NCBI GenBank assembly: GCA_005223075.1 | Contig: NJBO01000003.1 | Span: forward strand, 9,902-73,901 | Source: a candidate division TA06 bacterium B3_TA06 | GTDB lineage: Bacteria > Hydrothermota > Tepidihabitantia > B3-TA06 | Length of the DNA stretch: 64,000 nt | Reading direction: 5' to 3' | Part shown: piece by piece, positions 1 through 64,000 of the stretch | How positions within the stretch are numbered: the first letter of the stretch is position 1 | How the letters are laid out: the number at the start of each line of letters is the position of its first letter | The notes under the pieces: model-generated | Database searches by the model: none | Seen by the model: the letters and a program-made list of their open reading frames with translations, nothing else | What the model was told of the DNA's origin: nothing | Made by a program: the position numbers and the translations under genes

Positions 1-750
1 GTGCCGCAGGTGAACCCGTATCTGATGCGTACGACCGGTCACAAGCCAGAGCCGAAGGTATGAGACGCATCCGGCATAAACCCGCTCGAGCTTGAACCGG
101 GTGGCTGCCTCGCGCGAGGAGATAGGCGTTACCGTCATGCGCTTGCGGTCGAGGGTTGAGCGCCCGATGGGGGCAGCAATCTCACCCTCTTGCAATTCAA
201 ATCGTCCCCAGGCAAGAGCTGCATACTCCTTGCGCATCGAGCGCGCCCCGGTCTGCTTGGTCAGATCGCGAAGTGCTGTGTGGGTTTTGGCAAACAGAAT
301 AAGGCCAGTTGTGTCTTTGTCAAGTCTGTGGACAACTCCGGGCCGCACTTCACCCTTCTCACCTCTTGGTAAGTCACCGCAGTGCGCAAGTAAGGCGTTT
401 ATCAAGGTACCTGACGAATGTCCACGTGCCGGATGCACAACCATGTTCCGAGGTTTGTTTAAAAGGATTATGTGATCATCCTCGTACACGACGTTTAAAG
501 GAATCTCCTGAGGCTGCAGTGCCGCGTCTCGATCGGGGAGCACGAGCATCGCGTAAACCTCGTCACCGGAGGCAAGCTTCTGGGAAGGCTTGGCCCGCTG
601 CCCGTTCACCAGGATCTTACCCTCTTTGATGAGCTTTGCGGTCATGGAGCGCGAAAGACCGATGCCGGAGGTGATGAGGTAACGATCAAGCCTGGAACCT
701 GCCATCTTCCGGGAAACCGTTCGCTTGAACTCTCGCTCTACAAAGGGCAT
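1..750 (-). CDS. rluD: RluD/RluA-family 23S rRNA pseudouridine synthase (3' end runs off window start)
   Basis: Minus-strand ORF with ATG at 748-750, absent from ORF track because no stop lies in the window; translation MPFVEREFKRTVSRKMAGSRLDRYL... carries the RluA-family catalytic motif HRLDKDTTGL. Confidence 0.8.
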   Translation of the reverse strand, partial: MPFVEREFKRTVSRKMAGSRLDRYLITSGIGLSRSMTAKLIKEGKILVNGQRAKPSQKLASGDEVYAMLVLPDRDAALQPQEIPLNVVYEDDHIILLNKPRNMVVHPARGHSSGTLINALLAHCGDLPRGEKGEVRPGVVHRLDKDTTGLILFAKTHTALRDLTKQTGARSMRKEYAALAWGRFELQEGEIAAPIGRSTLDRKRMTVTPISSREAATRFKLERVYAGCVSYLRLWLVTGRTHQIRVHLRH

Positions 751-811
751 GCTTTACACCTGGGATGATTCTAACGCTAAGGTTGTTTCCAATTAACGAT
801 ACCCCATCCCT

Positions 812-1552
812 TTAAGATGTGTTACGGGGTGTGTTACGGGCACGAAGTGAGCGTTTCATGTGTTTGACGATTTCTGCGATCTTCGCCTTACCCAACGAGA
901 TGATTTCGGAGAGCTGCTCGTCGGATATCGGTTCGCGCTCGGCGGTGAGCTGCAGTTCTATAAGTTTCCCATCTTCCGTTCCTACGATGCTTGCATCCAC
1001 CTGGGCCTTGGAGTCCTCCTCGTAACAGAGATCGGCAATAACCTGGCCCTCCACGATACCTGCACTCACCGCGGCCACAAATCTTCGCAGGGGCAAACGT
1101 TTGAGGATTCCTTCGCTGTGGAGTCTCTCACATGCCTGATACAGGGCGCAGAACCCGGCGCATATCGCAAGGGTCCTGGTTCCGCCGTCCGCCTGAAGAA
1201 CGTCCGTGTCAACGATGAGGGTATTCTCTTCCAATCTTTGAAGATCGAACCCCATCCTTAAGGAACGACCTATGAGCCTTGAAATCTCTTGACTGCGGGC
1301 AGAAGGTCTGCCTCTACGTGCCTCGCGCTGGTTGCGCTCCGGGGTTGCGGCGGGGAGCATGCCGTACTCCGCGGTGATCCATCCCTGTCCTTGCCCCTCA
1401 AGCCAGGTAGGCACGCGCGGCTCAAGCGATACGGCTGCAAGCACCCTTGTTTCCCCTGCCTGGGCAAGACACGAACCTGGGGCGAACTTAAGATACCCTA
1501 ACTGGAATGAAAGCGGTCGGAGTTCTTGAGGCTTGCGGCCGTCAACCCTCAT
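812..1552 (-). CDS. rph: Ribonuclease PH
   Basis: 246-aa ORF with RNase PH-like core; C-terminus has tandem PRNT-PRNT encoded by the recurring cccgtaacac motif. Confidence 0.9.
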   Translation of the reverse strand: MRVDGRKPQELRPLSFQLGYLKFAPGSCLAQAGETRVLAAVSLEPRVPTWLEGQGQGWITAEYGMLPAATPERNQREARRGRPSARSQEISRLIGRSLRMGFDLQRLEENTLIVDTDVLQADGGTRTLAICAGFCALYQACERLHSEGILKRLPLRRFVAAVSAGIVEGQVIADLCYEEDSKAQVDASIVGTEDGKLIELQLTAEREPISDEQLSEIISLGKAKIAEIVKHMKRSLRARNTPRNTS

Positions 1553-2363
1553 GGTTCACACTAACCCGAATAACATCGTGCATCGGCTCGCCCAAAAAGC
1601 GCTCACCGATCGAGCGGAAGTTGGGGGAAAGGTCGGTAAGGTAGAAGCGGCATGAGCCGTGATGGGACGTATCGCGAAGCAGGTTCATCTTCTTCAGAAC
1701 CTCGTGTGCGGCCTGCGCGGTCTCATCTCCAGAATCAACCAGCTTCACCTTGTGCTCAAAGAATCTGTCAAGCGCAGGCGCAAGCAAGGGATAATGGGTG
1801 CAGCCCAGGAGCAGGGTGTCTATCTTATCATCTCTCAAGGAGGTAAGATACTCGGCGATGACCTGGTGTGTTACGTTCTTATCCACCCAGTCCTCCTCTA
1901 CCAGGGGAACGAAGAGTGGTGTTGACTTGGCTATAACCCGTGCGTTGGGGTCTGCGGCAAGGATAGCACGTTCGTATTCTCCGGCAGAGATGGTGGCAGG
2001 CGTGCCTATCACACCTATACGGCGATTCTTAGAGGCCTTCGTAGCTGCCCGCGCCCCAGGCTCTATCACGCCGATGATGGGAAGCTTGAAGTCCTTCTTG
2101 AGGAATGGCAAGGCCGCAGAGGTCGCCGAATGACAGGCAACGATCACCATCTTAACCTGACGTTCAATGAGGAACTCGGTATCCTCGTGTGCGAAGCGGC
2201 GGATAGTCTCGGCAGATTTGGTTCCATAAGGCAAGCGGGCAGTATCGCCAAGGTAGACGATCTCCTCTGATGGGAGAAGCTCGGCAAGCGAACGCACCAC
2301 GGTAAGCCCGCCTATACCTGAATCAAATACACCTATGGGTTGATCCGCGTTTAATTTACTCAT
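1542..2363 (-). CDS. murI: Glutamate racemase
   Basis: 273 aa; motifs GVFDSGIGGLTV and GCTHYPLL; stop overlaps rph start. Confidence 0.9.
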   Translation of the reverse strand: MSKLNADQPIGVFDSGIGGLTVVRSLAELLPSEEIVYLGDTARLPYGTKSAETIRRFAHEDTEFLIERQVKMVIVACHSATSAALPFLKKDFKLPIIGVIEPGARAATKASKNRRIGVIGTPATISAGEYERAILAADPNARVIAKSTPLFVPLVEEDWVDKNVTHQVIAEYLTSLRDDKIDTLLLGCTHYPLLAPALDRFFEHKVKLVDSGDETAQAAHEVLKKMNLLRDTSHHGSCRFYLTDLSPNFRSIGERFLGEPMHDVIRVSVNHEG

Positions 2364-2456
2364 AATCCGTTTTCATTATGCCTCTATCAGGCCAATTTTA
2401 CGAGTTTCTCGATTCGACGCAACCTTTCCCAAAATGGTGGTGTTACGGGTTACGGG

Positions 2457-3806
2457 TTACGGGTTGACGCAATCAGACACCCCTTTGGCAATGCCTTCGG
2501 CTATCCTCTGGCGATAGGAGGACTGGCGAATCTTCGCCTCCTCTGTCGCGTTGGTCAAAAACCCGCCCTCGACGAGCACGGCAGGCATCGAGCAGCCCTT
2601 GAGCACGTAGAAGCCGGCCTGGTTAAGACCACGATTCGCAAAGCCGGTCTTGGCCGCTGACGCGTCCTGTATGTATCCGGCAAGCTCCTCGGACTCCCTC
2701 TGAAACCTGTTGGTAAGAAGGGCGGCGATGATGTCGTTGAGCACCGCATCTGGATTGTAGGCCTTCTCACCGATGTCGTACTTGAGCGATGCGTTCTCGC
2801 GCAGGGCCACATTCTTTGCATACTCAAGCCGATGCATTCCCAAAAAGTAGGTCTCGAACCCTGAAGGTGAGGAGGAGTTGTTGGCGTTGAAGTGGATGCT
2901 TATGAACAAATCAGCCTTTTTTTGGTTGGCGAACTTTGTGCGGTCGGCAAGTGGAACATACTTATCTGTGGTGCGCGTCATGTAAACGGTGTGCCCTTGA
3001 GCCTGGAGAAGCTTCTTTAACCGCAGAGATGTGTCCAGGGTCAAGACCTTTTCCTTGGTGCCCTTACGGCCTATAGCCCCCGGGTCCTTTCCTCCGTGTC
3101 CCGGGTCTATCACTATCACCAGCTTGCGCTTTGCCACAGGTTGCGTAACCACCGCCTTGCTCGTAAACGTAACCTGGACCCCGTTGGGGATACCCTTGGA
3201 GGCAATCGTGACCTCCTTGGAGAATTTCAGATCGATAGTCGTTTTGTTATTTTGGTTCTTAAGGGTTACAGAACTCACCAGACCTGTAGGACTTATCTCA
3301 TTTACATTGGAGCTGGCACCGACCTTGAGGGTCACCGAGGTTGCGGAGCGCTCGATAACCTCGCAGGCGATGCCGCCTGAGGCCAGAATCCGGATGGTGG
3401 TCGGATCAGAGCCGGAAAGGATTATCTTTTCTATCTTTATATCTTCCGAGGGCTTAAGCTGCGATGGGGAGATGCTGAAGATGCGATCAAGCATCTCAAC
3501 CGGTATGTAGAGGTTTACCCCGTCCCAGCCGATAGGCTCAGGCAGATGGATGCCTGCCTGGTTATCTATAACCACCGTGCGGTTTGAAGCGGTAAAGACG
3601 TACGTGTGACCGGCATAAACCAGCACCCCCTTCTTCTTTGCCGCAACCCAGGCATGCCTGGAACCTGTCTTAGCTGCAAACTCGGCTAAGGTAACCGACT
3701 CCCTGCCGTCGTAAGTGACGGTATTCATTGTCTTGCCCGCAAAGGTGACTGTGCCCGCCTCAAGAACAAACAAGACGAGCAGGGAGAGCACAAGCACGCG
3801 TCTCAC
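2457..3806 (-). CDS. N-acetylmuramoyl-L-alanine amidase (Amidase_3, AmiC-like), secreted
   Basis: 449 aa; N-terminal signal peptide; C-terminal core VIDPGHGGKDPGA...ISIHFNA; start overlaps smpB stop (ATGA). Confidence 0.85.
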   Translation of the reverse strand: MRRVLVLSLLVLFVLEAGTVTFAGKTMNTVTYDGRESVTLAEFAAKTGSRHAWVAAKKKGVLVYAGHTYVFTASNRTVVIDNQAGIHLPEPIGWDGVNLYIPVEMLDRIFSISPSQLKPSEDIKIEKIILSGSDPTTIRILASGGIACEVIERSATSVTLKVGASSNVNEISPTGLVSSVTLKNQNNKTTIDLKFSKEVTIASKGIPNGVQVTFTSKAVVTQPVAKRKLVIVIDPGHGGKDPGAIGRKGTKEKVLTLDTSLRLKKLLQAQGHTVYMTRTTDKYVPLADRTKFANQKKADLFISIHFNANNSSSPSGFETYFLGMHRLEYAKNVALRENASLKYDIGEKAYNPDAVLNDIIAALLTNRFQRESEELAGYIQDASAAKTGFANRGLNQAGFYVLKGCSMPAVLVEGGFLTNATEEAKIRQSSYRQRIAEGIAKGVSDCVNP

Positions 3807-4243
3807 AGCCCAATCCTCCTTACTTCGCGCTCCATGGCGCGGCGCTTAAGCGTCTCGCGCTTGTCAATTCTCTGCTTGCCCCGGCAGACGCCTATCAAAA
3901 GCTTGGCAATCCCGCGGTCGCTGAAGTAGAGCCTGAGGGGAATTAGCGTGTAGCCTCTGCGCTGGGTCTTGCCGTAGAGCTTCTTTAACTCATGGCTATG
4001 CAGAAGAAGCTTGCGCTTGCGCAGTGGTTCGGGGACGTCGAACGTTGCCTTTCTGTACGCTGCGATGTGCATTCCCACGATGTATGCTTCGCCTTCCTGG
4101 ATTATGCAGTATGCCTCCTTAATCGATGCCTGATGGTCACGCAGGGACTTGACCTCCGAGCCTACGAGCACAACCCCTGCTTCTAAGGTATCCTCTATGA
4201 AGTAGTCGTGCCGTGCCCGGCGGTTCTCAGCTATGACGTTCAT
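3803..4243 (-). CDS. smpB: SsrA-binding protein
   Basis: 146 aa, MNVIAENRRARHDYFIEDTLEAGVVLVGSEVKSLR typical SmpB N-terminus. Confidence 0.9.
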   Translation of the reverse strand: MNVIAENRRARHDYFIEDTLEAGVVLVGSEVKSLRDHQASIKEAYCIIQEGEAYIVGMHIAAYRKATFDVPEPLRKRKLLLHSHELKKLYGKTQRRGYTLIPLRLYFSDRGIAKLLIGVCRGKQRIDKRETLKRRAMEREVRRIGL

Positions 4244-4248
4244 GTAAA

Positions 4249-4277
4249 AGTGTAGTCTAGAAATGGGCTTCTGTCAA
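4249..4277 (-). promoter_or_regulatory. Putative sigma70-type promoter abutting smpB start (leaderless-type)
   Basis: Minus strand reads TTGACA-N17-TACACT, then 5 nt to the smpB ATG (4241-4243). Confidence 0.4.
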
Positions 4278-4392
4278 CCCTTGCGGACTTTTGCGCTCCT
4301 CGATTTGGAAAATAAAGGGGTAAAATCGTGCCACGATTAAAGATAAACATGCTACAAACTCGTCAGGTTTACATTGCACTCGTCACGATTAT

Positions 4393-4428
4393 GGGGTCCC
4401 CGCAAGAGCGCGAAGCGATCTTGTGGGG
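4393..4428 (+). repeat. R1 hairpin repeat (GGGGTCCCCGC...GTGGGG family)
   Basis: ggggtccccgcaagagcgcgaagcgatcttgtgggg; one of 8 copies with conserved termini and variable internal stem. Confidence 0.7.
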
Positions 4429-4526
4429 TAAAAAAAAAGCTGGTCAAAAGGTAGTCAAAAGCTGGACAAAAGATGGTCAGAAGTTGGACAAAATTAGAGT
4501 GATTTGGGAAGTTCTCTGGGTTTTTT

Positions 4527-4646
4527 GTCATTGCGAGGTTGCTCGGAGCAACCGAAGCAATCTATTACCTTCGGATTGGGTTGCGAGAAGGAAATGCTCC
4601 TTTGATTGAGATTGCTTCGACTTCTGGGGGAAGTCTCGCAATGACA
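4527..4646. repeat. R7 MITE-like element with 11-bp terminal inverted repeats GTCATTGCGAG/CTCGCAATGAC
   Basis: TIRs at 4527-4537 and 4634-4644; second copy at 46172-46280 shares the TIRs and internal ttgagattgcttc. Confidence 0.6.
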
Positions 4647-4689
4647 CCCCCTCTTTAATTCTCCCCCATCAAGGGGGAGGTAATTATAT

Positions 4690-4730
4690 GCTCCTTTTTA
4701 CCTAGCGGTAAAAAGATCGCAGTATAGAAC
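4690..4730 (+). repeat. R8 hairpin repeat (GCTCCTTTT-variable hairpin-AAAAGATCGCAG)
   Basis: gctcctttttacctagcggtaaaaagatcgcag; family has 5 copies with compensatory stem changes. Confidence 0.6.
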
Positions 4731-4737
4731 TGTCCTA

Positions 4738-4773
4738 GGGGTCCCCGCGGCGTTACGTAGTAACGGCGTGGGG
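4738..4773 (+). repeat. R1 hairpin repeat
   Basis: ggggtccccgcggcgttacgtagtaacggcgtgggg. Confidence 0.7.
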
Positions 4774-4780
4774 TAATAGT

Positions 4781-4864
4781 TCCCCCTCCCTTTGTGGACA
4801 GTGTGCCCCTTGGGGTGCTAACTTTACTGCACCCCATAGGGTAGGGGGATAAAGGGGGAGGGGA
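4781..4864 (-). repeat. R2 ~85-bp MITE-like element
   Basis: Reverse complement matches the copies at 10334-10428 and 59613-59697 (cccctccccctt.atccccctaccctatggggtgcagtaaa.ttggcaccccaaggggcac.ctgtccacaaagggagggggaac). Confidence 0.7.
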
Positions 4865-4977
4865 ATTTTAGACTGACGTACTATCATCTGTCTCCTCCCC
4901 CTTGATGGGGAAGGTGTTTTTCACCCCACGCGTTTACTTCGCAGCCGCGCGGGGAGCCCGAGGATAAAATCCATAGC

Positions 4978-5011
4978 TTCTGCGATCTTTTGCCCGCAGG
5001 GCAAAAGGAGC
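4978..5011 (-). repeat. R8 hairpin repeat (reverse orientation)
   Basis: cttctgcgatcttttgcccgcagggcaaaaggagc. Confidence 0.55.
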
Positions 5012-5071
5012 AATAGAACTACTTGACAACCCCTCAAGTTTGGCCTATATTATAACATAAACCAGCCCTTT

Positions 5072-5107
5072 GGGGTCCCCTCGCGAAAGCGAAGCTTTCG
5101 TGCGGGG
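5072..5107 (+). repeat. R1 hairpin repeat
   Basis: ggggtcccctcgcgaaagcgaagctttcgtgcgggg. Confidence 0.7.
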
Positions 5108-5125
5108 TAATGAAAGGAGGAAATC

Positions 5126-6529
5126 ATGAAGAGGTTTTCCCTAATCCTTATCCTGGCGAGTGTGGCGCTTGCAGTGATACCCACACAACTGGTCGCTGGC
5201 TGGTGGAGGACGTATGGAGGGGCAGAAAATGACGTAGGAAGATGCGTCAGGCAGACCCCTGATGGTGGCTACATAGTCCTTGGGCACACCTACTCTTTTC
5301 AAGGAGGCCCTATGTGGCTACTAAAGCTGGACCCCAACGGTGATACAGTTTGGACTAGACTCTATAACGGTAGCGCCGAGAATATCTACCTGACCAGCGA
5401 CGGGGGATATCTCATAGCGGGCGGGAAAAACGACAATCTCTGGTTGTTAAAGCTAAAAGAAAATGGGGACACTTCGTGGACTCGCACGTACGGAAAAGAT
5501 AGTTTGTTGGATTATGGTATTGCTGCATTCGAGACTGAAGATGGCGGATATATGCTTTTCGGAAGGACAGAATCCTTTGCAACGAATGAATGGGACGAAG
5601 ATGTTTGGATGTTGAGGACGGATGCCAAGGGAGATACTTTATGGACTAAGATCTACGGGGGAGAAGAAGATGACATACTTCGTTGTGTTCACCCCACTCA
5701 CCAAAAAGGAAAAGGCTACATAATGCTCGTTACGGCATATTCTTATATGGGTGATCAATTGGTTAAAGTCGACACGGCAGGCGAAGTACAATCTGAAGGT
5801 GAAGTATGGGTAGGTCTGCACACAGTATATATGAATGATGTTGTAAACGGCTATCTCGTCACATGTTGGGTTCATCCTAGTGGTGGGGAGTATAATATTT
5901 CCGATATCTATTTAGCCAAAACGGAATTTGGAAGCCTGGAACTTTATGAATGGGATGTATCTTGGGGGTCGGAATACTACGACTTAGGATATTACGTTGC
6001 ACTCACTAACGATTTTAGTTGTGTTGTCACCGGAGTATGGGGAGAAAATGGTCCTTCAGAAGGGGATCTTTTCCTGGCCAAAAGAGATCTTTGGGATGGC
6101 TGGGGGGTCTGGCAACGTATATATGGGGGTGACTCCTCCGAGTGGGGCAATTTCGTAGAACAAACAAGTGACGAAGGCTACATTGTGGTAGGGGGAACAG
6201 AATCATTCGGAGCAGGGGGAAGTGATATCTATATACTCAAAACTGACTCGTTAGGTTATGTCGGAGTAGAAGAGGAATCGGTTGCGGATAGGTGTGTTAC
6301 GGACTGGGATGCTACTCCCATCGGCCGCGAGATTATGCTGATGTATAAGGATAGGCCGGAAGGTTTCCACGCCGCTGTTTTCGACGAGTCGGGTCAAAAG
6401 GTTGACGAGTTGCACTCAACCCTGCACTCTGGCAGCGTGATGTGGGGTGAGGGGCACTCACCGGGTGTCTACTTCATTATGCCCACAGACGGGGAGTTGT
6501 CTAAACAGAAGGTGATCCTGATTCGATAG
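5126..6529 (+). CDS. Secreted repeat protein with T9SS-type C-terminal sorting domain
   Basis: 467 aa; SD gaaaggagg; N-terminal signal peptide; ~48-aa internal repeats (DGGY...G.T.SF...W.LKLD.NGDT.WT); C-terminus GVYFIMPTDGELSKQKVILIR resembles the CTD of the 50151-51796 gene. Confidence 0.6.
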   Translation: MKRFSLILILASVALAVIPTQLVAGWWRTYGGAENDVGRCVRQTPDGGYIVLGHTYSFQGGPMWLLKLDPNGDTVWTRLYNGSAENIYLTSDGGYLIAGGKNDNLWLLKLKENGDTSWTRTYGKDSLLDYGIAAFETEDGGYMLFGRTESFATNEWDEDVWMLRTDAKGDTLWTKIYGGEEDDILRCVHPTHQKGKGYIMLVTAYSYMGDQLVKVDTAGEVQSEGEVWVGLHTVYMNDVVNGYLVTCWVHPSGGEYNISDIYLAKTEFGSLELYEWDVSWGSEYYDLGYYVALTNDFSCVVTGVWGENGPSEGDLFLAKRDLWDGWGVWQRIYGGDSSEWGNFVEQTSDEGYIVVGGTESFGAGGSDIYILKTDSLGYVGVEEESVADRCVTDWDATPIGREIMLMYKDRPEGFHAAVFDESGQKVDELHSTLHSGSVMWGEGHSPGVYFIMPTDGELSKQKVILIR

Positions 6530-6779
6530 ACTAAAATGTGGCGCAGACTCTCCAGTCTGCGCGTTTATTCTCTCCATCAGAACAGGCTGGAGAGCCTGTT
6601 CCACAGTCTAAGAACCCGTTGACAGTGCTTGACATGCATGTCACTGCTTCCTATACTCCGAGTGTGAAAAACTTCCCTCGTAAAGTAATCACCCTCCTCT
6701 CTTATCCCCTACCCGACTGCCCCAGACGGTGGGATTAACAGGGCACGCTGTCCCGTTGAGGGAGGGGAAGATCAGAACT

Positions 6780-7040
6780 GAGCCAATCAAAGGTTGACTA
6801 TCGTATTGTATCTCCTCCTTGACCGGGGACGAAGTGCCCCCGTCGGGTAGAATTAAAGAGGGGGTGACTCCCCCTCCTTGGTGGAGGGGATCGACGTTTA
6901 CGTCGGGGGGAGGGGGAAAATATCCACCCCCACCCTACCCTCCCCCGTAAAGGGGGAGGTGAGTAACTGGTACTTGGTAGGATAAAAGAATACCCCTCCC
7001 TTGACGGGAGGGGATAAAGGGGAGGGTGATACCCTCCGGC
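6780..7040. repeat. Cluster of short C-run/G-run hairpins (CCTCCCCC-loop-GGGGGAGG type)
   Basis: agggggtgactccccct, cgacgtttacgtcg, cctcccccgtaaagggggagg, cccctcccttgacgggagggg; related hairpins near 4661-4690 and 10265-10330. Confidence 0.6.
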
Positions 7041-7062
7041 CGTTTCAGGAAGGAAATAACGG

Positions 7063-7090
7063 TTGACACCCGCGTCTGCCTACCTATACT
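7063..7090 (+). promoter_or_regulatory. Putative promoter TTGACA-N16-TATACT ending 6 nt before nadE start
   Basis: ttgaca 7063-7068, tatact 7085-7090; nadE GTG at 7097. Confidence 0.45.
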
Positions 7091-7096
7091 GCGCAT

Positions 7097-8776
7097 GTGG
7101 ATAGGTTCCCAAAGATAGCGCTGTGCCAGATCAACCCGACGGTGGGCGATCTACGCGGCAACGCGGCAAAGATAGTCGAATGGATCAAAAATGCCGAGGG
7201 ACAAGAGGCTGAGTTAATAGTCTTCCCTGAGCTTGTCCTTACCGGCTACCCGCCAAAAGATTTATTGCTCAAGACCCGCTTCCTTGAAGAACAGCGCCAG
7301 AGGCTTACCGAGATCGCTAAGATCACAGGTGATACTCCGGTCATCGTGGGCTGCGTGGATTTTACGCCTCGTAAGGAGGTGCGAGGCCAGAACCTATACG
7401 ACCTTTCGGCTCGAATAAGTGAGGGAAGAAGACTTTACAATGCCGCGGCAGTCCTTCGAGATGGCAAGGTTGAACGCTTCATTCATAAGAAATACCTACC
7501 TAATTATGACGTATTCGACGAAAAAAGGTACTTTGAAAGTCAATTCTGGCGCCAGAATCCTGTAATCGCCCTAAGGAACGGAACCAATGTGATGATTACT
7601 ATTTGCGAGGATATCTGGGTCGATAGAATTCTGAGTAAAATAAATTGGGCGAAATCGGACAAAGGTGCCGATCTCTTAGTAAACATCTCCGCCTCGCCCT
7701 TCTACGCCCGCAAGTTTCAAGCCAGGCTGGACTTATTGTCAACCAGAGCAAAGGAAGCCGGTCTGCCCCTTATCTACGTCAACATGATCGGCGGCCAGGA
7801 CGATTTGATCTTCGACGGTCGTAGCCTGGTGGTGGATGCAGGTGGCAGGATTGTAGGATTGGCCAAGGGATTTAAGGAGGATTTGTTTGTATACAATGGT
7901 GAGGATAAGGAAGTTAAACCTGAGATTGAGGAGGTGGGTGAAATCTGGCACGCGTTAACCCTGGGCCTGGGCGACTACGCTCATAAGAACAGCTTTTCAA
8001 AGGCTGTTCTCGGCGTCTCAGGGGGTATCGACTCGGCCCTAGTCGCCGCCTTAGCATCCGAGGCATTGGGGCCGGAGAACGTTCTGGGTCTGGTCATGCC
8101 CTCCAGCTACACCTCAAAACAGAGTCTCAAGGATGCTTTACTCCTATGCAACAACCTGGGCATCAAGACCGAACCCATATCCATAGACCCCCTGTTCGAG
8201 ACCTATCTTGCCACCCTGAAGGACCACTTCGCGGGCCAGGAACCCGACAACACCGAGCAGAACATCCAGGCGCGCATAAGGGGCAACCTTCTGATGGCAT
8301 TTTCCAACAAGTTCGGGTATCTGGTGCTGGCCACCGGCAACAAGTCTGAGCTTGCCGTGGGTTACGCAACTTTATATGGCGACATGTCAGGCGGTTTGGC
8401 TCCCATAGGTGACGTGCCCAAAACCACAGTCTATGCGCTTGCCCGCTGGCTCAACGAGCGTGAGCAGACCGACCAGATCCCCATCGGTATCCTGGAGCGC
8501 GCCCCATCTGCAGAGCTTGCGCCTGATCAAAAGGATGCCGACGACCTGCCGCCCTACGAGCTGCTGGATCGGGTGCTTGAGCTTTATATTGAAGAGAACC
8601 TATCCTCCAAGGAGATTATAGCTAAGGGATTCGATGAGGGACTGGTGCGCTCGATTATCAGCCGGATTGACCATTCCGAGCACAAACGTCGCCAGGCCGC
8701 ACCGGTATTGAAAATCACTCCAAGAGCATTCGGTTTTGGCAGAAGAATGCCGATAACGAATAGGTACGAGGGGTAG
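7097..8776 (+). CDS. nadE: Glutamine-dependent NAD+ synthetase
   Basis: 559 aa; N-terminal CN-hydrolase domain plus C-terminal NAD synthetase domain (GVSGGIDSALVAALA P-loop-like motif); GTG start. Confidence 0.9.
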   Translation: MDRFPKIALCQINPTVGDLRGNAAKIVEWIKNAEGQEAELIVFPELVLTGYPPKDLLLKTRFLEEQRQRLTEIAKITGDTPVIVGCVDFTPRKEVRGQNLYDLSARISEGRRLYNAAAVLRDGKVERFIHKKYLPNYDVFDEKRYFESQFWRQNPVIALRNGTNVMITICEDIWVDRILSKINWAKSDKGADLLVNISASPFYARKFQARLDLLSTRAKEAGLPLIYVNMIGGQDDLIFDGRSLVVDAGGRIVGLAKGFKEDLFVYNGEDKEVKPEIEEVGEIWHALTLGLGDYAHKNSFSKAVLGVSGGIDSALVAALASEALGPENVLGLVMPSSYTSKQSLKDALLLCNNLGIKTEPISIDPLFETYLATLKDHFAGQEPDNTEQNIQARIRGNLLMAFSNKFGYLVLATGNKSELAVGYATLYGDMSGGLAPIGDVPKTTVYALARWLNEREQTDQIPIGILERAPSAELAPDQKDADDLPPYELLDRVLELYIEENLSSKEIIAKGFDEGLVRSIISRIDHSEHKRRQAAPVLKITPRAFGFGRRMPITNRYEG

Positions 8777-8816
8777 TAGGTAATGATTAAAAGCTCTTCC
8801 AAAAAGGAGGAAGGCA

Positions 8817-9344
8817 ATGAAATTAGAATTGGCTCTTGAGGATGTTTCCCTTCCAGAGGGCATTCCAGTCGAAAGCCGTGAAGAATATCTCAAAAACAAT
8901 AAAGTCCTCATAGTATACTGTTGGTTAGAACCAACCGATTGGTCAACAATCAAGTATGAAACACAACAAAGAATCCTAGCTAGATTAAGTCTAGGTAATC
9001 AAACGCCCTATGAAACAGGATTTACAATGCAGGCCTTTCCAGCCCCGATCTACAGACTACTCGAAAACTATCTAAATGAAGAAAACTTAGGATTTATCTA
9101 TGGTGTAAAGGAATGGAAAATGGCTCCAATCTCAAGATTCAAGCTAGTAAGTATAGAAGAAAATACTCTGATTGGCAAATGCGTTCTTCCTCTATCCATA
9201 CGAGAAGACTTAGATTTTGACTGGAAAACACTTAAAGAGGGTATCGAAACGAGAATCAATAATTCTCTCGATGAAATTCGAGAAGGTGTAGTGAACTACG
9301 TAAGCACTTGTGACCACTTTAGTGATCTCTTCAGGAATGGTTGA
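8817..9344 (+). CDS. Hypothetical protein, compositionally atypical (AT-rich)
   Basis: 175-aa ORF with SD aaaggagga; markedly lower GC than flanking nadE and dedA-like genes; no recognisable motif. Confidence 0.4.
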   Translation: MKLELALEDVSLPEGIPVESREEYLKNNKVLIVYCWLEPTDWSTIKYETQQRILARLSLGNQTPYETGFTMQAFPAPIYRLLENYLNEENLGFIYGVKEWKMAPISRFKLVSIEENTLIGKCVLPLSIREDLDFDWKTLKEGIETRINNSLDEIREGVVNYVSTCDHFSDLFRNG

Positions 9345-9385
9345 CCACCTATTTATAACAATACTTTTGAGCCACACCTTATAGG

Positions 9386-9413
9386 TTGACCTTTCCCTAA
9401 CCTCCCCTATACT
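9386..9413 (+). promoter_or_regulatory. Putative promoter TTGACC-N16-TATACT, 9 nt before start codon
   Basis: ttgacc 9386-9391, tatact 9408-9413; ATG at 9423. Confidence 0.4.
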
Positions 9414-9422
9414 TACCCCCGC

Positions 9423-10172
9423 ATGAAGAAGACCCGACCGGGTGAGGTGATAATCCTTGCCTCAGGTGCCATGGTTCTTGCCGCACTAGTCGCTTTCGTG
9501 GTCTGGCAGTGGCCCCAGATTTCCCACCTTTTCTCAAACCCCACCGAGATCCGTTCTTACATTGCCTCGTTCGGCATCTGGGCACCGGTGATCTTCGTCG
9601 CCCTTTACGTCTTCCAGATCATCGTTGCCCCGATCCCTGGCACGCTCATGAACTTCGCAGGAGGGCTTATGTTCGGCTGGGGAGGCGGGGTAGGGCTTTC
9701 CTGGATCTCCTGCGTGATAGGTGCCGCGATCTCCATCTCCATCATGAGGGCGTTTGGCCGCTCGCTCATGCGCATCTTCATCTCCGAGGAGAAGCTGGAT
9801 AGGTTCGATAAATATGTCAGGACACGAGGATGGGCATATCTGTTCCTCCTCTACATCGTCCCCAACCCACTTGGCGACACGGTAAACTACATGTCCGCGC
9901 TTTCGGATATCAAGCTGTGGAAGCTTCTTCTGATGGTTGCTGTGGGCCGTATCCCCTCGCTCATCGTGGGTAGCTGGCTGGGCAAGCAGTCAATCCACTT
10001 CTCAACCATCCACTGGATAATTCTGGCTGCGGGGTTTGTAGGACTCCTGGTAGGTGTTTACCTTATCCACAAGCCACTTGAGAACCTGGCGATGAAGCTA
10101 TCGGCAAAGCTCTTGCCGCCACAAATCAACCCCAAGCGTTCGCCACGTGACCGCGCGTGGATGCCGAAATAA
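9423..10172 (+). CDS. TVP38/TMEM64 (DedA-superfamily) membrane protein
   Basis: 249 aa, multiple TM helices, motif pattern typical of DedA/TVP38 proteins (FQIIVAPIPGTLMNFAGGLMFGWGGG). Confidence 0.7.
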   Translation: MKKTRPGEVIILASGAMVLAALVAFVVWQWPQISHLFSNPTEIRSYIASFGIWAPVIFVALYVFQIIVAPIPGTLMNFAGGLMFGWGGGVGLSWISCVIGAAISISIMRAFGRSLMRIFISEEKLDRFDKYVRTRGWAYLFLLYIVPNPLGDTVNYMSALSDIKLWKLLLMVAVGRIPSLIVGSWLGKQSIHFSTIHWIILAAGFVGLLVGVYLIHKPLENLAMKLSAKLLPPQINPKRSPRDRAWMPK

Positions 10173-10333
10173 ATCCCAACCAACCTTTGTGGTGCAGGCT
10201 CTCCAGCCTGCGCAAAACAGCGATCTTTATCCTTTCGGATCGCAAGCGTCGTCCGTAGGACGAAGGGAGCATTGAGTCTCCTCCTCCTTGATAGGGGAGG
10301 TGGCCGATCCAATGGATCGGACGGAGGAGGTGT

Positions 10334-10428
10334 TACTTCTTTTCCCCTCCCCCTTTATCCCCCTACCCTATGGGGCGCAGTAAAATTGGCGCCCCAAGGG
10401 GCACGCTGTCCACACAGGGAGGGGGAAC
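10334..10428 (+). repeat. R2 ~85-bp MITE-like element
   Basis: cccctccccctttatccccctaccctatggggcgcagtaaaattggcgccccaaggggcacgctgtccacacagggagggggaac; nested inverted repeats. Confidence 0.7.
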
Positions 10429-10554
10429 TATTATCTCGAATAAGCAAACATTCCTAAATTCCCATTGCGAACTTTTCTGTGAAGGAGAAAAGGAGCATAA
10501 ATCCGCAGATTGGAACTCCTTTCAGTCGTTCTCCTTCGGAACGCAGATCCGTAG

Positions 10555-10581
10555 GGGCACGGCACGCCGTGCCCTCTTTTT
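10555..10581 (+). terminator. Intrinsic-terminator-like hairpin with T-tract
   Basis: gggcacggc-ac-gccgtgccc followed by tcttttta; the same stem appears at 23275-23298 without a T-tract. Confidence 0.45.
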
Positions 10582-10676
10582 ATCCGCAGATTACACAGAT
10601 TTAATTGATCTTACAACTCAGAAGTTCTACTCTCGTAATATTTAATCAGCGTAATCTGCGCAATCTGCGGTTTGAA
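10581..10676 (+). repeat. R6-related element (diverged copy of the 76-bp repeat at 17389-17571)
   Basis: ccgcagattacacagatt...aatcagcgtaatctgcgcaatctgcggttt; ends immediately upstream of the purM -35. Confidence 0.5.
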
Positions 10677-10685
10677 TGTATTTTC

Positions 10686-10713
10686 TTGACAACCCTCACA
10701 ACCGCCTTATGCT
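10686..10713 (+). promoter_or_regulatory. Putative promoter TTGACA-N16-TATGCT ending 6 nt before purM ATG
   Basis: ttgaca 10686-10691, tatgct 10708-10713, ATG 10720. Confidence 0.4.
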
Positions 10714-10719
10714 TCTGGT

Positions 10720-11718
10720 ATGGATTACCGTAAGGCAGGCGTGGATATCGCGACGCTGGATAGGATCAAGAAGAGGATGTCGAGAGCGGTGAAGCGAACG
10801 TTCACCGAGAACGTGGTTACCGAGTTCGGGCACTTCGGCGGAGGGTTTCGCCTGAAGGGGTATCGCAAGCCGGTGCTTGTGGCATCGACCGACAACATCG
10901 GCACCAAGGCCAAGGTCGCGAGACTGGCAGGCATCTACAATACAATTGGCGCGGATATGGTCAATCACTCGTCCAACGACATCATGTGCACTGGTGCTAC
11001 ACCTCTCTTCATACTGGACTATCTAGCGTTCACCAAGCTTGATGCAGACTACATCGCACAGATCGTAGAAGGATTTGCCAAGGCATGTAAGAAGGAGAAG
11101 GTGGTCCTCATCGGCGGCGAGACCGCCCAGCTTCCTGGTGTTCACAAACCTGGGGACTTCGACTTGTCGGCTACCGTGGTCGGGGTTATCGAAGAAGGTA
11201 AATTGATCGACGGTAGCTCCATCAAACCTGGTGATGTGGTCATAGGGCTGCGATCAACCGGTCTTCATACCAACGGCTACAGCCTGGCAAGGAAGGTGCT
11301 TCTTGAGGGCAACGCCCCCTTCCCTCTGGACGCTCTGGTCCCGGGGACCAAAAAGACGGTGGGCCAGGCGCTTCTGGCCGTGCACAAATCCTATCGGAAA
11401 GAGGTTGAGGGGGTGAAGCCGCTTCTTAAGGGCATCGCCCACATCACCGGCGGCGGGTTCCGCGGCAACATCTCCCGAATCCTGCCGGATGATCTCGACT
11501 GCGTGATCGAGCGCAAGAGCTGGAAGGTTCCTGCTGTCTTTAAACTTATCCAGGAGCGCGGCAATGTGACCGATACCGAGGCCTACCGGGTGTTCAACAT
11601 GGGGATAGGGATGGTGCTGTTCGTAAGGTCGAAGGACGCTGAGGGGGTACGCGAGAAGACACGTGGTATCCTCATCGGCAGGATAGTGAAAGGCAAAGGC
11701 AAAGTACATCCAGCATGA
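10720..11718 (+). CDS. purM: Phosphoribosylformylglycinamidine cyclo-ligase (AIR synthetase)
   Basis: 332 aa; MDYRKAGVDIA N-terminus and PurM-type fold motifs. Confidence 0.9.
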   Translation: MDYRKAGVDIATLDRIKKRMSRAVKRTFTENVVTEFGHFGGGFRLKGYRKPVLVASTDNIGTKAKVARLAGIYNTIGADMVNHSSNDIMCTGATPLFILDYLAFTKLDADYIAQIVEGFAKACKKEKVVLIGGETAQLPGVHKPGDFDLSATVVGVIEEGKLIDGSSIKPGDVVIGLRSTGLHTNGYSLARKVLLEGNAPFPLDALVPGTKKTVGQALLAVHKSYRKEVEGVKPLLKGIAHITGGGFRGNISRILPDDLDCVIERKSWKVPAVFKLIQERGNVTDTEAYRVFNMGIGMVLFVRSKDAEGVREKTRGILIGRIVKGKGKVHPA

Positions 11719-12116
11719 ACAATCAGCTTCAAAGGCTCACGAGACTCGCCGAAATCCTGGGACGCGATCGTCGTTACAAGCTTGAGGCTTATCTCTTCGT
11801 AATCGAGGCATTGCACCATGAGCTGAAACGTCTGGGGGTGGACTCTCCAGACAAACGGCGTCACCTCACGGCCAGAGAACTTCTTGAAGGGATCAGGACG
11901 CTGGGCTGGGAGCGATACGGCCGACTGGCAAAACAGGTATTCGAGAGCTGGGGGGTTCGCTCTACTCGAGACTTCGGGGAGATAGTGTTTAACCTTATCG
12001 AGGCCGGGGAGTTTACCAAGACCGACGAGGACCGCAAGGAAGATTTTGTGGGCGTCTTCGACTTCGACCGCGATCTGGTTAACGCCTATCCTCTAGGCGA
12101 TGCATCAAAAGATTGA
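11715..12116 (+). CDS. Hypothetical protein
   Basis: 133-aa ORF overlapping purM stop by 4 nt (translational coupling); no recognisable motif. Confidence 0.4.
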   Translation: MNNQLQRLTRLAEILGRDRRYKLEAYLFVIEALHHELKRLGVDSPDKRRHLTARELLEGIRTLGWERYGRLAKQVFESWGVRSTRDFGEIVFNLIEAGEFTKTDEDRKEDFVGVFDFDRDLVNAYPLGDASKD

Positions 12117-12169
12117 CGCCGGTTTGAAGTTCTTGCCACCACAAAAAACCGGCTGAGGTTGATTCAGGG

Positions 12170-14125
12170 ATGCACGCGAGAATAGAGGCGGAGTTCACAG
12201 GACGCGGCCCGATCCTCACCAACCTCCCCAGATATGAAAAGCGCGGTGGACAGCTGGAAATGGCATTAGCGGTGGCGGACGCGCTTACCTCAGAAACCAA
12301 CCTGATGGTTGAGGCGGGCACCGGCATCGGCAAAAGCTTTGCCTATCTTGTGCCCTTGATCTACTGGACCCTCAAGGAAGGGCGCAAGGCGGTCGTCGCC
12401 ACCGGAACCAAGGTTCTGCAGAACCAGCTTGTCGCAAAAGACCTGCCCTTCCTTGCAGATCACAGCGATATACCGTTTAAGTTCGAGGTCCTCTATGGTC
12501 AGGAGAATTTTTTCTGCCGCCGCAGGGCCGGGATGGTCGCTCAGTACGGTCTTTTTGACGATCCGGACCAGGCCTCAGAGCTTGAGCGGATTGCAACCTG
12601 GGCCAGTCAAGAAAGCGGTGTCTTCGAAGACTACCAAGAACCCATCTCCCACGGACTCAAGGGACAGATAAGCCGTCGCTCCGAGGCCTGCCTTCGCCGC
12701 AACTGCACCTACTACGTCGAGTGCCCTTACTACCGCAAGCGCCGGGCAGCCGAGCAGGCCGACATCATCGTGATCAACCACCACCTGTTCTTTGCCCATC
12801 TTGAGTCGGCGGGCAAGCTTCTGCCAGAGTTCGGTGCCACTGTATTCGACGAGGCGCAACGCCTTGAGCAGATAGCCGCCTCCTACTTCGGGGTACGCTT
12901 GACCTCGATCGGGCTTTCATTGCTTTGCTCCCGTATCTACAATCCCCGCCGCGGCTCGGGGATAGCCCCCAAGCTACCCGGCTTCCCCGCACTCAAACCC
13001 AAACTGCGGGCGCTCATCGAGGAGACCCGCTTGGCGGCTGACAACTTCTTTATGAACATAGCAGGTCTGCTCAAACCCTACGAGTACAAGAAGCGCATCC
13101 GGGTTCCGGAGTGCGTACCCAACGATCTTGAGCAGCCACTTGACGATCTTTCCGGGTTCTGCTTCGAGAAGGCCAAGGACACCGACGATGAGAATCTGTC
13201 TTTTGAACTGATTTCCTTGGGTGATCGGATATCGGTGGCTAAGGGCGCGGTGGTCAGTTTTCTGGACATGGCGGATGCGAACTCGGTATACTGGATAGAG
13301 GCAAGCGACCGTAACGACCGTGTTTCGATCCACTCGGCTTTGATTGACGTTTCTGAGATGATGCGCAACTCGGTGTGGAACCAGCCCTGGACCAACATCC
13401 TGACCTCGGCTACCCTGACCGTGGGCAAGCGGTTCGAGTTTACCTGCCAGAGGATAGGATTCAACGACAGGACATTGCTTCTTGGCTCGCCATTTGATTA
13501 CGAGCAGAACGCCCTGACCTACGTAGGGCACGATCTGGTATCGCCCAAGCATGAAGCGTGGGCCGAGCGCATGCCGCAAAGGGTCGGCGAACTGCTCAAA
13601 GTAAGCGAAGGTAGAGCATTAGTCCTATTCACCAGCTACGCAACGCTAAACAAAACCGTAGAGGCTCTGGAAGAAGAGGTCTCCAAGAAGCACACCGTGC
13701 TGGTGCAAGGGCGGACTACCCGGAATGTGCTTCTCGATGAGTTCCGCTTCGACACCTCATCGGTCTTATTCGCCACCACCTCGTTCTGGGAGGGTGTGGA
13801 TATCCCCGGCGAGTCGCTGGTACTTCTCGTGATCACGCGCCTTCCCTTCGAGGTTCCTGACGATCCGCGGGCTGAGGCGATCCTTGAAGGCTATCGCAGA
13901 CAGGGAAAGGAGCCTTTTACCACCTACCAGCTGCCTTTGTCTGTCTTGAGGTTCAGGCAGGGCATCGGAAGATTGATCCGCCGCGACGACGACTACGGGG
14001 TGATAGCGGTGCTGGACTCGAGGATTGTGAAGAAAGCGTATGGAAGATTATTCTTAGATTCGATGCCACCTGCGCCGGTCGTTTTCAACCTCTTAGAAGT
14101 CCAGAGATTCTTCGAAGATCATTAA
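12170..14125 (+). CDS. DinG/XPD-family ATP-dependent helicase with Fe-S cluster domain
   Basis: 651 aa; Walker A AGTGIGKS, four Cys in FFCRRR...CLRRNCTYYVECPYY, DEAQ-type box FDEAQ. Confidence 0.8.
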   Translation: MHARIEAEFTGRGPILTNLPRYEKRGGQLEMALAVADALTSETNLMVEAGTGIGKSFAYLVPLIYWTLKEGRKAVVATGTKVLQNQLVAKDLPFLADHSDIPFKFEVLYGQENFFCRRRAGMVAQYGLFDDPDQASELERIATWASQESGVFEDYQEPISHGLKGQISRRSEACLRRNCTYYVECPYYRKRRAAEQADIIVINHHLFFAHLESAGKLLPEFGATVFDEAQRLEQIAASYFGVRLTSIGLSLLCSRIYNPRRGSGIAPKLPGFPALKPKLRALIEETRLAADNFFMNIAGLLKPYEYKKRIRVPECVPNDLEQPLDDLSGFCFEKAKDTDDENLSFELISLGDRISVAKGAVVSFLDMADANSVYWIEASDRNDRVSIHSALIDVSEMMRNSVWNQPWTNILTSATLTVGKRFEFTCQRIGFNDRTLLLGSPFDYEQNALTYVGHDLVSPKHEAWAERMPQRVGELLKVSEGRALVLFTSYATLNKTVEALEEEVSKKHTVLVQGRTTRNVLLDEFRFDTSSVLFATTSFWEGVDIPGESLVLLVITRLPFEVPDDPRAEAILEGYRRQGKEPFTTYQLPLSVLRFRQGIGRLIRRDDDYGVIAVLDSRIVKKAYGRLFLDSMPPAPVVFNLLEVQRFFEDH

Positions 14126-14129
14126 AATC

Positions 14130-14165
14130 GGGGTCCCCGCGCGATAGTAAAGCGACCGCGTGGGG
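14130..14165 (+). repeat. R1 hairpin repeat
   Basis: ggggtccccgcgcgatagtaaagcgaccgcgtgggg, 5 nt after helicase stop. Confidence 0.7.
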
Positions 14166-14360
14166 CGTTAAATGTAGTGCGAACCTTCAGGTTCGCCAAG
14201 AAAGCAAGCGAGACTAAAGTCTCGCACTACATGCTAATCTGGAACAGGCAGGAGTGTCTGTTCTCTTAAATGTAATTGTATGGGCTGCTATTTGAAGTGC
14301 AGCAGTTTTCCAAAAGTCCGTTATCCTGTACCATATGCGGGCCGGTCTAAAGACCGGCCC
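14166..14360. repeat. REP-like hairpin cluster (TAAAG-loop family)
   Basis: atgtagtgcga...tcgcactacatg inverted repeat, gcgagactaaagtctcgc (14208-14225), gggccggtctaaagaccggccc (14339-14360); same family as hairpins around the IS200-like gene at 54790. Confidence 0.55.
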
Positions 14361-14404
14361 CTACGAAATCCCCCAAATATCAAGGCCCGATGTATTTCTC
14401 GTAG

Positions 14405-14432
14405 TTGACATCACCTCCCTTCATTATATTAT
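14405..14432 (+). promoter_or_regulatory. Putative promoter TTGACA-N16-TATTAT ending 5 nt before serS ATG (leaderless-type)
   Basis: ttgaca 14405-14410, tattat 14427-14432, ATG 14438; no SD present. Confidence 0.45.
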
Positions 14433-14437
14433 ACCCC

Positions 14438-15691
14438 ATGATTGATCCCAAGAAGATTCGCGAGAACCCTGATGAGATTCGCAAGCTTCTGGCACGCCGA
14501 AGGTGTCCGGTCTCGGTGGACGAAGTTCTGGCGGCAGACGAGGAGCGGAGAAAACTGCAGGCAGAACGTGATACGCTGAGGCACGATCTGAAAGAGGCGT
14601 CCGATGCCATCGGTCAGCTCAAGCGCGAGGGCAAAGATGCATCCGGGGTGATGACAAAAACCAAGAAGCTCTCTGCTAAGACCAAGGAGCTGGATGGTAA
14701 GCTCTCGGAGATCGAGGCACGCTTCGAAGAGTTACTCTGGCAGCTGCCCAACCTGCCCGATCCGGGCTCGCCGGATGAAGATACCGTACTAAGGACGTGG
14801 GGAGAAAAACCAGAATTCGACTTCCAACCCGCCGATCACGTAACCATCTGCGAGAGACTTGAGCTTTGCGACTTCCGCTACGCGGCATCTTACGCCGGTG
14901 CACGTTTTGCCGCCTATACAGGCGATGGCGCGCTCCTCCTGCGTGCGCTGGTAAACCTCTGCCTTGATCTGCACACCAGAGAACACGGTTACAAAGAGGT
15001 CTTCCCGCCGGTATTAGCCCGTGCTGAATCGGCAAACGCCGCCGGGCAGCTTTCCAAACTTGAGGATATGTACGCGCTCAAGGACGATCCACTTTATTTA
15101 ATCCCAACCTCGGAGACAGCACTCATCAACCTGCATATGGGGCAAGAGATCAAGGAAGAAGACTTACCTCTTAAATACACCGCCTACACCTCCTGCTTCC
15201 GCCGCGAGGCAGGAACCTACGGCACCCAGACCAAAGGTCTCTTCCGCATACATCAGTTCGAGAAGGTGGAGCTTGTGCAGTTCGCGCATCCTGAGCACTG
15301 GCACCAGGCTTTCGATGAAATCCTTTCTAATGCTGAGAAGGTCCTTCAGCTTCTCGAGCTACCCTACAGGGTTAAGGCGCTCTCCCCAACCGAGGCCGCG
15401 TTCCAGGCATCACTCACCTACGACATCGACGTGTGGGCTGCAGGTGCCGAAGATTGGCTAGAGGTCTCCTCGATCTCCAATTGCGCCGACTTCCAGGCAC
15501 GTCGCAACAAGACGCGGCTGAGGCTCGCAGACGGCAGCTTGATCCATCCACACATACTCAACGGTTCGGGCACCGCGTTCCCCAGGCTCATCATCGCAAT
15601 CGTCGAGAACTACCAGCAAGCGGACGGCAGCATAAAAGTGCCTGACGCTCTGCGTCCCTACATGGACGGCAAGGAGCATCTGGGCAGATGA
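14438..15691 (+). CDS. serS: Seryl-tRNA synthetase
   Basis: Start placed at ATG 14438 (MIDPKKIRENPDE, typical SerS N-terminus); ORF-track start 14405 is an upstream in-frame TTG lying in the promoter. Confidence 0.9.
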   Translation: MIDPKKIRENPDEIRKLLARRRCPVSVDEVLAADEERRKLQAERDTLRHDLKEASDAIGQLKREGKDASGVMTKTKKLSAKTKELDGKLSEIEARFEELLWQLPNLPDPGSPDEDTVLRTWGEKPEFDFQPADHVTICERLELCDFRYAASYAGARFAAYTGDGALLLRALVNLCLDLHTREHGYKEVFPPVLARAESANAAGQLSKLEDMYALKDDPLYLIPTSETALINLHMGQEIKEEDLPLKYTAYTSCFRREAGTYGTQTKGLFRIHQFEKVELVQFAHPEHWHQAFDEILSNAEKVLQLLELPYRVKALSPTEAAFQASLTYDIDVWAAGAEDWLEVSSISNCADFQARRNKTRLRLADGSLIHPHILNGSGTAFPRLIIAIVENYQQADGSIKVPDALRPYMDGKEHLGR

Positions 15692-16812
15692 GTGACACCC
15701 TCTTCCCGGAGTTCTCTCAAGAGGACGAGCGCTACATGTGCATGGCTTTAGCTCTGGCAGAGAAGGGAAGGGGTCAGGTTTCGCCCAATCCCATGGTAGG
15801 TGCGGTAATCGTGAAGGAAGGTGAGGTGGTTGGCAAAGGCTATCATTCCCGCTACGGAGGGCCTCACGCCGAGGCTATCGCTATCGCCGACGCCGGGCTG
15901 CGGGCGGACGGCGCGACCCTTTATGTGAATCTCGAACCGTGCGTACACTTCGGGCGTACGCCTCCATGTGTGGAGAAGATATCCAAAGCCCGTATCCTGA
16001 GGGTAGTGATCGCCATAAAAGACCCGGACAGGCTGGTTAACGGCAAAGGCATAGAGTACCTGCGCCGCTCACACATTCATGTGGATGTAGGGCTTTTAGA
16101 AGACGAAGCTCGCGCGTTGAACCAGGCCTATTTCAAGCACCGCGAGACGGGCTTGCCCTTGATTATCCTTAAGCTCGCTACCACACTCGACGGGAAGCTA
16201 GCTACTTCTACAGGCGACTCCAGGTGGATCACAGACGAGGAGGCGCGGCGTTACTCGCATCAACTGAGGACCGAGTCCGACGCGGTGATGGTAGGCATTG
16301 GAACCGTTTTGGCCGACAACCCCCAGCTTACCGTGAGGCTAGTAACCGGGCGCAATCCCCTCAAGGTGATACTCGACACCAAGCTTAAGATGCCTGCCGA
16401 TGCCAAGGTGTTCGATGAAGGCAAAACATTGATTTTCACATCACGCGAATCGCTTGCTCGAAGAGAAAGTTACGATGCGGCAAAGGTTTCGTTCGCAGCG
16501 GTCGACCTGACTGAAGATGGACGGCTGAATCTTAAAAAGGTGCTGAAAGAGCTGGGGAGAAGGCAGATCGCCCAGCTCCTGGTTGAAGGCGGCGGCATGC
16601 TTGCCTCCGAGCTGCTGCGTCAGGGCCTTGTGGATCGCTTCATCTGCTGCATCAACCTCTCGTTCCTCGGCAAAGGAATCGGCTACACCGACACCATTGA
16701 GTACTCCAACATCAACGAACGAATCTGTCTTAAAGACGTGAAGGTTTCCTGGCTGGGTAAAGATCTAAGACTCGAGGCGCGACCTTGTTTACCGGCATCA
16801 TCGAGGAAGTAG
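15688..16812 (+). CDS. ribD: Bifunctional riboflavin biosynthesis deaminase/reductase
   Basis: 374 aa; deaminase zinc motif HAE...PCVHFGRTPPC plus C-terminal reductase domain. Confidence 0.9.
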   Translation: MSDTLFPEFSQEDERYMCMALALAEKGRGQVSPNPMVGAVIVKEGEVVGKGYHSRYGGPHAEAIAIADAGLRADGATLYVNLEPCVHFGRTPPCVEKISKARILRVVIAIKDPDRLVNGKGIEYLRRSHIHVDVGLLEDEARALNQAYFKHRETGLPLIILKLATTLDGKLATSTGDSRWITDEEARRYSHQLRTESDAVMVGIGTVLADNPQLTVRLVTGRNPLKVILDTKLKMPADAKVFDEGKTLIFTSRESLARRESYDAAKVSFAAVDLTEDGRLNLKKVLKELGRRQIAQLLVEGGGMLASELLRQGLVDRFICCINLSFLGKGIGYTDTIEYSNINERICLKDVKVSWLGKDLRLEARPCLPASSRK

Positions 16813-17366
16813 GCACCCTTCGCAGGGTCACCAGTCGAGGAGATAACAAGATCCTTGAGATTGAAACGAGTTTGGAGCTGAGCGAGGGTGACAGCTTGGC
16901 GGTGAGCGGTGCGTGCCTGACTGTGATCAAGGTTGAACCAGGATTCCTGAAGGCAGAGGCGACAGGAGAAACGATCAAAAGGACGATACTCGGCGATCTG
17001 CACGCAGGCTCACGGATCAATCTGGAGAGGGCGCTGACATTGCAGAAGCCCTTGGGAGGCCATCTGGTGCAGGGGCACGTGGATGAGGTGGGTAAGGTTG
17101 CCGCGCTCAAGAAGACTCAAGACGCATGGCATATAGAGGTGGCGTTCTCACGCGAAGCGGATGGTCTGGTGGTTGATCAGGGCTCTGTTGCCATTGATGG
17201 TGTTAGCCTCACGGTGTTAAAAAAATTGCCTGGGCCAAAACTCACCGTTAACCTGATCCCAGAGACCCTGCGCAGAACCACCTTATCCGGGCTAAGGGTG
17301 GGCGATAAGGTGAACCTTGAGTTCGATATAATCGCCAAGTACGTGCGGGAACACACCCGCCCGTAA
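16785..17366 (+). CDS. ribE: Riboflavin synthase alpha subunit
   Basis: 193 aa, MFTGIIEEVGTL N-terminus; overlaps ribD; 3' end contains tandem cacccgcccgtaa duplication. Confidence 0.85.
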   Translation: MFTGIIEEVGTLRRVTSRGDNKILEIETSLELSEGDSLAVSGACLTVIKVEPGFLKAEATGETIKRTILGDLHAGSRINLERALTLQKPLGGHLVQGHVDEVGKVAALKKTQDAWHIEVAFSREADGLVVDQGSVAIDGVSLTVLKKLPGPKLTVNLIPETLRRTTLSGLRVGDKVNLEFDIIAKYVREHTRP

Positions 17367-17388
17367 CACCCGCCCGTAACACCCCTTA

Positions 17389-17464
17389 ACCGCAGATTAC
17401 GCCGATTTCGCCGATGGATCTGTTCTTTAATCCGTGTAATCTGCGAAATCTGTGGTTTATTCCT
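17389..17464 (+). repeat. R6 76-bp direct repeat, copy 1
   Basis: accgcagattacgccgatttcgccgatggat...aatccgtgtaatctgcgaaatctgtggtttattcct. Confidence 0.75.
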
Positions 17465-17495
17465 GCGGGAGCAAATCGCAAGGTAGATTCCTTTT

Positions 17496-17571
17496 ATCCG
17501 CGGATTACGCCGATTTCGCCGATGGATATATTCTTTAATCCGTGTAATCTGCGAAATCTGTGGTTTATTCC
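17496..17571 (+). repeat. R6 76-bp direct repeat, copy 2
   Basis: Near-identical to copy 1, 31-bp spacer between; ends 8 bp before the -35 at 17579. Confidence 0.75.
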
Positions 17572-17578
17572 TAAGCAC

Positions 17579-17606
17579 TTGACACGTTAAGAACGCCCGT
17601 TATACT
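17579..17606 (+). promoter_or_regulatory. Putative promoter TTGACA-N16-TATACT for the 17768-19799 operon
   Basis: ttgaca 17579-17584, tatact 17601-17606. Confidence 0.5.
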
Positions 17607-17767
17607 TGATTCCGGTTCTCTGGAGGCATCTGCGGACACGGGAACAAACGCACAAGCAACGCTAGTTGGAGCCTTAGCACAATGATACTAACTCCAATGA
17701 ATAAGCCGGCACCCCCTTGACAAGCGACAGTTTTGCCCTATTCTTAGGCATACAGAGGAGGATATGA

Positions 17768-18454
17768 ATGCCCAAAAAGGCCGATAAAGAACTGGAAAAG
17801 TTTAAGAAAGTCGTTGGTCTCCTGCGTCAGCTATACAAAGACGACGGGATGAAAATCCTTGTTCACCCTGACGGCGTTGATCTTAAAATTGAAGAAGGTG
17901 CATTGGAAAAATATATTAAGGGAATGGATTTGAAACTAGAAGAGGTGAAAAGTTCGATAGGGGAAATCTCCAAATTTCTTAACGTTACGAGAGGTAAGTA
18001 CGAAGAAATAGAAATATCTGTAGACATACTTTTAGGCCCCCCTTCTGAGGAGGAAACCGAAAAAGCCCGAAAAGAAAGGGGAGAAATACTAGAAAAGAAG
18101 ATAGGCATACTCAAAGAAATCGAACCGGAATGGGCCATTCGCAGAAGATCAAAAGCAAAACGGCGGGCGAAGACTCCCGTAGTTACGGAAGTCAGGTGGG
18201 AGATAAACCGGAGGCTGGCGGATGAACGTAAATCGAAACGAGAGTCGACCCCCTTTGCGACTATTGAATTCCGTTACTTAGAACCGCCTTTTGGTCCTTC
18301 CGAAGACCCTTTAGCAAGGATTCTATCACCGATTTTTGGAATCCATAGAATTCAAAAAAGTCTCTCCTTAGGGTGTGACAAGGAAGATATCCGTTATTTG
18401 ATAAGCGAACTCAAAAAAATAGAAGATGAGTTAGCAACCGGAGAATCCAAGTGA
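17768..18454 (+). CDS. Hypothetical protein (Lys/Glu-rich), gene 1 of AT-rich three-gene operon
   Basis: 228-aa ORF with SD gaggaggatatgaATG; low GC relative to surroundings. Confidence 0.5.
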   Translation: MPKKADKELEKFKKVVGLLRQLYKDDGMKILVHPDGVDLKIEEGALEKYIKGMDLKLEEVKSSIGEISKFLNVTRGKYEEIEISVDILLGPPSEEETEKARKERGEILEKKIGILKEIEPEWAIRRRSKAKRRAKTPVVTEVRWEINRRLADERKSKRESTPFATIEFRYLEPPFGPSEDPLARILSPIFGIHRIQKSLSLGCDKEDIRYLISELKKIEDELATGESK

Positions 18455-19041
18455 GATATCTAGAGGAAAGAAACATTGAAGAAATTTTCCGCATCATGCG
18501 GGGCATGTTTAACTTGCATTGGGGCCATTTAAAAGAACATGCGACTGAAATAGAAAACATTAAAAAAACGGTAAGTGAATTCCTTAAGTTAACGCCAGAG
18601 CGTGCGGAATTTGTTCATCAGCCATCACGAGAACACAAGGAAATAAGGTTTTTAGTGATTCTGAATGATTTACGACTCGCAGCAGAAACTACGCTGGAGT
18701 CTTTTGATGATCTTGGGCAACGACTAGATTGTTTCTGTAGGGTGCAAGAGAAGGCAGATTCTCTCTATGAGGCAGTAAGACATCTTGACTTACGCAGGGA
18801 TGTCCGGAAACAGATCGCGCTCACCATCAGAGACGCTGTGAGAAATATCTATGCTGAGGATCTTGAAAAAGAAAATCTCCAAGCACTGCTTAAGGCCATA
18901 AAGGTTGCAGCAAAGGAAGAACTTCATCCCTCAGATCATATGCAGGTATTAGAATTCCTTTATGAGGGCGACCTAGATGCATACCCGCATCTTGATGAAG
19001 ACCTTTCCAAAATAATTGAAGAAGAAAACCAAAACGAGTGA
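18451..19041 (+). CDS. Hypothetical protein, gene 2 of AT-rich operon
   Basis: 196 aa; start overlaps upstream stop by 4 nt. Confidence 0.5.
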   Translation: MRYLEERNIEEIFRIMRGMFNLHWGHLKEHATEIENIKKTVSEFLKLTPERAEFVHQPSREHKEIRFLVILNDLRLAAETTLESFDDLGQRLDCFCRVQEKADSLYEAVRHLDLRRDVRKQIALTIRDAVRNIYAEDLEKENLQALLKAIKVAAKEELHPSDHMQVLEFLYEGDLDAYPHLDEDLSKIIEEENQNE

Positions 19042-19799
19042 AGCTTTTTCTCGACACAACTGTCCAAATGAACAGATACCTGGGTAAACAAAAGACCAAG
19101 AAAAAAATACGCAAAAAAATAAACCAAAGCACATCGTGTACTGCATCGAATTACGTTCTTGGTGAATACAGATGGACAATTGTCAAGGATGCGGCAATCT
19201 TTTTGAATTTGTTGAAAAGCTCTAATTCGATCAATGAAGCCGTCAATAGACTACCCTCTTATAATAGAAGAACGGAGAGAGTAACGAAAAAAATCCTTGG
19301 GCCAGTAATGGAGGAGTTACGGAACAGTGCCCCTAACCGACCGATGTCCGAATTAAAAGAAGCATTGCAGGAACGTGTAGAATATCTTTTAGATTGGTTG
19401 CTGGATTATTACTTTTGGGTAAGGATAGATAGGGATTCATTTGTAAAATCACCTGAATGCGTAGATGCACGGATTGAACCTTCTGCATCCGAAAAAATTT
19501 CATGTCCTCTTACAAAACCACCTCCTTGTGACATCGAGGATTTCTGGAGCCGTCACAAGGCGGAACTAAAGTCACTCGCCCATAACCTTCCTGATAGCCT
19601 GAGTAAATTTAAATCTCCAGCGGCATCCATCTTGAGAAATCCTGAAAAGGCGCATGGTAAGAAATGTCGCTACATCTTGGGGGATGCAATAATTGCCACA
19701 CAATGTCCTAAAGGTTATCGAGTCTTTACAACCAACACCGGGGATTTCCAACCAATCTGTCAGGCGGTCGGAAAGTCCACTCCAATTGGCCTTAAATAA
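19038..19799 (+). CDS. PIN-like nuclease domain protein (putative), gene 3 of AT-rich operon
   Basis: 253 aa; N-terminal MKLFLDTTV and C-terminal LGDAIIATQ...FTTNTGDFQPI resemble the first and last acidic motifs of PIN domains; long Cys-containing insertion; start overlaps upstream stop. Confidence 0.45.
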   Translation: MKLFLDTTVQMNRYLGKQKTKKKIRKKINQSTSCTASNYVLGEYRWTIVKDAAIFLNLLKSSNSINEAVNRLPSYNRRTERVTKKILGPVMEELRNSAPNRPMSELKEALQERVEYLLDWLLDYYFWVRIDRDSFVKSPECVDARIEPSASEKISCPLTKPPPCDIEDFWSRHKAELKSLAHNLPDSLSKFKSPAASILRNPEKAHGKKCRYILGDAIIATQCPKGYRVFTTNTGDFQPICQAVGKSTPIGLK

Positions 19800-19818
19800 T
19801 TATACTGTCTCATAACAC

Positions 19819-19846
19819 TTGACAGTTCCAAAGCCCCAGATATACT
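19819..19846 (+). promoter_or_regulatory. Putative promoter TTGACA-N16-TATACT upstream of the aminotransferase gene
   Basis: ttgaca 19819-19824, tatact 19841-19846; ~130-nt leader with agatgt...acatct hairpin. Confidence 0.45.
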
Positions 19847-19974
19847 AGAGTTCGTTTGACAAGATAGATGTAAAGACGCAGACATCTGTGTTGCTAAGTG
19901 GTTGGATTAAAACGTCTTAACAGAGGCGTTTTCGGAAAGTTGAATAGATTAACCCTCAAACCTCCGAGGAGGTA

Positions 19975-21048
19975 GTGATGCATAAGAAACTTTTCATCCC
20001 AGGACCCACCGAGGTCCTGCCTGAGGTTCTAGAGGCTCAGACCAAACCCATGTTCGGGCACCGCATGAAGGAGGCATCCGAACTGGGAACATCGGTAATC
20101 AACAAGCTGAAAAAAGTACTGGAGACCGACCAGCAGGTGATCGTGTGGACCGCTTCGGGTTCCTTGATCATGGAGGCATCCATACGCAACAGCGTCAAGA
20201 AGGGCGTGCTCAACACTATCTGCGGGGCCTTTTCCGAGCGCTGGCACAAGATGGCCAAGGCCAACGGCTTGCCATGTGGTGCTATTGAAGTCGAATGGGG
20301 CAAGGCCATAACGCCGGAGATGGTGGATCAAGAACTGGCAACCGGCAAATACGACGTGCTGTGCCTTACCCATAACGAAACCTCCACCGGCGTAATGAAC
20401 CCAACCGATGCGATCGCGGACATGGTGCGTGAGCGCTATCCGGACGTTTTGATTCTGGTAGACGCCGTCTCCTCACTCACCGGTGCCAGGATCAACGTTG
20501 ACAAATACGACGTGGTTTTGACCTCTACCCAGAAATGTGTGGCACTTCCACCCGGCCTTTCCTTCTGCACCGTCTCCGACAGGTTCCTTGAGCGGGCCCA
20601 GACCATCGAGCACCGCGGCCACTACACCGACTTCCTACTCATGAAGAAGTACATAGACGAGCGAGGCGGACAGACACCATCCACCCCCAACCTTGCCCTC
20701 TACAACGCACTCGACTTCCAGCTCGATCGCATGCTTGAAGAAGGCATGGACAACCGTTACAAGCGTCACTCGGATATGGCCAACCGCGTGCGCTCCTGGG
20801 CAAAGGAGCACTTTGATCTTTTCCCTGAGCAAGGCTATGAGTCCGAGACCGTGACCGTTATCGCCAACACCAAGGGCATAAGTGTGGCCGATTTGAACAA
20901 GGCATTGGCTGAGCGCGGCATGGCCCTAGCCAACGGCTACGGTAAAAAGCTCAAGGAGAAGACCTTCCGCATCGCCCACATGGGTGATCTTCAGATGAAA
21001 GACATAGACGAGCTATTGGCCGCTATAGACGACATACTCGGCCACTAG
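19975..21048 (+). CDS. Class V aminotransferase (serine-glyoxylate or phosphoserine aminotransferase type)
   Basis: 357 aa; PLP-dependent class V pattern (VLILVDAVSSL, TSTQKCVALPPG); adjacent to serA-like gene. Confidence 0.8.
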   Translation: MMHKKLFIPGPTEVLPEVLEAQTKPMFGHRMKEASELGTSVINKLKKVLETDQQVIVWTASGSLIMEASIRNSVKKGVLNTICGAFSERWHKMAKANGLPCGAIEVEWGKAITPEMVDQELATGKYDVLCLTHNETSTGVMNPTDAIADMVRERYPDVLILVDAVSSLTGARINVDKYDVVLTSTQKCVALPPGLSFCTVSDRFLERAQTIEHRGHYTDFLLMKKYIDERGGQTPSTPNLALYNALDFQLDRMLEEGMDNRYKRHSDMANRVRSWAKEHFDLFPEQGYESETVTVIANTKGISVADLNKALAERGMALANGYGKKLKEKTFRIAHMGDLQMKDIDELLAAIDDILGH

Positions 21049-21057
21049 GAGGATGTA

Positions 21058-21957
21058 ATGAAGGTTTTAGTAAACGACGCCATCGCCCCCCAGGGCGTCC
21101 AGAAGCTGAAGGACGCAGGATTCGAGGTGGTGGTGGATCATCTCGAACCGGAGGATTTGAAAGCTCAGATCAAAGACTACGACGCCCTCATCGTGCGTTC
21201 GGCGACCAAGGTGCGCCGCGAGATCATCGAGGCCGCCGAGAACCTGAAGGTGATCGGTCGCGCCGGCGTTGGACTGGATAACGTGGACCGCGAGGCGGCC
21301 AAGGAGCGCGGCATTGCTGTCTACAACACCCCGGCAGCGACATCCATCTCGGTAGCTGAGCTTGCTCTGGGTATGATGCTTTCCGCGGCCCGGCACATCG
21401 CACAGGGCACGGTTAGCCTCAAGCAAGGCCGCTGGGACAAGAAGAAGTTCAAGGGTATTGAGCTTTACGGCAAGACACTGGGCATAATCGGCATGGGTCG
21501 CATCGGCTCCGAGCTGGCCAAGCGCGCCCGGGCCATGGGCATGAGTGTCTTCTTCTTCGACGCCGTAGTCTCCGAATCCGAGTTCGGCACCTACAAGGAG
21601 ATGGATGAGGTCCTGGCGGAGGCTGATTTCCTTTCCCTTCACCTGCCCCATAACGACAGCACCCATTACCTCATAAGCACCGATGCGTTTGCGAAGATGA
21701 AGGACGGAGCGATTCTTGTCAACGCTGCCCGCGGCGGTGTGGTTGATGAGGAGGCGCTGTATGAAGCGCTCACCTCCGGCAAGCTCAGAGCGGCCGCCGT
21801 AGACGTCTACGAGAGCGAACCTGTAACCGAGCACAAGCTCTTTAGTCTGGATAACGTGGTGCTCACCCCGCACGTGGGTGCCCAGGCCGCAGAAGGTCAG
21901 CAGCGCGCAGGCGTGCAGGTCGCAGAAAAGGTAATCGAGGCGCTCAAGGGGTCATAA
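21058..21957 (+). CDS. D-3-phosphoglycerate dehydrogenase-like 2-hydroxyacid dehydrogenase (no ACT domain)
   Basis: 299 aa; NAD-binding GIIGMGRIGSELAKRA and catalytic region; SerA-like. Confidence 0.8.
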   Translation: MKVLVNDAIAPQGVQKLKDAGFEVVVDHLEPEDLKAQIKDYDALIVRSATKVRREIIEAAENLKVIGRAGVGLDNVDREAAKERGIAVYNTPAATSISVAELALGMMLSAARHIAQGTVSLKQGRWDKKKFKGIELYGKTLGIIGMGRIGSELAKRARAMGMSVFFFDAVVSESEFGTYKEMDEVLAEADFLSLHLPHNDSTHYLISTDAFAKMKDGAILVNAARGGVVDEEALYEALTSGKLRAAAVDVYESEPVTEHKLFSLDNVVLTPHVGAQAAEGQQRAGVQVAEKVIEALKGS

Positions 21958-23247
21958 GTGGCAACCATACGACCGTTCAGAGGGCTTCGCTACAACCCGG
22001 AAGAGATAGCTGACCCCTCTCGTGTGATCACCCAGCCCTACGACAAGATAACGCCCCGGATGCAAGCGGAGTATTATGATCGGCACCCGCTGAACTATGT
22101 ACGCCTCATCTACGGACGCGAAGAAGACCGTTACCAGGAATCGGCGGATTTCTTCAACAAGTGGATGGAAGAGGGTCTCATCATCAAGGATGTCGAACCC
22201 GCACTCTACCCATATACCCAGACTTATAGGATTGAGGGTAATCCTGCCCCTATCACCCGCACCGGGTTCATCACCGCACTCAAGCTTCACCCTTACTCCG
22301 ACAGGGTGGTGCTTCCGCACGAGCGCACCCTGAAGGGGCCAAAACAGGATCGTTTCAAACTCTTTTCAAAGACACATAAGAACTACGAGCAGGTGTTCAT
22401 GCTCTACGCTGATTCCGACCGCAGGATCGAGAAGTTCTTTGAGCCTGCGATGGCCCAAAAGCCCCTGATGGAGGCGACGGACGATTATGATTGTATCCAC
22501 AGGGTTTGGCGGGTTTCTGATCCTGAGGTGATCGGCAAGGTTCAGGAGGTTCTTGCTCCCAAACCGGTAATGATCGCAGACGGTCACCACCGCTACGAGA
22601 CCGCGCTTGCACTCAAGGAGCATCTTGTCAAGGATCATCCCGATGTGCCTGACGCCTCGGCCTTCAACCACCGCATGGTGACACTGGTTAATCTGTTCGA
22701 TCCAGGACTGCTGGTGCTTCCTACCCATCGCTACGTGATAAAACTGAAAACCGACTTCGATACCGCCAAAGCGGAGATGGCAGAGTATTTCGAGATCACG
22801 CCGGTTGCCAAGGAAGAACTTGCGGTCAAGGTCAAGGAGAACGCGGATAAGCACGCGTTTGGCCTCTATCGTAAGGACGGTTCCTGGCTTCTGCTGCTCA
22901 AGGACGATGCCGTGATGGACGAGGTAATGCCCGCAGATCCGCCCCAGATCAAAGCGCTTGACGTATCTGTGCTGCACAACCTGGTGATCGAGAAGCTGTT
23001 GGATATCAGCAAGGAGGAGATCGAGTCATACATCCGCTACGAGCGCTACGTGGATAAAGCTTTCAGCCGTGTGGATTCCGGCGAGTTTGAGATATGCTTC
23101 CTCATGAACCCGACAAAGGTCGAGCAGGTTGAAGCGGTCTCGGCGGCCGGCGCCAGGATGCCGCAGAAGTCCACCGACTTCTACCCGAAGCTCGTTTCAG
23201 GTCTGGTGGCGTTTGACGTTTCTCCGGGCGAGGTTCTGCCCTGGTAG
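21958..23247 (+). CDS. DUF1015-family protein
   Basis: 429 aa; GTG start; N-terminal MATIRPFRGLRY resembles the conserved DUF1015 N-terminus (recalled, not searched). Confidence 0.55.
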   Translation: MATIRPFRGLRYNPEEIADPSRVITQPYDKITPRMQAEYYDRHPLNYVRLIYGREEDRYQESADFFNKWMEEGLIIKDVEPALYPYTQTYRIEGNPAPITRTGFITALKLHPYSDRVVLPHERTLKGPKQDRFKLFSKTHKNYEQVFMLYADSDRRIEKFFEPAMAQKPLMEATDDYDCIHRVWRVSDPEVIGKVQEVLAPKPVMIADGHHRYETALALKEHLVKDHPDVPDASAFNHRMVTLVNLFDPGLLVLPTHRYVIKLKTDFDTAKAEMAEYFEITPVAKEELAVKVKENADKHAFGLYRKDGSWLLLLKDDAVMDEVMPADPPQIKALDVSVLHNLVIEKLLDISKEEIESYIRYERYVDKAFSRVDSGEFEICFLMNPTKVEQVEAVSAAGARMPQKSTDFYPKLVSGLVAFDVSPGEVLPW

Positions 23248-23316
23248 CGGTGATAGCTTCAAGTTATTAAGAGTAGGGGCACGGCATGCCGTGCCCCTAC
23301 AATTTAGGAGGAAAGG

Positions 23317-26085
23317 ATGTCCCTGACGTTAGTTTTTGCGATACTTGCCGCACCCATAGATAGCCTCTGGCAGACTGAGTACGAGCACATACTTGAAGGG
23401 CTCCAGCTTATGAATCTTGAGGTTTCAGACCTGGGCTACGACAAGCTCTGGCGCGAAGACTCATTCAGGCTCGAGATCGTCAACGACCTCATGAACAACC
23501 CGCTGGACGTGCCTGACTACGTGCTTCTCTCAGGTAAAGAGATACGTGAGCTCTACCGGCCTTCCGACTACCTGAGGTTTACATGTCTGGAGCTTACCGG
23601 CAAGAGGTTCAGATCGGAGAAGATAAAAGCTGCAGATATCGAGGATGCGGTTAAAGAGGTGTTCGAATTGACCAGCCAGCATCTGGATAAGGCGTTTGAG
23701 GATTTAACCGAGGCGGAGCGCGACAGCCTCCTATACACCGCCCCTGCCTTGTGGTCTGACGAGGCCGACTCGTTAGAAAACGGCTACGCAGGCGCGCTGC
23801 ATAAAGAGTTCGGGATAGAGCGCGATACGAGTTACGGGTTGAAGCTGGTTGATCTGCTTCGCTTATCCCAGAAGGTGGATATCCGCGAGCTGCACGTTGC
23901 AGGGGCGAGTCTTGCTGATGGGGTGGAACAGATCATACCAATGGCTAAGGAGCTACTTGCGCAGGAGAACCCGCCACAGGTGCAGGTGGAGGGGGTTGAA
24001 GGAGTGGTCTACGCGGTCTACGATCTCCCCGATGGCCAGAAATGCGTTATCGGCGGACCGTGGCATAACACCTATACCGGTGATTTCGCGGTGATCATCG
24101 ATCTGGGCGGCAACGATGTCTACGAAGGACGGGCTGCAGGTGCGGTTGGCGAGCTGTGGACCGCGGTCAGCTTCGTGCTCGATCTTGCAGGAGACGACGT
24201 CTACCGCAACCGTACCAAGCTGGTTAACCAGGGTGCGGCGCTGTTCGGTGCGGCCTTATTATGGGATAAAGGCGGCAACGATTCCTACACAGGGTTCCAC
24301 ATCTCGCATGGTGCGGGTCTGTATGGGATCGGCATGTTGATCGACGAGGACGGAGAGGATTCATACAGGGCCGGGTTCTTCACCCAGGGGGCGGGCAACT
24401 TCGGATCAGGCGTTCTTGCCGATCGTGAAGGCGACGACACCTACCGCGCCTGGGACTGGACTCAAGGGTTAGGCGGCCCATGGGGATACGGGTTAATTGC
24501 CGACTACGAAGGCGACGATCTGTACTACGCTGGCGGGGTTCACATCCACCATCCCCTTACCCCTGACCAGTACCGCTCGTTCGCCCAGGGGTTCGGTTTC
24601 GGCTGGCGCGACGTGGCCTCCGGTGGGATAGGATTTTTATACGACCGTAAGGGCAACGATAAGTACATCTCAGAGATATACGCGCAGGCCACCTCCTACT
24701 GGTTCGCGTTAGGGATGCTTTTAGATGAACAGGGCAACGATTTGTACTCGGCGGCTCAGTACTCTCAAGGGTCAGGCATTCATTTATCGATAGGTGCGTT
24801 GATGGATCTGGAGGGCGACGATCACTACTTCTCGCGCTACGGTCCGTCCCAGGGTGAGGGGCACGATCTTGCGGTCGGCTGGCTTCTTGATGCCGACGGC
24901 GACGATGTGTATTACGCGTCAGGAGGTCAGGGGATCGGCCTGACCAACTCGGTAGGGATATTCGTGGACACAAGGGGTAACGACGACTACTGCTCCCGCG
25001 AGGGTCTAAGCCAGGGCGGGGCAAACTGGTCGCGAGGCACCGGGGGAGTGGGCATGTTTATCGACCTTCAGGGTAACGACCGCTACGCCGAGGAGGACAA
25101 GGGCGAAAATAACCACGTCTGGACCTCAGGCACCTTCGCCCTGGGTATGGACGTGGAGGCGGTCCAGCCGCGCAAGGAACCCTGGCAGGATACGGTTACC
25201 ACCTTCCCTGAGCTGGATACGTTAGAGACTGACTCGGCAAGGATGGCGAGGCTGTTCCACTACGCGTCGCTGTGGGAGGTGCGCGGCGACATCGGCAAGG
25301 TAAGGACAGCAAGAAGGATGCTGAAAGAGGATTACGCAGAGCAGGCGGTCTCATACATCTTCAACTACGAGTTCTGCACCTACAGCGGGCTGACGCTGCG
25401 GGCGATAGAGAAGCATTTTGCGGAGTTCAAGGACACCGCCGCCTACTATCTCTATCAAGGTCTTGAAGCAGACAACGACACCATCGTGCGCAACTCGATC
25501 TATCTCTTGGGTCAGCTGGAGATCGAGGGAGCAGCAGACACATTAATCAAAAAGCTTGAGGACAAACGCAACGACTCCCTGGCAGGCTCACTGGTCTCTG
25601 CGCTTGGGAAGTTAAAGGCAAATCAGGCGGTTCCTGCGATAGTCCACTACGCCGATCATCATAAGGAACGCATGAGGATTCTGGTGGCAGAGGCTTTCTC
25701 AAAGATAAAGGACGAAAGGGCCGTACCTGTCTTGATAGATGATCTTTCGGATCCCTACTTTACGGTCCGCGCCGCGGCGATGGCCGCTTTAGCCCAGATA
25801 GGTGAGGCGGCACTTGAACCCCTTGAGATTGAGTTGGACAAAGCACGCAAACCGGATTATCAGGCGACACTCCTGCGAGCACTGCGCAACGTCTATACGA
25901 AACTAGAGGACGAGGAGAAGACCTCAGACCTCAAGGAGCGCTTGGCTGAGCTTGCGCGGCCCTATCTTGATGCCTCCTACCCCGCACTTCGCGAACAGGC
26001 GCAAAAGCTCTTAGACGAGGTGGAAGGCCGCAGCATACTCTCTCCTACCGAGCTGTTCGGCTATCCTGAGCAAGCTTGGGATTGA
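23317..26085 (+). CDS. Large repeat protein: ~12 G(N/D)DxY repeats plus C-terminal HEAT/PBS-lyase-like repeats
   Basis: 922 aa; repeats GGNDVYEG, AGDDVYRN, GGNDSYTG, DGEDSYRAG, EGDDTYRAW, EGDDLYYAG, KGNDKYISE, QGNDLYSAA, EGDDHYFSR, DGDDVYYAS, RGNDDYCSR, QGNDRYAEE; immediately upstream of the paralog array. Confidence 0.55.
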   Translation: MSLTLVFAILAAPIDSLWQTEYEHILEGLQLMNLEVSDLGYDKLWREDSFRLEIVNDLMNNPLDVPDYVLLSGKEIRELYRPSDYLRFTCLELTGKRFRSEKIKAADIEDAVKEVFELTSQHLDKAFEDLTEAERDSLLYTAPALWSDEADSLENGYAGALHKEFGIERDTSYGLKLVDLLRLSQKVDIRELHVAGASLADGVEQIIPMAKELLAQENPPQVQVEGVEGVVYAVYDLPDGQKCVIGGPWHNTYTGDFAVIIDLGGNDVYEGRAAGAVGELWTAVSFVLDLAGDDVYRNRTKLVNQGAALFGAALLWDKGGNDSYTGFHISHGAGLYGIGMLIDEDGEDSYRAGFFTQGAGNFGSGVLADREGDDTYRAWDWTQGLGGPWGYGLIADYEGDDLYYAGGVHIHHPLTPDQYRSFAQGFGFGWRDVASGGIGFLYDRKGNDKYISEIYAQATSYWFALGMLLDEQGNDLYSAAQYSQGSGIHLSIGALMDLEGDDHYFSRYGPSQGEGHDLAVGWLLDADGDDVYYASGGQGIGLTNSVGIFVDTRGNDDYCSREGLSQGGANWSRGTGGVGMFIDLQGNDRYAEEDKGENNHVWTSGTFALGMDVEAVQPRKEPWQDTVTTFPELDTLETDSARMARLFHYASLWEVRGDIGKVRTARRMLKEDYAEQAVSYIFNYEFCTYSGLTLRAIEKHFAEFKDTAAYYLYQGLEADNDTIVRNSIYLLGQLEIEGAADTLIKKLEDKRNDSLAGSLVSALGKLKANQAVPAIVHYADHHKERMRILVAEAFSKIKDERAVPVLIDDLSDPYFTVRAAAMAALAQIGEAALEPLEIELDKARKPDYQATLLRALRNVYTKLEDEEKTSDLKERLAELARPYLDASYPALREQAQKLLDEVEGRSILSPTELFGYPEQAWD

Positions 26086-26295
26086 CGGAGCAATCTAGCA
26101 GAAAGTAAGGGCGCCTTTAGGGCATCTAAGACTCCAAAAACGACGAGTGGGAAGGGGCTACCCCAACCAAATTCTTGATATCATTTTTTTGATTTATAAC
26201 AAAAGCTCTTGACAATCATAAAATTTTGTGCATCATTAGGGATAGAAGGAAGATTTATGTCCTTCTTTCAGAAACCTTCAACCCAAGGAGGAGAT

Positions 26296-26745
26296 ATGCA
26301 TAACTCCAAAAAACTCATACTCGCCGTCCTGGCAGTTATCCTGCTGCTGGGAGCCACTCCGGCGTTCGCTCAGCTGGGCGGAACCTGGGAGGGCATAGGT
26401 AGGGGCGAAGCTTACCCGCCCTGTCACCCTCCTATACACCCCTGGCAGACGTGGAAGGGCGAGATCCCGGCCACCCAAGATGTCTTCACCGGCGAATGGT
26501 GGGATGCGGACGGCAATCACGGCACATTCAAGGGCGTGGTGGAGTTCTCACCCATTCCTGAGATAGCATACGCTGAAGGCGAATGGACATGGTACGACCC
26601 CACAGGCCACTCTCAGCAACCAATAGTCGGCGGCAAGTTCAAGATGACGTTCTACATCCTGGAAAAAAGATGCGAAGGCACCTGGACATCCATCTGGCCC
26701 TCACCCAGCGATCACGGCACCATGAAAGGCTGGAAGGTAGATTAA
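26296..26745 (+). CDS. Array paralog 1: small Sec-secreted Trp/Cys-rich protein, subtype A
   Basis: 150 aa; start placed at ATG 26296 (SD aaggagg); signal MHNSKKLILAVLAVILLLGATPAFA; PPCHPPIHPWQTWKGEIP ... GTMKGWKVD. Confidence 0.7.
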   Translation: MHNSKKLILAVLAVILLLGATPAFAQLGGTWEGIGRGEAYPPCHPPIHPWQTWKGEIPATQDVFTGEWWDADGNHGTFKGVVEFSPIPEIAYAEGEWTWYDPTGHSQQPIVGGKFKMTFYILEKRCEGTWTSIWPSPSDHGTMKGWKVD

Positions 26746-26809
26746 CCTTCCATGAAACTCGGAGGGGCAGATTTCTGCCCCTCCTCACAGATCACAAAAG
26801 GAGTAAGAG

Positions 26810-27253
26810 ATGAGTAACTTCAAAAAACTCACGATCGCCGCGCTCGCGGTGATCTTTCTGATCGGAGCAACGCCTATTGCCGCCGAGCTCGACGGCATCT
26901 GGGAAGGCCATGGCGATGGAACCTGGCGGCCACCAAGCGGCATAGTACCTGTTCACCCCTGGCAAACCTGGAAAGGCACCGTCGAGAACGGACGCTTTTA
27001 CGGGGAGTGGTACGATAGCACAGGCGCCCACGGCAGATTCCAAGGCGTCATACCATCCTTAACCCAAGAGGTAGCATACTGCGAAGGCTTCTGGACGTGG
27101 GTAGATGAAGGTTGCGACCCACCACGGGAGATCACCGTAGGTCCGTTCGAGATGGATTTTCACTACGTCATTGAAACATGCAGGGGCGCATGGTGGAGTG
27201 AACTTACCGCCGTCCCGCAAGGACACATGTGGGGCCGAAGGACAGGCCCGTAG
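26810..27253 (+). CDS. Array paralog 2, subtype B-like
   Basis: 147 aa; signal MSNFKKLTIAALAVIFLIGATPIAA; HPWQTWKGTVENG ... CEGFWTWVD. Confidence 0.7.
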   Translation: MSNFKKLTIAALAVIFLIGATPIAAELDGIWEGHGDGTWRPPSGIVPVHPWQTWKGTVENGRFYGEWYDSTGAHGRFQGVIPSLTQEVAYCEGFWTWVDEGCDPPREITVGPFEMDFHYVIETCRGAWWSELTAVPQGHMWGRRTGP

Positions 27254-27326
27254 GGCATAATAGAAACCAAGCAGGGGGCGGGGTTACTCGCCCCCTCATA
27301 AACCTAAAACCTCAAAGGAGGAACAA

Positions 27327-27773
27327 ATGAGCAACTCCAAAAAACTCATAATCGCCCTCGCCGTGATCTTCTTGGTTGGGGCAACACCTGCCTTGGCCGA
27401 TCTCGATGGTATTTGGGAAGGCTATGGTAATGGCAGCTACTACTTACCTGACGGTAGCATCATCTACCCATGGCAAAGCTGGAACGGTACTGTCGAGAAT
27501 GGAGTCTTCAGCGGCTCCTGGGAAGATGACGAAGGCAACTCCGGCGGTTTCACAGGAGGCATCACATGCTTCTTCACTACTGTCCCACCCTCATATACGT
27601 TTGCCGGCTGCGAAGGAACCTGGACGTGGATTGACCCCAGCGGCTTAGAACCCATTGAACTAGGGAGCTTCTGGATGACGTTCAACGTAGACCTTGACAC
27701 CTGCTGGGGCGAATGGTTGCCTTACACTAATGCTCAGGGTGGAACCATGTGGGGCTGGAGGATAGGAGACTGA
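27327..27773 (+). CDS. Array paralog 3, subtype B
   Basis: 148 aa; YPWQSWNGTVENG ... CEGTWTWID ... GGTMWGWRIGD. Confidence 0.7.
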   Translation: MSNSKKLIIALAVIFLVGATPALADLDGIWEGYGNGSYYLPDGSIIYPWQSWNGTVENGVFSGSWEDDEGNSGGFTGGITCFFTTVPPSYTFAGCEGTWTWIDPSGLEPIELGSFWMTFNVDLDTCWGEWLPYTNAQGGTMWGWRIGD

Positions 27774-27846
27774 GGCATAATAGAAACCAACCAGGGGGCG
27801 GGGTTACTCGCCCCCTCATAAACCTTAAACCAAAAGGAGGAACAAA

Positions 27847-28302
27847 ATGAGTAACTCCAAAAAACTCCTCATCGCCCTGGCTGTGATACTTGCAGTCGGG
27901 GCAACGCCCCTCCTCGCACAACTTGAAGGACCGTGGGCAGGCAATGGCGAAGGAAGCTGCAAGACACCCACCGGAATCACTATCTACCCTTGGCAGGAGT
28001 GGGACGGCTTCGTGGAGAATGGAGCCTTCGACGGCAGTTGGTGGGACGGCGACAACGGCGGCAACTTTCACGGCGACATAATATCCATCAGCACCCCAGT
28101 CCCACCCGCGGAACCACATGACGTAGCATACTGTGAAGGCACCTGGACATGGGTAAATGACGAGGGGGAGGAGATATCTATGGGCCAGTTCTGGATGAAC
28201 TTTGACCTCCTCTACGGAACATGCGAAGGTGAATGGTGGCCTTGCAATCGCCCTGAGCCTTGGGGCCCGGGAATCATGTGGGGCTGGAGGATAGGAGACT
28301 GA
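27847..28302 (+). CDS. Array paralog 4, subtype B
   Basis: 151 aa; YPWQEWDGFVENG ... CEGTWTWVND ... IMWGWRIGD. Confidence 0.7.
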   Translation: MSNSKKLLIALAVILAVGATPLLAQLEGPWAGNGEGSCKTPTGITIYPWQEWDGFVENGAFDGSWWDGDNGGNFHGDIISISTPVPPAEPHDVAYCEGTWTWVNDEGEEISMGQFWMNFDLLYGTCEGEWWPCNRPEPWGPGIMWGWRIGD

Positions 28303-28375
28303 GGCATAATAGAAACCAAGCAGGGGGCGGGGTTACTCGCCCCCTCATAAACCTTAAACCTCAAAGGAGGAACAA

Positions 28376-28813
28376 ATGAGCACCCCAAAAAAAATCCTGC
28401 TAACCGCTTTGGCGGTGATCCTTTTACTAGGGGCCACGCCTATTGCCGCCCAGATCGCAGGAGTCTGGGAGGGCACCGGTAAAGGCGCAGCTTACCCGCC
28501 CTGCCACCTACCTATATATCCATGGCAGAAATGGATAGGCGAGATACCAAACTCTGAAGACGTCTTTTTCGGCGAGTGGAAAGACACCCTTGACAACCAC
28601 GGCAGATTCGAAGGCAAGCCTGCACCTTACTCCACTCCTGATGCGAAGGTGTTCAAAGGCTACTGGACCTGGGAAACCCCCGAAGGGATATTCAAAGGCG
28701 GCGAATTCACGATGACCTTTTACTTCTTGGAAGGCGAATGCAAGGGCACCTGGACATCCATCTGGCCTTCGCCGGGCAAGCTGGGAACCATGAGAGGCTG
28801 GAAGGTGCACTGA
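28376..28813 (+). CDS. Array paralog 5, subtype A
   Basis: 145 aa; PPCHLPIYPWQKWIGEIP ... GTMRGWKVH. Confidence 0.7.
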   Translation: MSTPKKILLTALAVILLLGATPIAAQIAGVWEGTGKGAAYPPCHLPIYPWQKWIGEIPNSEDVFFGEWKDTLDNHGRFEGKPAPYSTPDAKVFKGYWTWETPEGIFKGGEFTMTFYFLEGECKGTWTSIWPSPGKLGTMRGWKVH

Positions 28814-28880
28814 AGCATACAACCAACCAGGGGGCGGCCCTCCGCCCCCTATAAACCTTAAACCTCAAAGGAGGAACAAA

Positions 28881-29318
28881 ATGAGTAACCCCAAAAAACT
28901 CCTCATCGCCGCGCTTGCGGTGATCTTCCTGCTCGGCGCAACGCCCCTTGCCGCCGAGCTAGACGGGTTCTGGGCAGGAACTGGCACTGGCTGCTGCCAT
29001 CCAGAGTCCACCACCATCACCATATACCCCTGGCAGACATGGGACGGCTTCGTCGTGAACCACGAGATCTTTCACGGTGAGTGGCAAGATAGCTTAGGAC
29101 ACCAAGGCACCTTCGAAGGAAGAGTCGTCCAGATAGACTCAACCTATGCGGTTTTCGAAGGCACGTGGAGATGGACTGACCCCACCATACTCATAATCCC
29201 TCCTGTTATAGGCGAGTTCCATATGGACTTCGATCTTCTCACCCGCACCTGCCTGGGCGAATGGTTCTACCATGAGGACTACGGAACCATGCAAGGACAA
29301 AAACTGGAGACAAAATAA
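28881..29318 (+). CDS. Array paralog 6, divergent B-like
   Basis: 145 aa; GCCHPESTTITIYPWQTWDGFVVN ... GTMQGQKLETK. Confidence 0.7.
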   Translation: MSNPKKLLIAALAVIFLLGATPLAAELDGFWAGTGTGCCHPESTTITIYPWQTWDGFVVNHEIFHGEWQDSLGHQGTFEGRVVQIDSTYAVFEGTWRWTDPTILIIPPVIGEFHMDFDLLTRTCLGEWFYHEDYGTMQGQKLETK

Positions 29319-29393
29319 GAAAGAACAGACAAACCAACCAGGGGGCGGGGTTACTCGCCCCCTCATAAACCTTAAACCTCAAAGGAGGAACAA

Positions 29394-29834
29394 ATGAGCA
29401 CCCCAAAAAAAATCCTGCTAACCGGTTTGGCGGTAATCCTTTTACTAGGGGCCACGCCGCTTGCCGCCCAGATCGCAGGAAGATGGGAGGGTACTGGTAC
29501 AGGCGAAGCTTACCCGCCCTGCCACCCGCCTATACACCCCTGGCAGATCTGGATGGGCGAGATCCCGCTCACTCAGGATGTTTTCACAGGCGAATGGTGT
29601 GACGCGGACTGCAATCACGGCACCTTCAAGGGCGAGATAGCCCCTTTCTCAACTCCAGAGGAAGCATACTGTGAAGGTTATTGGACGTGGGATGATCCTT
29701 CCAGCCCGTCCATCATTGTAGGCCATTTCAAGATGACGTTCTACATCCTGGAAGGAATATGCGAAGGCACCTGGACATCCATCTGGCCATCGCCCAGCGG
29801 TCCCGGAACCATGAAAGGCTGGAAGATAGACTGA
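29394..29834 (+). CDS. Array paralog 7, subtype A
   Basis: 146 aa; PPCHPPIHPWQIWMGEIP ... GTMKGWKID; 5' end nearly identical at nucleotide level to paralogs 5 and 12. Confidence 0.7.
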   Translation: MSTPKKILLTGLAVILLLGATPLAAQIAGRWEGTGTGEAYPPCHPPIHPWQIWMGEIPLTQDVFTGEWCDADCNHGTFKGEIAPFSTPEEAYCEGYWTWDDPSSPSIIVGHFKMTFYILEGICEGTWTSIWPSPSGPGTMKGWKID

Positions 29835-29907
29835 GGTATACCTCGACAGACCATCAGGGGGCGGCCCTCCGCCCCCTTACAAACCTTAAACCAAAAGGAG
29901 GAACAAA

Positions 29908-30342
29908 ATGAGTAACTCCAAAAAACTCCTCATCGCCGCGCTTGCGGTGATCTTCCTCGCAGGGGCTACGCCTCTCGCCGCCCAGCTCGCAGGAGTCTGG
30001 GCAGGCACGGGCGAAGGCTGCTGCAGCCCTCCCGGAACTACCATCTACCCTTGGCAGACGTGGAAGGGTGAAATACCCAACAGCCAAGACGTGTTTTCCG
30101 GCAAGTGGTGGGACGCAGATAGCAACCGGGGCACCTTCCACGGAAAGATAATAATCTCCAGTGTCACCGAAGCATACTGCGAAGGTATCTGGAACTTAGA
30201 TGACCCTTCAGGGGCTTCAATCATTGGAGGTGATTTCAAGATGACATTCTACATCCTGGAAGGAACATGCGAAGGCACCTGGATATCCATCTGGCCCACC
30301 GCCTTACCCGCAACCATGAGAGGCTGGAAGGTAGAACCGTAA
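29908..30342 (+). CDS. Array paralog 8, A/B mosaic
   Basis: 144 aa; B-type signal peptide with A-type body (YPWQTWKGEIPNSQDVFSGKWWD ... TMRGWKVEP). Confidence 0.7.
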   Translation: MSNSKKLLIAALAVIFLAGATPLAAQLAGVWAGTGEGCCSPPGTTIYPWQTWKGEIPNSQDVFSGKWWDADSNRGTFHGKIIISSVTEAYCEGIWNLDDPSGASIIGGDFKMTFYILEGTCEGTWISIWPTALPATMRGWKVEP

Positions 30343-30406
30343 AGTCACAACCTAGGGGGCGGGCTTGTGCCCCCTCATAAACCTCAAACCTCAAAGGAGG
30401 AACAAA

Positions 30407-30856
30407 ATGCACAACTATAAAAAACTCATACTCGCCGCCCTGGCAGTTATCCTGCTGCTGGGAGCCACTCCGGCGTTCGCTCAGCTGGCCGGAACCTGGG
30501 AGGGCACTGGTAGGGGCGAAGCTTACCCGCCCTGCCACCCTCCTATACACCCCTGGCAAAACTGGATAGGCGAGATCCCGAACTCTCAGGATGTGTTTTT
30601 CGGCGAATGGTGGGACTCGGACTGCAATCACGGCACCTTCAAGGGCGAAATAGCCCCTTTCTCCACTCCAGAGGAAGTATACTGTGAAGGCGAATGGACA
30701 TGGTACGACCCCACAGGCTCCTCTCACCAACCAATAGTCGGCGGCAAGTTCAAGATGACGTTCTACATCCTGGAAGGAAGATGCGAAGGCACCTGGACCT
30801 CCATATGGCCATCGCCCAGCGAGCACGGAACCATGAGAGGCAGGAAGGTACACTGA
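30407..30856 (+). CDS. Array paralog 9, subtype A
   Basis: 149 aa; start placed at ATG 30407 after SD aaaggagg; ends GTMRGRKVH. Confidence 0.7.
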   Translation: MHNYKKLILAALAVILLLGATPAFAQLAGTWEGTGRGEAYPPCHPPIHPWQNWIGEIPNSQDVFFGEWWDSDCNHGTFKGEIAPFSTPEEVYCEGEWTWYDPTGSSHQPIVGGKFKMTFYILEGRCEGTWTSIWPSPSEHGTMRGRKVH

Positions 30857-30925
30857 ACCTTAACGCCGAGCGGGGACGGGTTTCCATCCCCGCTCGGGAT
30901 AAACCTTAAACCAAAAGGAGAAGCA

Positions 30926-31354
30926 ATGAGTAACTCCAAAAAGCTAATGCTCACCGCCTTGGCGGTGATCTTTCTGATCGGAGCGACGCCTCTCTTCGCC
31001 GATCTCGACGGCATCTGGGAAGGCTACGGCGAAGGAAGCTGCGAGACACCCGCTGGAACCATCATCTACCCCTGGCAAACCTGGAACGGAACCGTTGATG
31101 AATACGGGTACTTCTCCGGCGAGTGGGAAGACTCGGACGGCAATCAAGGCACCTTCGAAGGCTGCATGGCGTCCCTGAACCCCCCAGTCTGCCCGGGGGT
31201 ATGGACATGGAGAGACGATTCGAGTCTCGAACCCATCGAGATGGGCCTATTCCAGATGGTCTTTTACGAGGTCCAAGGAACATGCAACGGCGAATGGTGG
31301 CCGTACTCTGGCGCTCAGGGTGGAACCATGTGGGGCTGGAGTATAGGAGACTAA
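30926..31354 (+). CDS. Array paralog 10, subtype B
   Basis: 142 aa; YPWQTWNGTVDEYG ... GGTMWGWSIGD. Confidence 0.7.
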   Translation: MSNSKKLMLTALAVIFLIGATPLFADLDGIWEGYGEGSCETPAGTIIYPWQTWNGTVDEYGYFSGEWEDSDGNQGTFEGCMASLNPPVCPGVWTWRDDSSLEPIEMGLFQMVFYEVQGTCNGEWWPYSGAQGGTMWGWSIGD

Positions 31355-31425
31355 GGCATAATAGAAACCAACCAGGGGGCGGCCATCCGCCCCCACTTAA
31401 ACCCTAAACCTCAAAGGAGGAACAA

Positions 31426-31875
31426 ATGAGTAACCCCAAAAAAATCCTCATCGCCGCGCTTGCGGTGATCTTCCTCGCAGGGGCGACGCCGCTTCTTGCC
31501 CAACTCAACGGTACATGGGCGGGCGAAGGAGAAGGCGTTTGCTCTCCGCCTCCCCCTATACCTACCGACTTCCCCATCTATGCTTGGCAGAACTGGAAAG
31601 GTCTGGTTGAGGATAATGAAGTCTTCTACGGCGAGTGGTACGATAACCGCTGTAACAACGGCACCTTCAAAGGCGAGATCGTATTCGTAACTCCCGAGGA
31701 TGCATACTGCGAAGGCGAGTGGCACTGGTTCGACGAACGCTACGACCCTCCGCGTGTCTACTACATGGGACCGTTTTCGATGAAGTTCAAGCTGGAAGAA
31801 GCAATATGCTACGGTGAATGGCGGACTTACTACAGTAATGAGAGCGGAACCATGAAAGGAGAAAAGATAGACTGA
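31426..31875 (+). CDS. Array paralog 11, divergent
   Basis: 149 aa; FPIYAWQNWKGLVEDNEVFYGEWYD ... GTMKGEKID. Confidence 0.7.
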   Translation: MSNPKKILIAALAVIFLAGATPLLAQLNGTWAGEGEGVCSPPPPIPTDFPIYAWQNWKGLVEDNEVFYGEWYDNRCNNGTFKGEIVFVTPEDAYCEGEWHWFDERYDPPRVYYMGPFSMKFKLEEAICYGEWRTYYSNESGTMKGEKID

Positions 31876-31953
31876 GGATATACCGGGAAACCGGCTAACC
31901 CAGGGGGCGGGCTTCCGCCCCCTGATAAACCCTAAACCTCAAAGGAGGAACAA

Positions 31954-32400
31954 ATGAGCACCCCAAAAAAAATCCTGCTAACAGGTTTGGCGGTGATCCT
32001 TTTACTAGGGGCCACGCCGCTTGCCGCCCAGATCGCAGGCACATGGGAAGGCACCGGAACCAGCTGCTGCTGTCCACACCCGGGCACGATCATCTACCCC
32101 TGGCAGGCGTGGGTAGGTGAGATCCCCAACTCCCAGGACGTCTTCACCGGCGAGTGGAAAGACAGCCTCGACAACCGCGGCACATTCAAGGGCGAAATCC
32201 TCTGGATCAGCACCACCGTCGCCATCGCCAGAGGTTCCTGGTACTGGTTCGATCCTACCGGTCCCAGTCACGAACCGGTCTACGGAGGCGACTTCGAGAT
32301 GAAGTTCTACGTCTACGAGAGGGAGTGCACCGGCACCTGGACATCCATCTGGCTATCGCCCAGCGAACACGGAACCATGAGAGGCAGAAAGGTACACTAA
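31954..32400 (+). CDS. Array paralog 12, subtype A
   Basis: 148 aa; CCCPHPGTIIYPWQAWVGEIP ... GTMRGRKVH. Confidence 0.7.
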   Translation: MSTPKKILLTGLAVILLLGATPLAAQIAGTWEGTGTSCCCPHPGTIIYPWQAWVGEIPNSQDVFTGEWKDSLDNRGTFKGEILWISTTVAIARGSWYWFDPTGPSHEPVYGGDFEMKFYVYERECTGTWTSIWLSPSEHGTMRGRKVH

Positions 32401-32466
32401 ACCTAAAGCCGAGGGGGGCGCAAACCCGTCCCCCTCGGGATGAACCTTAAACCAAAAGGAGAAGCA

Positions 32467-32922
32467 ATGAGTAACTCCAAAAAGCTAATGCTCACCGCCT
32501 TGGCGGTGATCTTTCTGATCGGAGCAACGCCGCTCTTCGCAGAACTCGACGGCATCTGGGAAGGCTACGGCGAAGGAAGCTGCGAGACACCCGCTGGAAT
32601 CATCATCTACCCCTGGCAAACCTGGAACGGCAGCCTGGAGTCATGGCTCTTCACCGGCCACTGGCAAGACTTGGACGGCAGCTCCGGCGGCTTCCAGGGG
32701 GCCGTCATATCCCTCGCCAAATCCGTTGAACCGCCTTACCATACGGTTGCTCACTGCGAAGGAACCTGGACGTGGATGGATCCCAGCGGCTTAGAACCCC
32801 TCGAAATGGGTCCCTTCAATATGGAGTTCAATCTGGACATTGACACCTGCTGGGGCAACTGGTACTCCTATTCTAGCCCCGGAATTGGCGGAACCATGTG
32901 GGGCTGGAGGATAGGAGACTGA
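32467..32922 (+). CDS. Array paralog 13, subtype B
   Basis: 151 aa; start placed at ATG 32467; first ~45 codons and upstream intergenic region nearly identical to paralog 10. Confidence 0.7.
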   Translation: MSNSKKLMLTALAVIFLIGATPLFAELDGIWEGYGEGSCETPAGIIIYPWQTWNGSLESWLFTGHWQDLDGSSGGFQGAVISLAKSVEPPYHTVAHCEGTWTWMDPSGLEPLEMGPFNMEFNLDIDTCWGNWYSYSSPGIGGTMWGWRIGD

Positions 32923-32942
32923 GGTATAATAGAAACCAACCA

Positions 32943-32971
32943 GGGGGCGGGCATCCGCCCCCGATTTTTTT
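32943..32971 (+). terminator. Intrinsic terminator closing the paralog array
   Basis: gggggcgg-gcat-ccgccccc followed by gattttttta; the only array hairpin with a T-tract. Confidence 0.7.
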
Positions 32972-32974
32972 AAA

Positions 32975-33012
32975 CCCCACACGGGCGCTTTACGTGCCCG
33001 TGCGGGGACCCC
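32975..33012 (-). repeat. R1 hairpin repeat (reverse orientation)
   Basis: ccccacacgggcgctttacgtgcccgtgcggggacccc. Confidence 0.65.
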
Positions 33013-33118
33013 GGACATTCAGACTCAAAGATGGAATCTAAATCCCCGGTCAGATGCTTTAATCCTTTACCCTCTTGATTTCCCCCCATAACTGGATACA
33101 ATCCCTTAGGAGAAGTTA

Positions 33119-33643
33119 ATGAAGACGGTTGTTGTTTACTATTCCCGCTACGGTAACTCGCGGGTGGCGGCGCGCTTGATAGCAAAACATCTTCAAGCAC
33201 CCGTGCACCGCATAGAGGTCAAGCGCCACAGAGGAGTGGTTAGGTCTACGTTCTCCGCCCTTTTCGGGCGTCGTCCTGAGATCAAAACCATCCCTCTACA
33301 ACCCCAGGACTGGGACCTGATGGTAATTGTTGTTCCGATATGGTCAGGCAGGCCGGCAACACCTCTTAAAACCTTCCTTGCCGAGACACGACTTGCCGAA
33401 AAGCAGGTGGCTGTGTTCTTTTCATACACCAAAACCGATCCCCACAAACGCCCTTCGCGCTGGATGCAAAAGGTGTTGGGGCACTTCGGTGCGCGGCTCG
33501 TTGCCGTAGGCGGGTACAACATCTCCCTTAAGAATCACACCGTACTCAAGCAGCGGATCTGGGACTTCCTCGCCCAGCTCCCACCCCAAGCCATCCCATC
33601 GACTCCCTCCAAGAAATCCGCCAGGCGCAGCCCTCAAAAATAG
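33119..33643 (+). CDS. Flavodoxin-like fold protein (putative)
   Basis: 174 aa; N-terminus MKTVVVYYSRYGNS resembles flavodoxin-type phosphate-binding loop. Confidence 0.45.
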   Translation: MKTVVVYYSRYGNSRVAARLIAKHLQAPVHRIEVKRHRGVVRSTFSALFGRRPEIKTIPLQPQDWDLMVIVVPIWSGRPATPLKTFLAETRLAEKQVAVFFSYTKTDPHKRPSRWMQKVLGHFGARLVAVGGYNISLKNHTVLKQRIWDFLAQLPPQAIPSTPSKKSARRSPQK

Positions 33644-33718
33644 CCTGCCCCTTTCCAAGGTGTTGCACTTCACCATTGAACTCACGAACCCCTGTCCCTT
33701 AAACCGAATTGAAATGTT

Positions 33719-34381
33719 TTACTTGCTCTTCATCCTCGTGGTAAGCAGACCGATAAAGGAGCTGAGTGAGCGCGTCTGCATGATGACTTTGCCAGGGCCG
33801 GTGAAGCTTGCGACCAGGCCCTCGCCCGAAAGAAGTGTGCTCTTCAGGCCGCCTACGGCCTTTACGTTGTACTGCACGTCCTCATCGAAAGCGACCATGT
33901 GCCCGGTATCCACCTTGAGTTCCTGACCGGCAGGCAGTTCACGCTCGGTCATCGCCCCGTAGGAGGACAGGAAAAGATCGCCGGTGCCTGAGATCTTCAG
34001 AAGGAACAGACCTTCGCCGGAGAAGAATGTTTTGGCGCCGCCGAACTTCGTGTCTACCTCGATGTCTCCTACCGAGCAGATGAACGAGCCGGATTGGACA
34101 AACAGGGTGTTGCCGACCATCGGGACGTGTTTGATGTCGCCCGGGACGGAAGAGGCAAGGGTTACTTCGCCTGTGCCGGTGTAGTGGTTCATGAAGAAGC
34201 TCTCGCCGCCCAGGAGTGAACGCTTGAGTGCTCCGCCAAGACCGCCTCGCATCTTGGTTTCGATGTTGATGGTACCGTCCATTGAGACCATCGCTCCGGC
34301 TTCAGCGGTAATCTTTTCGCCCTCGCCGATCCGGATCGAAAGCAGGGAAAACGCAGGTCCATACTCTATCTTGTGTTCCAT
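33719..34381 (-). CDS. AIM24/TIGR00266-like family protein (putative)
   Basis: 220 aa, Gly-rich beta-strand pattern; assignment from recalled family pattern. Confidence 0.5.
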   Translation of the reverse strand: MEHKIEYGPAFSLLSIRIGEGEKITAEAGAMVSMDGTINIETKMRGGLGGALKRSLLGGESFFMNHYTGTGEVTLASSVPGDIKHVPMVGNTLFVQSGSFICSVGDIEVDTKFGGAKTFFSGEGLFLLKISGTGDLFLSSYGAMTERELPAGQELKVDTGHMVAFDEDVQYNVKAVGGLKSTLLSGEGLVASFTGPGKVIMQTRSLSSFIGLLTTRMKSK

Positions 34382-34447
34382 TTACGCCTCCTTATTTGAT
34401 TGGCTGTGTATAATTCTCAGAATCGAGCGCTTGTCAAGCAATTTATA

Positions 34448-34483
34448 CCCCACGTCTTCACTTCGTGAAGCCGCGGGGACCCC
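34448..34483 (-). repeat. R1 hairpin repeat (reverse orientation)
   Basis: ccccacgtcttcacttcgtgaagccgcggggacccc. Confidence 0.65.
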
Positions 34484-34490
34484 GATTTTT

Positions 34491-34527
34491 GCTCCTTTTT
34501 GCCTTCGGCAAAAAGATCGCAAAGGAG
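34491..34527 (+). repeat. R8 hairpin repeat
   Basis: gctcctttttgccttcggcaaaaagatcgcaaaggag. Confidence 0.6.
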
Positions 34528-34642
34528 AAAAACACATTATCTCTGGGAATAAATCACTACGTCCTTCCGACTCCTGCGAATCAATTTCTCCGAGCCTCTA
34601 CAAGAAGGCGAAGCATTCGTTGTTTCGGCAAAAACTTCCTCC

Positions 34643-34674
34643 CTGCGATCTTTTCTCAGTATGAGAAAAGGAGC
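34643..34674 (-). repeat. R8 hairpin repeat (reverse orientation)
   Basis: ctgcgatcttttctcagtatgagaaaaggagc. Confidence 0.55.
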
Positions 34675-34719
34675 ATGTGAAAAACCGGGGCCGTGAGGCC
34701 CCGGCTCTTTGTGGTCTTT

Positions 34720-36135
34720 CTAGGGTCGGATGGTTAGAAAGTGCGTGTGCCCTCTACGGTTAATCTGGAAAAGGGCCACGTCTGCCTTCTCCAGATCACC
34801 TTTCAGTCTCTTTAACTCTTTGACGTTAGAGATGAGGATTTTGTTGACTTTAATGATTACGTCTCCGACCCTGATTCCTGCCCTGTCGGCCAGACTGCCG
34901 GGTTCGACATCCTCCACCAGAACCCCATGCTTGAGATCATATTCCTTCTTGATTCTGTCACTTATGTCTTTGACCGTTATGCCAAGGATAGATGTCTTGG
35001 TCCCTTTCTCCTCTTCGGGTACAGGCTCGATGCGGGTGGAGAGTTCCTCGCGGCCAGGGCGTTCGGCAAGCCTCAGGGTTATCTTCCTGCGTTTGCCTTC
35101 ACGGATAATATCAAGGTCTACCTTTGTGCCAGGTGCAGTGCTTGCGGCAAGCCAGCGAAGCTGATCTACCGAGGTTATCTTTTCTCCGGCAAACGAGGTG
35201 ATTAGGTCGCCGTCCTCCAGACCCGCCTTCTCGGCCGGTGAGTCGGGAACAACCCTGGTTACAAAAACCCCTTCTTCCTCGATATCCATTGCTTCAAGCA
35301 CCTCAGGTTTGACTTCCTCGAGGTATATCCCCATATAGCCGCGTGAGATCTTGCCGTGCTTGATAAGCTCGCCTGCGATATCGGCGGCCATGTCAGAAGG
35401 AATGGCGAACCCTATACCTGAGTTCGCAAGCCCGTTCGTACGGATAGCGGTGTTGATGCCGATGACCTCGCCATTGATGTTGCATAATGCTCCGCCCGAG
35501 TTGCCCGGGTTGATTGCCGCGTCGGTCTGCAGGAAGTTCTGGTAGCTTGGACCGCCATATAGGAGCACGTTACTGCGTCCCTTGGCACTTACCACGCCCA
35601 CTGTCACGGTTTGCTCAAGGTTGTAGGGGTTGCCGATGGCAATCGCCCAGTCGCCGACCTTGACCTCTTCAGAGCTGGCAAACTTCGCTACCGGGAGGGG
35701 GTCCTTGGCTTTGATCTTGAGAACGGCGAGGTCGGTCTCAGGGTCTGTGCCGATGACTTCCACGTCTTTGCCGGAGAACTCCCTGCCGTCTGACAACTTT
35801 ACTCCGATATCCTTAGCGCCATCAACCACGTGGTTGTTTGTCAGTATGTATCCTCGTTCATCGAAGATCACGCCGGAGGCGGCACCCGGAACAAACCGGG
35901 GGGCACGTGGAGCAGGGATGTCGAAGTCCCAAAATTCAAAGAACTTACGAAGTTCTTCCGGGACACTCTCCTCGTCGAAATCGAACCCCTGAACGAATGG
36001 AACCTCCTTTGTCACGGTGATACCGACCACCGCCGGCGCCACCTTATCCACCACCTCGCTGAATCCTTCAAGCGGTACAGCAGAGTTGAGTGCTGCCGAT
36101 GAGATAAGGATCAAAATGCTTAGAACTCTTCTCAT
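34720..36135 (-). CDS. htrA: HtrA/DegP-family periplasmic serine protease with two PDZ domains
   Basis: 471 aa; signal peptide; trypsin-like core GYILTNNHVV ... GNSGGAL; SD aaggagg. Confidence 0.9.
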   Translation of the reverse strand: MRRVLSILILISSAALNSAVPLEGFSEVVDKVAPAVVGITVTKEVPFVQGFDFDEESVPEELRKFFEFWDFDIPAPRAPRFVPGAASGVIFDERGYILTNNHVVDGAKDIGVKLSDGREFSGKDVEVIGTDPETDLAVLKIKAKDPLPVAKFASSEEVKVGDWAIAIGNPYNLEQTVTVGVVSAKGRSNVLLYGGPSYQNFLQTDAAINPGNSGGALCNINGEVIGINTAIRTNGLANSGIGFAIPSDMAADIAGELIKHGKISRGYMGIYLEEVKPEVLEAMDIEEEGVFVTRVVPDSPAEKAGLEDGDLITSFAGEKITSVDQLRWLAASTAPGTKVDLDIIREGKRRKITLRLAERPGREELSTRIEPVPEEEKGTKTSILGITVKDISDRIKKEYDLKHGVLVEDVEPGSLADRAGIRVGDVIIKVNKILISNVKELKRLKGDLEKADVALFQINRRGHTHFLTIRP

Positions 36136-36186
36136 CTTTTTCCTCCTTACGGTTATTATTGCAACTTTATCCTTACTCCTTACTCT

Positions 36187-36813
36187 TTACCTGTAGATGG
36201 TCTCCCCTACGGTAACGATCCACCCTTCGTCTTCTTGAGGTATATGGAACCGAGGCCCTTGTCTGAAGTGGGGGGTCTTAGCGGCCTCTAAGTTCTGCCT
36301 GGCCGTCTCATCAAGCGGGATAAGAATAACTGTATCATGCGAAGGCTCCTCATAGGCTGCAACATGTACATCTGAGTGGTTGGTTTGGGATGATTGACCG
36401 AACCCCTGAGCGTGTGCCAGCCCAAGCGGCGGGCCAAGGGGTTCGGCTGCGGGTTCAATTACCAGTGGTGTTACGGGTTCCGCTCGAGGCTCAGGAGTGG
36501 TGCTGTGGGGAAGAAGTATAAGGAGAGCTATTGCAGCACTTATTGCAAATCCCAGGACTATCCCGCGCCACAACCCCTGAGTTTTTGGAGCCTTGGAGGC
36601 AGAAATACGTGCACGGACGCCTGCAAGGAGACCTGGAGGAACCTCAACAGGCTCAAGGCTTTCTGCCAGATCCTTAATGTGAACAATCTCTGCAAGGCGC
36701 CTCTTACACCCTGAGCACCCCTTAAGGTGACTTGCCAGGTGAGTTTTTTCCGCTCCACTCAAATCCCCGTCGGCGTAGCGGGATAGGGTTGCATCAGACG
36801 GGTGTCGGCCCAT
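36187..36813 (-). CDS. Anti-sigma factor with zinc-finger (HC2-type) N-terminus
   Basis: Start placed at internal ATG 36811-36813 (SD ggagg upstream; MGRHPSDATLSRYADGDLSGAEKTHLASHLKGCSGCKRRL); ORF-track start 36855 lies inside the sigma-factor gene. Confidence 0.6.
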   Translation of the reverse strand: MGRHPSDATLSRYADGDLSGAEKTHLASHLKGCSGCKRRLAEIVHIKDLAESLEPVEVPPGLLAGVRARISASKAPKTQGLWRGIVLGFAISAAIALLILLPHSTTPEPRAEPVTPLVIEPAAEPLGPPLGLAHAQGFGQSSQTNHSDVHVAAYEEPSHDTVILIPLDETARQNLEAAKTPHFRQGPRFHIPQEDEGWIVTVGETIYR

Positions 36814-37447
36814 TGCGCCTCCGGATTCCTTTAAGTTTTTTCCGCAAGATAACACGCGAACGATGCAGGAGCGACTTGGACGAACCCGCTGTGATACCCA
36901 GGATTTCTGCTATCTCTGCGTGACGGAAACCCTGGATGTCATGAAGCACAAAGACGCTGCGGTAGCTGGGCGACAGGCTTGCAACGGCCTTCTCGAGCTC
37001 AATGCGTGCATCGTGATCGCGCTTCGGCGAGGCCATCCACTCCTGAAGCTCGACCGTCTTAAGCTTCTTGCGCCTCATTCGATCAATGCAGTGGTTCATC
37101 GTGATCCTGTATATCCAGGTCGAAAGCTTCGAACGACCGGCGAACTTGTGCAAGTTCTTGTAGACCTTAACAAACACATCCTGTGTCGCGTCCTGTGCGT
37201 CGGCACGGTTGGCAAACATCCTGTAGCAGAGGTTGTAAACCATAGCCCCGTGGTTGGCATAGATTTGCTCCAGTTTCTTTTCTCGTTCGCGCTCCCCCAC
37301 ATCACCGCGGGCTTGCTGGGCAGCCTGCCCGCTTGTTAGCGTTACCGTTAACCCCTCGGTTTCCATCACTCTCTTTTGACGTGAAGAACCCCTGAAAGGT
37401 TCGCTTGCTCGCCTGGATTTGCCCATATCACGAAGCCGATTCATCAC
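36794..37447 (-). CDS. ECF-type RNA polymerase sigma-70 family factor
   Basis: 217 aa; region 2 (IYRITMNHCIDRMRRKK) and region 4 (RSVFVLHDIQGFRHAEIAEILGITAGSSKSLLHRSR); true start may be ATG 37444 or a downstream Met. Confidence 0.85.
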   Translation of the reverse strand: MMNRLRDMGKSRRASEPFRGSSRQKRVMETEGLTVTLTSGQAAQQARGDVGEREREKKLEQIYANHGAMVYNLCYRMFANRADAQDATQDVFVKVYKNLHKFAGRSKLSTWIYRITMNHCIDRMRRKKLKTVELQEWMASPKRDHDARIELEKAVASLSPSYRSVFVLHDIQGFRHAEIAEILGITAGSSKSLLHRSRVILRKKLKGIRRRNGPTPV

Positions 37448-37449
37448 TG

Positions 37450-37477
37450 ACTATACGTACATATTTGCCAAATTCAA
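37450..37477 (-). promoter_or_regulatory. Putative promoter TTGAAT-N16-TATAGT abutting the sigma-factor start
   Basis: Minus strand: ttgaat (37472-37477), tatagt (37450-37455), then GTG-ATG at 37447/37444. Confidence 0.4.
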
Positions 37478-37640
37478 CACTCGCTCCTCGCGATGACAAA
37501 AGGAACCGGGCCGACCTTATACCCGACCGGGGCACGTTGTCCATCCGGTGACGACGCAATTATCCTCCCTCTCCTCAATTAAAGCGAGGCACCTTGACAA
37601 TCCTGTCTCTCCCATATAATGATCTTAGAAAGGAGGAGTG

Positions 37641-38522
37641 ATGAAAAAGACATCGCTTATTTTGACAGTGGCCCTGCTGGGTACGGTTTTGCTCTCATGC
37701 ACTCCCCATATCGAAGGAGAACTGACCCTGCTGGTAGAGAACCATCTGGAGGCTACCTACTCCCCTCGCTGGTCTGCAGACGGCTCCAAGATATATTTTA
37801 TACACTCAGATGGTCCCCGCAATCCCGACGAACCCGGACAGATCTGGTCGGTCAACCTCGCAGACGAGGCGCTGGAGACGGTCTGTGGGGATACGTTTCA
37901 GGCGATGGATGTCTCTCGCCGTGACGGTATCTGCTTGCCCACCTGGTTTGAAGGCGACGATTGGATCAGGGTGGTGGACATAGAAACCTGGACCACTCTG
38001 GACTCAATAAGGCCCGAGGGCATCTACGGTTACCCCAGGTTCTCGTACGAATCCAGCGAGGTCTTTTATTATATCTATCGGAAGCAGGGTTGGGATTCAA
38101 CCTACCTGCACAGGGTCGAAAGAACCAGCGGCACGGACGAGGTTATCTTCGTCGCGGGGAAGGGCTACAGCGTTGCCCCGGGCCCGGGTGACACCCTGTT
38201 CGCCATAGGAGATGCGATCTACAACATCAACAGCGGCGAGCGAATACCACTTGATCTTGACCCTCAATTCGATGCAGCCCTTGATTGGAATCCGGCCAAC
38301 CCCTCGGAACTTCTTATCTACCAGAGGGAATCCAACCGGAATATACTTTTATTCAACCTGGAGAGGGGAAAGACGAGCAAGGTTGACGCCTCACCGGACA
38401 AAGCGGCCTGGATAGACAACCCTACCTTCTCCCCGGATGGAGAAAGGATCGCCCTCGAAGCAGCCCAGGGCGGGGACAGCTTCTACGACTATCAGATCTG
38501 GATATTCGACTCGATGGATTAG
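37641..38522 (+). CDS. Lipoprotein with PD40/TolB-like beta-propeller repeats (putative)
   Basis: SD aggagg; signal peptide with lipobox LLSC; WSADGSKIYF and FSPDGERIAL repeat motifs; start placed at ATG 37641. Confidence 0.55.
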   Translation: MKKTSLILTVALLGTVLLSCTPHIEGELTLLVENHLEATYSPRWSADGSKIYFIHSDGPRNPDEPGQIWSVNLADEALETVCGDTFQAMDVSRRDGICLPTWFEGDDWIRVVDIETWTTLDSIRPEGIYGYPRFSYESSEVFYYIYRKQGWDSTYLHRVERTSGTDEVIFVAGKGYSVAPGPGDTLFAIGDAIYNINSGERIPLDLDPQFDAALDWNPANPSELLIYQRESNRNILLFNLERGKTSKVDASPDKAAWIDNPTFSPDGERIALEAAQGGDSFYDYQIWIFDSMD

Positions 38523-38593
38523 AAAATAGCACCCCTCTCAGCCCGATTATCTCTTAGGCTCACATCCACATTCTAAATCAACTCAAGATTACC

Positions 38594-38621
38594 TTGATAA
38601 TCCATACAGAAATAGTATAAT
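38594..38621 (+). promoter_or_regulatory. Putative promoter TTGATA-N16-TATAAT
   Basis: ttgata 38594-38599, tataat 38616-38621, ~200 nt upstream of dfx. Confidence 0.4.
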
Positions 38622-38695
38622 TACTGCGATGGATGTAACTCCTGGACTGTATAACCATGTATCTGTCTCAAATATCAATTACTTACACTCCCAGC

Positions 38696-38723
38696 TTGAC
38701 ATCCCCCTTTCTTATCCTATACT
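38696..38723 (+). promoter_or_regulatory. Putative promoter TTGACA-N16-TATACT upstream of dfx
   Basis: ttgaca 38696-38701, tatact 38718-38723. Confidence 0.45.
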
Positions 38724-38830
38724 CAAAAGGGTACTTCCAGAGGGCTTTCCCGGAAGGGTACGAGAAAGTGCAGTGAGATTTTTTGAAGAGATTATTGTTT
38801 CAAAAAATCCAAAAACCCAAGGAGGGTTAA

Positions 38831-39211
38831 ATGCCTGAACTAAAAAAGATATACAGGTGTGAGGAGTGCGGGGACATGATAGAGGTCCTAAAGGAAGGCT
38901 GCGGAAACTACTCGTGTCACGGCGAACCGATGAAGCTTCTGGATGAACAGACCGCTGACTATAAGACCGAAAAGCACGTGCCCATGATCGAGAAGATAGA
39001 AGGCGGCTTCAAGGTCATCGTGGGTTCGACCCCGCATCCCATGGAGGAGGATCACTACATCGAGTGGATAGAGATTACCGATGATGCGGGACGCGTCTAC
39101 CGCAAGCACCTTAAGCCGGGCGACGTGCCTGAAGCTATCTTCATGGTTGATTCCGAAAAGATCGCTGCCCGTGAGCACTGCAACGTTCACGGTCTGTGGA
39201 AAGGAGAATAA
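38831..39211 (+). CDS. dfx: Desulfoferrodoxin (superoxide reductase, 2Fe type)
   Basis: 126 aa; N-terminal desulforedoxin CEECG...C...C motif and C-terminal His/Cys centre (HVP...H...H...C..H); SD aaggaggg. Confidence 0.9.
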
Positions 39212-39213
39212 CC

Positions 39214-39753
39214 ATGATAAGCAAGAAGATCGAGGACGGATTCAACAAACAGCTGAACGCCGAACTCTATGCCGCATATCTCTACTTCGCCATAGGGGCA
39301 TGGTTTGAGGGCTCCAACCTTGAAGGTTTTGCTCAATGGATGAAGGCGCAGGCGTTTGAGGAGATGAGCCATGCAATGCGCTTCTACAACCATATAATCG
39401 AACGCGGCGGAATGGTGGAGTTGTACGCTGTCAAAAAACCGGAGATCACCTTATCAACCCCTGTGGAGGCGTTTGAGGCGGCTTACGAGCATGAGCAAAA
39501 GGTCACAAGGATGATCAACGACCTGGTTGATCTGGCCCGCGAGGAGGGGGACAACGCGGCCCTTATCGGCCTCCTGCACTGGTTCGTTGCCGAGCAGATC
39601 GAGGAGGAGGAGCAGACCCTCAAGGCGGTAGAGCGGCTCAAGATGGTGGAAGGCAGCAAGGAAGGTCTCTTTATGCTGGACAAGGAGATGGGTGCAAGGC
39701 CTCTGATCGCAACCGCAACCATCCTGAATCCGGCTGCAACACCAGGCGAATAA
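39214..39753 (+). CDS. Ferritin (non-haem, Ftn-type)
   Basis: Start placed at ATG 39214 (SD ggaaaggag); ferroxidase-centre pattern E..Y...E..H...E. Confidence 0.85.
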   Translation: MISKKIEDGFNKQLNAELYAAYLYFAIGAWFEGSNLEGFAQWMKAQAFEEMSHAMRFYNHIIERGGMVELYAVKKPEITLSTPVEAFEAAYEHEQKVTRMINDLVDLAREEGDNAALIGLLHWFVAEQIEEEEQTLKAVERLKMVEGSKEGLFMLDKEMGARPLIATATILNPAATPGE

Positions 39754-39953
39754 ATGAAGACACGATGGGCATCAAGGAGATGGTTCCCGAGCGACTGGGC
39801 ACGGAAAGGGTCACCGACATCATTAAGGAGGAACTTTCCCACATCACCATGCTCAGCAATCAACTTAAGGAACTCAAGGGTTGATTCAGGCCGTTTGAGA
39901 GAAAAAGGTTGGGGGTCGCTGCAAGCGGCCCCCGCAGCCCCCAAGGAGAAGGA

Positions 39954-41453
39954 ATGTTACTCAGCCCCAAGACCAGGATCGCAGAACTTCTGAAGGCTTT
40001 CCCTTTCCTGGAGGAGTTTCTGCCCCGCTACAACCCAAAGTTTAAGAAACTCCTTAACCCGGTCGCCCGCAAGACTATCGGCAAGATAGCCACGCTGCAG
40101 ATGGCCGCCTCCAACGCCGATATTGAAGTCACCAGATTCATTGCCGATCTGCGGGATGCGATTAAGAGCCAGACCGGCCAGGAAGTTGGTATAATGAGCG
40201 CCGAGGAGATGGCAGAGCGGGCGAAAAGGATCAGGCAGATACTTGAGGAACTGCACGCAGCCGAGGGGAAGAATATCGAGGAACTGCAGGCGCGGTTCGC
40301 AGCCGAGATCAAGGACGTAAGCCCCACAGAGATCGCCGAGATCGAGCAGCAGTTGATCAAGACAGGCATCAGTGAGGAAGAGATAACCTCGATGTGTGAT
40401 TTGCACGTGGCGGTTTTCAGGGAGTCACTGGATAAACAGGACTCTCCGGGGATGCAGCCCGGGCATCCGGTGCACACCTTCCGCGCCGAGAACCGGGAAT
40501 TCGAGAAGCTGGCAAGACGGTTGAGCGAGCTGACCCGGGATGCCGACGAGCAGGCTTTGGCCGAACGTAAGGACGATCTTGAGGAAGTGCTGGATAATCT
40601 GGGCAAGATAGACATCCACTACACCCGCAAGGAGAACCAGCTATTTCCCTATCTGGAAAAACACGGGGTGCAAGGACCGCCCCAGGTGATGTGGGGGGTG
40701 CACGATCAGATTCGAGAGCACCTTAAGGCAGTTCGTGTCGGACTGACCCAGGGAAATCTCCAGGCAGTTAAAGAGCGCTCCTCAAAGCTGGCCGGTGCGG
40801 TGCTGGACATGATCTACAAGGAAGAGCAGATTCTTTATCCCATGGCCCTGGAGAAGCTGGATGAAACGGAGTGGTGGGAGATTCGCAAGGGGGAGCCGGA
40901 GATAGGGTATGCTTTAATAGATCCGCCGGGCGAGGAGTGGAGGCCGGAAATCGTGGAAGAAAGGAGCGAGGAAATGGCTAAAGAAAGAATTGAAGCAGGT
41001 TCGATGAACCTCAATGACCTGCCCGAAATCGTTGCTCGCAACATGAAACTGCCTCTGGACGTAGGCGAGCTTACCCTGGAGCAGATAAACATCATGCTCA
41101 AGCACCTGCCAGTGGACGTAAGCTTTGTGGACGAGTCGGATGAGCTGCGTTACTACTCCGACACCCCGGAGCGCATCTTCGCCCGAACCCCTGCGGTGAT
41201 CGGCCGAAAGGTGCAGAACTGCCATCCACCCAAGAGCGTGCACGTGGTTAATAAGATACTGGAAGAGTTCAAGAAAGGCAGCAAGGATGCCGCCGAGTTC
41301 TGGATCGAGCTCAAGGGTAAGTTCATCCACATCCGCTACTTCGCCATGAGAGACGCCGATGGTAACTACCGCGGAACCCTCGAGGTTAGTCAGGATGTTA
41401 CAGAGATCCGCAAGTTAGAAGGCGAGAGGCGGTTGTTGGACTGGGAGGATTAA
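39954..41453 (+). CDS. Hemerythrin-like / DUF438-DUF1858-type protein with C-terminal PAS-like domain (putative)
   Basis: Start placed at ATG 39954; domain assignment from recalled family pattern, not searched. Confidence 0.5.
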   Translation: MLLSPKTRIAELLKAFPFLEEFLPRYNPKFKKLLNPVARKTIGKIATLQMAASNADIEVTRFIADLRDAIKSQTGQEVGIMSAEEMAERAKRIRQILEELHAAEGKNIEELQARFAAEIKDVSPTEIAEIEQQLIKTGISEEEITSMCDLHVAVFRESLDKQDSPGMQPGHPVHTFRAENREFEKLARRLSELTRDADEQALAERKDDLEEVLDNLGKIDIHYTRKENQLFPYLEKHGVQGPPQVMWGVHDQIREHLKAVRVGLTQGNLQAVKERSSKLAGAVLDMIYKEEQILYPMALEKLDETEWWEIRKGEPEIGYALIDPPGEEWRPEIVEERSEEMAKERIEAGSMNLNDLPEIVARNMKLPLDVGELTLEQINIMLKHLPVDVSFVDESDELRYYSDTPERIFARTPAVIGRKVQNCHPPKSVHVVNKILEEFKKGSKDAAEFWIELKGKFIHIRYFAMRDADGNYRGTLEVSQDVTEIRKLEGERRLLDWED

Positions 41454-41463
41454 GGAGAACGCC

Positions 41464-41670
41464 ATGGAAGCAAAGAAGATAAAAATCCCAGCGATAAGCT
41501 GTCATCACTGTAAGATGACCATAGAGCGGGAGTTAGGTGAACTTGAAGGTGTAAGGAGCGTTGAGGTAGACGTTGATGCCAAGACCGCCCGCATTCGGTG
41601 GGATGCGCCTGCAACCTGGGAGCAGATCAAAAAGACCCTCACCGAGATCGGCTATCCACCTGAGGAATAG
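41464..41670 (+). CDS. Small HMA-like metal-binding protein with CxxC
   Basis: 68 aa; IPAISCHHCKMTIE (non-canonical CxxC context). Confidence 0.55.
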   Translation: MEAKKIKIPAISCHHCKMTIERELGELEGVRSVEVDVDAKTARIRWDAPATWEQIKKTLTEIGYPPEE

Positions 41671-41674
41671 ATAC

Positions 41675-41881
41675 ATGGAGAAGAAGATAGTCAAGATACC
41701 GGCGATCGGCGGCCACTACAGCCTCATCGAGATGCGGAACGAGCTGGCAAAGCTTGAAGGCGTAAAGGACGTAAAGGTGGATATCACCACCAAGCAAGCG
41801 CGTTTCATCTGGGAAGCACCCGCCACATGGGAGAAGATCAAGGAGCGCATAAGCGCCATCGGCTACCCGCCCCAGGAGTGA
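41675..41881 (+). CDS. Small HMA-like paralog lacking the CxxC pair
   Basis: 68 aa; start placed at ATG 41675; IPAIGGHYSLIE aligns to the CxxC region of the upstream paralog; shared C-terminus WEAPATWEKIKERISAIGYPP. Confidence 0.5.
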   Translation: MEKKIVKIPAIGGHYSLIEMRNELAKLEGVKDVKVDITTKQARFIWEAPATWEKIKERISAIGYPPQE

Positions 41882-41913
41882 AGCCCGACGCATAGAGACC
41901 GCTAGGAGGACTG

Positions 41914-44151
41914 ATGCCGCCTAAATCTCAAAAGACCGAGATACCCATAATCGGCATGACCTGCACCAACTGCGCGTTGACAATCGAGCGCTCGCTGAAG
42001 CGCAAGGTGCCCGGTCTGATCTCGGCCAACGTAAACTTTGCAACAGAGCGAGCATCGGTGGAGTTCGATTCTAAGTTAGCCGATCTCAAGGTGATAGCCG
42101 ACGTTGTCGAGCGGGCAGGCTACAAGGCGGTTCTGCCTGATGACGACGCGAAAGCGGCGGACGCCGAGCAGGAGGCACGGGAGAAAGAGGTTCGCAGGGA
42201 GCGCACCGCGTTCTGGGTGGGTGTGGCGTTCACCGTTCCCCTGTTCGTTTTGAGCATGAGCAGAGATTTTGGGCTCGTAGGCGCGTGGGCTCACCAGCCC
42301 TGGGTCAACTGGCTGTTCCTTGCTCTTGCTCTCCCGGTTCAGTTCTTTACCGGCCTGGGATTCTACATCGGAGGCTTCAAGTCCTTAAGGAACCGCTCGG
42401 CCAACATGGAGGTGCTGGTGGCGATGGGCTCCTCGGTGGCATTCTTCTATTCCCTGGCGGTAATCCTGGTACCCCTGATCGCTCCAGGCATAAGCATCGG
42501 CGAACACGTCTACTTCGAGACCGCAGCCATGATCATCACCCTTATCAAGCTCGGAAAGATGCTTGAGGTGATGGCCAAGGGAAGGACGTCGGCGGCAATA
42601 CGAAAGCTGATGGATCTTGCCCCCAAGATCGCCCATGTGATTGATGCCGACGGAAACGAGAAGGATGTTCCGGCTGATCAGGTGAGACGAGGCGACGTAG
42701 TAATAGTCAAGCCCGGCGAGGCGATACCGGTAGACGGGAAGGTAATTGCCGGAAGTTCCTCAATAGATGAGAGCATGCTGACCGGCGAGTCCATACCGGT
42801 GGACAAGAAGGAAGGGGCTGAGGTGTTCGGCGCCACCGTCAATCAACAGGGTCTTTTGAAGGTTAAGGCCACCGGTGTTGGCTCGGAGACCGCACTCGCC
42901 CAGATCATAAGATTGGTAAGGGCGGCGCAGGGTTCGAAGGCACCCATTCAGAGGTTAGCGGACAGGGTGTCCGGTGTGTTCGTGCCCACGATTATCGGAA
43001 TAGCGATCGTGACCTTTGCTTTGTGGTGGGGATTGGGAGGCGAGTTCGTTCCTGCCATGCTAAGGATGGTTGCGGTTCTTGTGATCGCCTGCCCCTGCGC
43101 ATTAGGATTAGCCACACCGACCGCAATAATGGTAGGTACAGGCAAGGGTGCGCAGATGGGCATCCTCTTCAAATCGAGTGAGGCGCTGGAGACCGCCCAC
43201 AAGCTGGACACGATAATGTTCGATAAGACCGGGACCATAACAGAAGGCAAGCCGGTGCTTACCGATTGGTTGCCTCTGGATAACGGAGATGAAGGACTTG
43301 TTCTCGCCGCAAGTGCTGAGCGCGGCTCCGAGCATCCTATTGCGAAGGCGGTGGTTGAGGGAGCGGAGGGGAAGGGGGCGAAACTTAAAGAACCGAGGGA
43401 TTTCAAAGCGGTCTCAGGATTCGGGGTAACAGCCACAGTCAATGGCAAAGATGTGAAAGTAGGCAAACCCGACTGGTTCGAGTTGAGCAGTGAGATTAAA
43501 GGCAGAGTGGATGAGCTGGCATCGGCGGGCAAGACGGTGATAGTGGTTGAGGTGGATGGCAAGGTGGTAGGACTCTTGGCAGTAGCAGATGAAGAAAAGC
43601 CCTCCTCCCATGAAGCGGTAGCTTCCCTTAAGTTTCTGGGGTTGGTACCTGTGATGCTCACAGGCGACAACGAACGGGCGGCTCAAGCCATTGCTCAAAA
43701 AGTGGGAATTGATAAAGTAATCGCCGGGGTTCTTCCAGAGAAAAAGGAATCCTACATCAATGAATATCAAAAGGATGGGAGGAGGGCGGCGATGGTGGGT
43801 GACGGCATCAACGACGCGCCTGCCCTGGCACGGGCGGACGTAGGGATAGCGATAGGCACTGGCACGGATATAGCGATGGAGGCATCGGATGTAACCCTGG
43901 TGGGCGGCGACCTTGCTGGCGTAGCCAAGGCGATCAAACTCTCCAAGGCAACCATGCGCACCATAAAGCAGAACCTGTTCTGGGCGTTTGCATACAACAC
44001 CGCGCTCGTTCCCCTGGCTGCCGGGGTATTCGCCGCGGTAGGGCTTCTGCCGGGCTTCATCCTTCACCCAATGCTCGCCGCCGGTGCCATGGCGTTTTCG
44101 AGTGTGACTGTGGTGTTAAACAGTTTGAGGCTCTCACGGAAAAAGATATAA
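41914..44151 (+). CDS. copA: Copper-translocating P-type ATPase
   Basis: 745 aa; N-terminal HMA GMTCTNC, CPC transport motif, DKTGT phosphorylation site, GDGINDAP hinge. Confidence 0.9.
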
Positions 44152-44157
44152 TTATGA

Positions 44158-44245
44158 AGTGCAATGACACAGTCATTGCAGTCCAAAAGATTTTATGGAG
44201 TGCAACGAGCGTCTCGTTGCTTGCGACAACACGGTTGTCGCACTC
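44158..44245. repeat. REP-like palindromic cluster upstream of RAYT gene
   Basis: tgcaatgacacagtcattgca and ggagtgcaacgagcgtctcgttgcttgcgacaacacggttgtcgcactcc (outer stem enclosing two inner hairpins). Confidence 0.7.
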
Positions 44246-44262
44246 CAGAATAGCGTTGTATA

Positions 44263-44817
44263 ATGAGCGATGATTTAATCTACAAGCAGCACAAACACAA
44301 TCCACCTCATCTGTTCATCCCCAAAGCCAAATACTTCATCACCGCTTCTACATACCAGAAAAAGCCTTTTCTAAGTTCTCATGAGAGCAAATCGCGTCTC
44401 CTGGAATCCATAATTAAAGGATGCGATAAATCCAACTGGTTATTGGAAGATTGGGTTATACTCGACAATCATTATCACCTGATGCTGCAAGCCCCTGAGG
44501 AGGATCCTGATTTATCCAAAATGATCAGTGAAATCCATCGCTTTACCGCTCTCTGGATAAAGAAAAATGCCTTGGAAGCGAAATCGGCTAAAAGAATCTT
44601 CTGGAACTACTGGGATAGATGTATTACTCACGAACGGTCTTACTTTGCCAGACTAAACTACATTTACTTCAACCCGGTAAAGCATGGATATGTCCCAAAT
44701 CCTGAAGATTATCCGCATGGGAGTTATTATTACAGAATAAAGACTGAAGAAGAACGCCTCAAAAAACTACAACAAGATTATCCTTGGGGTCGTGTCAATG
44801 TCAATGACGATTTCTAG
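44263..44817 (+). CDS. REP-associated tyrosine transposase (RAYT, IS200-like Y1 HUH family)
   Basis: 184 aa; HUH motif NHYHLML and YIYFNPVKHGYV region; flanked on both sides by REP-like palindromes. Confidence 0.7.
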   Translation: MSDDLIYKQHKHNPPHLFIPKAKYFITASTYQKKPFLSSHESKSRLLESIIKGCDKSNWLLEDWVILDNHYHLMLQAPEEDPDLSKMISEIHRFTALWIKKNALEAKSAKRIFWNYWDRCITHERSYFARLNYIYFNPVKHGYVPNPEDYPHGSYYYRIKTEEERLKKLQQDYPWGRVNVNDDF

Positions 44818-44910
44818 CTTGACGCAACAACACGGTTGTCGTACTCCAAAAACCCACTCTGGAGTGCAACGAGCGCCTCGTTGCATGCAACAACACGGTT
44901 GTTGCACTCC
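44818..44910. repeat. REP-like palindromic cluster downstream of RAYT gene
   Basis: cttgacgcaacaacacggttgtcgtactcc and ggagtgcaacgagcgcctcgttgcatgcaacaacacggttgttgcactcc. Confidence 0.7.
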
Positions 44911-44924
44911 AAAATAATCTGTAA

Positions 44925-45371
44925 ATGCCTGATAAGATAAAAGTGCTTTTTCTCTGCATCGGCAACTCATGCCGCTCCCAGATGGCGGAAGGGTTACTCA
45001 GACATCTTGCAGGCGAGCGGTTCGAGGTGGAAAGCGCAGGCACCATCCCTTGCTTCGTTCAGCCTAATGCGATCCAGGTTATGGGTGAACTGGGCGTTGA
45101 CATATCCGGGCAGCGCTCAAAGCACGTGCAAGAATTTCAAGGCCAGTCCTTCGATTACGTTATCTCCCTGTGCGGCGAGAACAACTGCCACTCGTTTATA
45201 GGAAAGGCAGGCCAGAGCCTGCACTGGCCGTTTTCTGACCCGATCAGCGCATCCGGAACCGAGGAGAAGGTGCTGGGTGAGTTCCGCACCGTAAGGGACG
45301 CAATCAGAGCGAAGCTGGAAGAGTTCATAGCCGACCCTGGTTCCTTCTCCTCTGATTATGGAGTGCAATGA
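44925..45371 (+). CDS. arsC: Arsenate reductase / low-molecular-weight phosphotyrosine phosphatase family
   Basis: 148 aa; CIGNSCRS P-loop (CX5R); last codons and stop are supplied by the REP copy at 45359. Confidence 0.7.
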   Translation: MPDKIKVLFLCIGNSCRSQMAEGLLRHLAGERFEVESAGTIPCFVQPNAIQVMGELGVDISGQRSKHVQEFQGQSFDYVISLCGENNCHSFIGKAGQSLHWPFSDPISASGTEEKVLGEFRTVRDAIRAKLEEFIADPGSFSSDYGVQ

Positions 45372-45407
45372 CCGTGTCATTGCTACAACAACACGGTTGT
45401 TGTACTC
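45359..45407. repeat. REP-like palindrome overlapping the arsC 3' end
   Basis: ggagtgcaatgaccgtgtcattgctacaacaacacggttgttgtactcc. Confidence 0.7.
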
Positions 45408-45478
45408 CAAAGGACTTTCGTGAATGTTGCTTTCATCCCCATGTCAAGTAAAATTAGCTAAAGACTCAAGGAGGAGAA

Positions 45479-45988
45479 ATGACTGTAGAAGAGGCGATCA
45501 AGACCGCAATCACCTACGAGACCAGGGTGCGAGACGTTTACCAGGAGGCGGTGGAAAAAGCAACCGACGAGAAGGGCAGACGCATCTTCAAGCTTCTGGC
45601 CGACGAAGAACAGCACCATCTTGACTTCCTTTATTCAAAACTTGCGATGTGGCAGGCATCAGGAGAACTCACCATCGAAGGACTCAGAACCGCTCTTCCC
45701 TCCAAGGAAAGAATCATCGAAGGCACCAAAAAGATGAAAGCCCAGGTCTCCCGGAAGGACTACGGGGCCGAGATCAACATGCTCCAAAAGGCTCTTGAAG
45801 CGGAAAAGGTAACATCGAGCTTCTACAAAAAGATGGTTGAAAAACTCCCCGGCGATGCCCAGAAGATGTTTGCCCAATTCGTGGAGATCGAGGAAGGACA
45901 CCTCGCCTTAGTGCAGGCAGAGCTGGATTCGGTTACAAAGATGGGCTACTGGTTCGACTTCCGCGAGTTCGATCTCTACGGCAATTAA
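45479..45988 (+). CDS. Ferritin-like / rubrerythrin-family diiron protein (putative)
   Basis: 169 aa; E...EEQHH and EIEEGH pairs typical of four-helix-bundle diiron proteins; no rubredoxin domain. Confidence 0.5.
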   Translation: MTVEEAIKTAITYETRVRDVYQEAVEKATDEKGRRIFKLLADEEQHHLDFLYSKLAMWQASGELTIEGLRTALPSKERIIEGTKKMKAQVSRKDYGAEINMLQKALEAEKVTSSFYKKMVEKLPGDAQKMFAQFVEIEEGHLALVQAELDSVTKMGYWFDFREFDLYGN

Positions 45989-45991
45989 TCA

Positions 45992-46026
45992 CCCCACGAC
46001 TTTGCTCACAAAGTCGCGGGGACCCC
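45992..46026 (-). repeat. R1 hairpin repeat (reverse orientation)
   Basis: ccccacgactttgctcacaaagtcgcggggacccc. Confidence 0.65.
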
Positions 46027-46171
46027 AAAATCTTTTCGACAATCGCCGGAATACTTCATCAAGATTCTAAAATCGGCAATCCTCAAACAATGTGGTCTGA
46101 CAAGGAAAGAACTTGAAACTCTGTTATGACCGAGTCCATTATTTCGCTAAGCAACAAGCCTTGCTCACCCC

Positions 46172-46280
46172 GTCATTGCGAGCCACCGCAGGTGGCGTGG
46201 CTCCGTAGGATGACGGCTGCGGAACAATCTCATTGAGATTGCTTCTTCCTGACGCCTGCGACGTTAGGACTCGCAATGAC
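46172..46280. repeat. R7 MITE-like element, copy 2
   Basis: TIR gtcattgcgag (46172-46182) and ctcgcaatgac (46270-46280). Confidence 0.6.
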
Positions 46281-46374
46281 TAACCCTTCTTTCGGAAACT
46301 TCATCTCCCCTAACCACCGACCTACAATCACCCCGCGCTTGACACCCACTTATGCTCGGATATATTACTAGCCT

Positions 46375-46725
46375 ATGAGCAGGATTGAAGATTTCAAAAA
46401 AGAGCGCGAGCGGCTGCACAAGAAGCTGATGGAGTTCGCGGGAAAGAATATGAAGACGTTCCATCACCTCGACTGGCAGACATATCAAGAGGGTGCTCTC
46501 GATGCAAAGACCAAAGAGCTTCTGGGACTGGTGGCCTCGCTTGTGCTGCGATGCGAGGACTGCATCACCTACCATCTTATCAGATGCAAGGAGGAAGGGG
46601 TTACATCTGCCGAATTCGAGGAGGCCCTGATGGTGGGATTAATGGTGGGCGGTTCTATCGTAATCCCCCATCTGAGAAGGGCGGTTGATCTGTGGTGCGA
46701 CATGAAGGAGGGAAAAAATGACTGA
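46375..46725 (+). CDS. Carboxymuconolactone decarboxylase / AhpD-like family protein
   Basis: 116 aa; CEDCITYH motif typical of AhpD-like CxxC...H. Confidence 0.7.
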   Translation: MSRIEDFKKERERLHKKLMEFAGKNMKTFHHLDWQTYQEGALDAKTKELLGLVASLVLRCEDCITYHLIRCKEEGVTSAEFEEALMVGLMVGGSIVIPHLRRAVDLWCDMKEGKND

Positions 46726-47296
46726 TGAACAGAAAAAGGAGCTTTTCTCAAACCTTATCCACAAGGTAAGTCAGGCCACGCGTCCCGTAACACAACCTGA
46801 CTCTTCCCTTTCATCTTCTGAAGCACAGTCAGGCGACGATGCCGATGCCAGGCTTCAGGCAGTATGTGATCTCCTCAAAGAAGAAGTTCCCCACTACGAC
46901 TGGGTAGGATTCTATCTGGTAGACCCCAACAAGGAACGTGAACTTGTTCTCGGCCCATTTGCCGGCGAACCCACCGAACACGTTCGCATCCCCTTCGGCT
47001 ACGGCATATGCGGGCAGGCCGCTGAGCGAAAGAAGACCTTTATGGTCCCGGACGTTGCCAGGGAGCAAAACTATCTCTCTTGCAGCCCGCACGTCAAATC
47101 CGAGATCGTACTGCCCGTACTCAGACAGGGCGAGGTGATGGGGGAGCTGGACATTGACTCCAACACCCTGAATGCGTTTTCGGAGGAGGACAGGGCTTTC
47201 CTCTTAAAGGTCTGCTACGCCGCTACCAGGCTGTTGCAGCGCTCACAGGAGGCAAGAAAAACCCAGTACCCGTACCCCTTCGGGGCATTCTCATAA
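46718..47296 (+). CDS. GAF-domain free methionine-(R)-sulfoxide reductase-like protein
   Basis: 192 aa; WVGFYLV ... ICGQAA motifs typical of fRMsr-type GAF domains. Confidence 0.7.
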   Translation: MTDEQKKELFSNLIHKVSQATRPVTQPDSSLSSSEAQSGDDADARLQAVCDLLKEEVPHYDWVGFYLVDPNKERELVLGPFAGEPTEHVRIPFGYGICGQAAERKKTFMVPDVAREQNYLSCSPHVKSEIVLPVLRQGEVMGELDIDSNTLNAFSEEDRAFLLKVCYAATRLLQRSQEARKTQYPYPFGAFS

Positions 47297-47513
47297 TTAT
47301 TCGGAGCTTACGCTCCGCGCACAAGGAGATAACACCCGTAACACGCCTTGCGTAATATAGATGATAAGTTGCATTGGCAGGAGATTTAAAAATCGGAGGT
47401 TTTGGAAATGAATAGCTCAGTAAGCAGTTATCCCTTCATCAGACAAGGGGCTTAAGCCCCTTGTTGGGAGATTGTAAGACAGAGAAGAAAGAAAAAAATC
47501 AAAGGAGAACGAC

Positions 47514-47675
47514 ATGAAGCGCTACGTCTGCAACGTGTGCGGTTACGTGTACGACCCCGGGGTAGGCGATCTGGATTCGGACATCCCTGCTGGAACCGCG
47601 TTTGAGGATCTACCGGATGATTGGACATGTCCGGTGTGCGGCGCGTCCAAGGACGACTTCTCGCCCGAAGAGTAG
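47514..47675 (+). CDS. Rubredoxin
   Basis: Not in ORF track (53 aa); SD aaaggag; [53 protein letters not shown] with both CxxCG knuckles. Confidence 0.85.
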
Positions 47676-48523
47676 AATCAACCGGGATCTAATCCCCCTG
47701 CCACCAATAACAAAAAGAAGAAGGATACGAATCCAGGCCTTCCTTACAGCATGCGAGGCAACGGATGGGGATGAGTAAACTCCTTTTCACTTGACTTCGC
47801 ATATAAAGTATCTATAATAAGCGTAGGATGTTTTTGAGATATTAGGGATGAGACGGAAGATACCGCAAAAACAGAAGATGAGGAAAATAATATGGAGTGT
47901 AGGATCAGCGAGGGACAAGGAGAATTCTCTGTCCTGCTGCCTTTAAGACAATCAAATCAATGCTCCTACATCGTCTTTTGCACGGGAGAAGGAAAGAAAT
48001 CCACCCGCTCAAGGATCATCGCTGTAGGAACGATACTCGATTCCCACCTTGCAAAAGAGCTCTCAACCCGGGAGGACACACTTCCCCCTCACCGATGACA
48101 GATTCTGGACAACTTTACTGAGAGACTCAAAGACGAGTATACTTTTCAGAATCCGCTATGAAATTATCCATTAGGATAACTCTAAAAATGGATTGCCAAG
48201 AGCCCCTTTTGCAACTCTATAAATTACGCAACTTAACTGAAGGCAACCTGGCACGACGCTTGCTACCCTCCAGAACGAATGGAGGTTGTGATGAAGCTAA
48301 ACATAGAGAAGAAGGAAAAGGAGCGTTTGAAGAAGGAGTTGATCCGCAAGCTTGAGGCGAGAATCCGCCAGGCTCAAACTGCGGATGCAACCCGCGCCTA
48401 CTAGATTAAGATTCAATGCCTCCTCATAAAATGCGGCTCCCCTGTGGGGGGGCCGCTTCCTTTTACCCCAAACCGACGCTGCGCATTGCTTTGGGGACCC
48501 GATCTGGTTTGTAAGGTGTTTGC

Positions 48524-50020
48524 TTACTTAAAGACCGTGATTACAATCCTGCGGTTTAGAGCGCGCCCCTCCTCGGTCTCGTTCGAGGCCACAGGCTCTT
48601 TAGAACCCAAGCCCCTCGCGGTGATAAGATTCGGACTTATCCTCTCCACCCCAACGAAGTAGTTTCTTACAATCTCGGCCCTGGCCGCAGAGAGTGCCTG
48701 GTTGTCCTTATACCTCTCTCTGAACCCCTCGGCTAGAGGAACGTTATCGGTATGCGCCTCGACCCGCAACACCTTCCCCGGATAGTTGGCAAGGAACTCG
48801 CCAATCCTGGCAAGAACTCGATATCCTTCGGGGAAAGGTATCTGGGCCGAGCCCTCGTCGAAGCGGATCGCCTGCTCGGTCACGGTGATACGAACCAGGC
48901 TGTCGCTATCCACTATACCAAGCCCGTGGATACGGCCCACCTCTTCAAGCGCCTCACGTCTCAGACGCTCGATATCCGCACGTTCCCTCTCAAGGGCAGC
49001 GCGCTCCTTTTTGATTTGATCAAGCTCTTCACGTAAGCGGTCGCGCTCACGCGCCAGTGCCTCCTCACGCAGACGCCTTGCACGCTCGGCCTGCTCTGCT
49101 AAGATACTGTCCTTCTCAGCCTTGCGGGCATCGCCGAACAAGACGTTTAAGGAAAACTGGTGAAGAATCATCGAGGTATCGGCAGCCCCGTAGTTTAACG
49201 CCGTGCCGTAGCAAAGCTCGAAGTCCGTCTTCTGTAGCCGGTGTGTGCGCAGGGTTACGCCCAGGGTGGGTGAAAAGCCTGAAAGCTCATCCGTCCCGTA
49301 GCGTATCCCGGCACGCAGTCCAAGATGATCGCGAAACAGATAGGCCTCTGTGCCTAAATGAAGCTTTAAGACATTCTCTCTGAATCTCAAAGCCAGATCG
49401 CCGGCCAAAAGAAGGGATGAGAAGGGTCCCGATCCATTAAGCACCGGTTCCCAGACAATCCCGGTATGGACAATAGGGGATGAATAAAGATCAAACGCCG
49501 TCTCCACCACGGATAATCCCAGGCCAAGCCCTTTCGGTAAAGAAACCAAGCTGCCTATGGAAAAGAAAGCGCCTTTCGTAAATCGCTCTTCAAAGGCGTA
49601 GCGGTCAGGTTGCTCCGGGCTTCTCCAGATACTATGAGTGCCAAATGCCGCACCCAAGTTGAAGTGTTTCCCCAAGGGAACGGCCCAAAAGAAGCGCGCA
49701 TCTGCATCACCGCTTCCCCTGTCTGCCATGCCGGGGATATGCCAGTAGAAGAGATTTCCCCCTATGCTGCCCAGGCCACGCACCGGCTGAACATAGCTAA
49801 AGCTCCAGTATCTATTCCAACGGTACAGCGTGGCAGACAGAGCCGTAACCGGCCGCATCCATCTAGCGGGCAATGCAGGATTGGTGAGAGCGGAGAACGC
49901 ATCATCAGCGACTGCCACCTGATCACCTCCCAGGCCTAAGGTGCGTGCGGAGAAGGATACATCCTCGAATGCCGAAAGGCCTCCTGCCGCAAGAAGCAGC
50001 ACAACCAGACGCTTTATCAT
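48524..50020 (-). CDS. OmpA-family outer-membrane protein with coiled-coil linker
   Basis: 498 aa; signal peptide; C-terminal OmpA-like peptidoglycan-binding domain (NQALSAARAEIVRNYF ... NRRIVITV). Confidence 0.8.
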   Translation of the reverse strand: MIKRLVVLLLAAGGLSAFEDVSFSARTLGLGGDQVAVADDAFSALTNPALPARWMRPVTALSATLYRWNRYWSFSYVQPVRGLGSIGGNLFYWHIPGMADRGSGDADARFFWAVPLGKHFNLGAAFGTHSIWRSPEQPDRYAFEERFTKGAFFSIGSLVSLPKGLGLGLSVVETAFDLYSSPIVHTGIVWEPVLNGSGPFSSLLLAGDLALRFRENVLKLHLGTEAYLFRDHLGLRAGIRYGTDELSGFSPTLGVTLRTHRLQKTDFELCYGTALNYGAADTSMILHQFSLNVLFGDARKAEKDSILAEQAERARRLREEALARERDRLREELDQIKKERAALERERADIERLRREALEEVGRIHGLGIVDSDSLVRITVTEQAIRFDEGSAQIPFPEGYRVLARIGEFLANYPGKVLRVEAHTDNVPLAEGFRERYKDNQALSAARAEIVRNYFVGVERISPNLITARGLGSKEPVASNETEEGRALNRRIVITVFK

Positions 50021-50150
50021 TAAAATCCTCCGGGATGATCCATTTCAGTTGAAGGATAGCCCGCAAGAGAGAAAAGTCAAATTAACCATTAAGGACAACA
50101 AGACGCATGGGCCGACGGGAAGGTCGGCCCGGCTGAGCCTCTATCCTTCT

Positions 50151-51796
50151 CTAACGCAGCAGGATGACCTTTTTTGTCGCCGTCTTAGCAGATTGAAGGC
50201 GAATAAAGTAGACGCCGGGCGAGTGGTGTGTTACGGGCCAGGTGATTGTGCCGGATGATCCGCTGACGTGCAATTCATCCACCTTTCTGCCCACCGCGTC
50301 GAAGACAGCGAAGCTGGCGTGGAAGCCTTGAGGCATATCGAAGTATTGCAGGACGATTTGACGTCCGACCGAAGCTGAGAGCCGCCAATTGGATGGATGT
50401 GTTACGGGTGTTACGGGCGGCTCCTCGGAAATGCCTATCCTCGCAAGATCCGCAACGGGGAAGAAATCCGAACCCTTATCATCTCCACAGCTCGCAATCG
50501 TAGCCACCTTATTGGAAGCCATCACGTGGTAGATCGCATGGGCTGTTGCGTCGCCAAGTGCACTGGTGTAGCGGTAGTACTCCCCTGTGTGTAGAGTTCC
50601 CTGCCAGATTTCTGTTTTGTCTCCTCCATCTCGTGGAATCCTTGTCACTGTGACCTCCGTACTGTCTTTGAATGCGACAACATGAAGTCGAGAATAATAA
50701 TCCCTGCCGCCTCCGGAAAGTGATGTCTCAACGGGGAGATAAAACTCTGTTCCTAGACCGGTGCCGCCTCGGTCTATTCCCCGAACCATGTAGAAGGCAA
50801 TCATGCTTGCACCGTAGCTGGCCCAGGGAGTCTGAGCAACCGAGATATCCTTATCCGCATGTATGTAAAGGGCTATCCTCTGAGGCATATCCATTCCCTT
50901 GATCTCACCCTTTTTAGGACACACCACCTGCCAGATCGTATCAGCGGGATCATCAAGATCGGTAACGACAACCGTTGCATCGTCTTCCCAGGGGATGATG
51001 TTCAAATCCTGAGATGCCTCTGTCCAGTTATGACAATAGGTAATGAAATCCTGACCGGTGAAGGTTCCGTTGAACGCAGGTGCGTATGTGCCTACAACCC
51101 CGCTGAGCCCGCTGAGAGTCACCGCCGACACAGGCTTGGTTGACTCAACCGAGAAGATTAAGGGATGGGGAGTCGGAGAGTCTTGGAGATAATACTCGGC
51201 GCTATCCAGATCGCCCTCCCATATTATTCCACCTTCATCTATATCGCGAACAACGACATGGGTACTATCGTAATAGGCGAAGACAGCTATAACCGCATCG
51301 CTTACAGAAGAGATTTTGGGCCCCACAGATAGAGCTTGGTACTGAGTGGGCTGTTGTTTCCATCCACCGCGTACCAGCAGCCTAATCCTTCAATAAACGG
51401 ATCGCCACTGAGAACCGAAAACCCTTTGGGGGCAATAATTCTGTATACACCTGCGGCGAGATCGCTTACCAGTTTATACTCCTCCTCCATCAAGGTATCA
51501 AACCAGACGGACTGACCATCGGAGTCTACTACCTGGAATTCGGTCGAATCAGCCTAGGAAAAGATCACCACATCGCCGTAGGTATACACGTAGGTGGCAA
51601 AGGTATCCTCTTCGGACAACGCGGGGAATTGAAAGCGCCCGACAGTATGGGTGGGTTCGGAGTCATCAAGGACAGACATCAGTATGCCGCCGACTGCATA
51701 ATCCGACCACTGGTTCTCACCCGATCCGTAGAGGACAAACCCAGCGCCCATAACCAACACCACCAGCACCGCACTCCAAAACACGTTTTTCTTCAT
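50151..51796 (-). pseudogene. Disrupted gene for a T9SS-CTD secreted protein (in-frame TAG plus frameshift)
   Basis: Three consecutive ORFs (51554-51796 with signal peptide; 51302-51493; 50151-51326 ending in T9SS-like CTD GVYFIRLQSAKTATKKVILLR); segments 1 and 2 are in the same frame separated by TAG at 51551-51553; segments 2 and 3 differ by a frameshift near ggggccc/aaaa runs around 51320. Confidence 0.5.
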
Positions 51797-51998
51797 GCCT
51801 ACCTCCTCTTGATTGTTTTAACCTCGGCTGCATCGAGCAGCCCCCACTTACATAAAAGAACCTGCTTCCCTCAATATAGTCTTTTTCAAAAAGATGTCAA
51901 GTGAATCGTGGGAGGCCGCGATGTTCATGCTCTTGACAGGATTAAGATATTGGGATTTCAGGAGTTGACATAAGGCCCTTCCGGAGTTAAAGTTAGAT

Positions 51999-52628
51999 AT
52001 GCGGACAACAATCTATTTGATAAGACATGGAGAGTGTGCCGGCAATCGGGAAGGACTGTTCAGAGGCAGATATGACTTTCCCTTAAACGAGGTAGGACGC
52101 AAGCAGGCCATCTGGTTGGCTGAAGAACTCAAAGACGTAAAGTTCGACGCGGTCTACACCAGTCCACTTTCCAGGGCTATGGAAACTGCTGAGGCGATCT
52201 GTAGAAGTCAAGGGATTGAGCCGATCGTAGAACAGGGCTTTAATAACATCCACCTTGGTTCCTGGGAGGGTAAGCCTAAGAAAGAAATCGCCGAGCGATT
52301 CCCCAAAGAATTCAGACTGTGGCGCAGTGAACCGGAGAAGCTAAAGATGAAGGGTGCCGAAACCCTGTCCCAGGTACAGGAAAGGGCTGTTGCCACGCTC
52401 GTAAGAATTACCAAAGAAAGGATGGGAGGAGGGTTCGCGGTGGTGACCCACCGTGCGGTGCTCAAGCCGTTGATTGCCGGTATCTTAGGCATCCCTGCCC
52501 CCTACTTCTGGAAGCTGCACCCGGAAACTGCCTCCTATTCGATAATTGAGCACACCCCCCGGGGGTACGCGCTTTCGTTATTTAACCAGACCAAGCACCT
52601 GAAGGAGTTCATCCGTGAAGATGTATAG
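51999..52628 (+). CDS. Histidine phosphatase (phosphoglycerate-mutase-like) family protein
   Basis: 209 aa; catalytic RHGE motif in LIRHGECAGN. Confidence 0.8.
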   Translation: MRTTIYLIRHGECAGNREGLFRGRYDFPLNEVGRKQAIWLAEELKDVKFDAVYTSPLSRAMETAEAICRSQGIEPIVEQGFNNIHLGSWEGKPKKEIAERFPKEFRLWRSEPEKLKMKGAETLSQVQERAVATLVRITKERMGGGFAVVTHRAVLKPLIAGILGIPAPYFWKLHPETASYSIIEHTPRGYALSLFNQTKHLKEFIREDV

Positions 52629-53760
52629 GTCATTATTGATTCTGGGACTGGTTGGTGTGAGTTACGGGCAGGTAGAGATCAACGGTCAATACGAGAACGT
52701 GTTAAGTGTCCAGCACATCAAGAACTTCTCGATTCTTGATCTCAACAATCTTCTCTTCTCGGTGGAAGGCGACCTGGGCTCATCATCCTTCCTGCACGCA
52801 GATGCCGAGGCCTCGCTTCCGTTCGGATCGGTTGATGTCAACCTGCTGGATTTTGTGCCTGATTCCCTGGCTGATATGATCCCCGATTCCCTCAGATCTC
52901 TATACGACTATAAGCTGGAGCCCTCGTTCCGCATATCAAATGCCTACATGTCCATCTCATGGAAGAGGCTGGTGGTGAGGTTGGGCAAGCAGCCCCTGGC
53001 CTGGGGCACGGGATATGTGTGGAATCCCACCGAGATCATCGCCCCCAGGCTGGCGTACGATCCCAGTTATCGCAGGGACGGCGAGAACGCATTAAGGCTT
53101 TCGTATTCGTGGAGATACGGCGGAGGAGCGGAAGTGATTGGTGTGTTGCGGGGCAGACCGGATAGCAGTATGGCGATCTTAAGGCTCAAGGAGAATCTTT
53201 TAGGCTTCGACCTTGCCGCAATCGGCGCCTGGCTCTGGGACACCACCACAACTCCAGATACAACTCGGAGAAGATTGATGCTGGGCGGTCAGTTCGCGGG
53301 TGAGATAGGCAACATCGGCCTGTGGGCCGAGGGCGGATATAACCTATATGAAGAAGATCCATTGAGTTACGCTGAGTTTGTAGTGGGTGCCGATCACACC
53401 TTCACCTTTCGCACCCACGTTATGGCCGAGTATCTTTACTACGGGAGAGGTTTTGACTCTGCAGATGACTACACCTTCACCGGTTGGCTGGAGAGGGCAT
53501 CTGGGCTTCGTAAAGCGATGGGGCAGCATCTGTTATATGTTGGCGCGGATCAGACGATTATAAGCTTCCATAATGTGGGCATCTCCGCGATCGTGAGCCC
53601 GGTGGATGGCTCCGGTATCGTAATCCCTCGATTGAGCCTGAACCTCGCCGACAACCTTGATCTATCCGCGTTCGGTTTGATCTCCTTCGGGGACGAAGAA
53701 TCGGAGTTTGGCGCTGCACCAGTCAAGGGCGGAATTTTGAGATTAACCGGATACTTCTGA
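52615..53760 (+). CDS. Putative outer-membrane beta-barrel protein
   Basis: 381 aa; signal peptide MYRSLLILGLVGVSYG; C-terminal aromatic residue (…LTGYF). Confidence 0.45.
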   Translation: MKMYRSLLILGLVGVSYGQVEINGQYENVLSVQHIKNFSILDLNNLLFSVEGDLGSSSFLHADAEASLPFGSVDVNLLDFVPDSLADMIPDSLRSLYDYKLEPSFRISNAYMSISWKRLVVRLGKQPLAWGTGYVWNPTEIIAPRLAYDPSYRRDGENALRLSYSWRYGGGAEVIGVLRGRPDSSMAILRLKENLLGFDLAAIGAWLWDTTTTPDTTRRRLMLGGQFAGEIGNIGLWAEGGYNLYEEDPLSYAEFVVGADHTFTFRTHVMAEYLYYGRGFDSADDYTFTGWLERASGLRKAMGQHLLYVGADQTIISFHNVGISAIVSPVDGSGIVIPRLSLNLADNLDLSAFGLISFGDEESEFGAAPVKGGILRLTGYF

Positions 53761-53835
53761 TCTTCTCAGCCACAGACCGTTGAAGTTACGGAGTTCTAAC
53801 CTGTTTCCTTTCCGATGCTTAGCGACAACTCAGGG

Positions 53836-53863
53836 TTGACACCCTCCTTAAAAAGGTTATAAT
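53836..53863 (+). promoter_or_regulatory. Consensus promoter TTGACA-N16-TATAAT upstream of the RRM protein gene
   Basis: ttgaca 53836-53841, tataat 53858-53863; ~45-nt leader with SD. Confidence 0.55.
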
Positions 53864-53908
53864 ATAACGTTCGAGGTGCCACCAACGGCACCAATAAGGA
53901 GTAAATAG

Positions 53909-54193
53909 ATGCGTTTATTCGTCGGAAACCTTCCCCGCTCCTACGAGGAGGAAAAGGTACGCGAGATCTTCGCTGAACACGGGGAAGTAAGTAAGGTAGC
54001 GGTTCCCAGAGATCGCTACACTAACGCCCCTCGCGGTTTTGCTTTTGTAGACATGCCGAATGACGAGGAGGCCAAGGCGGCCATTGAAGCCACTAACGGA
54101 ACAGAGCACGAGGGCCGCCAGATTAGAGTAGAGGAAGCCCGCCCTCCACGCGAACGCGGCGGCTTCTCCAGAGGCGGTGGAAACCGCTGGTAA
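53909..54193 (+). CDS. RRM-type RNA-binding protein
   Basis: 94 aa; RNP-2 LFVGNL and RNP-1 RGFAFVDM; Gly/Arg-rich C-terminus. Confidence 0.85.
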   Translation: MRLFVGNLPRSYEEEKVREIFAEHGEVSKVAVPRDRYTNAPRGFAFVDMPNDEEAKAAIEATNGTEHEGRQIRVEEARPPRERGGFSRGGGNRW

Positions 54194-54257
54194 AACAAAA
54201 AGATACCTTTCTCGTCATTCTTGACAGTTAGTTGATCGAGATCGAGAGAAAGTGATA

Positions 54258-54290
54258 GGGGCCGACTTCAGGTCGGCCCCTATCTTTTAT
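54258..54290 (+). terminator. Intrinsic terminator after the RRM gene
   Basis: ggggccgac-ttcag-gtcggcccc followed by tatcttttat. Confidence 0.65.
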
Positions 54291-54339
54291 ATCACAGGGC
54301 ACCCTGGATCGACCAGCCAACTGATCAACTAAGCGGGGA

Positions 54340-54367
54340 TTGACAGGGAAGCTTTGTCCCATATACT
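54340..54367 (+). promoter_or_regulatory. Putative promoter TTGACA-N16-TATACT
   Basis: ttgaca 54340-54345, tatact 54362-54367; upstream of the small Lys-rich ORF. Confidence 0.45.
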
Positions 54368-54435
54368 TCTACCCTAAGGAGGCAAGCTTACTGCCTCTAT
54401 GTGAGGTAAACGCTCTTTAATGTAATGGAGGAAGC

Positions 54436-54537
54436 ATGGGAAAGGCAAAAGCCCCTATAAAGAAGAAAACCGCCAAGGCGACCAAAAGGACCTCTAGGAA
54501 GAAAAAAGCCGGCGGCAAAAAGAAGCGCAAGAAGTAA
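54436..54537 (+). CDS. Small lysine-rich basic protein (33 aa), hypothetical
   Basis: Not in ORF track; SD ggagg 5 nt upstream; MGKAKAPIKKKTAKATKRTSRKKKAGGKKKRKK. Confidence 0.3.
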   Translation: MGKAKAPIKKKTAKATKRTSRKKKAGGKKKRKK

Positions 54538-54589
54538 TTTGGTCTTGAGCCCATCGGGTTGTAAGCTCTGGTGGTCAGTGAGATTAGTA

Positions 54590-54723
54590 GCGCAGACCTT
54601 TAGGTCCGCCTTTATTTTTAGCGAGGCTAATACCCTATGAGCGCATAAAGCGCTCAAGGGGCACGCTGAGCCTCGCACTACATGCTGTGTGCTATACATG
54701 TAGTGCGGGACTTTAGTCCCGCT
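54590..54723. repeat. REP-like hairpin cluster upstream of IS200-like gene
   Basis: gcagacctttaggtccgc, ccctatgagcgcataaagcgctcaaggggcacgctg, cgcactacatg...catgtagtgcg, gcgggactttagtcccgc. Confidence 0.65.
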
Positions 54724-54789
54724 AAATAAAACTCAACGAAAAGGAAAGGTTAGGTTGACAAAAAACATGGTCTGATTTACTCTAACCCA

Positions 54790-55248
54790 ATGAGGAAGAA
54801 GCGAATACGCCTCAAGTCTTTCGATTACCTGGGTGCTTACAGATACTTCGTGACCATCTGCACGCATAACCAGAAGCAGGCATTCACCAGCGAGGGGCGC
54901 GTAAGAACCGTCTCTGACATTCTGAAAGAAACCGCTGAGCAGGAAGGATTCACGGTCTGGGCCTGGTGTTTCATGCCGGATCATTTGCACATCCTTGTCG
55001 AAGGTGTTAATGAGAAATCCGATCTCCGCCGGTTCATGAAGATATTCAAACAGAAAAGCGGCTATCAGTGGAAGCAGATTGAAGGCGAAAAGTTATGGCA
55101 GGAAGATTACTTCGAGCGCATCCTGCGGCGGGAAGAAACCACCCCAAAGGTCATAGAATACATTCTCAACAACCCTGTGCGGCGTGGTTTGGTTTCTTCT
55201 CCGGAGGAGTACCCCTTCTCCTATTCTCTTTTAGACAACAACATGTAG
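54790..55248 (+). CDS. IS200-like Y1 HUH transposase (RAYT-type)
   Basis: 152 aa; HUH motif DHLHILV, YILNNPVRRGLV region; flanked by REP-like hairpins; stop codon lies within the conserved catgtag REP terminus. Confidence 0.7.
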   Translation: MRKKRIRLKSFDYLGAYRYFVTICTHNQKQAFTSEGRVRTVSDILKETAEQEGFTVWAWCFMPDHLHILVEGVNEKSDLRRFMKIFKQKSGYQWKQIEGEKLWQEDYFERILRREETTPKVIEYILNNPVRRGLVSSPEEYPFSYSLLDNNM

Positions 55249-55441
55249 CGCGGGACTTCAGTCCCGCAGCGAGTCTAAAGACTCGCTCTACACGAATATA
55301 ATCTGGAATTGTGATCAGTCAAGGTAGAACATGTAGCGTGAACCCCAGAGTGCCCCCTTTGGACATTAGGTTCGCAGCGAGTCTAATACCCTATGAGCGC
55401 ATAAAGCGCTCAAGGGATACGCTGAGACTCGCACTACATGT
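55243..55441. repeat. REP-like hairpin cluster downstream of IS200-like gene
   Basis: gcgggacttcagtcccgc, gcgagtctaaagactcgc, ccctatgagcgcataaagcgctcaagggatacgctg, tcgcactacatg. Confidence 0.65.
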
Positions 55442-55463
55442 CTTATTCCACAAGAGAAGCAAT

Positions 55464-57251
55464 TTACTCCGGTATCGTAGCGATGATCTTGGGATCGACC
55501 TTGTACTGTTTCAGGAATTCGCGCCGCTTGAACTTCATGGTCTTGACCCAGTTACGGTAGACATCCATCTTCTTATTCTTCTCAAAGAAAAGGATAGGAT
55601 TGAGGATTTCTGCCGGCACCTTTTTGAGCAAATCCGCGTTCTCCTTAGCCTCCACGTCCACAATCTCGTAGCCGAAGTCAGGATCAAGCTGCCAGGCTAT
55701 CTTACCGGCAAGCATCCCCTCAAGCATCGCTGACGAGTGAGGAATCTTGACCTTGAGTGCTTTGCCCGCCTCAACGTCATTCGCATCGCCGCCGATATAG
55801 CCGGTGTTCATGAGCCAGGTCTCGAGATTTGGTATCTGGGCACTAAGCTCTGCAAACCGGACCGCCTGAAGACCCATCGCCTTTGGGAAGAAGGGCTGGG
55901 TGAAGGGCGAGCGTGTTCTGCCGCGCTCCTTGCCCGCTGCAGAGGTCTTGGTGGTCTCGCCCAACATAAAATAGGCCGCTGCCTGTTCGGTAGAGACAAA
56001 GCGCACGATGCCGGGCATGGCCGCGTCCGGTCCCTCGTCCCGGTTCAGGATGCCCATCGAACGCACGGACGGAATATCCCGCAAATCCGCCGCACCCTCG
56101 ATACGCGACATGGGGATCACCGAACGACCGTTCTGGGTCCAGACCAAAAAATCCCAGCCGTCTTCCGGGATGCCATAGGCATCCACTTTATCCTCAATAT
56201 TGACCTCCCCACTGATGTAGGCGTCCACGTTTTTCTGCAAAGCGCCGGTGATGATCAGGTAGTCGCGCAAACGCTTGACTTCTTCAGGAGTAAGACGTTC
56301 CTTGGAGAAATCGAACCCGCCCTCAGCATCGGTGTAGACGTTCTCTACCCAGGCCGCGGGATCGAGGGTGCCTTTGTAGATAATCGGTTCCGATTCCTCC
56401 TTAAGCCCCCAGGTCTTGGCGAACGCGCCATTCTCAGTGATTGTAATCTTCCCTCCCGGCCACAGGCACACCATGTCGTCCTGGATCGGTTGGGTCAGCT
56501 CGCCCTGCTTGGAGAATGTGGTGGTGGTCTTTCCCGTTCCTGAAAGCCCCATCACGGTCATGGTGATGCGCTCGCCGCGGATGGTCACCGCCTTGGCCCC
56601 GGCGTGAAGCACCAGGCCGCCGCGCTGATAAACGTAGTCGTTAAGCATTCTGAGAGCCCCCTTCTTGGACTCGCCGAAGTAGTCCGCACCGATCACGTAT
56701 GTTGTGTAGTTCTCTAGGTCTACAATAATGGCCTGCCCGCCCGGCATGTCGGGAAGTGGAAACTCGGGAACCATCACCACCCGGATCACCGGTTTGTACT
56801 CCTCGGCAAGCTGCTCGGGCGTCTCTACCGCATCGCGCGGGAAAGAAAGAATCTGCTGCATGCCGGCAACGTTCGCGCACGGCAGGGTGTAAAGCCACTG
56901 GATAGGGAAGCGCCGCTCGTCCAGCCCGTAGTAGCCCTGGATCTCGATCAGCCTGCCCTGCAGTTCCACATACTCCCACACCCGGCTCAGGATGCGTTCG
57001 GCGCGATCAGGCTCGATCACCTTGCTCGAATAAAGATGCGCATCGGGCTCAGGAGCGATGACGTAGGTGTATTGGGCTTTCCGCGCCTTGTTACGCGCGA
57101 TCTTCGAGATGTTACCGTATTTCGTAACATAGCAGGCCGGTGTGTGTTCCAACGCCAGCCGGCGCAGGTCGGCTTGCGACGGGTTCTTGATGTAAGCTAC
57201 GTTGAACGGATGCGGCTCCTCCTGGGGCGGCACCCGCTTGACCTTCGACAT
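55464..57251 (-). CDS. pckA: Phosphoenolpyruvate carboxykinase (ATP-type)
   Basis: 595 aa; kinase-1a motif GLSGTGKTT and PEPCK-like ATP-binding regions; SD aggagg. Confidence 0.7.
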   Translation of the reverse strand: MSKVKRVPPQEEPHPFNVAYIKNPSQADLRRLALEHTPACYVTKYGNISKIARNKARKAQYTYVIAPEPDAHLYSSKVIEPDRAERILSRVWEYVELQGRLIEIQGYYGLDERRFPIQWLYTLPCANVAGMQQILSFPRDAVETPEQLAEEYKPVIRVVMVPEFPLPDMPGGQAIIVDLENYTTYVIGADYFGESKKGALRMLNDYVYQRGGLVLHAGAKAVTIRGERITMTVMGLSGTGKTTTTFSKQGELTQPIQDDMVCLWPGGKITITENGAFAKTWGLKEESEPIIYKGTLDPAAWVENVYTDAEGGFDFSKERLTPEEVKRLRDYLIITGALQKNVDAYISGEVNIEDKVDAYGIPEDGWDFLVWTQNGRSVIPMSRIEGAADLRDIPSVRSMGILNRDEGPDAAMPGIVRFVSTEQAAAYFMLGETTKTSAAGKERGRTRSPFTQPFFPKAMGLQAVRFAELSAQIPNLETWLMNTGYIGGDANDVEAGKALKVKIPHSSAMLEGMLAGKIAWQLDPDFGYEIVDVEAKENADLLKKVPAEILNPILFFEKNKKMDVYRNWVKTMKFKRREFLKQYKVDPKIIATIPE

Positions 57252-57621
57252 CTATATCCTCCTGGGATTCAGCTCAAGCCTCTTACAATACGTATCTTAC
57301 TCAGGGAAACGGGAATTGCAAGTGGTCGGCGTCGTGATTACTCTACTGTTTAAATCGGCGCCAACTCGTCAGGTTTGAGTGGCACTCGTCACCAAAAAGA
57401 TGGTCAAATGCTGGTCAAAAGCTGGTCAAAAGCTACCCAAAAGATGGACAAAAGCGCGACTGCGTCGCAATTACAGATTGAAGATTCAAGATTGAAAGAT
57501 TTAAAGATAGCTCCGCAAGCGTCGCCCTCCGGTGCAAATATCAAAATGCAAAGCAAAGTTAAGGGGGCTGACAGCCGTCGGCCGTGAGCTGTAAGCTGTT
57601 TGCCGTGAGCTCCTAGGGGGG

Positions 57622-57649
57622 TTGACAAGCAGCTTCTTTGGAATAAATT
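57622..57649 (+). promoter_or_regulatory. Putative promoter TTGACA-N16-TAAATT ending 5 nt before ATG 57655
   Basis: ttgaca 57622-57627 (the ORF-track TTG start codon lies in this -35); weak -10. Confidence 0.35.
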
Positions 57650-57654
57650 TAGAT

Positions 57655-59493
57655 ATGAGTTTAAGAAGAGAGCTTTTATTTCTCATTTCACTTTCATTTG
57701 GGCTCTTCATTTTTTGTGGGGAAAGGGAACTGACACCCCAAGAGATTTTTAGGTCAGATTCGTTTTATACCGAGGCTTTGCGTTATGAAAAATTTGGAAA
57801 TTTGGATAGTGCAAGGGTTTTATGTGAAAACGCCTTAAGAATAAACCCTAAACATTACGATGCTCAGAGAAAATTAGCTGCAATTTACTTCGTTACTCAA
57901 GATTACCCCCAGGCTGAAGGGACATACCGTAGTTGTGTTGAATTAAAGCCAGATGATTTTTGGACTCAGTATAACCTAGGCTTGGCCTTACTTTACCAAG
58001 GTAAATTCTCTGAAGCCGCATTAGCAATTCGGAAGGCCATCGAGATTGACTCTACCCGCATTTTTGCATTTATTCACCTTACTGGTGCTTTAATTGGTAA
58101 AGGCGATGTTGTTAACGCAGAAATCGAAATAAGAAAAGCCATGAGTATTGAGCCGCAAAACGTAGATTTTCGACTTCATCATGCCTGGATATTATTTGTA
58201 AAACAAGATTTCGATAGAATGGAAGAAGAGGTTGATAATGTTTTGCTCTCTAATCCAGATATTACGTTTGCCCATTATTTGCGAGCTATAATTTGGTTAG
58301 TCAGAAATAAACTAGATAGAGCTGAGGTCGAATTCAAAAAAGCTATCGAATTGGAGCCAAATTTACCTCAGTTACACGCTCTACTTGGAGGGGTGAAACT
58401 TAAAACGGGTAATTTGGGGGAAGCGGAAGAAGAATTAAAACGGGCGTTGGAGTTGGGTGATACTCACCCTTCAACATACAATAATCTTGCTACCCTTTAT
58501 GAAAGGCAAGGTCGAACCCAAGAAGCAGAGGAAACATACATAAAAGCCATTGAATTAAGCAGTGATGACCCTACGCCTTACAACAATTTAGCATTTCTTC
58601 TATTTTACAAAGGTGAGTTAGACAGTTCATCAGTTGTTTTTTCAAAAGCCTTGACTTTAGCGAAAGAGGGCGAAGCACCCAGCATAAAAGATATTGCAGA
58701 GGATTTTACTAAAGTGTTACTCATTAAGGGCTGGGAAAATTGTATATTAGGCGATTTAGATGAAGCAACACTTGAGATTGATTCAGCAATTTCAGTGCTT
58801 AATAATTACGAAGTGCGTTCAAGAGGGAGTGAGAAGATACTTAAAGTTAATGCTAATACTCTGAGAGGTATAGTTTATCTTAAACAAAGAAAACCGGGCC
58901 AAGCTACCGAAAAGTTCGCCAAAGCCTTGGAAAACGATCCGAGAGATACTGTGGCCAGATATAACCTTGCCTTAGCTTATTTAATGGCTGGCCGTTTCGA
59001 TAATGCAGAATTGGCAGCCTCAGCTGCTATTTATCTAGCTGGTGAAAAAGGGTACCCGGAAGGAGAAAGTCTCTTAACTTACATTAAGAAAAAGAGGGAG
59101 GAAAGAAATGCAGGGTTTCGTTTTCATTGGATTCAATTAGGTGCCCTTGTACTAGTCGTCGGTTGGCTTGCCGCTTCTATGTGTGTTTTCTTTCATAAAA
59201 AAATAGGGAAAACTAAAAAAGGTCAGGAATTCAGAAGGCGATGGGCATATACATTTATGTTGATTTGGATTGCTTTGGCATTCATTTTCTTTATCTTCCC
59301 ATATACGAAGATTGTCACTTTCCCTACTGGCGGACAAGTCGAATTAGACCAAGATAGAATAAGACTCCCACAAGAAATAAGCCCTGATTTCTCACGTATT
59401 GCACAGCCCCAAATAATGACTTTTCCTGAAGAACCAAAATTCCAAATCGATATGGTTCTCGATTTAAGGAGTTACGCACCCCAATCTCCTTGA
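57655..59493 (+). CDS. TPR-repeat protein with C-terminal transmembrane segments
   Basis: Start placed at ATG 57655; multiple 34-aa TPR-like repeats; two hydrophobic helices near C-terminus; AT-rich relative to surroundings. Confidence 0.7.
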   Translation: MSLRRELLFLISLSFGLFIFCGERELTPQEIFRSDSFYTEALRYEKFGNLDSARVLCENALRINPKHYDAQRKLAAIYFVTQDYPQAEGTYRSCVELKPDDFWTQYNLGLALLYQGKFSEAALAIRKAIEIDSTRIFAFIHLTGALIGKGDVVNAEIEIRKAMSIEPQNVDFRLHHAWILFVKQDFDRMEEEVDNVLLSNPDITFAHYLRAIIWLVRNKLDRAEVEFKKAIELEPNLPQLHALLGGVKLKTGNLGEAEEELKRALELGDTHPSTYNNLATLYERQGRTQEAEETYIKAIELSSDDPTPYNNLAFLLFYKGELDSSSVVFSKALTLAKEGEAPSIKDIAEDFTKVLLIKGWENCILGDLDEATLEIDSAISVLNNYEVRSRGSEKILKVNANTLRGIVYLKQRKPGQATEKFAKALENDPRDTVARYNLALAYLMAGRFDNAELAASAAIYLAGEKGYPEGESLLTYIKKKREERNAGFRFHWIQLGALVLVVGWLAASMCVFFHKKIGKTKKGQEFRRRWAYTFMLIWIALAFIFFIFPYTKIVTFPTGGQVELDQDRIRLPQEISPDFSRIAQPQIMTFPEEPKFQIDMVLDLRSYAPQSP

Positions 59494-59528
59494 CTTCCCT
59501 CTTTAATCTCCGCCAAATCACTTAACTA

Positions 59529-59564
59529 CCCCACAACTCCGCTTCGCGTAGTCGCGGGGACCCC
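59529..59564 (-). repeat. R1 hairpin repeat (reverse orientation)
   Basis: ccccacaactccgcttcgcgtagtcgcggggacccc. Confidence 0.65.
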
Positions 59565-59612
59565 AAGGGGATCGTGCTGCATATGAGATCGCCACGGTCG
59601 CGATGACGTAAT

Positions 59613-59697
59613 CCCCTCCCCCTTAATCCCCCTACCCTATGGGGTGCAGTAAAATTGGCACCCCAAGGGGCACGCTGTCCACAAAGGGAGGGGGAAC
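59613..59697 (+). repeat. R2 ~85-bp MITE-like element
   Basis: cccctcccccttaatccccctaccctatggggtgcagtaaaattggcaccccaaggggcacgctgtccacaaagggagggggaac; a degenerate second copy follows at ~59720-59810. Confidence 0.7.
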
Positions 59698-59865
59698 TGT
59701 AGCCCTCACCCCAACCCTCTACCCTATAGGATACCCTATGAGATGCAATAAAGTTAGCATCTCAAGGGGCACACTGTGCAGTAAAGTAGGTATCCCACGG
59801 GGCACGCTGAGATCTGCCCCTACATCTTTATCCCTTTGAGCTTAAAATCGCTTGCGTGGGGTGGA

Positions 59866-62800
59866 TTATAGTTTTCCGTGCACGCGGACCCTGCGCACGC
59901 AGGGAATAGACTTCAAACGCTCTATAAGCTCTGCCGAAGGGCTTACCCTTATATCCTTGCTCCGTATACGGGTGCGTTCGTTATCATCTTCGCCGTTACT
60001 CAAGTTTATGTAAAAGGCGCAGCGTCCCGGAAACTCCTCCGTCAGTTTGCGTATCTTTAGGAGATTCTCCCTGGAGACTTCTTGTTCGTCAAGTTCCACG
60101 ATCATCTTATTCAGTCTTGCCCGTGCGGCGCTGAACGGGATTATCTCTTCACTGAAGAGCTTTGCCCTTGTATCATCCTCACTAACCGCTGCGCGTCCCT
60201 TAACCAGTATGGGTTCGTCTGAGCGAAGGATCGAACGGTGCTGCTCGTAGAGCCTTGCGAACACGAACACGTCTATCTCACCGGTGAAGTCGCGCAGGGT
60301 TATAATTGCATATTCACGTCCATTCTTGTCGCGCTTTGCTTTGCGAGCCGCAACTGCCCCGCCAACAACAATGGTTTTACCGTCCATACGTTCGTCTATC
60401 TCTTCGATTGGAGATACATCAAGCGCTTCGTAGAGGTCCTGGTAGTCCTCCAACGGGTGCCCTGACAGGTAAAAACCGAATGCGTCCTTCTCGTAGCTTA
60501 AAAAATCGGTGGGCTTGAACTTCTTTTGTTTGCGCCTCTCTGACTTTTCCTTGATACCTTGTGTATCGGCGAAAAGCCCTTGTTGTTTCTCAAGTATCAG
60601 CCCGCGCTTGTTCCCCAGTCGTGAGATCTCGTCGGGAAGATGAGCTATCAGAAGCTCCCGGTCCGGGTCGATTGAATCGAAGCAACCGGCTTTGATCAGG
60701 AACTCCGCACACTTGCGGTTCACCGTTCCGTGGGTGCGGGTAAGGAAGTCTCGCATGTCGGAAAAAGGCTCTTTTGAGTTCTCTTGCTCGATAAGCTCCG
60801 CCGCGCCTCTCCCCACGTTCTTAATAGCCCCGATGCCGAAACGGATTGCATCCCCTTGGATTAGGAACTCATAACCGCTTTTGTTTATCTCCGGCGGAAG
60901 GATCTTAATCCCGAACTTGCGGGCATCGGCGATGAACTGAGCCATCTTTGCTTCCGAATGTCCCATCTCGTTGGTCAAAAGGGCGGTGAAGAACTCAAGC
61001 GGGTAGTTGGCCCTAAGATATGCGGTGGCGTAGGAGATATGGGCATATCCGGCGGAGTGCGACTTGTTGAATCCGTAGCCCGAGAAGGGCGCGATCTGGT
61101 CGAAGATAGCCTTAGCTACCTTCTCAGGTACCCCCTCTTTCTTTGCCCCTTCGAAGAACTGCTGCTTCATCTCGGCCATGAGTTCTGGTATCTTCTTTCC
61201 CATGGCGCGGCGCAGGTGGTCGGCCTGAACGTAAGAAAATCCGGCGATAGCTCGGGCGGTTTGCATCACCTGCTCCTGGTAGATGAACATACCGTGGGTT
61301 CCGGCAAGCACCGGTTCCAGACGCGGATGCAGGTAGGTGATCTCGCTTTCTCCGTGTTTGCGGCGGAAGAACTCATCCAGATCAATGTTGGCCAGTGGTC
61401 CGGGTCTGTAGATTGCGATAACCGCGATGATGTCCTCGATCTGGGTAGGACCAAGTTTTCTCAGAATCTCACGCATACCCCTGCTTTCCAGCTGGAAGAT
61501 GCCAGTGGTCTCGGCGCGTTGCAACAGCTGGAAGGTTTTTTTATCATCCAGGGGAAGATTTTTGGTGTCGATTTTTTGACCGTCTTGGTTGATGAGCTTC
61601 TCGCTCATCTTGATCACCGACAGGGTTCTCAGCCCCAGGATGTCCATCTTTAAAAGACCGATTGAGTCCACGGCCTTCATGTCGAACTGGGTCGAGATAC
61701 CGTCGTCTGCAGCCTTGTAGAGGGGGATGAACTCGGTCAATGGCTCGGGAGTAATCACCACGCCTGAGGCGTGGATTGATGCGTGGCGCGATATGCCCTC
61801 AAGCTTCTGAGCGACGTTAAACAGTCGCTCGTAGAGAGGATCGGTCTTGATGGCCTCGGTAAGTTCCTTCTGGGTGTTGCGTGCCTCACGAAGACTTGCG
61901 TTAAATGGGATGAGCTTTGCCAGCCTGTCGACCTCACCGAATGGGATGTCCAGCGCCCTTCCAACGTCGCGAACCGCGGCCTTGGCCTTCATGGTGTCGA
62001 AGGTGATGATGCGTGCGACGTTCTCCTGGCCGTAGCGCTCGTGGATATAGTCAATGACCCTATCGCGATCCTCGTCCGCGAAGTCTATGTCGATATCGGG
62101 AAGGGTTATGCGGTCAGGGTTCAGGAAACGCTCGAATATCAGTCCGTAGTGGATGGGGTCAAGCGCGGTGATGTCCAGTGAGTAAAGAACCAGGCTCCCA
62201 ACCGCCGAACCCCGTCCTGGCCCCACAGGCACACCGGTCTTCCGTGCGTAGTCAACGATGTCTTTCACGATCAGGAAGTACCCGGCGAAGCCAGTCTTGC
62301 GGATGATAGCAAGCTCATGCTCAAGACGTTGCGCGTATATTTTTTTCTCCATAGGACACTTCTGGCGGCAGCCAGAGGAAGCGAGTTCCCTCAGATAGGA
62401 CATCGAAGAGTCGAACTCCTTGGGGATAGGGTAGCGCGGCAGTTTGAAGTTGCGGGTATCCAGGTCAATGCTCACCATGCAGCGCTCGGCTATCTTGACC
62501 GTGTTTTCAAGAGCTTCAGGCAAATCCTTGAAAGCTTCGGCCATCTCCTTGGGCGATTTGAAGTACATCTCGTTTGACTCGAATCGCATCCGGTCAACAT
62601 CGTCCACCTTCTTCCCGGTCTGGATTGCCAAGAGGACATCATGGGCGTCGGCGTCCTCGCGGCTAAGAAAGTGACAGTCGTTGGTGGCCACCACATCCAC
62701 ACCATCTTCTCGTGCCAGATCAACGATGAGTTTAATCATATCGGCACTTTCCGGCAGCCCCAGGTTCTGCACCTCAATGAAGAAGTTCTCAGGCCCGACG

Positions 62801-63306
62801 ATGTCAAGGTAGGATCGCAGGGCTGCTCTGGCCGTCTTGATATCCCCCCGGGCCAACGCCGAGGGAATCTCACCTTTCCAGCAGCCAGAAAGACCAATGA
62901 TTCCCTCGCTGTGCTCGGCAAGTATTTCCTTATCTATTCGAGGCTTATAGTAGAAACCTTCGAGATATGCGATAGAGGAAAGCTTTATAAGGTTCTTGTA
63001 GCCTTTATTGGTTGCGGCAAGCAGGGTAAGATGGTAGTTTGTTTCGCCCGAAGCAGGGGTTTCTTTCTTCTCGGAGATGGATCCGGAAGCAACGTAGGTC
63101 TCTATCCCTATTATGGGCTTTACCCCCCGCTTCTGCATCGCCTTGTAGAAGGGTACTGTGCCAAACATGTTCCCGTGATCGGTCATCGCCACCGCAGGCA
63201 TCTTGAAGCGATGCGCCTGCTCGGCCAGTTCCTTGACCCGGATGGAACCGTCAAGAAGGCTGTACTCGGTGTGCAGATGAAGATGGACAAAGTTCGACTC
63301 AGGCAT
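59866..63306 (-). CDS. dnaE: DNA polymerase III alpha subunit
   Basis: 1146 aa; N-terminal PHP domain HLHLHTEYSLLDG, polymerase core and OB-fold regions. Confidence 0.95.
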   Translation of the reverse strand: MPESNFVHLHLHTEYSLLDGSIRVKELAEQAHRFKMPAVAMTDHGNMFGTVPFYKAMQKRGVKPIIGIETYVASGSISEKKETPASGETNYHLTLLAATNKGYKNLIKLSSIAYLEGFYYKPRIDKEILAEHSEGIIGLSGCWKGEIPSALARGDIKTARAALRSYLDIVGPENFFIEVQNLGLPESADMIKLIVDLAREDGVDVVATNDCHFLSREDADAHDVLLAIQTGKKVDDVDRMRFESNEMYFKSPKEMAEAFKDLPEALENTVKIAERCMVSIDLDTRNFKLPRYPIPKEFDSSMSYLRELASSGCRQKCPMEKKIYAQRLEHELAIIRKTGFAGYFLIVKDIVDYARKTGVPVGPGRGSAVGSLVLYSLDITALDPIHYGLIFERFLNPDRITLPDIDIDFADEDRDRVIDYIHERYGQENVARIITFDTMKAKAAVRDVGRALDIPFGEVDRLAKLIPFNASLREARNTQKELTEAIKTDPLYERLFNVAQKLEGISRHASIHASGVVITPEPLTEFIPLYKAADDGISTQFDMKAVDSIGLLKMDILGLRTLSVIKMSEKLINQDGQKIDTKNLPLDDKKTFQLLQRAETTGIFQLESRGMREILRKLGPTQIEDIIAVIAIYRPGPLANIDLDEFFRRKHGESEITYLHPRLEPVLAGTHGMFIYQEQVMQTARAIAGFSYVQADHLRRAMGKKIPELMAEMKQQFFEGAKKEGVPEKVAKAIFDQIAPFSGYGFNKSHSAGYAHISYATAYLRANYPLEFFTALLTNEMGHSEAKMAQFIADARKFGIKILPPEINKSGYEFLIQGDAIRFGIGAIKNVGRGAAELIEQENSKEPFSDMRDFLTRTHGTVNRKCAEFLIKAGCFDSIDPDRELLIAHLPDEISRLGNKRGLILEKQQGLFADTQGIKEKSERRKQKKFKPTDFLSYEKDAFGFYLSGHPLEDYQDLYEALDVSPIEEIDERMDGKTIVVGGAVAARKAKRDKNGREYAIITLRDFTGEIDVFVFARLYEQHRSILRSDEPILVKGRAAVSEDDTRAKLFSEEIIPFSAARARLNKMIVELDEQEVSRENLLKIRKLTEEFPGRCAFYINLSNGEDDNERTRIRSKDIRVSPSAELIERLKSIPCVRRVRVHGKL

Positions 63307-63312
63307 GGGATG

Positions 63313-63340
63313 ATATTAACCTTCTCTTACCCCCTGTCAA
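63313..63340 (-). promoter_or_regulatory. Putative promoter TTGACA-N16-TAATAT ending 6 nt before dnaE ATG
   Basis: Minus strand: ttgaca (63335-63340), taatat (63313-63318), ATG at 63304-63306. Confidence 0.4.
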
Positions 63341-63350
63341 GAAATTTAGT

Positions 63351-63382
63351 GCTCCTTTCCGCCTTCGACGGAAAGATCGCAG
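63351..63382 (+). repeat. R8 hairpin repeat
   Basis: gctcctttccgccttcgacggaaagatcgcag. Confidence 0.55.
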
Positions 63383-63452
63383 AAGCAATTCCTAGCACCT
63401 GGTAGTTTCTAGGATGATTCGTGGAGATATTGAAAGCTAAGAATCTATACCT

Positions 63453-64000
63453 TTACTGTTGCCTCTTCCCGAAGTGGTGGGTGTAGGCTAGACCCAGGCA
63501 GAAGCTCTGAAAGAAATCGTCGCCGTTGATGCGAAGGTCAGCCACCTCCAGCTTGGAGGGGAGCACGTCGGCGGCGGCGTACATGTGCAACCCCTTCACC
63601 GGATGGACGTTGATGAAGGCGGTCTGGGGGAGAAAGAGATAGGTGGTCTGCAGCCCCAAGGTAATGAATTCATGACCCCGTTCGTCTGAGAGACCCATCA
63701 TGGGGGTAAGGCTGGCGATGTTGGGGAAATCGAGATCCATGCGCAGGGCAACGTTGAACCGGTTTTCAGCCGGGGTAGAGAGCTTGAGTCCCACGCATGA
63801 CATGGGGACGGGTAGATGGTAAGCTCCGCTGTCGTCGTCGGGGTCGTCACCCCGCCAGTAGAGATCCGGAGAGACGAACATCCCGAAGCGCCCCTGGATC
63901 GAGAAGGTGTTGGAAACCCCGTAGGCGATGATGAAATCCGGCCTTGTACCCTTGAACGTCCCTTCAGCCGTACCCTGATTAACCTCGGTGCCCGACCGAT
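63453..64000 (-). CDS. Hypothetical protein (5' end runs off window end)
   Basis: Minus-strand frame stays open from the window end down to the stop at 63453; no recognisable motif. Confidence 0.3.
   Translation of the reverse strand, partial: RSGTEVNQGTAEGTFKGTRPDFIIAYGVSNTFSIQGRFGMFVSPDLYWRGDDPDDDSGAYHLPVPMSCVGLKLSTPAENRFNVALRMDLDFPNIASLTPMMGLSDERGHEFITLGLQTTYLFLPQTAFINVHPVKGLHMYAAADVLPSKLEVADLRINGDDFFQSFCLGLAYTHHFGKRQQ

Follow-up and report, generated by a model that had tools for sequence, protein, structure and literature searches.

The cyanobacterial STRR heptamers are short tandem repeats that are dispersed through the genomes of a particular lineage. Dispersed, lineage-specific short tandem repeats have also been described in Xanthomonas and Nostoc (GGGNATC repeats, PMC4692102) and in the Beggiatoaceae (TAACTGA repeats, PMC4679880), and Rickettsia palindromic elements (RPEs), as well as other miniature elements, insert inside genes (reviewed in PMC10969869). 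Each of these kinds is already known; what is new here is that STRR-like dispersed repeats of Stahlbacteria are joined with a miniature element, X, that inserts in frame. As in the STRR, GGGNATC and TAACTGA families, a single lineage has one short unit arranged in tandem at numerous scattered loci and near ORF ends, and the same loci are occupied in related genomes with widely varying lengths. In contrast to these families, where the unit is 7 nt, the unit described here is 9-13 nt long; many of the arrays lie in genes, where they are translated in frame and can supply the stop codon; their orientation at promoter -35 boxes is fixed; and the unit is the insertion site of the 66-nt X. How one unit spreads through a genome and stays uniform is an old open question for dispersed short tandem repeats. 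Here, there is a concrete candidate cause, X, whose insertion is confined to the unit and recreates it on either side, and clean pairs of occupied and unoccupied sites exist; hence, the question can be tested by genome comparison and by a search for the enzyme.

In the window, that is, the whole 64,000-nt stretch of DNA analysed, the 10-mer GTGTTACGGG/CCCGTAACAC occurs 11 times at eight sites, compared to 0.05 copies expected from dinucleotide shuffles, and none of 100 such shuffles attained 11 copies. It is the top-ranking 10-mer of the window by count, and the over-representation put forward in the original prediction was confirmed. The excess also stands against a codon-aware background, the test by which that prediction was to be judged: seven copies lie within CDS interiors, compared to 0.16 when synonymous codons were shuffled with the proteins kept and 0.03 when codons were permuted within genes. 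In neither test did any of 400 shuffles attain seven copies, which argues against chance or codon bias, and the arrays recur with differing unit numbers in independent ENA, Logan, JGI and NCBI assemblies, which argues against an assembly or sequencing artefact. PVT and RNT, the peptides encoded, are ordinary, and with nothing else in its favour an origin of this kind can be virtually dismissed.

The exact copies start at 819, 831 and 2440 (+), 17360 and 17373 (-), 36468 (+), 46784 and 47335 (-), and 50228, 50399 and 50408 (+), the sign giving the strand of GTGTTACGGG. A further copy that had been listed at 6292-6302 is in fact the one-mismatch form GTGTTACGGA at 6294-6303, which runs opposite to its gene and is probably there by chance. 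In polar sequences of the Chi/KOPS type, which are words of 5-8 nt, orientation tracks the direction of replication. The motif itself is not palindromic and is found on the sense strand at all eight sites, its orientation flipping with gene direction six times in 64 kb. Strict co-orientation with transcription was nevertheless rejected, as the ratio is 59:38 inside genes in the larger set of loci. The tandem forms that had been described are present, with periods of 12 (819-840), 7 (GTTACGG three times, 2442-2463), 13 (17360-17382) and 9 (50399-50417).

At the C-terminus of RNase PH (rph, 812-1552), two units with a period of 12 (CCCGTAACACAC CCCGTAACAC on the gene strand; 819-840, minus strand) encode RNTPRNT, and the protein ends in ..RARNTPRNTS, which is one of two amino acid duplications that had been pointed out. 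A comparison of rph C-termini across related genomes, proposed at the same time, gave 0, 2, 3 or 5 units among the homologues. The array and a further 70 nt form a 91-nt segment between rph and the next gene (751-841, minus strand), which is missing in the relative L003, where the two genes overlap, and which is bordered by an imperfect duplicate of this gene overlap (ATGTCCTTCAT / ATGCCCTTTGT). Between the window and another relative, L001, the segment is 95% identical, compared to 75-80% for its flanks, and a mosaic recombination breakpoint coincides exactly with the array. Inside murI, the degenerate unit AACGTAACAC (NVTH; 1868-1877, minus strand) corresponds to a perfect unit (PVTH) in L001 and L074, to CCCGTAACGC in L003 and to CCTGTAACAC in L012.

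The N-acetylmuramoyl-L-alanine amidase gene (2457-3806) has at its end three copies of CCCGTAA followed by CAC (period 7; 2440-2463, minus strand), where its orthologues have one unit (L012), three units (L003) or a degenerate unit (L001, L074). This array adjoins TTGACG (2464-2469, plus strand), which codes there for Val-Asn. Two units with a period of 13 (17360-17382, plus strand) lie at the end of ribE (16785-17366). The association with gene ends that had been noted for these two genes is correct, since both stop codons are a TAA within the first unit of the array (2457-2459 for the amidase; 17364-17366 for ribE). A single unit encoding PVT (36468-36477, minus strand) is located in the linker of a zf-HC2 anti-sigma factor (36187-36855), where L050 has four units (period 18, PVTPLE four times), and another (PVT; 46784-46793, plus strand) in the N-terminal tail of a GAF protein (46718-47296), where L053 also has one unit and L121 has three to four. 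The GAF gene takes its final codons and its stop from X (47269-47334, plus strand), and an exact motif unit lies immediately 3' of X as its right-hand junction (47335-47344, plus strand). A secreted protein (50151-51326) with a Por_Secre_tail match (E 9e-5; 23.1 bits, under Pfam's 27-bit cut-off) contains a single unit encoding PVTH in its C-terminal sorting-domain region (50228-50237, minus strand) and two units with a period of 9 in the linker preceding the sorting domain (PVTPVT; 50399-50417, minus strand), which accounts for the second duplication, ..PPVTPVTHP...

The family is a short tandem repeat, dispersed and highly variable, whose unit has CCCGTAACAC as its core, the consensus A-CCCGTAACAC-ACC and a length of 7-18 nt, mostly 9 or 12. 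It is found in 237-254 distinct arrays across 824 kb of related loci; since the loci besides the window were chosen for motif pairs or X, densities and class proportions in this set are biased. Arrays with one to seven units number 113, 79, 36, 18, 5, 2 and 1, respectively (n = 254), and more than half consist of 2-7 direct tandem units. As in an STRR-like family, the same unit is present at many unlinked loci, the unit number varies by locus and, among the matches listed, the family is confined to one lineage. The positions of the arrays are fixed and conserved across species, but the unit number is not, and units are added by tandem duplication and removed by deletion. The motif had been called slippage-prone, and this is supported by whole-unit differences at orthologous loci and by a clean 9-nt tandem duplication (ACACCCGTA), found in one locus pair that is 95-98% identical. 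There are 463 perfect units against 168 one-mismatch copies, of which about 31 are expected by chance, and the flanks of orthologous arrays diverge by 10-25%. Over hundreds of loci and across species, the DNA around the units varies far more than the units themselves.

The motif unit is the specific insertion site of X, a 66-nt element with two hairpins, as seen in three pairs of filled and empty sites. The GAF-end site is filled by X in the window and is a five-unit array without X in L053 (96-98% identical); X is present in L034, where it is read in frame, compared to L120 and L019; and L247 has, relative to L001, a 66-nt in-frame insertion (22 codons) by a single unit in the NAD synthase gene. 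X consists of CCCGTA, hairpin 1 (CCCC-TTCG-GGGG, 47275), a spacer and hairpin 2 (CGGAGC-TTAC-GCTCCG, 47302), followed by ..AAGGAGATAACA. Its first bases are CCCGTA and its last ATAACA, so that each junction recreates the motif, and the two reading frames that are open in the motif are also open in X. Genome loci contributed 12 copies and metagenome contigs about 45, and almost every copy has motif units on its flanks; copies in tandem were also found, and the length is divisible by 3 in 35 of 39 distinct copies. About 90% of the arrays are without X. The pairing of hairpin 2 is kept across differing stems (CGGAGC, TGGAGC, CCAGGAAC and CCAAGAC). As the covariation of the hairpins is modest (two pairs changed on both sides) and the single-sequence fold of X is not significant (z = -1.7), we do not claim an RNA gene, and Rfam gave no known RNA family in the window or at X.

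With 66 nt, about 57 copies and three filled/empty pairs, X is like a MITE in size, copy number and site occupancy, though not in its ends, and like the RPEs it is a short, multi-copy element with hairpins that is inserted in frame and translated in unrelated housekeeping genes (NAD synthase, GAF protein). Compared by description, X differs from the RPEs in its length (66 nt against about 100-150 nt), its phylum, its restriction to insertion sites in or beside a single 10-nt motif and its lack of clear terminal inverted repeats (CCCGTACCCCTTCGGGG against ..CAAGGAGATAACA, about 9/13 inverse matches at best, by eye). On either side of X stands the direct repeat ACCCGTA (6-7 nt), whose sequence is that of the target motif. 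In this respect, it resembles Xer-dependent IMEX and integron attC cassettes, as both of its ends carry a 6-7-nt core of which the empty site has one copy, a pattern to be expected when a site on an element recombines with one on the chromosome. Because the duplicated 6-7 nt are indistinguishable from the target motif, recombination between flanking units could also move X.

IS200/IS605 elements have a TTAC target, integrons have a GTTRRRY core and dif is a site of 28 bp. These three systems were rejected for X, whose hairpins are mutually unlike and whose core is not GTTRRRY; the motif is far too short for dif, no dedicated recombinase was found, and the xerC-like gene located nearby seems to be an ordinary housekeeping copy. 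REP sequences are extragenic imperfect palindromes of 20-40 nt with a conserved GTAG head, and the RAYT-mobilised REP/BIME type was also rejected, since the motif has neither palindrome nor GTAG and frequently lies within genes. We looked for a transposase, an integrase or a reverse transcriptase beside X and the arrays, among 30 window proteins and among ORFs present in several copies in the sampled loci, and found none; Pfam gave housekeeping genes only for the 30 proteins, and the search for a partner enzyme among multi-copy ORFs in each assembly returned only secreted proteins with sorting domains. The window also contains 90-nt 'Z' and palindromic 'Y' repeats, which are separate families unlinked to the motif.

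The uniformity of the units between loci and species goes beyond passive slippage, and we therefore propose an X-type uniform source. The best explanation overall, which we hold to be slightly more probable than its negation, is a dispersed variable tandem repeat whose uniform units come from X-type insertion and loss. X would be inserted and lost by site-specific recombination on the 6-7-nt core ACCCGTA; insertion or loss would duplicate or leave behind motif units, and units left behind would then expand by slippage. Unit-like sequences might act as seeds, for example GTCAAC, the reverse of the -35 box TTGAC. One alternative is a pure slippage satellite, in which a chance proto-repeat expanded by polymerase slippage independently at many sites and X is a long variant unit spread by homologous recombination. 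The whole-unit copy-number changes and the 9-nt duplication fit this alternative, the differences in period can be put down to slippage within the AC and C runs that the unit contains, and the homologous units flanking X could be recombination arms. However, slippage homogenises units within an array and not between hundreds of arrays and several species. In addition, X entered one site inside a gene where the only homology was a single unit of 10-13 nt, not enough for recombination of the RecA type, and a 12-nt unit is inserted inverse inside one X where no repeat had been. Slippage on its own is thus an unlikely explanation.

The motif had also been described as mobile. This is supported indirectly by its dispersal over hundreds of loci, by the insertion of X at the motif and by the match between the ends of X and the motif, whereas movement of the 10-mer by itself may be hinted at by the inverse 12-nt unit. 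A more far-reaching reading, which we put forward tentatively and consider possible but not probable, is that the motif and X form an undescribed bacterial mobile system. Here, X, without terminal inverted repeats and compatible with translation, would integrate at the 10-nt attachment motif by site-specific recombination or an RNA-templated step and build its own landing pads, as motif units would be left or duplicated each time that it is inserted or lost, and the arrays would be such landing pads at gene ends, protein linkers and motif-like -35 boxes.

With genes called by a crude codon-score finder, 109 arrays are intergenic, 97 are inside a CDS and 31 are on CDS edges. There is no strong bias to non-coding DNA, as about 40% of the arrays are inside genes; intergenic DNA is nonetheless enriched in arrays compared to its share of about 18% of the window. 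Inter-unit spacings are divisible by 3 in 73 of 74 cases inside CDSs, compared to 64 of 114 between genes (Fisher p = 1.6e-12), and inside genes only frame-keeping array lengths survive. The arrays are translated as PVT or RNT repeats or, in the reverse orientation, as VLR, CYG or VTG. A stop codon is overlapped by 20 arrays, all in the sense orientation (20:0), partly because the motif contains TAA. The repeats remodel proteins: they add runs of PVT or RNT and create new C-termini and stop codons. Phase-variation (contingency) repeats have their tract in the 5' part of a gene and a unit length that is not a multiple of 3; this type was rejected, since with 73 of the 74 CDS spacings divisible by 3 there is no frame switching.

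The repeats also sit beside many promoters. The sequence GTCAA is found within 20 nt on the 5' side of 36 of 237 arrays, compared to 3, 1 and 1 in the other three configurations, and 26 of these 36 arrays have a -10-like TAnnnT at a spacing of 16-18 nt. About 15% of the arrays thus directly adjoin a promoter -35 box in a single fixed orientation, and this orientation could alternatively reflect a transcription function. A functional cis-element, either bound by a protein or forming a structure (G-quadruplex, i-motif or C-rich RNA signal), would act on the start or end of transcription, and selection would keep the repeat perfect. Apart from the position and orientation of the arrays, which are fixed immediately upstream of canonical -35/-10 promoters, such a role would suit the enrichment of copies at gene 3' ends and the conservation of array position across species. 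It also has precedents, as the G-rich heptamer repeats of Xanthomonas and Nostoc near ORF ends form G-quadruplexes in vitro (PMC4692102) and the Beggiatoaceae TAACTGA repeats have been proposed as binding sites of a regulator (PMC4679880). On the other hand, arrays within coding sequence occur in every frame and in either orientation, the copy number of arrays is not conserved, and no such function explains the insertion of X into the unit. A G-quadruplex repeat of the GGGNATC type was rejected: only 20 of 254 arrays fit the four-G-tract rule (at least four G3 tracts, loops of at most 7 nt), and, in contrast to known G-quadruplex repeats, four units are not preferred. Taken together, a functional cis-element as the cause of the repeat is improbable.

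The original prediction had also raised an uptake or recombination signal. With a signal such as DUS/USS or Chi, the uptake or recombination machinery of the cell would prefer motif-bearing DNA, and perfect copies would accumulate by molecular drive wherever they do no harm; slippage would then give rise to the tandem arrays as a side effect, and uptake together with recombination between flanking units would carry X along. As in the DUS of Neisseria and the USS of the Pasteurellaceae, an exact word of 9-12 nt is over-represented (11 copies against 0.05) and perfect copies are in excess (about 3 to 1 over one-mismatch copies); copies lie in tolerant coding regions and gene ends, and the motif is conserved in several species of one lineage. 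Some copies arose by substitution in conserved coding sequence, such as PVTH in murI, and the recombination breakpoint exactly at the rph array is also in favour of such a signal. Uptake sequences of Neisseria and Haemophilus, however, occur about once per kb and are not known to form direct tandem arrays. Here, direct tandem arrays are found instead of single or inverted copies, the density of one site per 8 kb in the window is lower, and the fixed orientation at -35 boxes (36 against 1-3) has no rationale in uptake. No competence gene is present among the 30 window proteins scanned, which are a tiny sample, and the WOR-3 papers searched do not mention competence. We therefore consider an uptake signal quite unlikely, and X-type insertion and loss remains our preferred source of the units.

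When 185,579 species genomes were scanned for motif pairs, at least 120 stretches were obtained, and about 65 of those listed come from Stahlbacteria/WOR-3 assemblies. Among the matches listed, dispersed arrays are present only in these assemblies, and the family belongs to a subclade of the uncultured sediment bacteria Candidatus Stahlbacteria (candidate division WOR-3); the matches listed from other taxa are collagen-like or other single repetitive coding genes. Relatives whose rph is 68-75% identical have 0-1 motif copy per syntenic 13-20 kb. A literature search found no mention of the repeat, or of the 10-mer as a bacterial motif. In viral contigs, X was not found and motif pairs are mostly in collagen-like genes; four of these contigs (L129, L133, L138 and L139) look Stahlbacteria-like. 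An exact-sequence look-up of the window's rph gave no record. The nearest assembly, SOJW01 E44_bin36, is 95-99% identical over the part of the window from 43 to 50 kb. The repeats could be used as strain markers for this uncultured phylum. Several arrays are located at contig ends in the sampled metagenome assemblies.

Counting both strands, the window has 11 copies of GTGTTACGGG, its commonest 10-mer, compared with 0.05 expected from dinucleotide shuffles (none of 100 came near 11). Hence, the over-representation put forward in the original prediction is real and strongly non-random. The excess also stands against a codon-aware background, the test that the prediction itself had proposed: seven copies lie in the interiors of coding sequences, versus 0.16 expected from a shuffle of synonymous codons that leaves each protein unchanged and 0.03 from a permutation of the codons of each gene, and none of 400 shuffles in either scheme reached seven. 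The 11 copies form eight independent sites, four of which are tandem, as had been noticed, at 819-840 (period 12), 2440-2463 (period 7), 17360-17382 (period 13) and 50399-50417 (period 9). A copy that had also been cited at 6292-6302 is probably due to chance, since it has one mismatch and is oriented opposite to its gene. The motif-bearing genes were confirmed as those for RNase PH (rph), an Amidase_3 protein, a zf-HC2 anti-sigma factor and a GAF protein, together with ribE, encoding a riboflavin synthase with two Lum_binding domains, and a gene for a secreted protein whose match to Por_Secre_tail is weak and falls below the Pfam cut-off. Relative to the Pfam domains, the window copies sit in tails and linkers. 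At the ends of the amidase and ribE genes, where the motif had been placed at the stop codons, both stops are indeed a TAA inside the motif.

We compared the window with loci from metagenomic assemblies (designated by L numbers), all chosen for motif pairs or for the 66-nt element X described below. In about 0.5-0.8 Mb of related DNA, arrays hold 1-7 units with the extended consensus A-CCCGTAACAC-ACC. Units are most often spaced by 9 (67 cases) or 12 (33), then by 11, 10, 15, 7 and 18, and the common variants, CCCATAACAC and CCCGCAACAC, are transitions. As the variable part of the unit is an AC run plus a C run between GTA and CCCG, slippage there could explain the differing periods. Array positions are conserved across species despite flanks that are only 75-95% identical, and at these positions the unit number differs nearly everywhere. 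Among rph homologues, whose C-termini the original prediction had singled out for comparison in related genomes, the array has 0, 2, 3 or 5 units, the protein ending in ..HRARV, ..RNTPRNTS or ..RNTPRNTPRNTS according to unit number. The amidase array has one unit, three units or a degenerate one, the anti-sigma factor array one unit versus four 18-nt units, and the array at the GAF N-terminus 1 versus 3-4 units. In addition, a clean tandem duplication of ACACCCGTA, resulting in a perfect 10-mer, separates two loci with flanks 95-98% identical. The rph series and this duplication bear out the description of the motif as slippage-prone, and the unit-number differences at orthologous loci, together with the codon-aware shuffles, exclude chance or artefact. 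Spacings are multiples of three in 73 of 74 cases inside coding sequences versus 64 of 114 between genes (p = 1.6e-12), which implies that slippage yields all lengths and that selection retains only the in-frame ones in genes. The translated arrays are PVT or RNT repeats or, in the reverse direction, VLR, CYG or VTG repeats. In summary, there is good support for a dispersed tandem repeat, specific to one lineage, of which the motif is the unit and which evolves by slippage under a frame filter. Arrays are frequently placed at extreme contig or block ends (L008, L036, L098 and L129), which suggests that they break short-read assemblies.

All eight window sites carry the motif in the sense orientation, a bias that is weaker in the larger locus set (59 sense versus 38 antisense inside genes, p = 0.04) and complete at stop codons (20 versus 0), there partly because of the TAA within the motif; these orientation counts rest on our own simple gene finder, and the gene calls are approximate. 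GTCAA lies within 20 nt on the 5′ side of 36 of 237 arrays, as opposed to 3, 1 and 1 in the three alternative configurations, so that TTGAC(A) directly follows the array on the opposite strand. TAnnnT is found at 16-18 nt in 26 of the 36, making a canonical -35/-10 promoter, and most of the 36 (30) lie between genes, the layout being (GTGTTACGG)n - 0 to 12 nt - TTGACA - 17 nt - TATAAT - gene. A role in transcription is possible for the arrays beside promoters, and these positions, like those at gene ends, would fit a functional cis-element; however, such an element is hard to reconcile with the many translated copies, and the motif does not qualify as a G-quadruplex. We favour the reading that GTCAAC, which resembles the unit CGTAAC, seeds arrays, since the array at the amidase end likewise adjoins GTCAAC, which there codes for Val-Asn and is ancestral. 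Behind promoters of this kind, at L006 and L087 among others, several genes apparently start only 4-10 nt past the -10 box, so that their mRNAs would be leaderless, in contrast to the strong ribosome-binding sites at other window genes.

There are 463 perfect units versus 168 one-mismatch copies, about 31 of the latter expected by chance, and units diverge by about 3% from the consensus, whereas orthologous flanks differ by 10-25%. Since slippage would homogenise units within arrays, not hundreds of arrays across species, an active source or selection would be needed. The idea that the arrays are purely a slippage satellite fails on this uniformity, and also on the insertion of X beside a single unit. 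X (47269-47334, + strand) consists, in order, of CCCGTA, hairpin 1 (CCCC-TNCG-GGGG), CATTYTCAYWATTAYT, hairpin 2 and ..AAGGANATAACA, and three orthologous pairs of filled and empty sites show that it moves. The window has X where L053, with flanks 96-98% identical, has five plain units; the array of L034 contains X, and the same array in L120 and L019 is without it. In the NAD synthase gene (window 7097-8776, compared with L001, L012, L247, L253 and L255), L247 is longer by exactly 66 nt, in frame, beside the single unit that is present in L001. There, the empty site reads ..A-CCCGTA-ACAC and the filled site ..A-CCCGTA-CCCC...ATAACA-CCCGTA-ACAC, so X is bordered on both sides by a 6-7-nt core belonging to the motif. 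The motif's second role, as attachment site and end sequence for the family of X elements, is well supported. In the same gene, a CN_hydrolase stretch (..YLPNYDVFDEKRYF..) is kept in the window and in distant relatives, and L001, L012 and L247 have a motif unit (..HN-TRNT-PPEES..) in its place; the L255 DNA, CGTTACTTCGACACACCT, resembles the unit, suggesting that a similar native sequence was converted into the motif.

X is present in 12 copies in genome loci and about 45 in metagenome contigs, and motif units in the same orientation flank almost every copy; matches in human-gut contigs proved to be unrelated sequence. Copies of a second subfamily, X2, which shares the layout of X except for the sequence of hairpin 2, are often found in tandem with X. 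As in the motif, the PVT and RNT frames of X are open and its TAA frame is closed. Its length is divisible by three in 35 of 39 distinct copies, and in the window the GAF gene takes its final codons and its stop from X. The pairing of hairpin 2 is kept with differing stems (CGGAGC, TGGAGC, CCAGGAAC and CCAAGAC), with modest covariation (95% of cells paired, two-sided changes at only two pairs). The single-sequence fold was not significant, no Rfam family matched, and X has no clear terminal inverted repeats of the MITE type. L034 and L241 carry a 12-nt insert, GGTGTGTTACGG, inside X between the spacer and hairpin 2; the insert is one inverse-orientation motif unit, and it looks like an insertion into DNA that was free of the repeat.

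X-type insertion and loss on the ACCCGTA core could seed and refresh units, and unit-like sequences such as GTCAAC could serve as seeds of arrays. Such insertion and loss is the most likely source of units, and a causal link to X is plausible, although about 90% of arrays are without X and no enzyme for X or the motif was found beside X or the arrays, among 30 window proteins or among multi-copy ORFs in the sampled loci. That the motif and X form a new type of self-propagating system, made up of attachment sites and a mini-element, is less likely than not. Over window 751-841, L001 shows a mosaic identity, matching L003 5′ of the rph array and the window (95%) 3′ of it, which places a recombination breakpoint at this array; the 91-nt segment lies between two genes that in L003 overlap each other. 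A signal for uptake or recombination, as originally suggested, would account for this breakpoint, the over-representation and the excess of perfect copies, but not for the tandem arrays or the promoter orientation.

The closest rph homologues bear the name candidate division WOR-3. When one genome per species (185,579 species) was scanned for two motif copies within 30 nt, at least 120 stretches matched, compared with about 34 expected by chance on our own estimate. About 65 of the 120 stretches listed come from eight Candidatus Stahlbacteria/WOR-3 assemblies and one other assembly, and the matches listed from other taxa are single repetitive genes, collagen-like or otherwise. Between window positions 43 and 50 kb, the identity to SOJW01 E44_bin36 is 95-99%. 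Relatives with an rph only 68-75% identical have 0-1 motif copy per 13-20 kb in the same syntenic region, which implies that the family expanded in a subclade. Four viral-classified IMG/VR contigs (L133, L138 with a GC of 57%, L139 and L129) have Stahlbacteria-type arrays at 1-3 sites each and may represent phages or prophages of the lineage; most of the remaining 49 viral matches are apparently collagen-like or other repetitive coding genes.

The closest kind of known system is the lineage-specific dispersed short tandem repeats, such as the cyanobacterial STRR heptamers. Others are TAACTGA in Beggiatoaceae (PMC4679880) and GGGNATC in Xanthomonas and Nostoc, which, like the present arrays, lies near ORF ends, at the same loci in relatives and with variable length (PMC4692102). 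The present family differs from these in its longer unit, the many copies translated in frame, the stop codons supplied by the motif, the arrays adjoining -35 boxes and the coupling of the unit to a site-specific 66-nt element. X is like the Rickettsia palindromic elements in that it inserts in frame into housekeeping genes (PMC10969869). In the Stahlbacteria/WOR-3 literature, we found no description of this repeat and none of the 10-mer itself.

Other repeats are present in the window. About 15 paralogous ORFs, each of 145-180 aa, follow one another in tandem at 26209-33643 (+), many pairs being 60-82% identical, with a strong Shine-Dalgarno sequence (AAAGGAGGAACAA) before each; a representative (26810-27253) had no match in Pfam. 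An intergenic repeat of about 90 nt, rich in G/C and palindromic at its ends (TTCCCCCTCCC...GGGGGAGGGGAA), is found at 4774-4865, 10342-10433 (inverted), 59612-59700 and, in part, 59730-59789, as well as in L012, L031, L058, L106 and L121; it resembles a miniature mobile element and has no association with the 10-mer. Directly 3′ of the ribE array, and just upstream of a TTGACA promoter, are two tandem copies (17390-17470 and 17498-17573) of an approximately 80-nt palindromic unit, GCAGATTAC...GTAATCTGC, with one further copy in L049. Two direct-repeat pairs, of 57 nt (44196-44252 / 44860-44916) and 65 nt (54620-54684 / 55376-55440), are 91-94% identical and located between small ORFs.

Follow-up and report, generated by a model that had tools for sequence, protein, structure and literature searches.

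Results

Tagged hairpins in the gaps between genes

The window, by which we refer to the whole 64-kb stretch of DNA analysed here, contains an 880-nt repeat-rich gap that extends from smpB to ORF 5126 and accommodates four of the ten copies of a short hairpin element, R1. Within region 4393-5107, three of these copies read forward (4393..4428, 4738..4773 and 5072..5107, + strand) and one reads in reverse (4924..4959, - strand). The 36-nt R1 form is composed of GGGG-T-CCCCGCG, a variable stem, a c(GNA)g loop, the complementary arm of the stem and CGTGGGG-T. A complete single-hairpin unit, as delimited by indels between strains, spans ~45 nt and comprises a short leader, the GGGG tag, one T, a 31-nt imperfect hairpin and a short A/T-rich tail.

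The copies within the smpB gap are embedded in a mosaic of repeats. A second family, the B hairpin (TGCTCCTTTT...AAAAGATCGCAG), often precedes R1 in the window: the copy at 4738..4773 is preceded by a B hairpin (4688-4722) and a linker, and followed by the tail TAATAGTT and a C/G-run hairpin, while another B hairpin (4980-5012, - strand) lies 5' of the 4924..4959 copy on the minus strand. The copy at 5072..5107, with one additional T·C pair in its base, is flanked by a promoter-like TTGACA-17-TATATT (5023-5051) and by the ribosome-binding site and ATG of ORF 5126-6529, and because of this location it is probably part of the 5' leader of that ORF, as judged from the sequence. Four contigs (L003-L006) stop 180-220 nt from smpB, in or at the edge of the repeat cluster. 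The GC skew is monotonic across the 64-kb window.

Outside the gap, R1 copies either follow a stop codon at a distance of 3-56 nt or occupy the space between convergent genes. The copy at 14130..14165 (+) starts 4 nt past the stop codon of a helicase gene (12170-14125), in sense orientation. On the minus strand, the 38-nt copy at 32975..33012 separates two + strand genes, to which it is antisense, and directly follows a terminator-like hairpin that has a T run; the copy at 34448..34483, preceded on its 5' side by a B hairpin (34491-34518), lies in sense orientation between htrA and an AIM24 gene (both -) and differs by one substitution from its counterpart in strain L209; the copy at 45992..46026, hereafter site A, is antisense and 3 nt past the stop codon of the rubrerythrin gene; and the copy at 59529..59564 occupies the convergent gap between a TPR gene and dnaE. 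Finally, a degenerate copy (48466..48501, -) with a CGGG tag and a CCCCAAA/TTTGGGG base is located in sense orientation 22 nt past the stop codon of an OmpA-family gene, and its counterpart in strain L213 is better paired.

The abundance of the family clearly departs from chance. The 12-mer of the 5' arm, GGGGTCCCCGCG, has nine matches in the window with at most one mismatch, against 0.5 expected, and none of 100 shuffles reached nine; a looser search added the degenerate tenth copy. A covariance model trained on 11 copies and run over all 64 kb with filters off returned exactly the ten copies (E 6e-9 to 6e-6), three of which (5072, 32975 and 45992) were outside the training set, and its next match, at E=0.61, is merely the opposite strand of a copy. 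The first-pass annotation had listed eight copies, all of which are present at the coordinates and on the strands it gave; its family size has to be raised to ten by adding 4924-4959 (-) and the degenerate 48466-48501 (-). Its observation that copies mostly lie just 3' of genes or in repeat-rich gaps holds as well: all are intergenic, and many are located in the smpB gap or at 3-25 nt from a stop codon.

A fixed base, a free middle stem and a strand-specific wobble

The base of the hairpin is fixed, CCCCRCG paired with CGTGGGG, with a G·T wobble at pair 5, while the middle stem varies freely and differs in every copy of this genome. A variable centre had been described as 12-16 nt long; such a centre does exist, although it measures ~17 nt and only a middle stem of ~5 bp is truly free; its tip is capped by a semi-conserved c-GNA-g triloop, in most cases GCGAAGC or GCGCAGC. 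GGGG plus one T constitutes the tag in eight of the ten window copies, the exceptions being GGGC (4959) and CGGG (48501), and one strain variant of the tag reads GTGG (L001, in the copy matching 4924-4959). In 10 of 11 aligned copies the base after the 3' GGGG is T. Most copies are singletons; the two halves of the one inverted pair, 4738(+)/4959(-), are 150 nt apart.

An ungapped alignment of 11 copies over 37 columns, seven from the window and four from WOR-3 and Stahlbacteria MAGs, strongly supports the annotated hairpin family with conserved termini and a co-varying core. Of all cells in the 14-bp hairpin, 91.6% are paired, and 8 of the 14 pairs have changes on both sides. The observed covariation score was reached by none of 500 shuffles, and sliding the 3' partner by 1-3 columns as a control lowered pairing to 35-50% of cells.

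Pair 5 (columns 10-32) is a G·T wobble in 10 of 11 copies, and in relatives it is either G·T or A-T, never G-C; therefore, the T of the 3' arm is always kept. Folded as single strands with DNA parameters, R1 copies range from -8 to -15 kcal/mol, and under RNA parameters the complement folds less stably than the GGGG strand, by a mean of 3.6 kcal/mol, in agreement with the earlier proposal that the wobble pairs on that strand only. The inner stems of R1-type hairpins contain 21 G·T against 9 A·C. The c-GNA-g apex, found in most window copies, recurs in 52 of 118 distinct cross-phylum copies (44%), often as exactly GCGAAGC. The sequence GCGAAGC, of the cGNAg type, is a classical extra-stable DNA mini-hairpin, and GNA triloops are DNA-stable rather than RNA-stable motifs.

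Orientation relative to transcription

Relative to the nearest gene, R1 is oriented in the window in a ratio of ~4 sense to 3 antisense, and a tally from gene tables and ORF lists that includes related contigs with called genes gives ~8:6. Over 120 other loci, among the matches listed, the count is 35:30, which is only indicative because gene calling was crude in the high-GC loci, 57 'inside ORF' calls being probably spurious. As orientation is mixed, the strand asymmetry of R1 is not tied to the direction of transcription. The first-pass annotation would have given up the element if random orientation coincided with a lack of covariation; orientation is indeed mixed, but covariation is strong, and thus the element stands.

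No U-tract follows R1: the GGGG strand continues with T and an A-rich stretch, and the opposite strand with ACCCC. A role as an intrinsic transcription terminator was accordingly rejected, the GC-rich hairpin lacking a directly following U-tract, and a terminator scan of 4200-5200 reported no R1 copy. Rfam gave no match at the gathering score in the window and nothing relevant at E<=1 for six loci or at E<=5 for 4250-5130; a tRNA/tmRNA scan returned nothing relevant to R1.

Units gained and lost, and a core replaced in situ

R1 copies are dynamic, whole units being gained or lost between strains that are ~95% identical. The copy at 4393 is present in the window and in L004-L006 and cleanly absent from L001-L003, where CGTCAC is joined directly to AAAAAAGCTGG; the filled site reads CGTCAC-GATTAT-hairpin-T-AAA..., so that the inserted block equals GATTAT, the hairpin and T(AAA). 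Conversely, L001 carries near 6985 a block of ~75 nt, B hairpin plus R1, that is missing from the window, and L209 has two extra R1 copies opposite window positions ~34685 and ~53770. In L211, one R1 unit is inserted between two REPs of the type that surrounds the first Y1/RAYT gene described below. The acidobacterial contig L130 has a 42-nt R1-type unit embedded in a hairpin; an uninterrupted twin of this hairpin is found upstream, across the same gene. No consistent target duplication was found at the gain and loss junctions compared, in the strains and in L130.

The window and L209 share identical flanks and hairpin bases at site A and have unrelated cores, ACTTTGTGAGCAAAGT in the window and AAGCTACGCAGTAGATT in L209, and the core is also swapped in the ~95%-identical strain L213. 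In a species at 82% protein identity the window core type is found with one substitution, and in a relative at 85% identity the L209 type with two. In relatives at 77% identity a GGGGT-tagged hairpin is still there, with its base changed compensatorily to CTCC/GGAG. Site A has thus long been occupied, with tag, position and orientation kept while the stem drifts or is replaced. That the copy is retained across species whose flanks diverge (77-82% protein identity) would be expected of a host function under selection more than of selfish DNA. Since R1 is antisense to the only gene at site A, the mRNA has the A·C version of the hairpin. Core replacement at a fixed site is the one unusual and unexplained feature of R1.

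Y1 transposase genes and sister hairpins

Two genes for Y1/RAYT transposases (PF01797) are encoded in the window, at 44263..44817 (+) and 54790..55248 (+), both resembling E. coli RayT; they provide context and are no partners of R1, which flanks neither. The first is surrounded only by its own REP family, GGAG-T-GCAAC..., at 44157-44250, 44818-44915 and 45358-45412, with six copies around the gene and none elsewhere in the window, and its orthologue in L220 (70% identical) shows the same arrangement. The second is flanked, within ~54587-55445, by canonical GTAG-tagged REPs of the form GTAGYGCGGGACTTNAGTCCCGC. The product of the first gene is 100% identical to a protein from candidate division TA06 bacterium B3_TA06, which assigns the window to that lineage; the exact strain may be another one, two further window proteins having no exact counterpart. 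The R1, GGAG-T-hairpin and GTAG-Y-hairpin families have in common a layout of tag, 1-nt linker and hairpin.

A search for Y1 genes near R1 by tblastn and HMM, with E. coli RayT, both window proteins and seven TIRYT sequences from a paper supplement as queries, found the two genes of the window and, in L094, a single further gene embedded in an operon; R1 flanks none of the three. Among the 120 listed R1-bearing loci, a Y1 gene no more than 8 kb away occurs in one, without being R1-flanked, and no R1-flanked Y1 gene was found in the 23 viral loci. Clustering of the genes neighbouring R1 in the 120 listed loci yielded no mobile-element protein, only housekeeping and paralogue-rich families. A 547-aa ORF bracketed by two inverted R1 copies (L100) was considered as a candidate enzyme and discarded, as it is a TPR-like lipoprotein with no Pfam match and no homologue in the window. 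In three Clostridia loci R1 composites lie beside or inside relaxase genes; an oriT reading was set aside, the composites being placed inconsistently with respect to the gene (once immediately upstream, once within it and once 2.7 kb away).

Acidobacterial Y1 genes have been reported that are flanked by inverted repeats in place of GTAG REPs (PMC3733652). With four TIRYT proteins as query, we surveyed 80 acidobacterial metagenomic Y1 loci (L129-L208), and in most of those listed a hairpin adjoins the gene that consists of GGGTG-CCCC(R), a variable complementary stem and (Y)GGG(G), one per side and inverted where both flanks are present. Under strict scan criteria such hairpins were scored in 10 of the 80 loci, where ~50-100 nt separate them from the ends of the gene. 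The GGGTG-CCCC hairpins are a sister family and not R1 itself, built on the same design of a fixed base and a variable core.

Distribution across bacteria

An exact-pattern scan for the R1 base, with one genome per species, returned at least 120 loci. Among the matches listed, the exact 19-nt base occurs in at least 13 phylum-level lineages: Acidobacteriota, Dormibacterota, Chloroflexota, Actinomycetota, Bacillota/Clostridia, Alphaproteobacteria, Gemmatimonadota, Eremiobacterota, WOR-3, Stahlbacteria, Saccharimonadales, Eisenbacteria and Kiritimatiellae. Nearly all of these matches are true hairpins of the R1 design. In several lineages the R1 hairpin is one module of a larger mosaic repeat, such as three-hairpin composites in Oscillospiraceae (Clostridia) and a 75-nt element in Pyrinomonadaceae. 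Tandem arrays (36-53 nt) with the hairpin as a module are found in Dormibacterota, Acidobacteriaceae and Actinomycetota, the direct arrays having identical 8-9-nt linkers, and in L100 an inverted R1 pair surrounds a gene. Five of the 120 listed cross-phylum loci belong to the infB-rbfA-truB operon or its vicinity; where R1 sits in an rbfA-truB spacer, its wobble strand is antisense. Viral contigs contain only 23 matches in 2.9 million.

A literature search with the R1 12-mer and 10-mers on both strands retrieved unrelated matches only (miR-615, primers). With no Rfam family and no paper found that contains the motif, R1 looks like an element not previously described.

Discussion

Our findings are best accommodated, with a probability of roughly 0.5, by a model in which R1 is a REP-like, non-autonomous mobile hairpin moved as single-stranded DNA by a Y1 HUH enzyme. 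In this model, the hairpin would form on the GGGG strand when the DNA is single-stranded, for instance at a replication fork, where a Y1 HUH tyrosine transposase of the RAYT/TnpA(REP) kind would bind, cut and re-join it, and the unit would be inserted between genes, or removed, without target duplication. The fixed base and its wobble would serve as the recognition part, the middle stem as a spacer only, and the cGNAg cap would stabilise the DNA hairpin. The same process could exchange hairpin cores between copies; alternatively, template switching within the palindrome might restore the symmetry of the cores. After insertion, copies can persist for long and would probably act secondarily as hairpins at mRNA ends, in either orientation. 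The single-stranded DNA state, the Y1 enzyme as mover and the way in which cores change are what we infer here.

By analogy, a tag set off by a 1-nt linker from a hairpin in which a single irregular pair is fixed would favour Y1 recognition, as it is the design of REPs and of IS200 ends (PMC6006769). In addition, a single-stranded DNA hairpin read by a strand-specific enzyme also explains the strand asymmetry of R1. The model also draws on the two RAYT genes of the window with their similarly built families, on the sister hairpins beside acidobacterial Y1 genes, on the gain and loss of units between strains, and on the density of ten extragenic copies in 64 kb. On the other side, an identical 19-nt base in at least 13 phylum-level lineages could point to a different and more universal partner. 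Membership of R1 in the REP class proper is unproven, no R1-flanked Y1 gene having been found, and we refrain from assigning it plainly to REPs because the partner gene is missing, the tag is non-canonical and the cores are heterogeneous within one genome.

The identity of the base across phyla, together with the long retention of one copy, leaves room for another conserved partner or for a host function. R1 might thus be a site for a conserved non-Y1 protein, such as another HUH nuclease, a nucleoid or topoisomerase protein or a hairpin-specific enzyme, with mobility as a by-product. That the base remains identical while embedded in differing lineage-specific mosaics speaks for such a partner, as do the failure of the Y1 search to find an R1-flanked gene and the persistence at site A. 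We nevertheless regard it as rather unlikely: apart from housekeeping genes no protein family recurs beside R1 in the 120 listed loci, the closest structural relatives of the hairpin flank Y1 genes, and the tag-plus-hairpin layout fits the recognition logic of Y1 enzymes.

A bolder, and in our opinion improbable, version would make R1 a pan-bacterial 'cassette holder', whose base is read by a widely conserved single-strand DNA enzyme outside the described RAYT clades and whose inner stem-loop is actively replaced at fixed sites. If true, this would amount to a new kind of hairpin-exchange or hairpin-diversifying mobile system, and R1 would be no ordinary REP.

The strand asymmetry had been taken in the first-pass annotation as a hint of function at the RNA level in one orientation. 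R1 would then stabilise mRNA at the 3' or 5' end, or serve as a site of processing or of protein binding, with the G·U wobble marking the functional strand. Copies placed 3-25 nt past stop codons, the one in a 5' leader, the structural covariation with its fixed wobble, the conservation of the site A copy amid diverging flanks and the loci at the infB-rbfA-truB operon are consistent with such a role. We find it unlikely, however, and the hint is not borne out: orientation is mixed with respect to transcription, the wobble strand is antisense at site A and in the rbfA-truB spacers, no U-tract lies behind the hairpin, the GNA triloops are of a DNA-stable type, entire units come and go between strains, and Rfam has no match. 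A GGGG-strand-specific RNA role is less supported than a different conserved partner or a host function, and is the least supported of these.

Another conceivable origin would be decayed IS200/IS605-type ends (PATE or MITE-like), spread through horizontal transfer of a parent IS. The cross-phylum spread is more in keeping with an IS that moves horizontally than with RAYTs that are inherited vertically, R1 is laid out like a subterminal hairpin preceded on its 5' side by a guide-like tetranucleotide, and a few copies are on viral contigs. Yet no Y1 (tnpA) gene was found between or beside copies in the window, the 120 listed loci or the 23 viral loci, neighbour clustering in the 120 listed loci revealed no recurrent transposase-like family, and the units are single hairpins of ~45 nt, not left-end/right-end pairs, which makes this origin very unlikely. 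Solitary or degenerate CRISPR-like repeats, suggested by short tandem arrays in some lineages and by a base, UCCCCGCG...CG(U)GGGG, that we take to resemble type I-E repeat hairpins, are effectively refuted by the structure of the arrays, which have constant 8-9-nt linkers and no unique 30-nt spacers, with window copies being dispersed singletons and no cas genes among the ORFs scanned.

Few non-coding features of bacterial genomes are as abundant as REP-type repeats, the cataloguing of which has relied almost exclusively on GTAG/GTGG (or CGTC) tags and has centred on Proteobacteria. Systematic REP searches demanded a GTAG or GTGG tag (PMC6006769), and searches based on such tags would miss the R1 family, the base of which reaches candidate phyla (TA06, WOR-3, Stahlbacteria, Dormibacterota, Eisenbacteria and Saccharimonadales) as well as Acidobacteriota, Actinomycetota and Clostridia. 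If a Y1 enzyme does move R1, the range of tag-and-hairpin codes read by domesticated transposases would be wider. R1 also offers a natural system in which recognition base and free core can be distinguished by eye, and the replaced core at site A in strains that are 95% identical gives a concrete example of a hairpin that evolves fast while its complementarity is preserved, which enzyme-mediated exchange or template switching could cause. In practical terms, R1-type repeats break metagenome assemblies and vary enough between strains to be used as strain markers.

Comparison with known systems

Like the repeats of the REP/REPIN-RAYT systems of E. coli, Pseudomonas and Stenotrophomonas (PMC2817692, PMC3116915, PMC3479197, PMC6006769), R1 is a short, GC-rich, imperfect extragenic palindrome whose stem has a fixed irregularity and whose hairpin base is preceded, at a distance of 0-2 nt on the 5' side, by a conserved 4-nt tag. 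It also shares with them a high local density, both orientations, differences in presence between strains and a genome that encodes RAYTs with REP families of their own. In contrast, the R1 tag is GGGG where that of REPs is GT[AG]G (GTAG or GTGG), so that R1 follows the rule for tag position but not for tag sequence, and the flanking of a RAYT gene that defines a REPtron was found for R1 neither in the window nor in the 120 listed genome loci and 23 viral loci. R1 copies, apart from the inverted pairs in the window and in L100, mostly occur as singletons rather than as REPIN doublets, their middle stems all differ within one genome whereas classical REP families are homogeneous, and their base is conserved across phyla to a larger extent than REP families usually are.

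In IS200/IS605 elements, a single-strand hairpin that is strand-specific and has an unpaired or irregular base is accompanied by a guide tetranucleotide on its 5' side, and insertion does not duplicate the target (PMC6006769). R1 resembles the subterminal hairpins of IS608 and ISDra2 in its strand asymmetry, its irregular base, its 5' tetranucleotide and its insertion with no clear target duplication. Unlike these elements, R1 has a single hairpin per unit, with no transposase gene found between hairpins and no conserved target tetranucleotide identified. The apex of R1 is in turn like the d(GCGAAGC)/cGNAg mini-hairpin, which is a structural feature and not a genetic element, and in R1 caps a longer stem.

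The GTAG and CGTC super-families of palindromes (PMC3733652) combine a terminal tag with a palindrome and occur, as R1 does, as singletons, dimers and tandem groups, but the GGGG(T) tag of R1 is in neither of them. The TIRYT inverted repeats (Di Nocera et al. 2013, PMC3733652; loci L129-L208) differ from R1 in reading GGGTG-CCCC(R) in place of GGGGT-CCCCGCG and in that a pair of them flanks a Y1 gene, as R1 does not. They have in common with R1 a CCCC...GGGG hairpin to which a G-run tag is joined directly, a wobble close to the foot of the stem, and a conserved base with a lineage-variable, fully complementary core. In L130 the two types are found together, the R1-type unit being a separate insertion inside a TIRYT-type hairpin.

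R1 hairpins in other phyla

Among the 120 cross-phylum loci listed, which carry R1 hairpins and come from an exact-pattern scan of one genome per species, rbfA-truB is present in five (L012, L014, L097, L102 and L121), against a chance expectation that we estimate at about 0.2. In four of these five loci the hairpins are located within the operon spacers or immediately upstream of them, and in all four loci with this placement they are antisense to the genes.

Two different multi-hairpin repeats of about 120-160 nt in Oscillospiraceae and their relatives include the R1 hairpin as a module (L013, L016, L020, L025, L028, L029, L037, L099, L109, L118, L122; L014, L058, L087, L094, L123). One composite has R1 as its 5' module, and AGAGGAGGAGC and a long hairpin come after it; the other has R1 as its 3' module, preceded by CAAGCGTTTTGC...GCAAAACCTTG. 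At L029 the R1 composite is found in frame within a relaxase gene. At L094 (6400-6680), the final ~55 nt of era are repeated on the composite's far side, as if its insertion had brought along or rebuilt the end of the gene; the same operon holds a Y1 transposase-like gene between ybeY and era.

Repeats accompanying R1 in the window

In a second hairpin family, of the form TGCTCCTTTT[..]AAAAGATCGCAG, the ends are fixed, and the middle varies and is self-complementary. Its members occur at window positions 4688-4722, 4980-5012(-), 10462-10496(-), 34491-34518 and 34640-34674(-), as well as at L100 6215-6250. Often they are found on the 5' side of an R1 copy, at a distance of 8-25 nt, and, therefore, both families make up a mosaic unit.

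MITE-like elements of ~110-120 nt, bounded at both ends by inverted GTCATTGCGAG, are located at 4526-4646, 46172-46283 and also at 37497. In the related strain L001, the element of the smpB gap is swapped for a different sequence with unchanged ends. Three copies of a ~95-nt repeat of C-run/G-run hairpins (CCCCCTCCC...GGGAGGGG, GGGGTGCTAACTTTACTGCACCCC) lie at 4775-4864, 10340-10433 and 59605-59698, and L001 (3149-3299) has an additional 176-nt block of similar hairpins at window position 4864|4865. Directly after the polymorphic R1 copy at 4393, five 11-nt units (AAAAGNTGGWC) are arranged head-to-tail at 4435-4489, their number varying among strains. Four independent assemblies (contigs L003-L006) end 180-220 nt from smpB, near 4420-4490, within the repeat cluster or at its edge, and the smpB-gap repeats probably break up metagenome assemblies of the B3_TA06 lineage.

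Elsewhere in the window, a tandem array at 26209-32922 consists of ~13 paralogous ORFs, each 142-178 aa long and encoded on the + strand; none of the five ORFs tested had a Pfam match.

Hairpins beside transposase genes

Within a set of 80 metagenomic loci (L129-L208), hairpins beside acidobacterial Y1 genes have the 5' motif GGGTGCCCC in common; their stems are fully complementary, yet quite different from lineage to lineage, and extra half-sites such as GGGTGGCCC lie close by in many loci.

The first RAYT/Y1 transposase gene of the window (44263-44817) is surrounded by three REPIN-like doublets (44157-45412) of a private family, with the form GGAG-T-GCAACGAGCG.CTCGTTGC / GCAACAACACGGTTGTTGC. 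Its neighbour, an LMW phosphatase gene, is likewise bracketed by these doublets, whose count varies among the strains of contigs L209-L212. A lone GTAG-REP family member, at 14208-14230(-), and the R1 copy at 14130 are 45 nt apart, and the second RAYT gene (54790-55248) carries canonical GTAG-tagged REPs on its flanks (region 54580-55445).

Follow-up and report, generated by a model that had tools for sequence, protein, structure and literature searches.

R6 is a repeat of the candidate division TA06 bacterium B3_TA06, a WOR-3-like organism, and was analyzed in a window of 64 kb (the whole stretch of DNA under study). We read it, at about even confidence, as a REP/MITE-like foldback intergenic repeat and the local member of a widespread family. 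The family is apparently undescribed so far, and a search of the literature found no published description of an R6-type repeat; its distribution is unusually wide. The link of R6 to promoters is real, yet it is lineage-specific and dispensable for the promoters themselves. The conservation of the unit architecture across phyla argues for recognition by a protein.

R6 is a real repeat with three copies in the window, A, B, and C (Table 1). The two direct repeats listed in the first-pass annotation (17389-17464 and 17496-17571) were found and differ from each other at three positions. The diverged copy (10581-10676) was found as well, with an interior unlike that of copies A and B. The same annotation had described pairs of inverted half-sites, which turned out to be the wrong unit. 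Each copy is a single imperfect palindrome over its whole length, forming one hairpin on either strand, and each arm consists of two or three tandem 9-bp units with the consensus CRCAGATTW. All six arms in the window match CCRCAGATTNCRCMGATT. Counting GCGTAATCTGCG-like 12-mers with up to two mismatches yielded 16 in the window as compared with 4.4 ± 2.0 expected (0 of 100 shuffles reached 16), and 11 of the 16 fall within the three copies. The exact word cgcagattacgc was paired with gtaatctgcg in copy A, as had been claimed for every copy, but the pair is confined to it (B has cgcGgattacgc, and C has cgcagattacAc). The separation, given earlier as about 35 bp, is 34 nt in copies A and B but 55 nt in copy C. 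Folding of the whole unit on either strand gave z values from -1.8 to -6.6, including -31.5 kcal/mol (z = -4.7) for copy A as RNA and -36.4 kcal/mol (z = -6.6) for the minus strand of copy C. The more stable strand differed among the copies, with no consistent preference.

Copy A begins 23 nt after the ribE stop codon. Its tail would form a U-rich run 3' of the hairpin in any ribE read-through transcript. A 42-nt gap, made up of this 9-nt tail and a 33-nt spacer, leads to copy B. The hairpin directly upstream of copy C looks like a REP and an intrinsic terminator alike, and is a module separate from copy C.

Table 1. R6 copies and associated features in the 64-kb window.
Feature	Position	Strand	Remarks
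Solitary CCGCAGATT unit	10503..10511	+	About 80 nt upstream of copy C, in a segment replacing 21 nt of R6-less alleles
GC-rich hairpin with GTAG head GTAGGGGCACGGCACGCCGTGCCC, then T-run	10550..10575	+	Immediately 5' of copy C
R6 copy C, 87-nt palindrome, other interior	10584..10670	.	Left arm CCGCAGATTACACAGATTTAATTGATC, right arm ..TTAATCAGCGTAATCTGCGCAATCTGCGG
Linker TTTGAATGTATTTTC, 15 nt, copy C to purM -35	10671..10685	+	
purM promoter, TTGACA-N16-TATGCT	10686..10713	+	Kept in relatives whether or not they carry R6
R6 copy A, 66-nt imperfect palindrome	17390..17455	.	Left arm CCGCAGATTACGCCGATTTCGCCGATGGAT, right arm ATCCGTGTAATCTGCGAAATCTGTGG
T-rich 9-nt tail TTTATTCCT of copy A	17456..17464	+	Duplicated along with the palindrome; direct repeat runs through the tail
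Spacer, copy A tail to copy B, 33 nt	17465..17497	.	Missing from single-copy relatives
R6 copy B, 66-nt palindrome	17498..17563	.	Three differences from copy A; right (promoter-proximal) arm identical in the relatives L244 and L252
Linker TTTATTCCTAAGCAC, 15 nt, copy B end to P1 -35	17564..17578	+	Invariant in L244 and L252
Promoter P1, TTGACA-N16-TATACT	17579..17606	+	11/12 consensus matches; always with R6 (window, L244, L252); absent in the distant relatives L262 and L264
Start of P1 leader, conserved (..ttctctggaggcatctgcggacacgggaaca..)	17607..17650	+	Solitary ATCTGCGG unit inside; block gained along with R6

Downstream of copies B and C, at a distance of exactly 15 nt, stand near-consensus promoters of the form TTGACA-N16-TATxxT; the distance runs from the final G of ...CTGYGG to TTGACA. 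The claim that each copy ends a few bp before a TTGACA box holds for these two and fails for copy A, which has no promoter. The purM mRNA is probably leaderless, given the 6 nt between the end of the -10 element and the ATG at 10720. P1 (17579) is located about 190 nt upstream of the first gene of the block at 17768-19799, which has its own promoter at 17717. This block had been called a PIN operon; its three genes have no match in Pfam, NCBIfam, PADLOC, or PHROGs. The block, which adjoins R6, is syntenic in relatives and is not a cassette. R6 accompanies 2 of the 23 strong promoter-like sites in the window.

Comparison within the TA06/WOR-3 clade showed that, wherever R6 was present at the studied sites, a -35 element followed at 15 nt (copy A excepted). 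Three different promoters (purM, P1, and, in the relatives L248 and L257, P2) show the same exact distance of 15 nt from the R6 end to TTGACA, with unrelated linkers and spacers. At the P1 site in three lineages, the proximal arm, the linker, and P1 were invariant, while the distal arm and the loop were variable. These two observations, the spacing and the invariant arm, are hard to obtain through passive insertion and count against a mobile repeat. R6 and its promoter were 95-100% identical between lineages whose coding DNA was 75-80% identical; this could mean functional constraint and not recent exchange, which would count in the same direction. The ribE-type R6 subfamily has one copy per genome in the clade. 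Such a single-copy state indicates no recent burst, a further point against mobility.

R6 was absent from the purM site in L243, L244, and L248, and absent altogether in L262 and L264. L246 carries the same element at purM with the right arm one 9-mer shorter; L252 also has one 9-mer fewer, and a tandem duplicate is found in the window. The orientation is opposite in L248 and L257, where the element starts at the stop codon itself. Both the purM promoter and the P2 promoter were retained where R6 is missing, in relatives or in the window itself, and R6-less alleles showed conserved promoters below unrelated upstream sequence. Between filled and empty alleles, homology restarted at, or just upstream of, the -35 element. 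The 15-nt linker moved with the element and is not host sequence. No clean empty-site/filled-site pair was found, and the 15-nt phasing was not seen outside the TA06/WOR-3 clade.

The wider family comprises 89-92 distinct palindromic elements of 47-313 nt, many with lengths of 57+9n. The arms contain two to four tandem CRCAGATTW units, the outermost usually being AT|CCRCAGATT, and the two arrays face one another, separated by 3 to about 250 nt of loop or unrelated insert. The ends read (A)(T/A)CCRCAGATT ... AATCTGYGG(A/T)(T). The flanking AT and the third unit are conserved beyond the search pattern, and 94 arms start with AT|CCRCAG. Between the two arms of an element, co-variation was seen at the flank, position 3, and the third unit, with an agreement reached in 0 of 2000 shuffles; the W positions showed none. 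At least 10 phyla, as well as viral contigs, have elements with the same arm units, whose interiors are mostly unrelated. Carriers include Planctomycetota, Acidobacteriota, Verrucomicrobiota, Gemmatimonadota, Bacteroidota, Chloroflexota, Nitrospirota, Beta- and Gammaproteobacteria, Lentisphaerota, and others. Viral contigs hold up to 4-6 copies per 12 kb, and one of them is a tailed phage with baseplate genes. Interiors were unrelated between copies in L068, L086, L191, and between window copy C and copies A/B. They were shared between copies in the contigs L003, L016, L151, and L210, a copy-and-paste-like pattern that counts for a mobile repeat.

Family members sit in every type of intergenic gap, including convergent gaps and tight operon junctions. 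At phage and bacterial loci they often lie 9-16 nt past a stop codon, and their outward flanks are T-rich at +5 to +12. Most have an AT flank and no U-run, and most lack an adjacent promoter, with convergent neighbors or a distance of just 5-40 nt to the neighboring genes. One-stranded arrays with no partner arm also exist; in the viral contigs L140, L157, L125, and L240 these are beside gene starts. In some viral contigs, one-stranded four-unit arrays lie directly beside ribosome-binding sites. These look regulatory, which counts against a mobile repeat.

Searches for mobilization hallmarks were negative. Flanks showed no excess of direct matches indicating a target-site duplication (lengths 3-9, offsets 0-3), the 2-nt AT being part of the palindrome. 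Neither a transposase nor a recurrent neighboring protein family was found in bacteria or in copy-rich viral contigs. No long autonomous element or parent IS with R6-type arms enclosing a transposase was present in about 260 fetched loci, where the genes bracketed by solo arms encoded ABC transporters, an antiporter, and phage baseplate proteins. No candidate regulator or DNA-binding protein was encoded near the elements. Rfam gave no gathering-score match in the window, and at E values up to 10 it returned merely chance-level miRNA hairpin matches.

Among known systems, R6 shares most features with two classes of intergenic repeat. Like REP/BIME/REPIN elements, which are mobilized by RAYT tyrosine transposases, it is a short imperfect intergenic palindrome, often just past a stop codon, occurring singly, in tandem, or in alternating orientation, with no target-site duplication. 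Both form mosaics with other repeat modules that vary between relatives, and the roles proposed for them include termination, mRNA stability, and protein binding. REP palindromes are defined by a conserved terminal tetranucleotide, GTAG or CGTC (PMC3733652). They are also expected in more than about 100 copies per genome and with a flanked RAYT gene. R6 lacks the tetranucleotide head; its arms are 9-bp tandem arrays instead of one GC-rich stem, its copy number appears low, with 2 sites in 64 kb, no RAYT link was found, and its arm sequence is conserved across phyla. Bacterial MITEs (Correia/NEMIS, ERIC, phage-host vMITEs) resemble the R6 family in having conserved terminal inverted repeats around a variable interior, 50-300 bp in length and intergenic, in being common to phage and host genomes, and in the ability to influence neighboring genes. 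The family matches MITEs in having terminal inverted repeats (at least 10-15 bp for MITEs) that enclose a non-coding interior (50-800 bp for MITEs). Unlike MITEs, R6 shows no target-site duplication and no parent IS with matching ends, and its internally repetitive arms resemble those of eukaryotic foldback elements. In a census of 1.4 million MITEs, 97.4% were genus-specific (PMC11602168), whereas R6-type arms span at least 10 phyla.

Integron attC sites are comparable to R6 in length and are imperfect palindromes too, variable in the center and conserved at the ends. They likewise follow the stops of co-directional genes, tolerate regular mismatches, and are found across many phyla. Identity with attC was rejected because the RYYYAAC/GTTRRRY core sites are absent and no integrase was found; a cassette array was rejected since R6 is flanked by housekeeping genes that keep their synteny in relatives.

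Ribbon-helix-helix proteins bind similar arrays: omega of pSM19035 on 7-bp heptads, MetJ on 8-bp metboxes, and ParR on parC. By analogy, R6 may be compared with such spacer-free tandem units of 7-11 bp, direct or inverted, which lie upstream of promoters in variable number; it would differ in that no cognate protein is encoded nearby and most family members are away from promoters. The position of R6 at about -51 to -77 above near-consensus sigma-70 promoters, with fixed phasing in the TA06/WOR-3 clade, is that of a UP element or a class I activator site. The earlier proposal of a UP-like element nevertheless fails, as the arms are of mixed GC content and lack the A/T-rich tract from -40 to -60, the period is 9 bp, and the promoters are kept without R6.

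That R6 is an operator or activator array is possible, if rather unlikely. The 9-bp units would bind a host protein, with the outer unit at -59 to -51 acting in a class-I-like manner or through cooperative spreading, as omega does on heptads, and the palindrome would be two inverted arrays. The constant 15 nt at three unrelated promoters, the fixed proximal arm, linker, and promoter beside a varying distal arm and loop, and a conservation of R6 and promoter exceeding that of coding DNA are consistent with this explanation. So are the unit core kept across phyla with a free W position and the one-stranded viral arrays by gene starts. However, the purM and P2 promoters are conserved without R6 and are already near consensus, the number of proximal-arm units at purM differs between the window and L246, and the 9-bp period is out of step with the helical repeat. 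No promoter neighbors copy A or most family members, the phasing is absent beyond the clade, and no candidate regulator is encoded nearby. The transcription-factor module of the first-pass annotation is retained in part: the fixed spacing and the invariant proximal arm speak for it, while the persistence of promoters without R6, the 2 of 23 sites, and the clade specificity speak against it.

An RNA-level role is improbable. Here, R6 would be part of the upstream gene's transcript, at its 3' end, and would serve as a terminator, mRNA stabilizer, or RNase III site; its closeness to promoters would reflect only compact terminator-promoter packing. The strong predicted hairpins, the placement near stops (copy A, L248 and L257, phage and bacterial elements), the T-rich flanks, and a GC-rich stem base leading into TTTATT in copies A and B or TTTGAAT in copy C favor it, and other hairpin repeat families in the B3_TA06 window likewise adjoin promoters. 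A structural role leaves the identical cross-phylum 9-mer unexplained, though, and the lack of co-variation at the W positions means that regular mismatches are tolerated. Copy C lies between a separate canonical terminator and a promoter, and is probably untranscribed; most family members have AT flanks and no U-run, partnerless one-stranded arrays occur, and the stabler strand is inconsistent. We consider it very improbable that R6 is a mobile element whose machinery picks a site at a fixed distance upstream of a -35 element or of promoter-bound RNA polymerase, with no regulatory function needed. Three independent junctions at equal distance with unrelated linkers, and homology resuming at or just upstream of the -35 element, would fit. 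The pattern is, however, confined to one clade, the 15-nt linker accompanies the element and not the host DNA, a misfit for simple insertion, and the clean filled/empty pair was not found.

We therefore return to the foldback repeat as the preferred reading. R6 had been judged not to be a mobile repeat; the comparisons contradict this. Orthologous sites may carry or lack it, its arms gain or lose 9-mers, and it has undergone tandem duplication and inversion. Its family occurs in many phyla and viral contigs, including gaps that rule out a following promoter. The invariant CAGATT core with its free W, kept across phyla while interiors drift, suggests that the units are protein recognition sites. 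Their likeliest partner would be a trans-acting recombinase or transposase, for which the arms may act as multi-site terminal inverted repeats. The missing target-site duplication makes classical DDE cut-and-paste less favored. Unit number changes, apparently by slippage. In the TA06/WOR-3 clade, low-copy R6 fills the gap between the end of a transcription unit and the next promoter, its outer arm ending at about -51 of a strong sigma-70-type promoter. Since the promoters do without R6, it would be a modulator at most and not the promoter module itself, possibly as an upstream protein site, or as a hairpin with a U-rich tail terminating or insulating ribE read-through. A broader proposal is unlikely in our estimate and is offered tentatively: CRCAGATTW arrays may be the sites of one protein family across many phyla, exploited by phages, forming a new superfamily of protein-addressed palindromic repeats distinct from GTAG/CGTC REPs and recruited at -51 in TA06/WOR-3 for upstream control or insulation of strong sigma-70 promoters.

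REPs and MITEs are normally genus- or species-specific. The same arm sequence in WOR-3/TA06, Bacteroidota, Planctomycetota, Acidobacteriota, Gemmatimonadota, Proteobacteria, and phage-like contigs points to a very broadly distributed mobilizing or binding protein, or to unusually effective horizontal spread, possibly phage-borne. Cultured or isolate carriers (Chryseobacterium, Persicobacter, Oligosphaera ethanolica DSM 24202, and Gemmatirosa kalamazoonensis) make the binding partner experimentally accessible. The exact -51 placement at three promoters of one clade would then offer a simple system to ask if such repeats have been recruited into gene control. In genome annotation, the family probably gives rise to spurious small ORFs, judging from translation of the units, and to metagenome assembly breaks.

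Folding predicted one long hairpin for each of the three R6 copies in the window, on either strand (−19 to −36 kcal/mol, z −1.8 to −6.6). The two direct repeats that the first-pass annotation had described at 17389-17464 and 17496-17571 were present and near-identical, with 3 differences, and its third copy at 10581-10676 was also found, with an interior differing from the other two. The half-site words said to occur in every copy fared less well: the repeats themselves are real, but the exact pair occurred together only in copy A. The arms proved to be tandem 9-mer arrays and not simple half-sites. The left arm of copy A reads CCGCAGATT-ACGCCGATT-TCGCCGATG, the right arm GTGTAATCTG-CGAAATCTG-TGG, and the pattern CCRCAGATTNCRCMGATT fitted all six arms in the window. 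A search with the 12-mer GCGTAATCTGCG (≤2 mismatches) returned 16 matches in the window against 4.4 ± 2.0 expected, a count reached by 0 of 100 shuffles; 11 of them lay inside the three copies. The duplicated segment of copies A and B comprises not only the palindrome but also a T-rich tail of 9 nt (TTTATTCCT).

Positions of the R6 copies, the promoters and a second hairpin family in the window, with the linkers that join R6 to the −35 hexamer
Feature	Window position	Form	Linker	Found in
R6 copy A	17390-17455	single imperfect palindrome		
R6 copy B	17498-17563	single imperfect palindrome		
R6 copy C	10584-10670	single imperfect palindrome		
Promoter after copy B (P1)	17579-17606	TTGACA-N16-TATACT	TTTATTCCTAAGCAC	window, L244, L252
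Promoter after copy C (purM)	10686-10713	TTGACA-N16-TATGCT	TTTGAATGTATWTTC	window, L246
Promoter before the aminotransferase gene (P2)			ATTATTATAAAAGGC	L248, L257
TGCGATCTTTT-loop-AAAAGGAGCA family	4680-4722, 4973-5022, 10462-10503, 34484-34525, 34643-34675, 63347-63389			

The placement of the repeats before promoters stood in part. Two promoter-like sites do follow repeats, but copy A precedes copy B and not a promoter. For copies B and C, exactly 15 nt separate the last G of ...CTGYGG from TTGACA, and the linkers differ (TTTATTCCTAAGCAC for B, TTTGAATGTATTTTC for C). The window has 23 sites of the pattern TTGAC[AT]-N16-18-TAnnnT, where simulations matched in composition gave 1.6 ± 1.1; the non-coding DNA, which makes up 17% of the window, contains 19 of them. 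This implies that the organism uses near-consensus sigma-70-type promoters. R6 lay upstream of just two of the 23 sites; the promoters are real, yet R6 is no general promoter feature. Upstream of several other sites lay hairpin repeats of different kinds. Members of the family TGCGATCTTTT...AAAGGAGCA, for example, end 8–10 nt before the −35 at 5023 and 63340 (minus strand), and likewise at the purM promoter of the related loci L243, L244, and L248; like R6, this family is phased with promoters. Since other hairpin repeats adjoin promoters as well, a hairpin beside a promoter is a general feature of these intergenic regions. Many further repeat families were found in the window.

Syntenic loci were compared in seven related lineages. 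One protein of the window matched, at 100% identity, a hypothetical protein of candidate division TA06 bacterium B3_TA06 encoded on a 167-kb contig. The closest purM homologues (78–92% identical) were found in metagenomes and in MAGs carrying the name candidate division WOR-3. Copy C was present in the window and in L246 (purM 81% identical), where the interior was identical to that of the window and the right arm was one 9-mer shorter. R6 was absent from the purM site of L243 (92%), L244 (84%), and L248 (79%), and the TTGACA...TATGCT promoter was kept in all three despite this absence. Downstream of ribE, the window carries two tandem R6 copies, P1, a three-gene block with its own promoter, P2, and the aminotransferase gene, in this order. 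L244 and L252 have one R6 copy and P1, with one unit lost from the left arm in L252. In L248 and L257, a single R6 copy in reverse orientation begins right at the ribE stop codon and is followed by P2. The distant L262/L263 and L264 have neither R6 nor P1 and retain the three genes and P2. The comparison of the two sites reveals that R6 appears and disappears, changes its unit number, duplicates, and inverts. Retention of the three genes in R6-less relatives indicates that they are ancestral and not a cassette inserted at R6. The idea that a mobile cassette of three genes uses R6 as its hotspot was rejected on the same ground, the block being at the same locus in distant relatives without R6.

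The three overlapping genes at 17768-19799 (228, 196, and 253 aa) had been labeled a PIN operon, which was not borne out, as none matched in four profile libraries (Pfam, NCBIfam, PADLOC, and PHROGs). The first of them had only three homologues among 5.8 billion proteins searched. The genes occur at the same locus in relatives at 55–64% identity and have been lost in others. The 3′ end of ribE (17355-17385) contains a 9-nt tandem repeat, CCCGTAACA, which includes the TAA stop and varies from ~2 to 6 copies among relatives.

At the compared loci, every R6 present in the TA06/WOR-3 clade had its outer arm ending 15 nt before a TTGACA. Three different promoters, whose linkers and spacers are unrelated, showed this spacing; if placement were free within a few tens of bases upstream, the chance of three independent junctions at an equal distance would be ~1e-3 or less. 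At P1, the proximal arm, linker, and promoter were invariant in three lineages, and the distal arm and loop varied. R6, linker, promoter, and leader were 95–100% identical between lineages, compared with ~75–80% for their coding DNA. The conserved block extends into the last ~90 nt of ribE, which makes recent recombination an alternative to selection. In filled and empty alleles, homology restarted at the −35 or a few bases upstream of it. Both the window's P2 and the purM promoter of three relatives were conserved without R6, which counts against a required role of the repeat. R6 thus keeps a fixed phase to promoters in the TA06/WOR-3 clade, and these promoters do not need it.

A general 15-nt phasing was rejected, because it was not found outside the clade. 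Among 342 arm ends, TTGACA (≤1 mismatch) at offset 15 with a −10 occurred in TA06/WOR-3 loci only. The 426 distinct flanks from other sources showed a weak TTGA excess at +15/16 (9 vs 2.8 expected), with no accompanying −10 and no full promoter at 15–17. In viral sequences, a search for two-unit arms with TTGACA 5–35 nt downstream gave four matches, with gaps of 13, 11, 5, and 14 nt. A metagenome scan with the ribE-type interior pattern detected, in this clade, the orthologous site only; its remaining matches were a small number of elements from other organisms and a few that were coding or due to chance. R6 is therefore low-copy in the clade, and a recent MITE burst in the lineage was rejected.

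The arms have a far wider distribution. A bacterial scan with the arm pattern, taking one genome per species, led to at least 45 fetched loci with complete palindromes, the same arms, and mostly unrelated interiors. The matches listed included Planctomycetota, Acidobacteriota, Verrucomicrobiota, Gemmatimonadota, Bacteroidota, Chloroflexota, Nitrospirota, and Beta-/Gammaproteobacteria, among others. Solo arms among the matches listed had a third unit in 125 of 193 cases and an AT flank in many, and these are mostly genuine. Family members were present in the cultured isolates Chryseobacterium spp., a Flavobacteriaceae strain, Persicobacter psychrovividus, Oligosphaera ethanolica DSM 24202, and Gemmatirosa kalamazoonensis KBS708, which confirms the cross-phylum spread. 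No copies were found in ~50,000 cultured-phage records or in 5,426 E. coli genomes.

Bacterial and viral loci together yielded at least ~90 distinct elements of 47–313 nt, many with lengths of 57+9n; the minimal element consists of three units, a ~12-nt loop, and three units. Conservation continued past the search pattern: the flank was usually AT and less often AA...TT, a third CRCAGAT unit was common, and outward the arms ran on as ...CTGCGG-ATAA and then T-rich sequence. Paired arms co-varied at the flank, position 3, and the third unit, an agreement matched by 0 of 2000 shuffles, which fits a unit-level slippage that scrambles the unit order. The W position inside the units did not co-vary, so the hairpin tolerates regularly spaced mismatches. 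Interiors were shared among copies in some contigs, which indicates that whole elements have been copied; only the arms were shared in others.

The bacterial elements occupied 20 co-directional, 3 convergent, and 3 divergent gaps among the loci listed, often 5–40 nt from the adjoining stop and start codons, too close for a promoter to fit in between. The Persicobacter pPP2 copy lies between annotated convergent genes. Among the viral matches listed, 31 of 120 loci had palindromic pairs, and some contigs carried 4–6 copies per ~12 kb; these copies typically sit in co-directional gaps, 9–16 nt past a stop codon, and their neighbours include the baseplate genes of a tailed phage. No protein family recurred beside the elements in the fetched bacterial loci and copy-rich viral contigs, and genes bracketed by two elements were ordinary. 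No long element with R6-type ends and a transposase was found among the fetched loci. Target-site duplications were absent at every length and boundary offset tested, which argues against a classical DDE transposase.

A different arrangement was seen in the related phage-like contigs L140, L157, L125, and L240, with 7–11 one-stranded four-unit arrays of the form TTTCC-CGCAGATTACGCGGATT-N3-GCGCAGATTTCGCAGATT (for L140, minus-strand positions 2717-9598). All are on one DNA strand, though the flanking genes diverge, and each abuts the ribosome-binding site and start codon of a gene, to which it may be oriented either way. They are reminiscent of the start-associated sequences of cluster K mycobacteriophages. 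A sigma-70 promoter inside these arrays was rejected, as inspection by eye gave no hexamer pair at workable spacing.

Among known kinds, REP/BIME/REPIN elements and bacterial MITEs come closest. REPs are defined by a GTAG or CGTC head (PMC3733652), a hallmark that the R6 family lacks; the R6 motif does not appear in that survey, and the TIRYT arms described there (GGGGWSAS) are unrelated to those of R6. Unlike MITEs, the family has no target-site duplication and, among the fetched loci, no parent IS. MITEs shared by phage and host are known, yet 97.4% of MITEs are genus-specific (PMC11602168), which makes arm conservation across phyla unusual. Integron attC sites were rejected, since R6 lacks their core sites and the genes are syntenic. 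The outer 9-mer with its flank, TTATCC[G/A]CA, matches the DnaA box TTATCCACA at 8–9 of 9 positions. DnaA boxes were nevertheless rejected as the main explanation, judging from the sequence: G is the majority at the critical position 7 (~64–70%), and the inner units match poorly. Rfam gave no meaningful match to R6 at the gathering score or at E up to 10. Literature searches by sequence word returned primer coincidences only; their coverage is partial, so the term "undescribed" is provisional.

R6 is a member of a widespread foldback intergenic repeat family with arms of 9-bp units, the copies of which have been gained, lost, and rearranged over time. The CAGATT units are probably recognized by a protein, because their core is strictly kept from phylum to phylum, whereas the interiors and W positions vary freely; a hairpin with a structural role alone cannot account for this conservation. 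A non-autonomous mobile or recombining element, of which the arms would be multi-site binding arrays, best fits the gain and loss, the copying, the presence in phages, and the lack of a tie to particular genes. Within the TA06/WOR-3 clade, the first-pass annotation's reading of R6 as a transcription-factor binding module or UP-like element, and not a mobile repeat, is a serious rival, favored by the exact 15-nt spacing and the invariant promoter-proximal arm. For the ribE copies, a role as an RNA-level terminator or insulator is plausible, as their GC-rich stem base is followed by UUUAUU. It is not plausible for copy C, which has the promoter on one side and a separate terminator-like hairpin on the other. 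As cultured carriers exist, it can be tested which protein is the partner and what the −51 placement, with the outer arm 15 nt before the −35, means.

The end of the −10 hexamer of purM lies 6 nt upstream of the ATG, and no Shine-Dalgarno is visible (10708-10722), so the mRNA from which purM is translated is probably leaderless. A GTAG-headed, GC-rich REP-type hairpin (GTAGGGGCACGGCACGCCGTGCCC) lies beside copy C at 10550-10575, and a similar one is enclosed by two CAGATT arms in the viral locus L154 (5116-5205); the two repeat kinds thus occur adjacent or nested. The dispersed hairpin family GGGGTCCCCGCG...TGGGGTA (4392-4430, 4738-4775, 14124-14174, 34439-34489, and 59527-59565) and the 94-nt TACCCTATGGGG... 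element (4771-4865, 10342-10433, and 59612-59705; copies 93–95% identical) are gained and lost among relatives at the purM site, which makes this intergenic DNA a BIME-like mosaic. Nested, repeated hairpins GGAGTGCAACAACACGGTTGTTGCA...CACTCCA cluster at 44161-45412, and the module also occurs upstream of purM in L243 and L246. The region 26200-33000 contains at least a dozen tandem repeats of ~510–520 bp (60–95% identical), which appear to be paralogous small ORFs (families D1-D17), and after each of them comes a conserved junction of ~76 nt that closes with a GC hairpin (..GGCATAATAGAAACCAACCAGGGGGCGGGG..). An 11-bp tandem repeat (AAAAGCTGGTC-like, family D8) forms two arrays of 6–9 units that look like iterons, at 4412-4504 and 57372-57475, ~53 kb apart.
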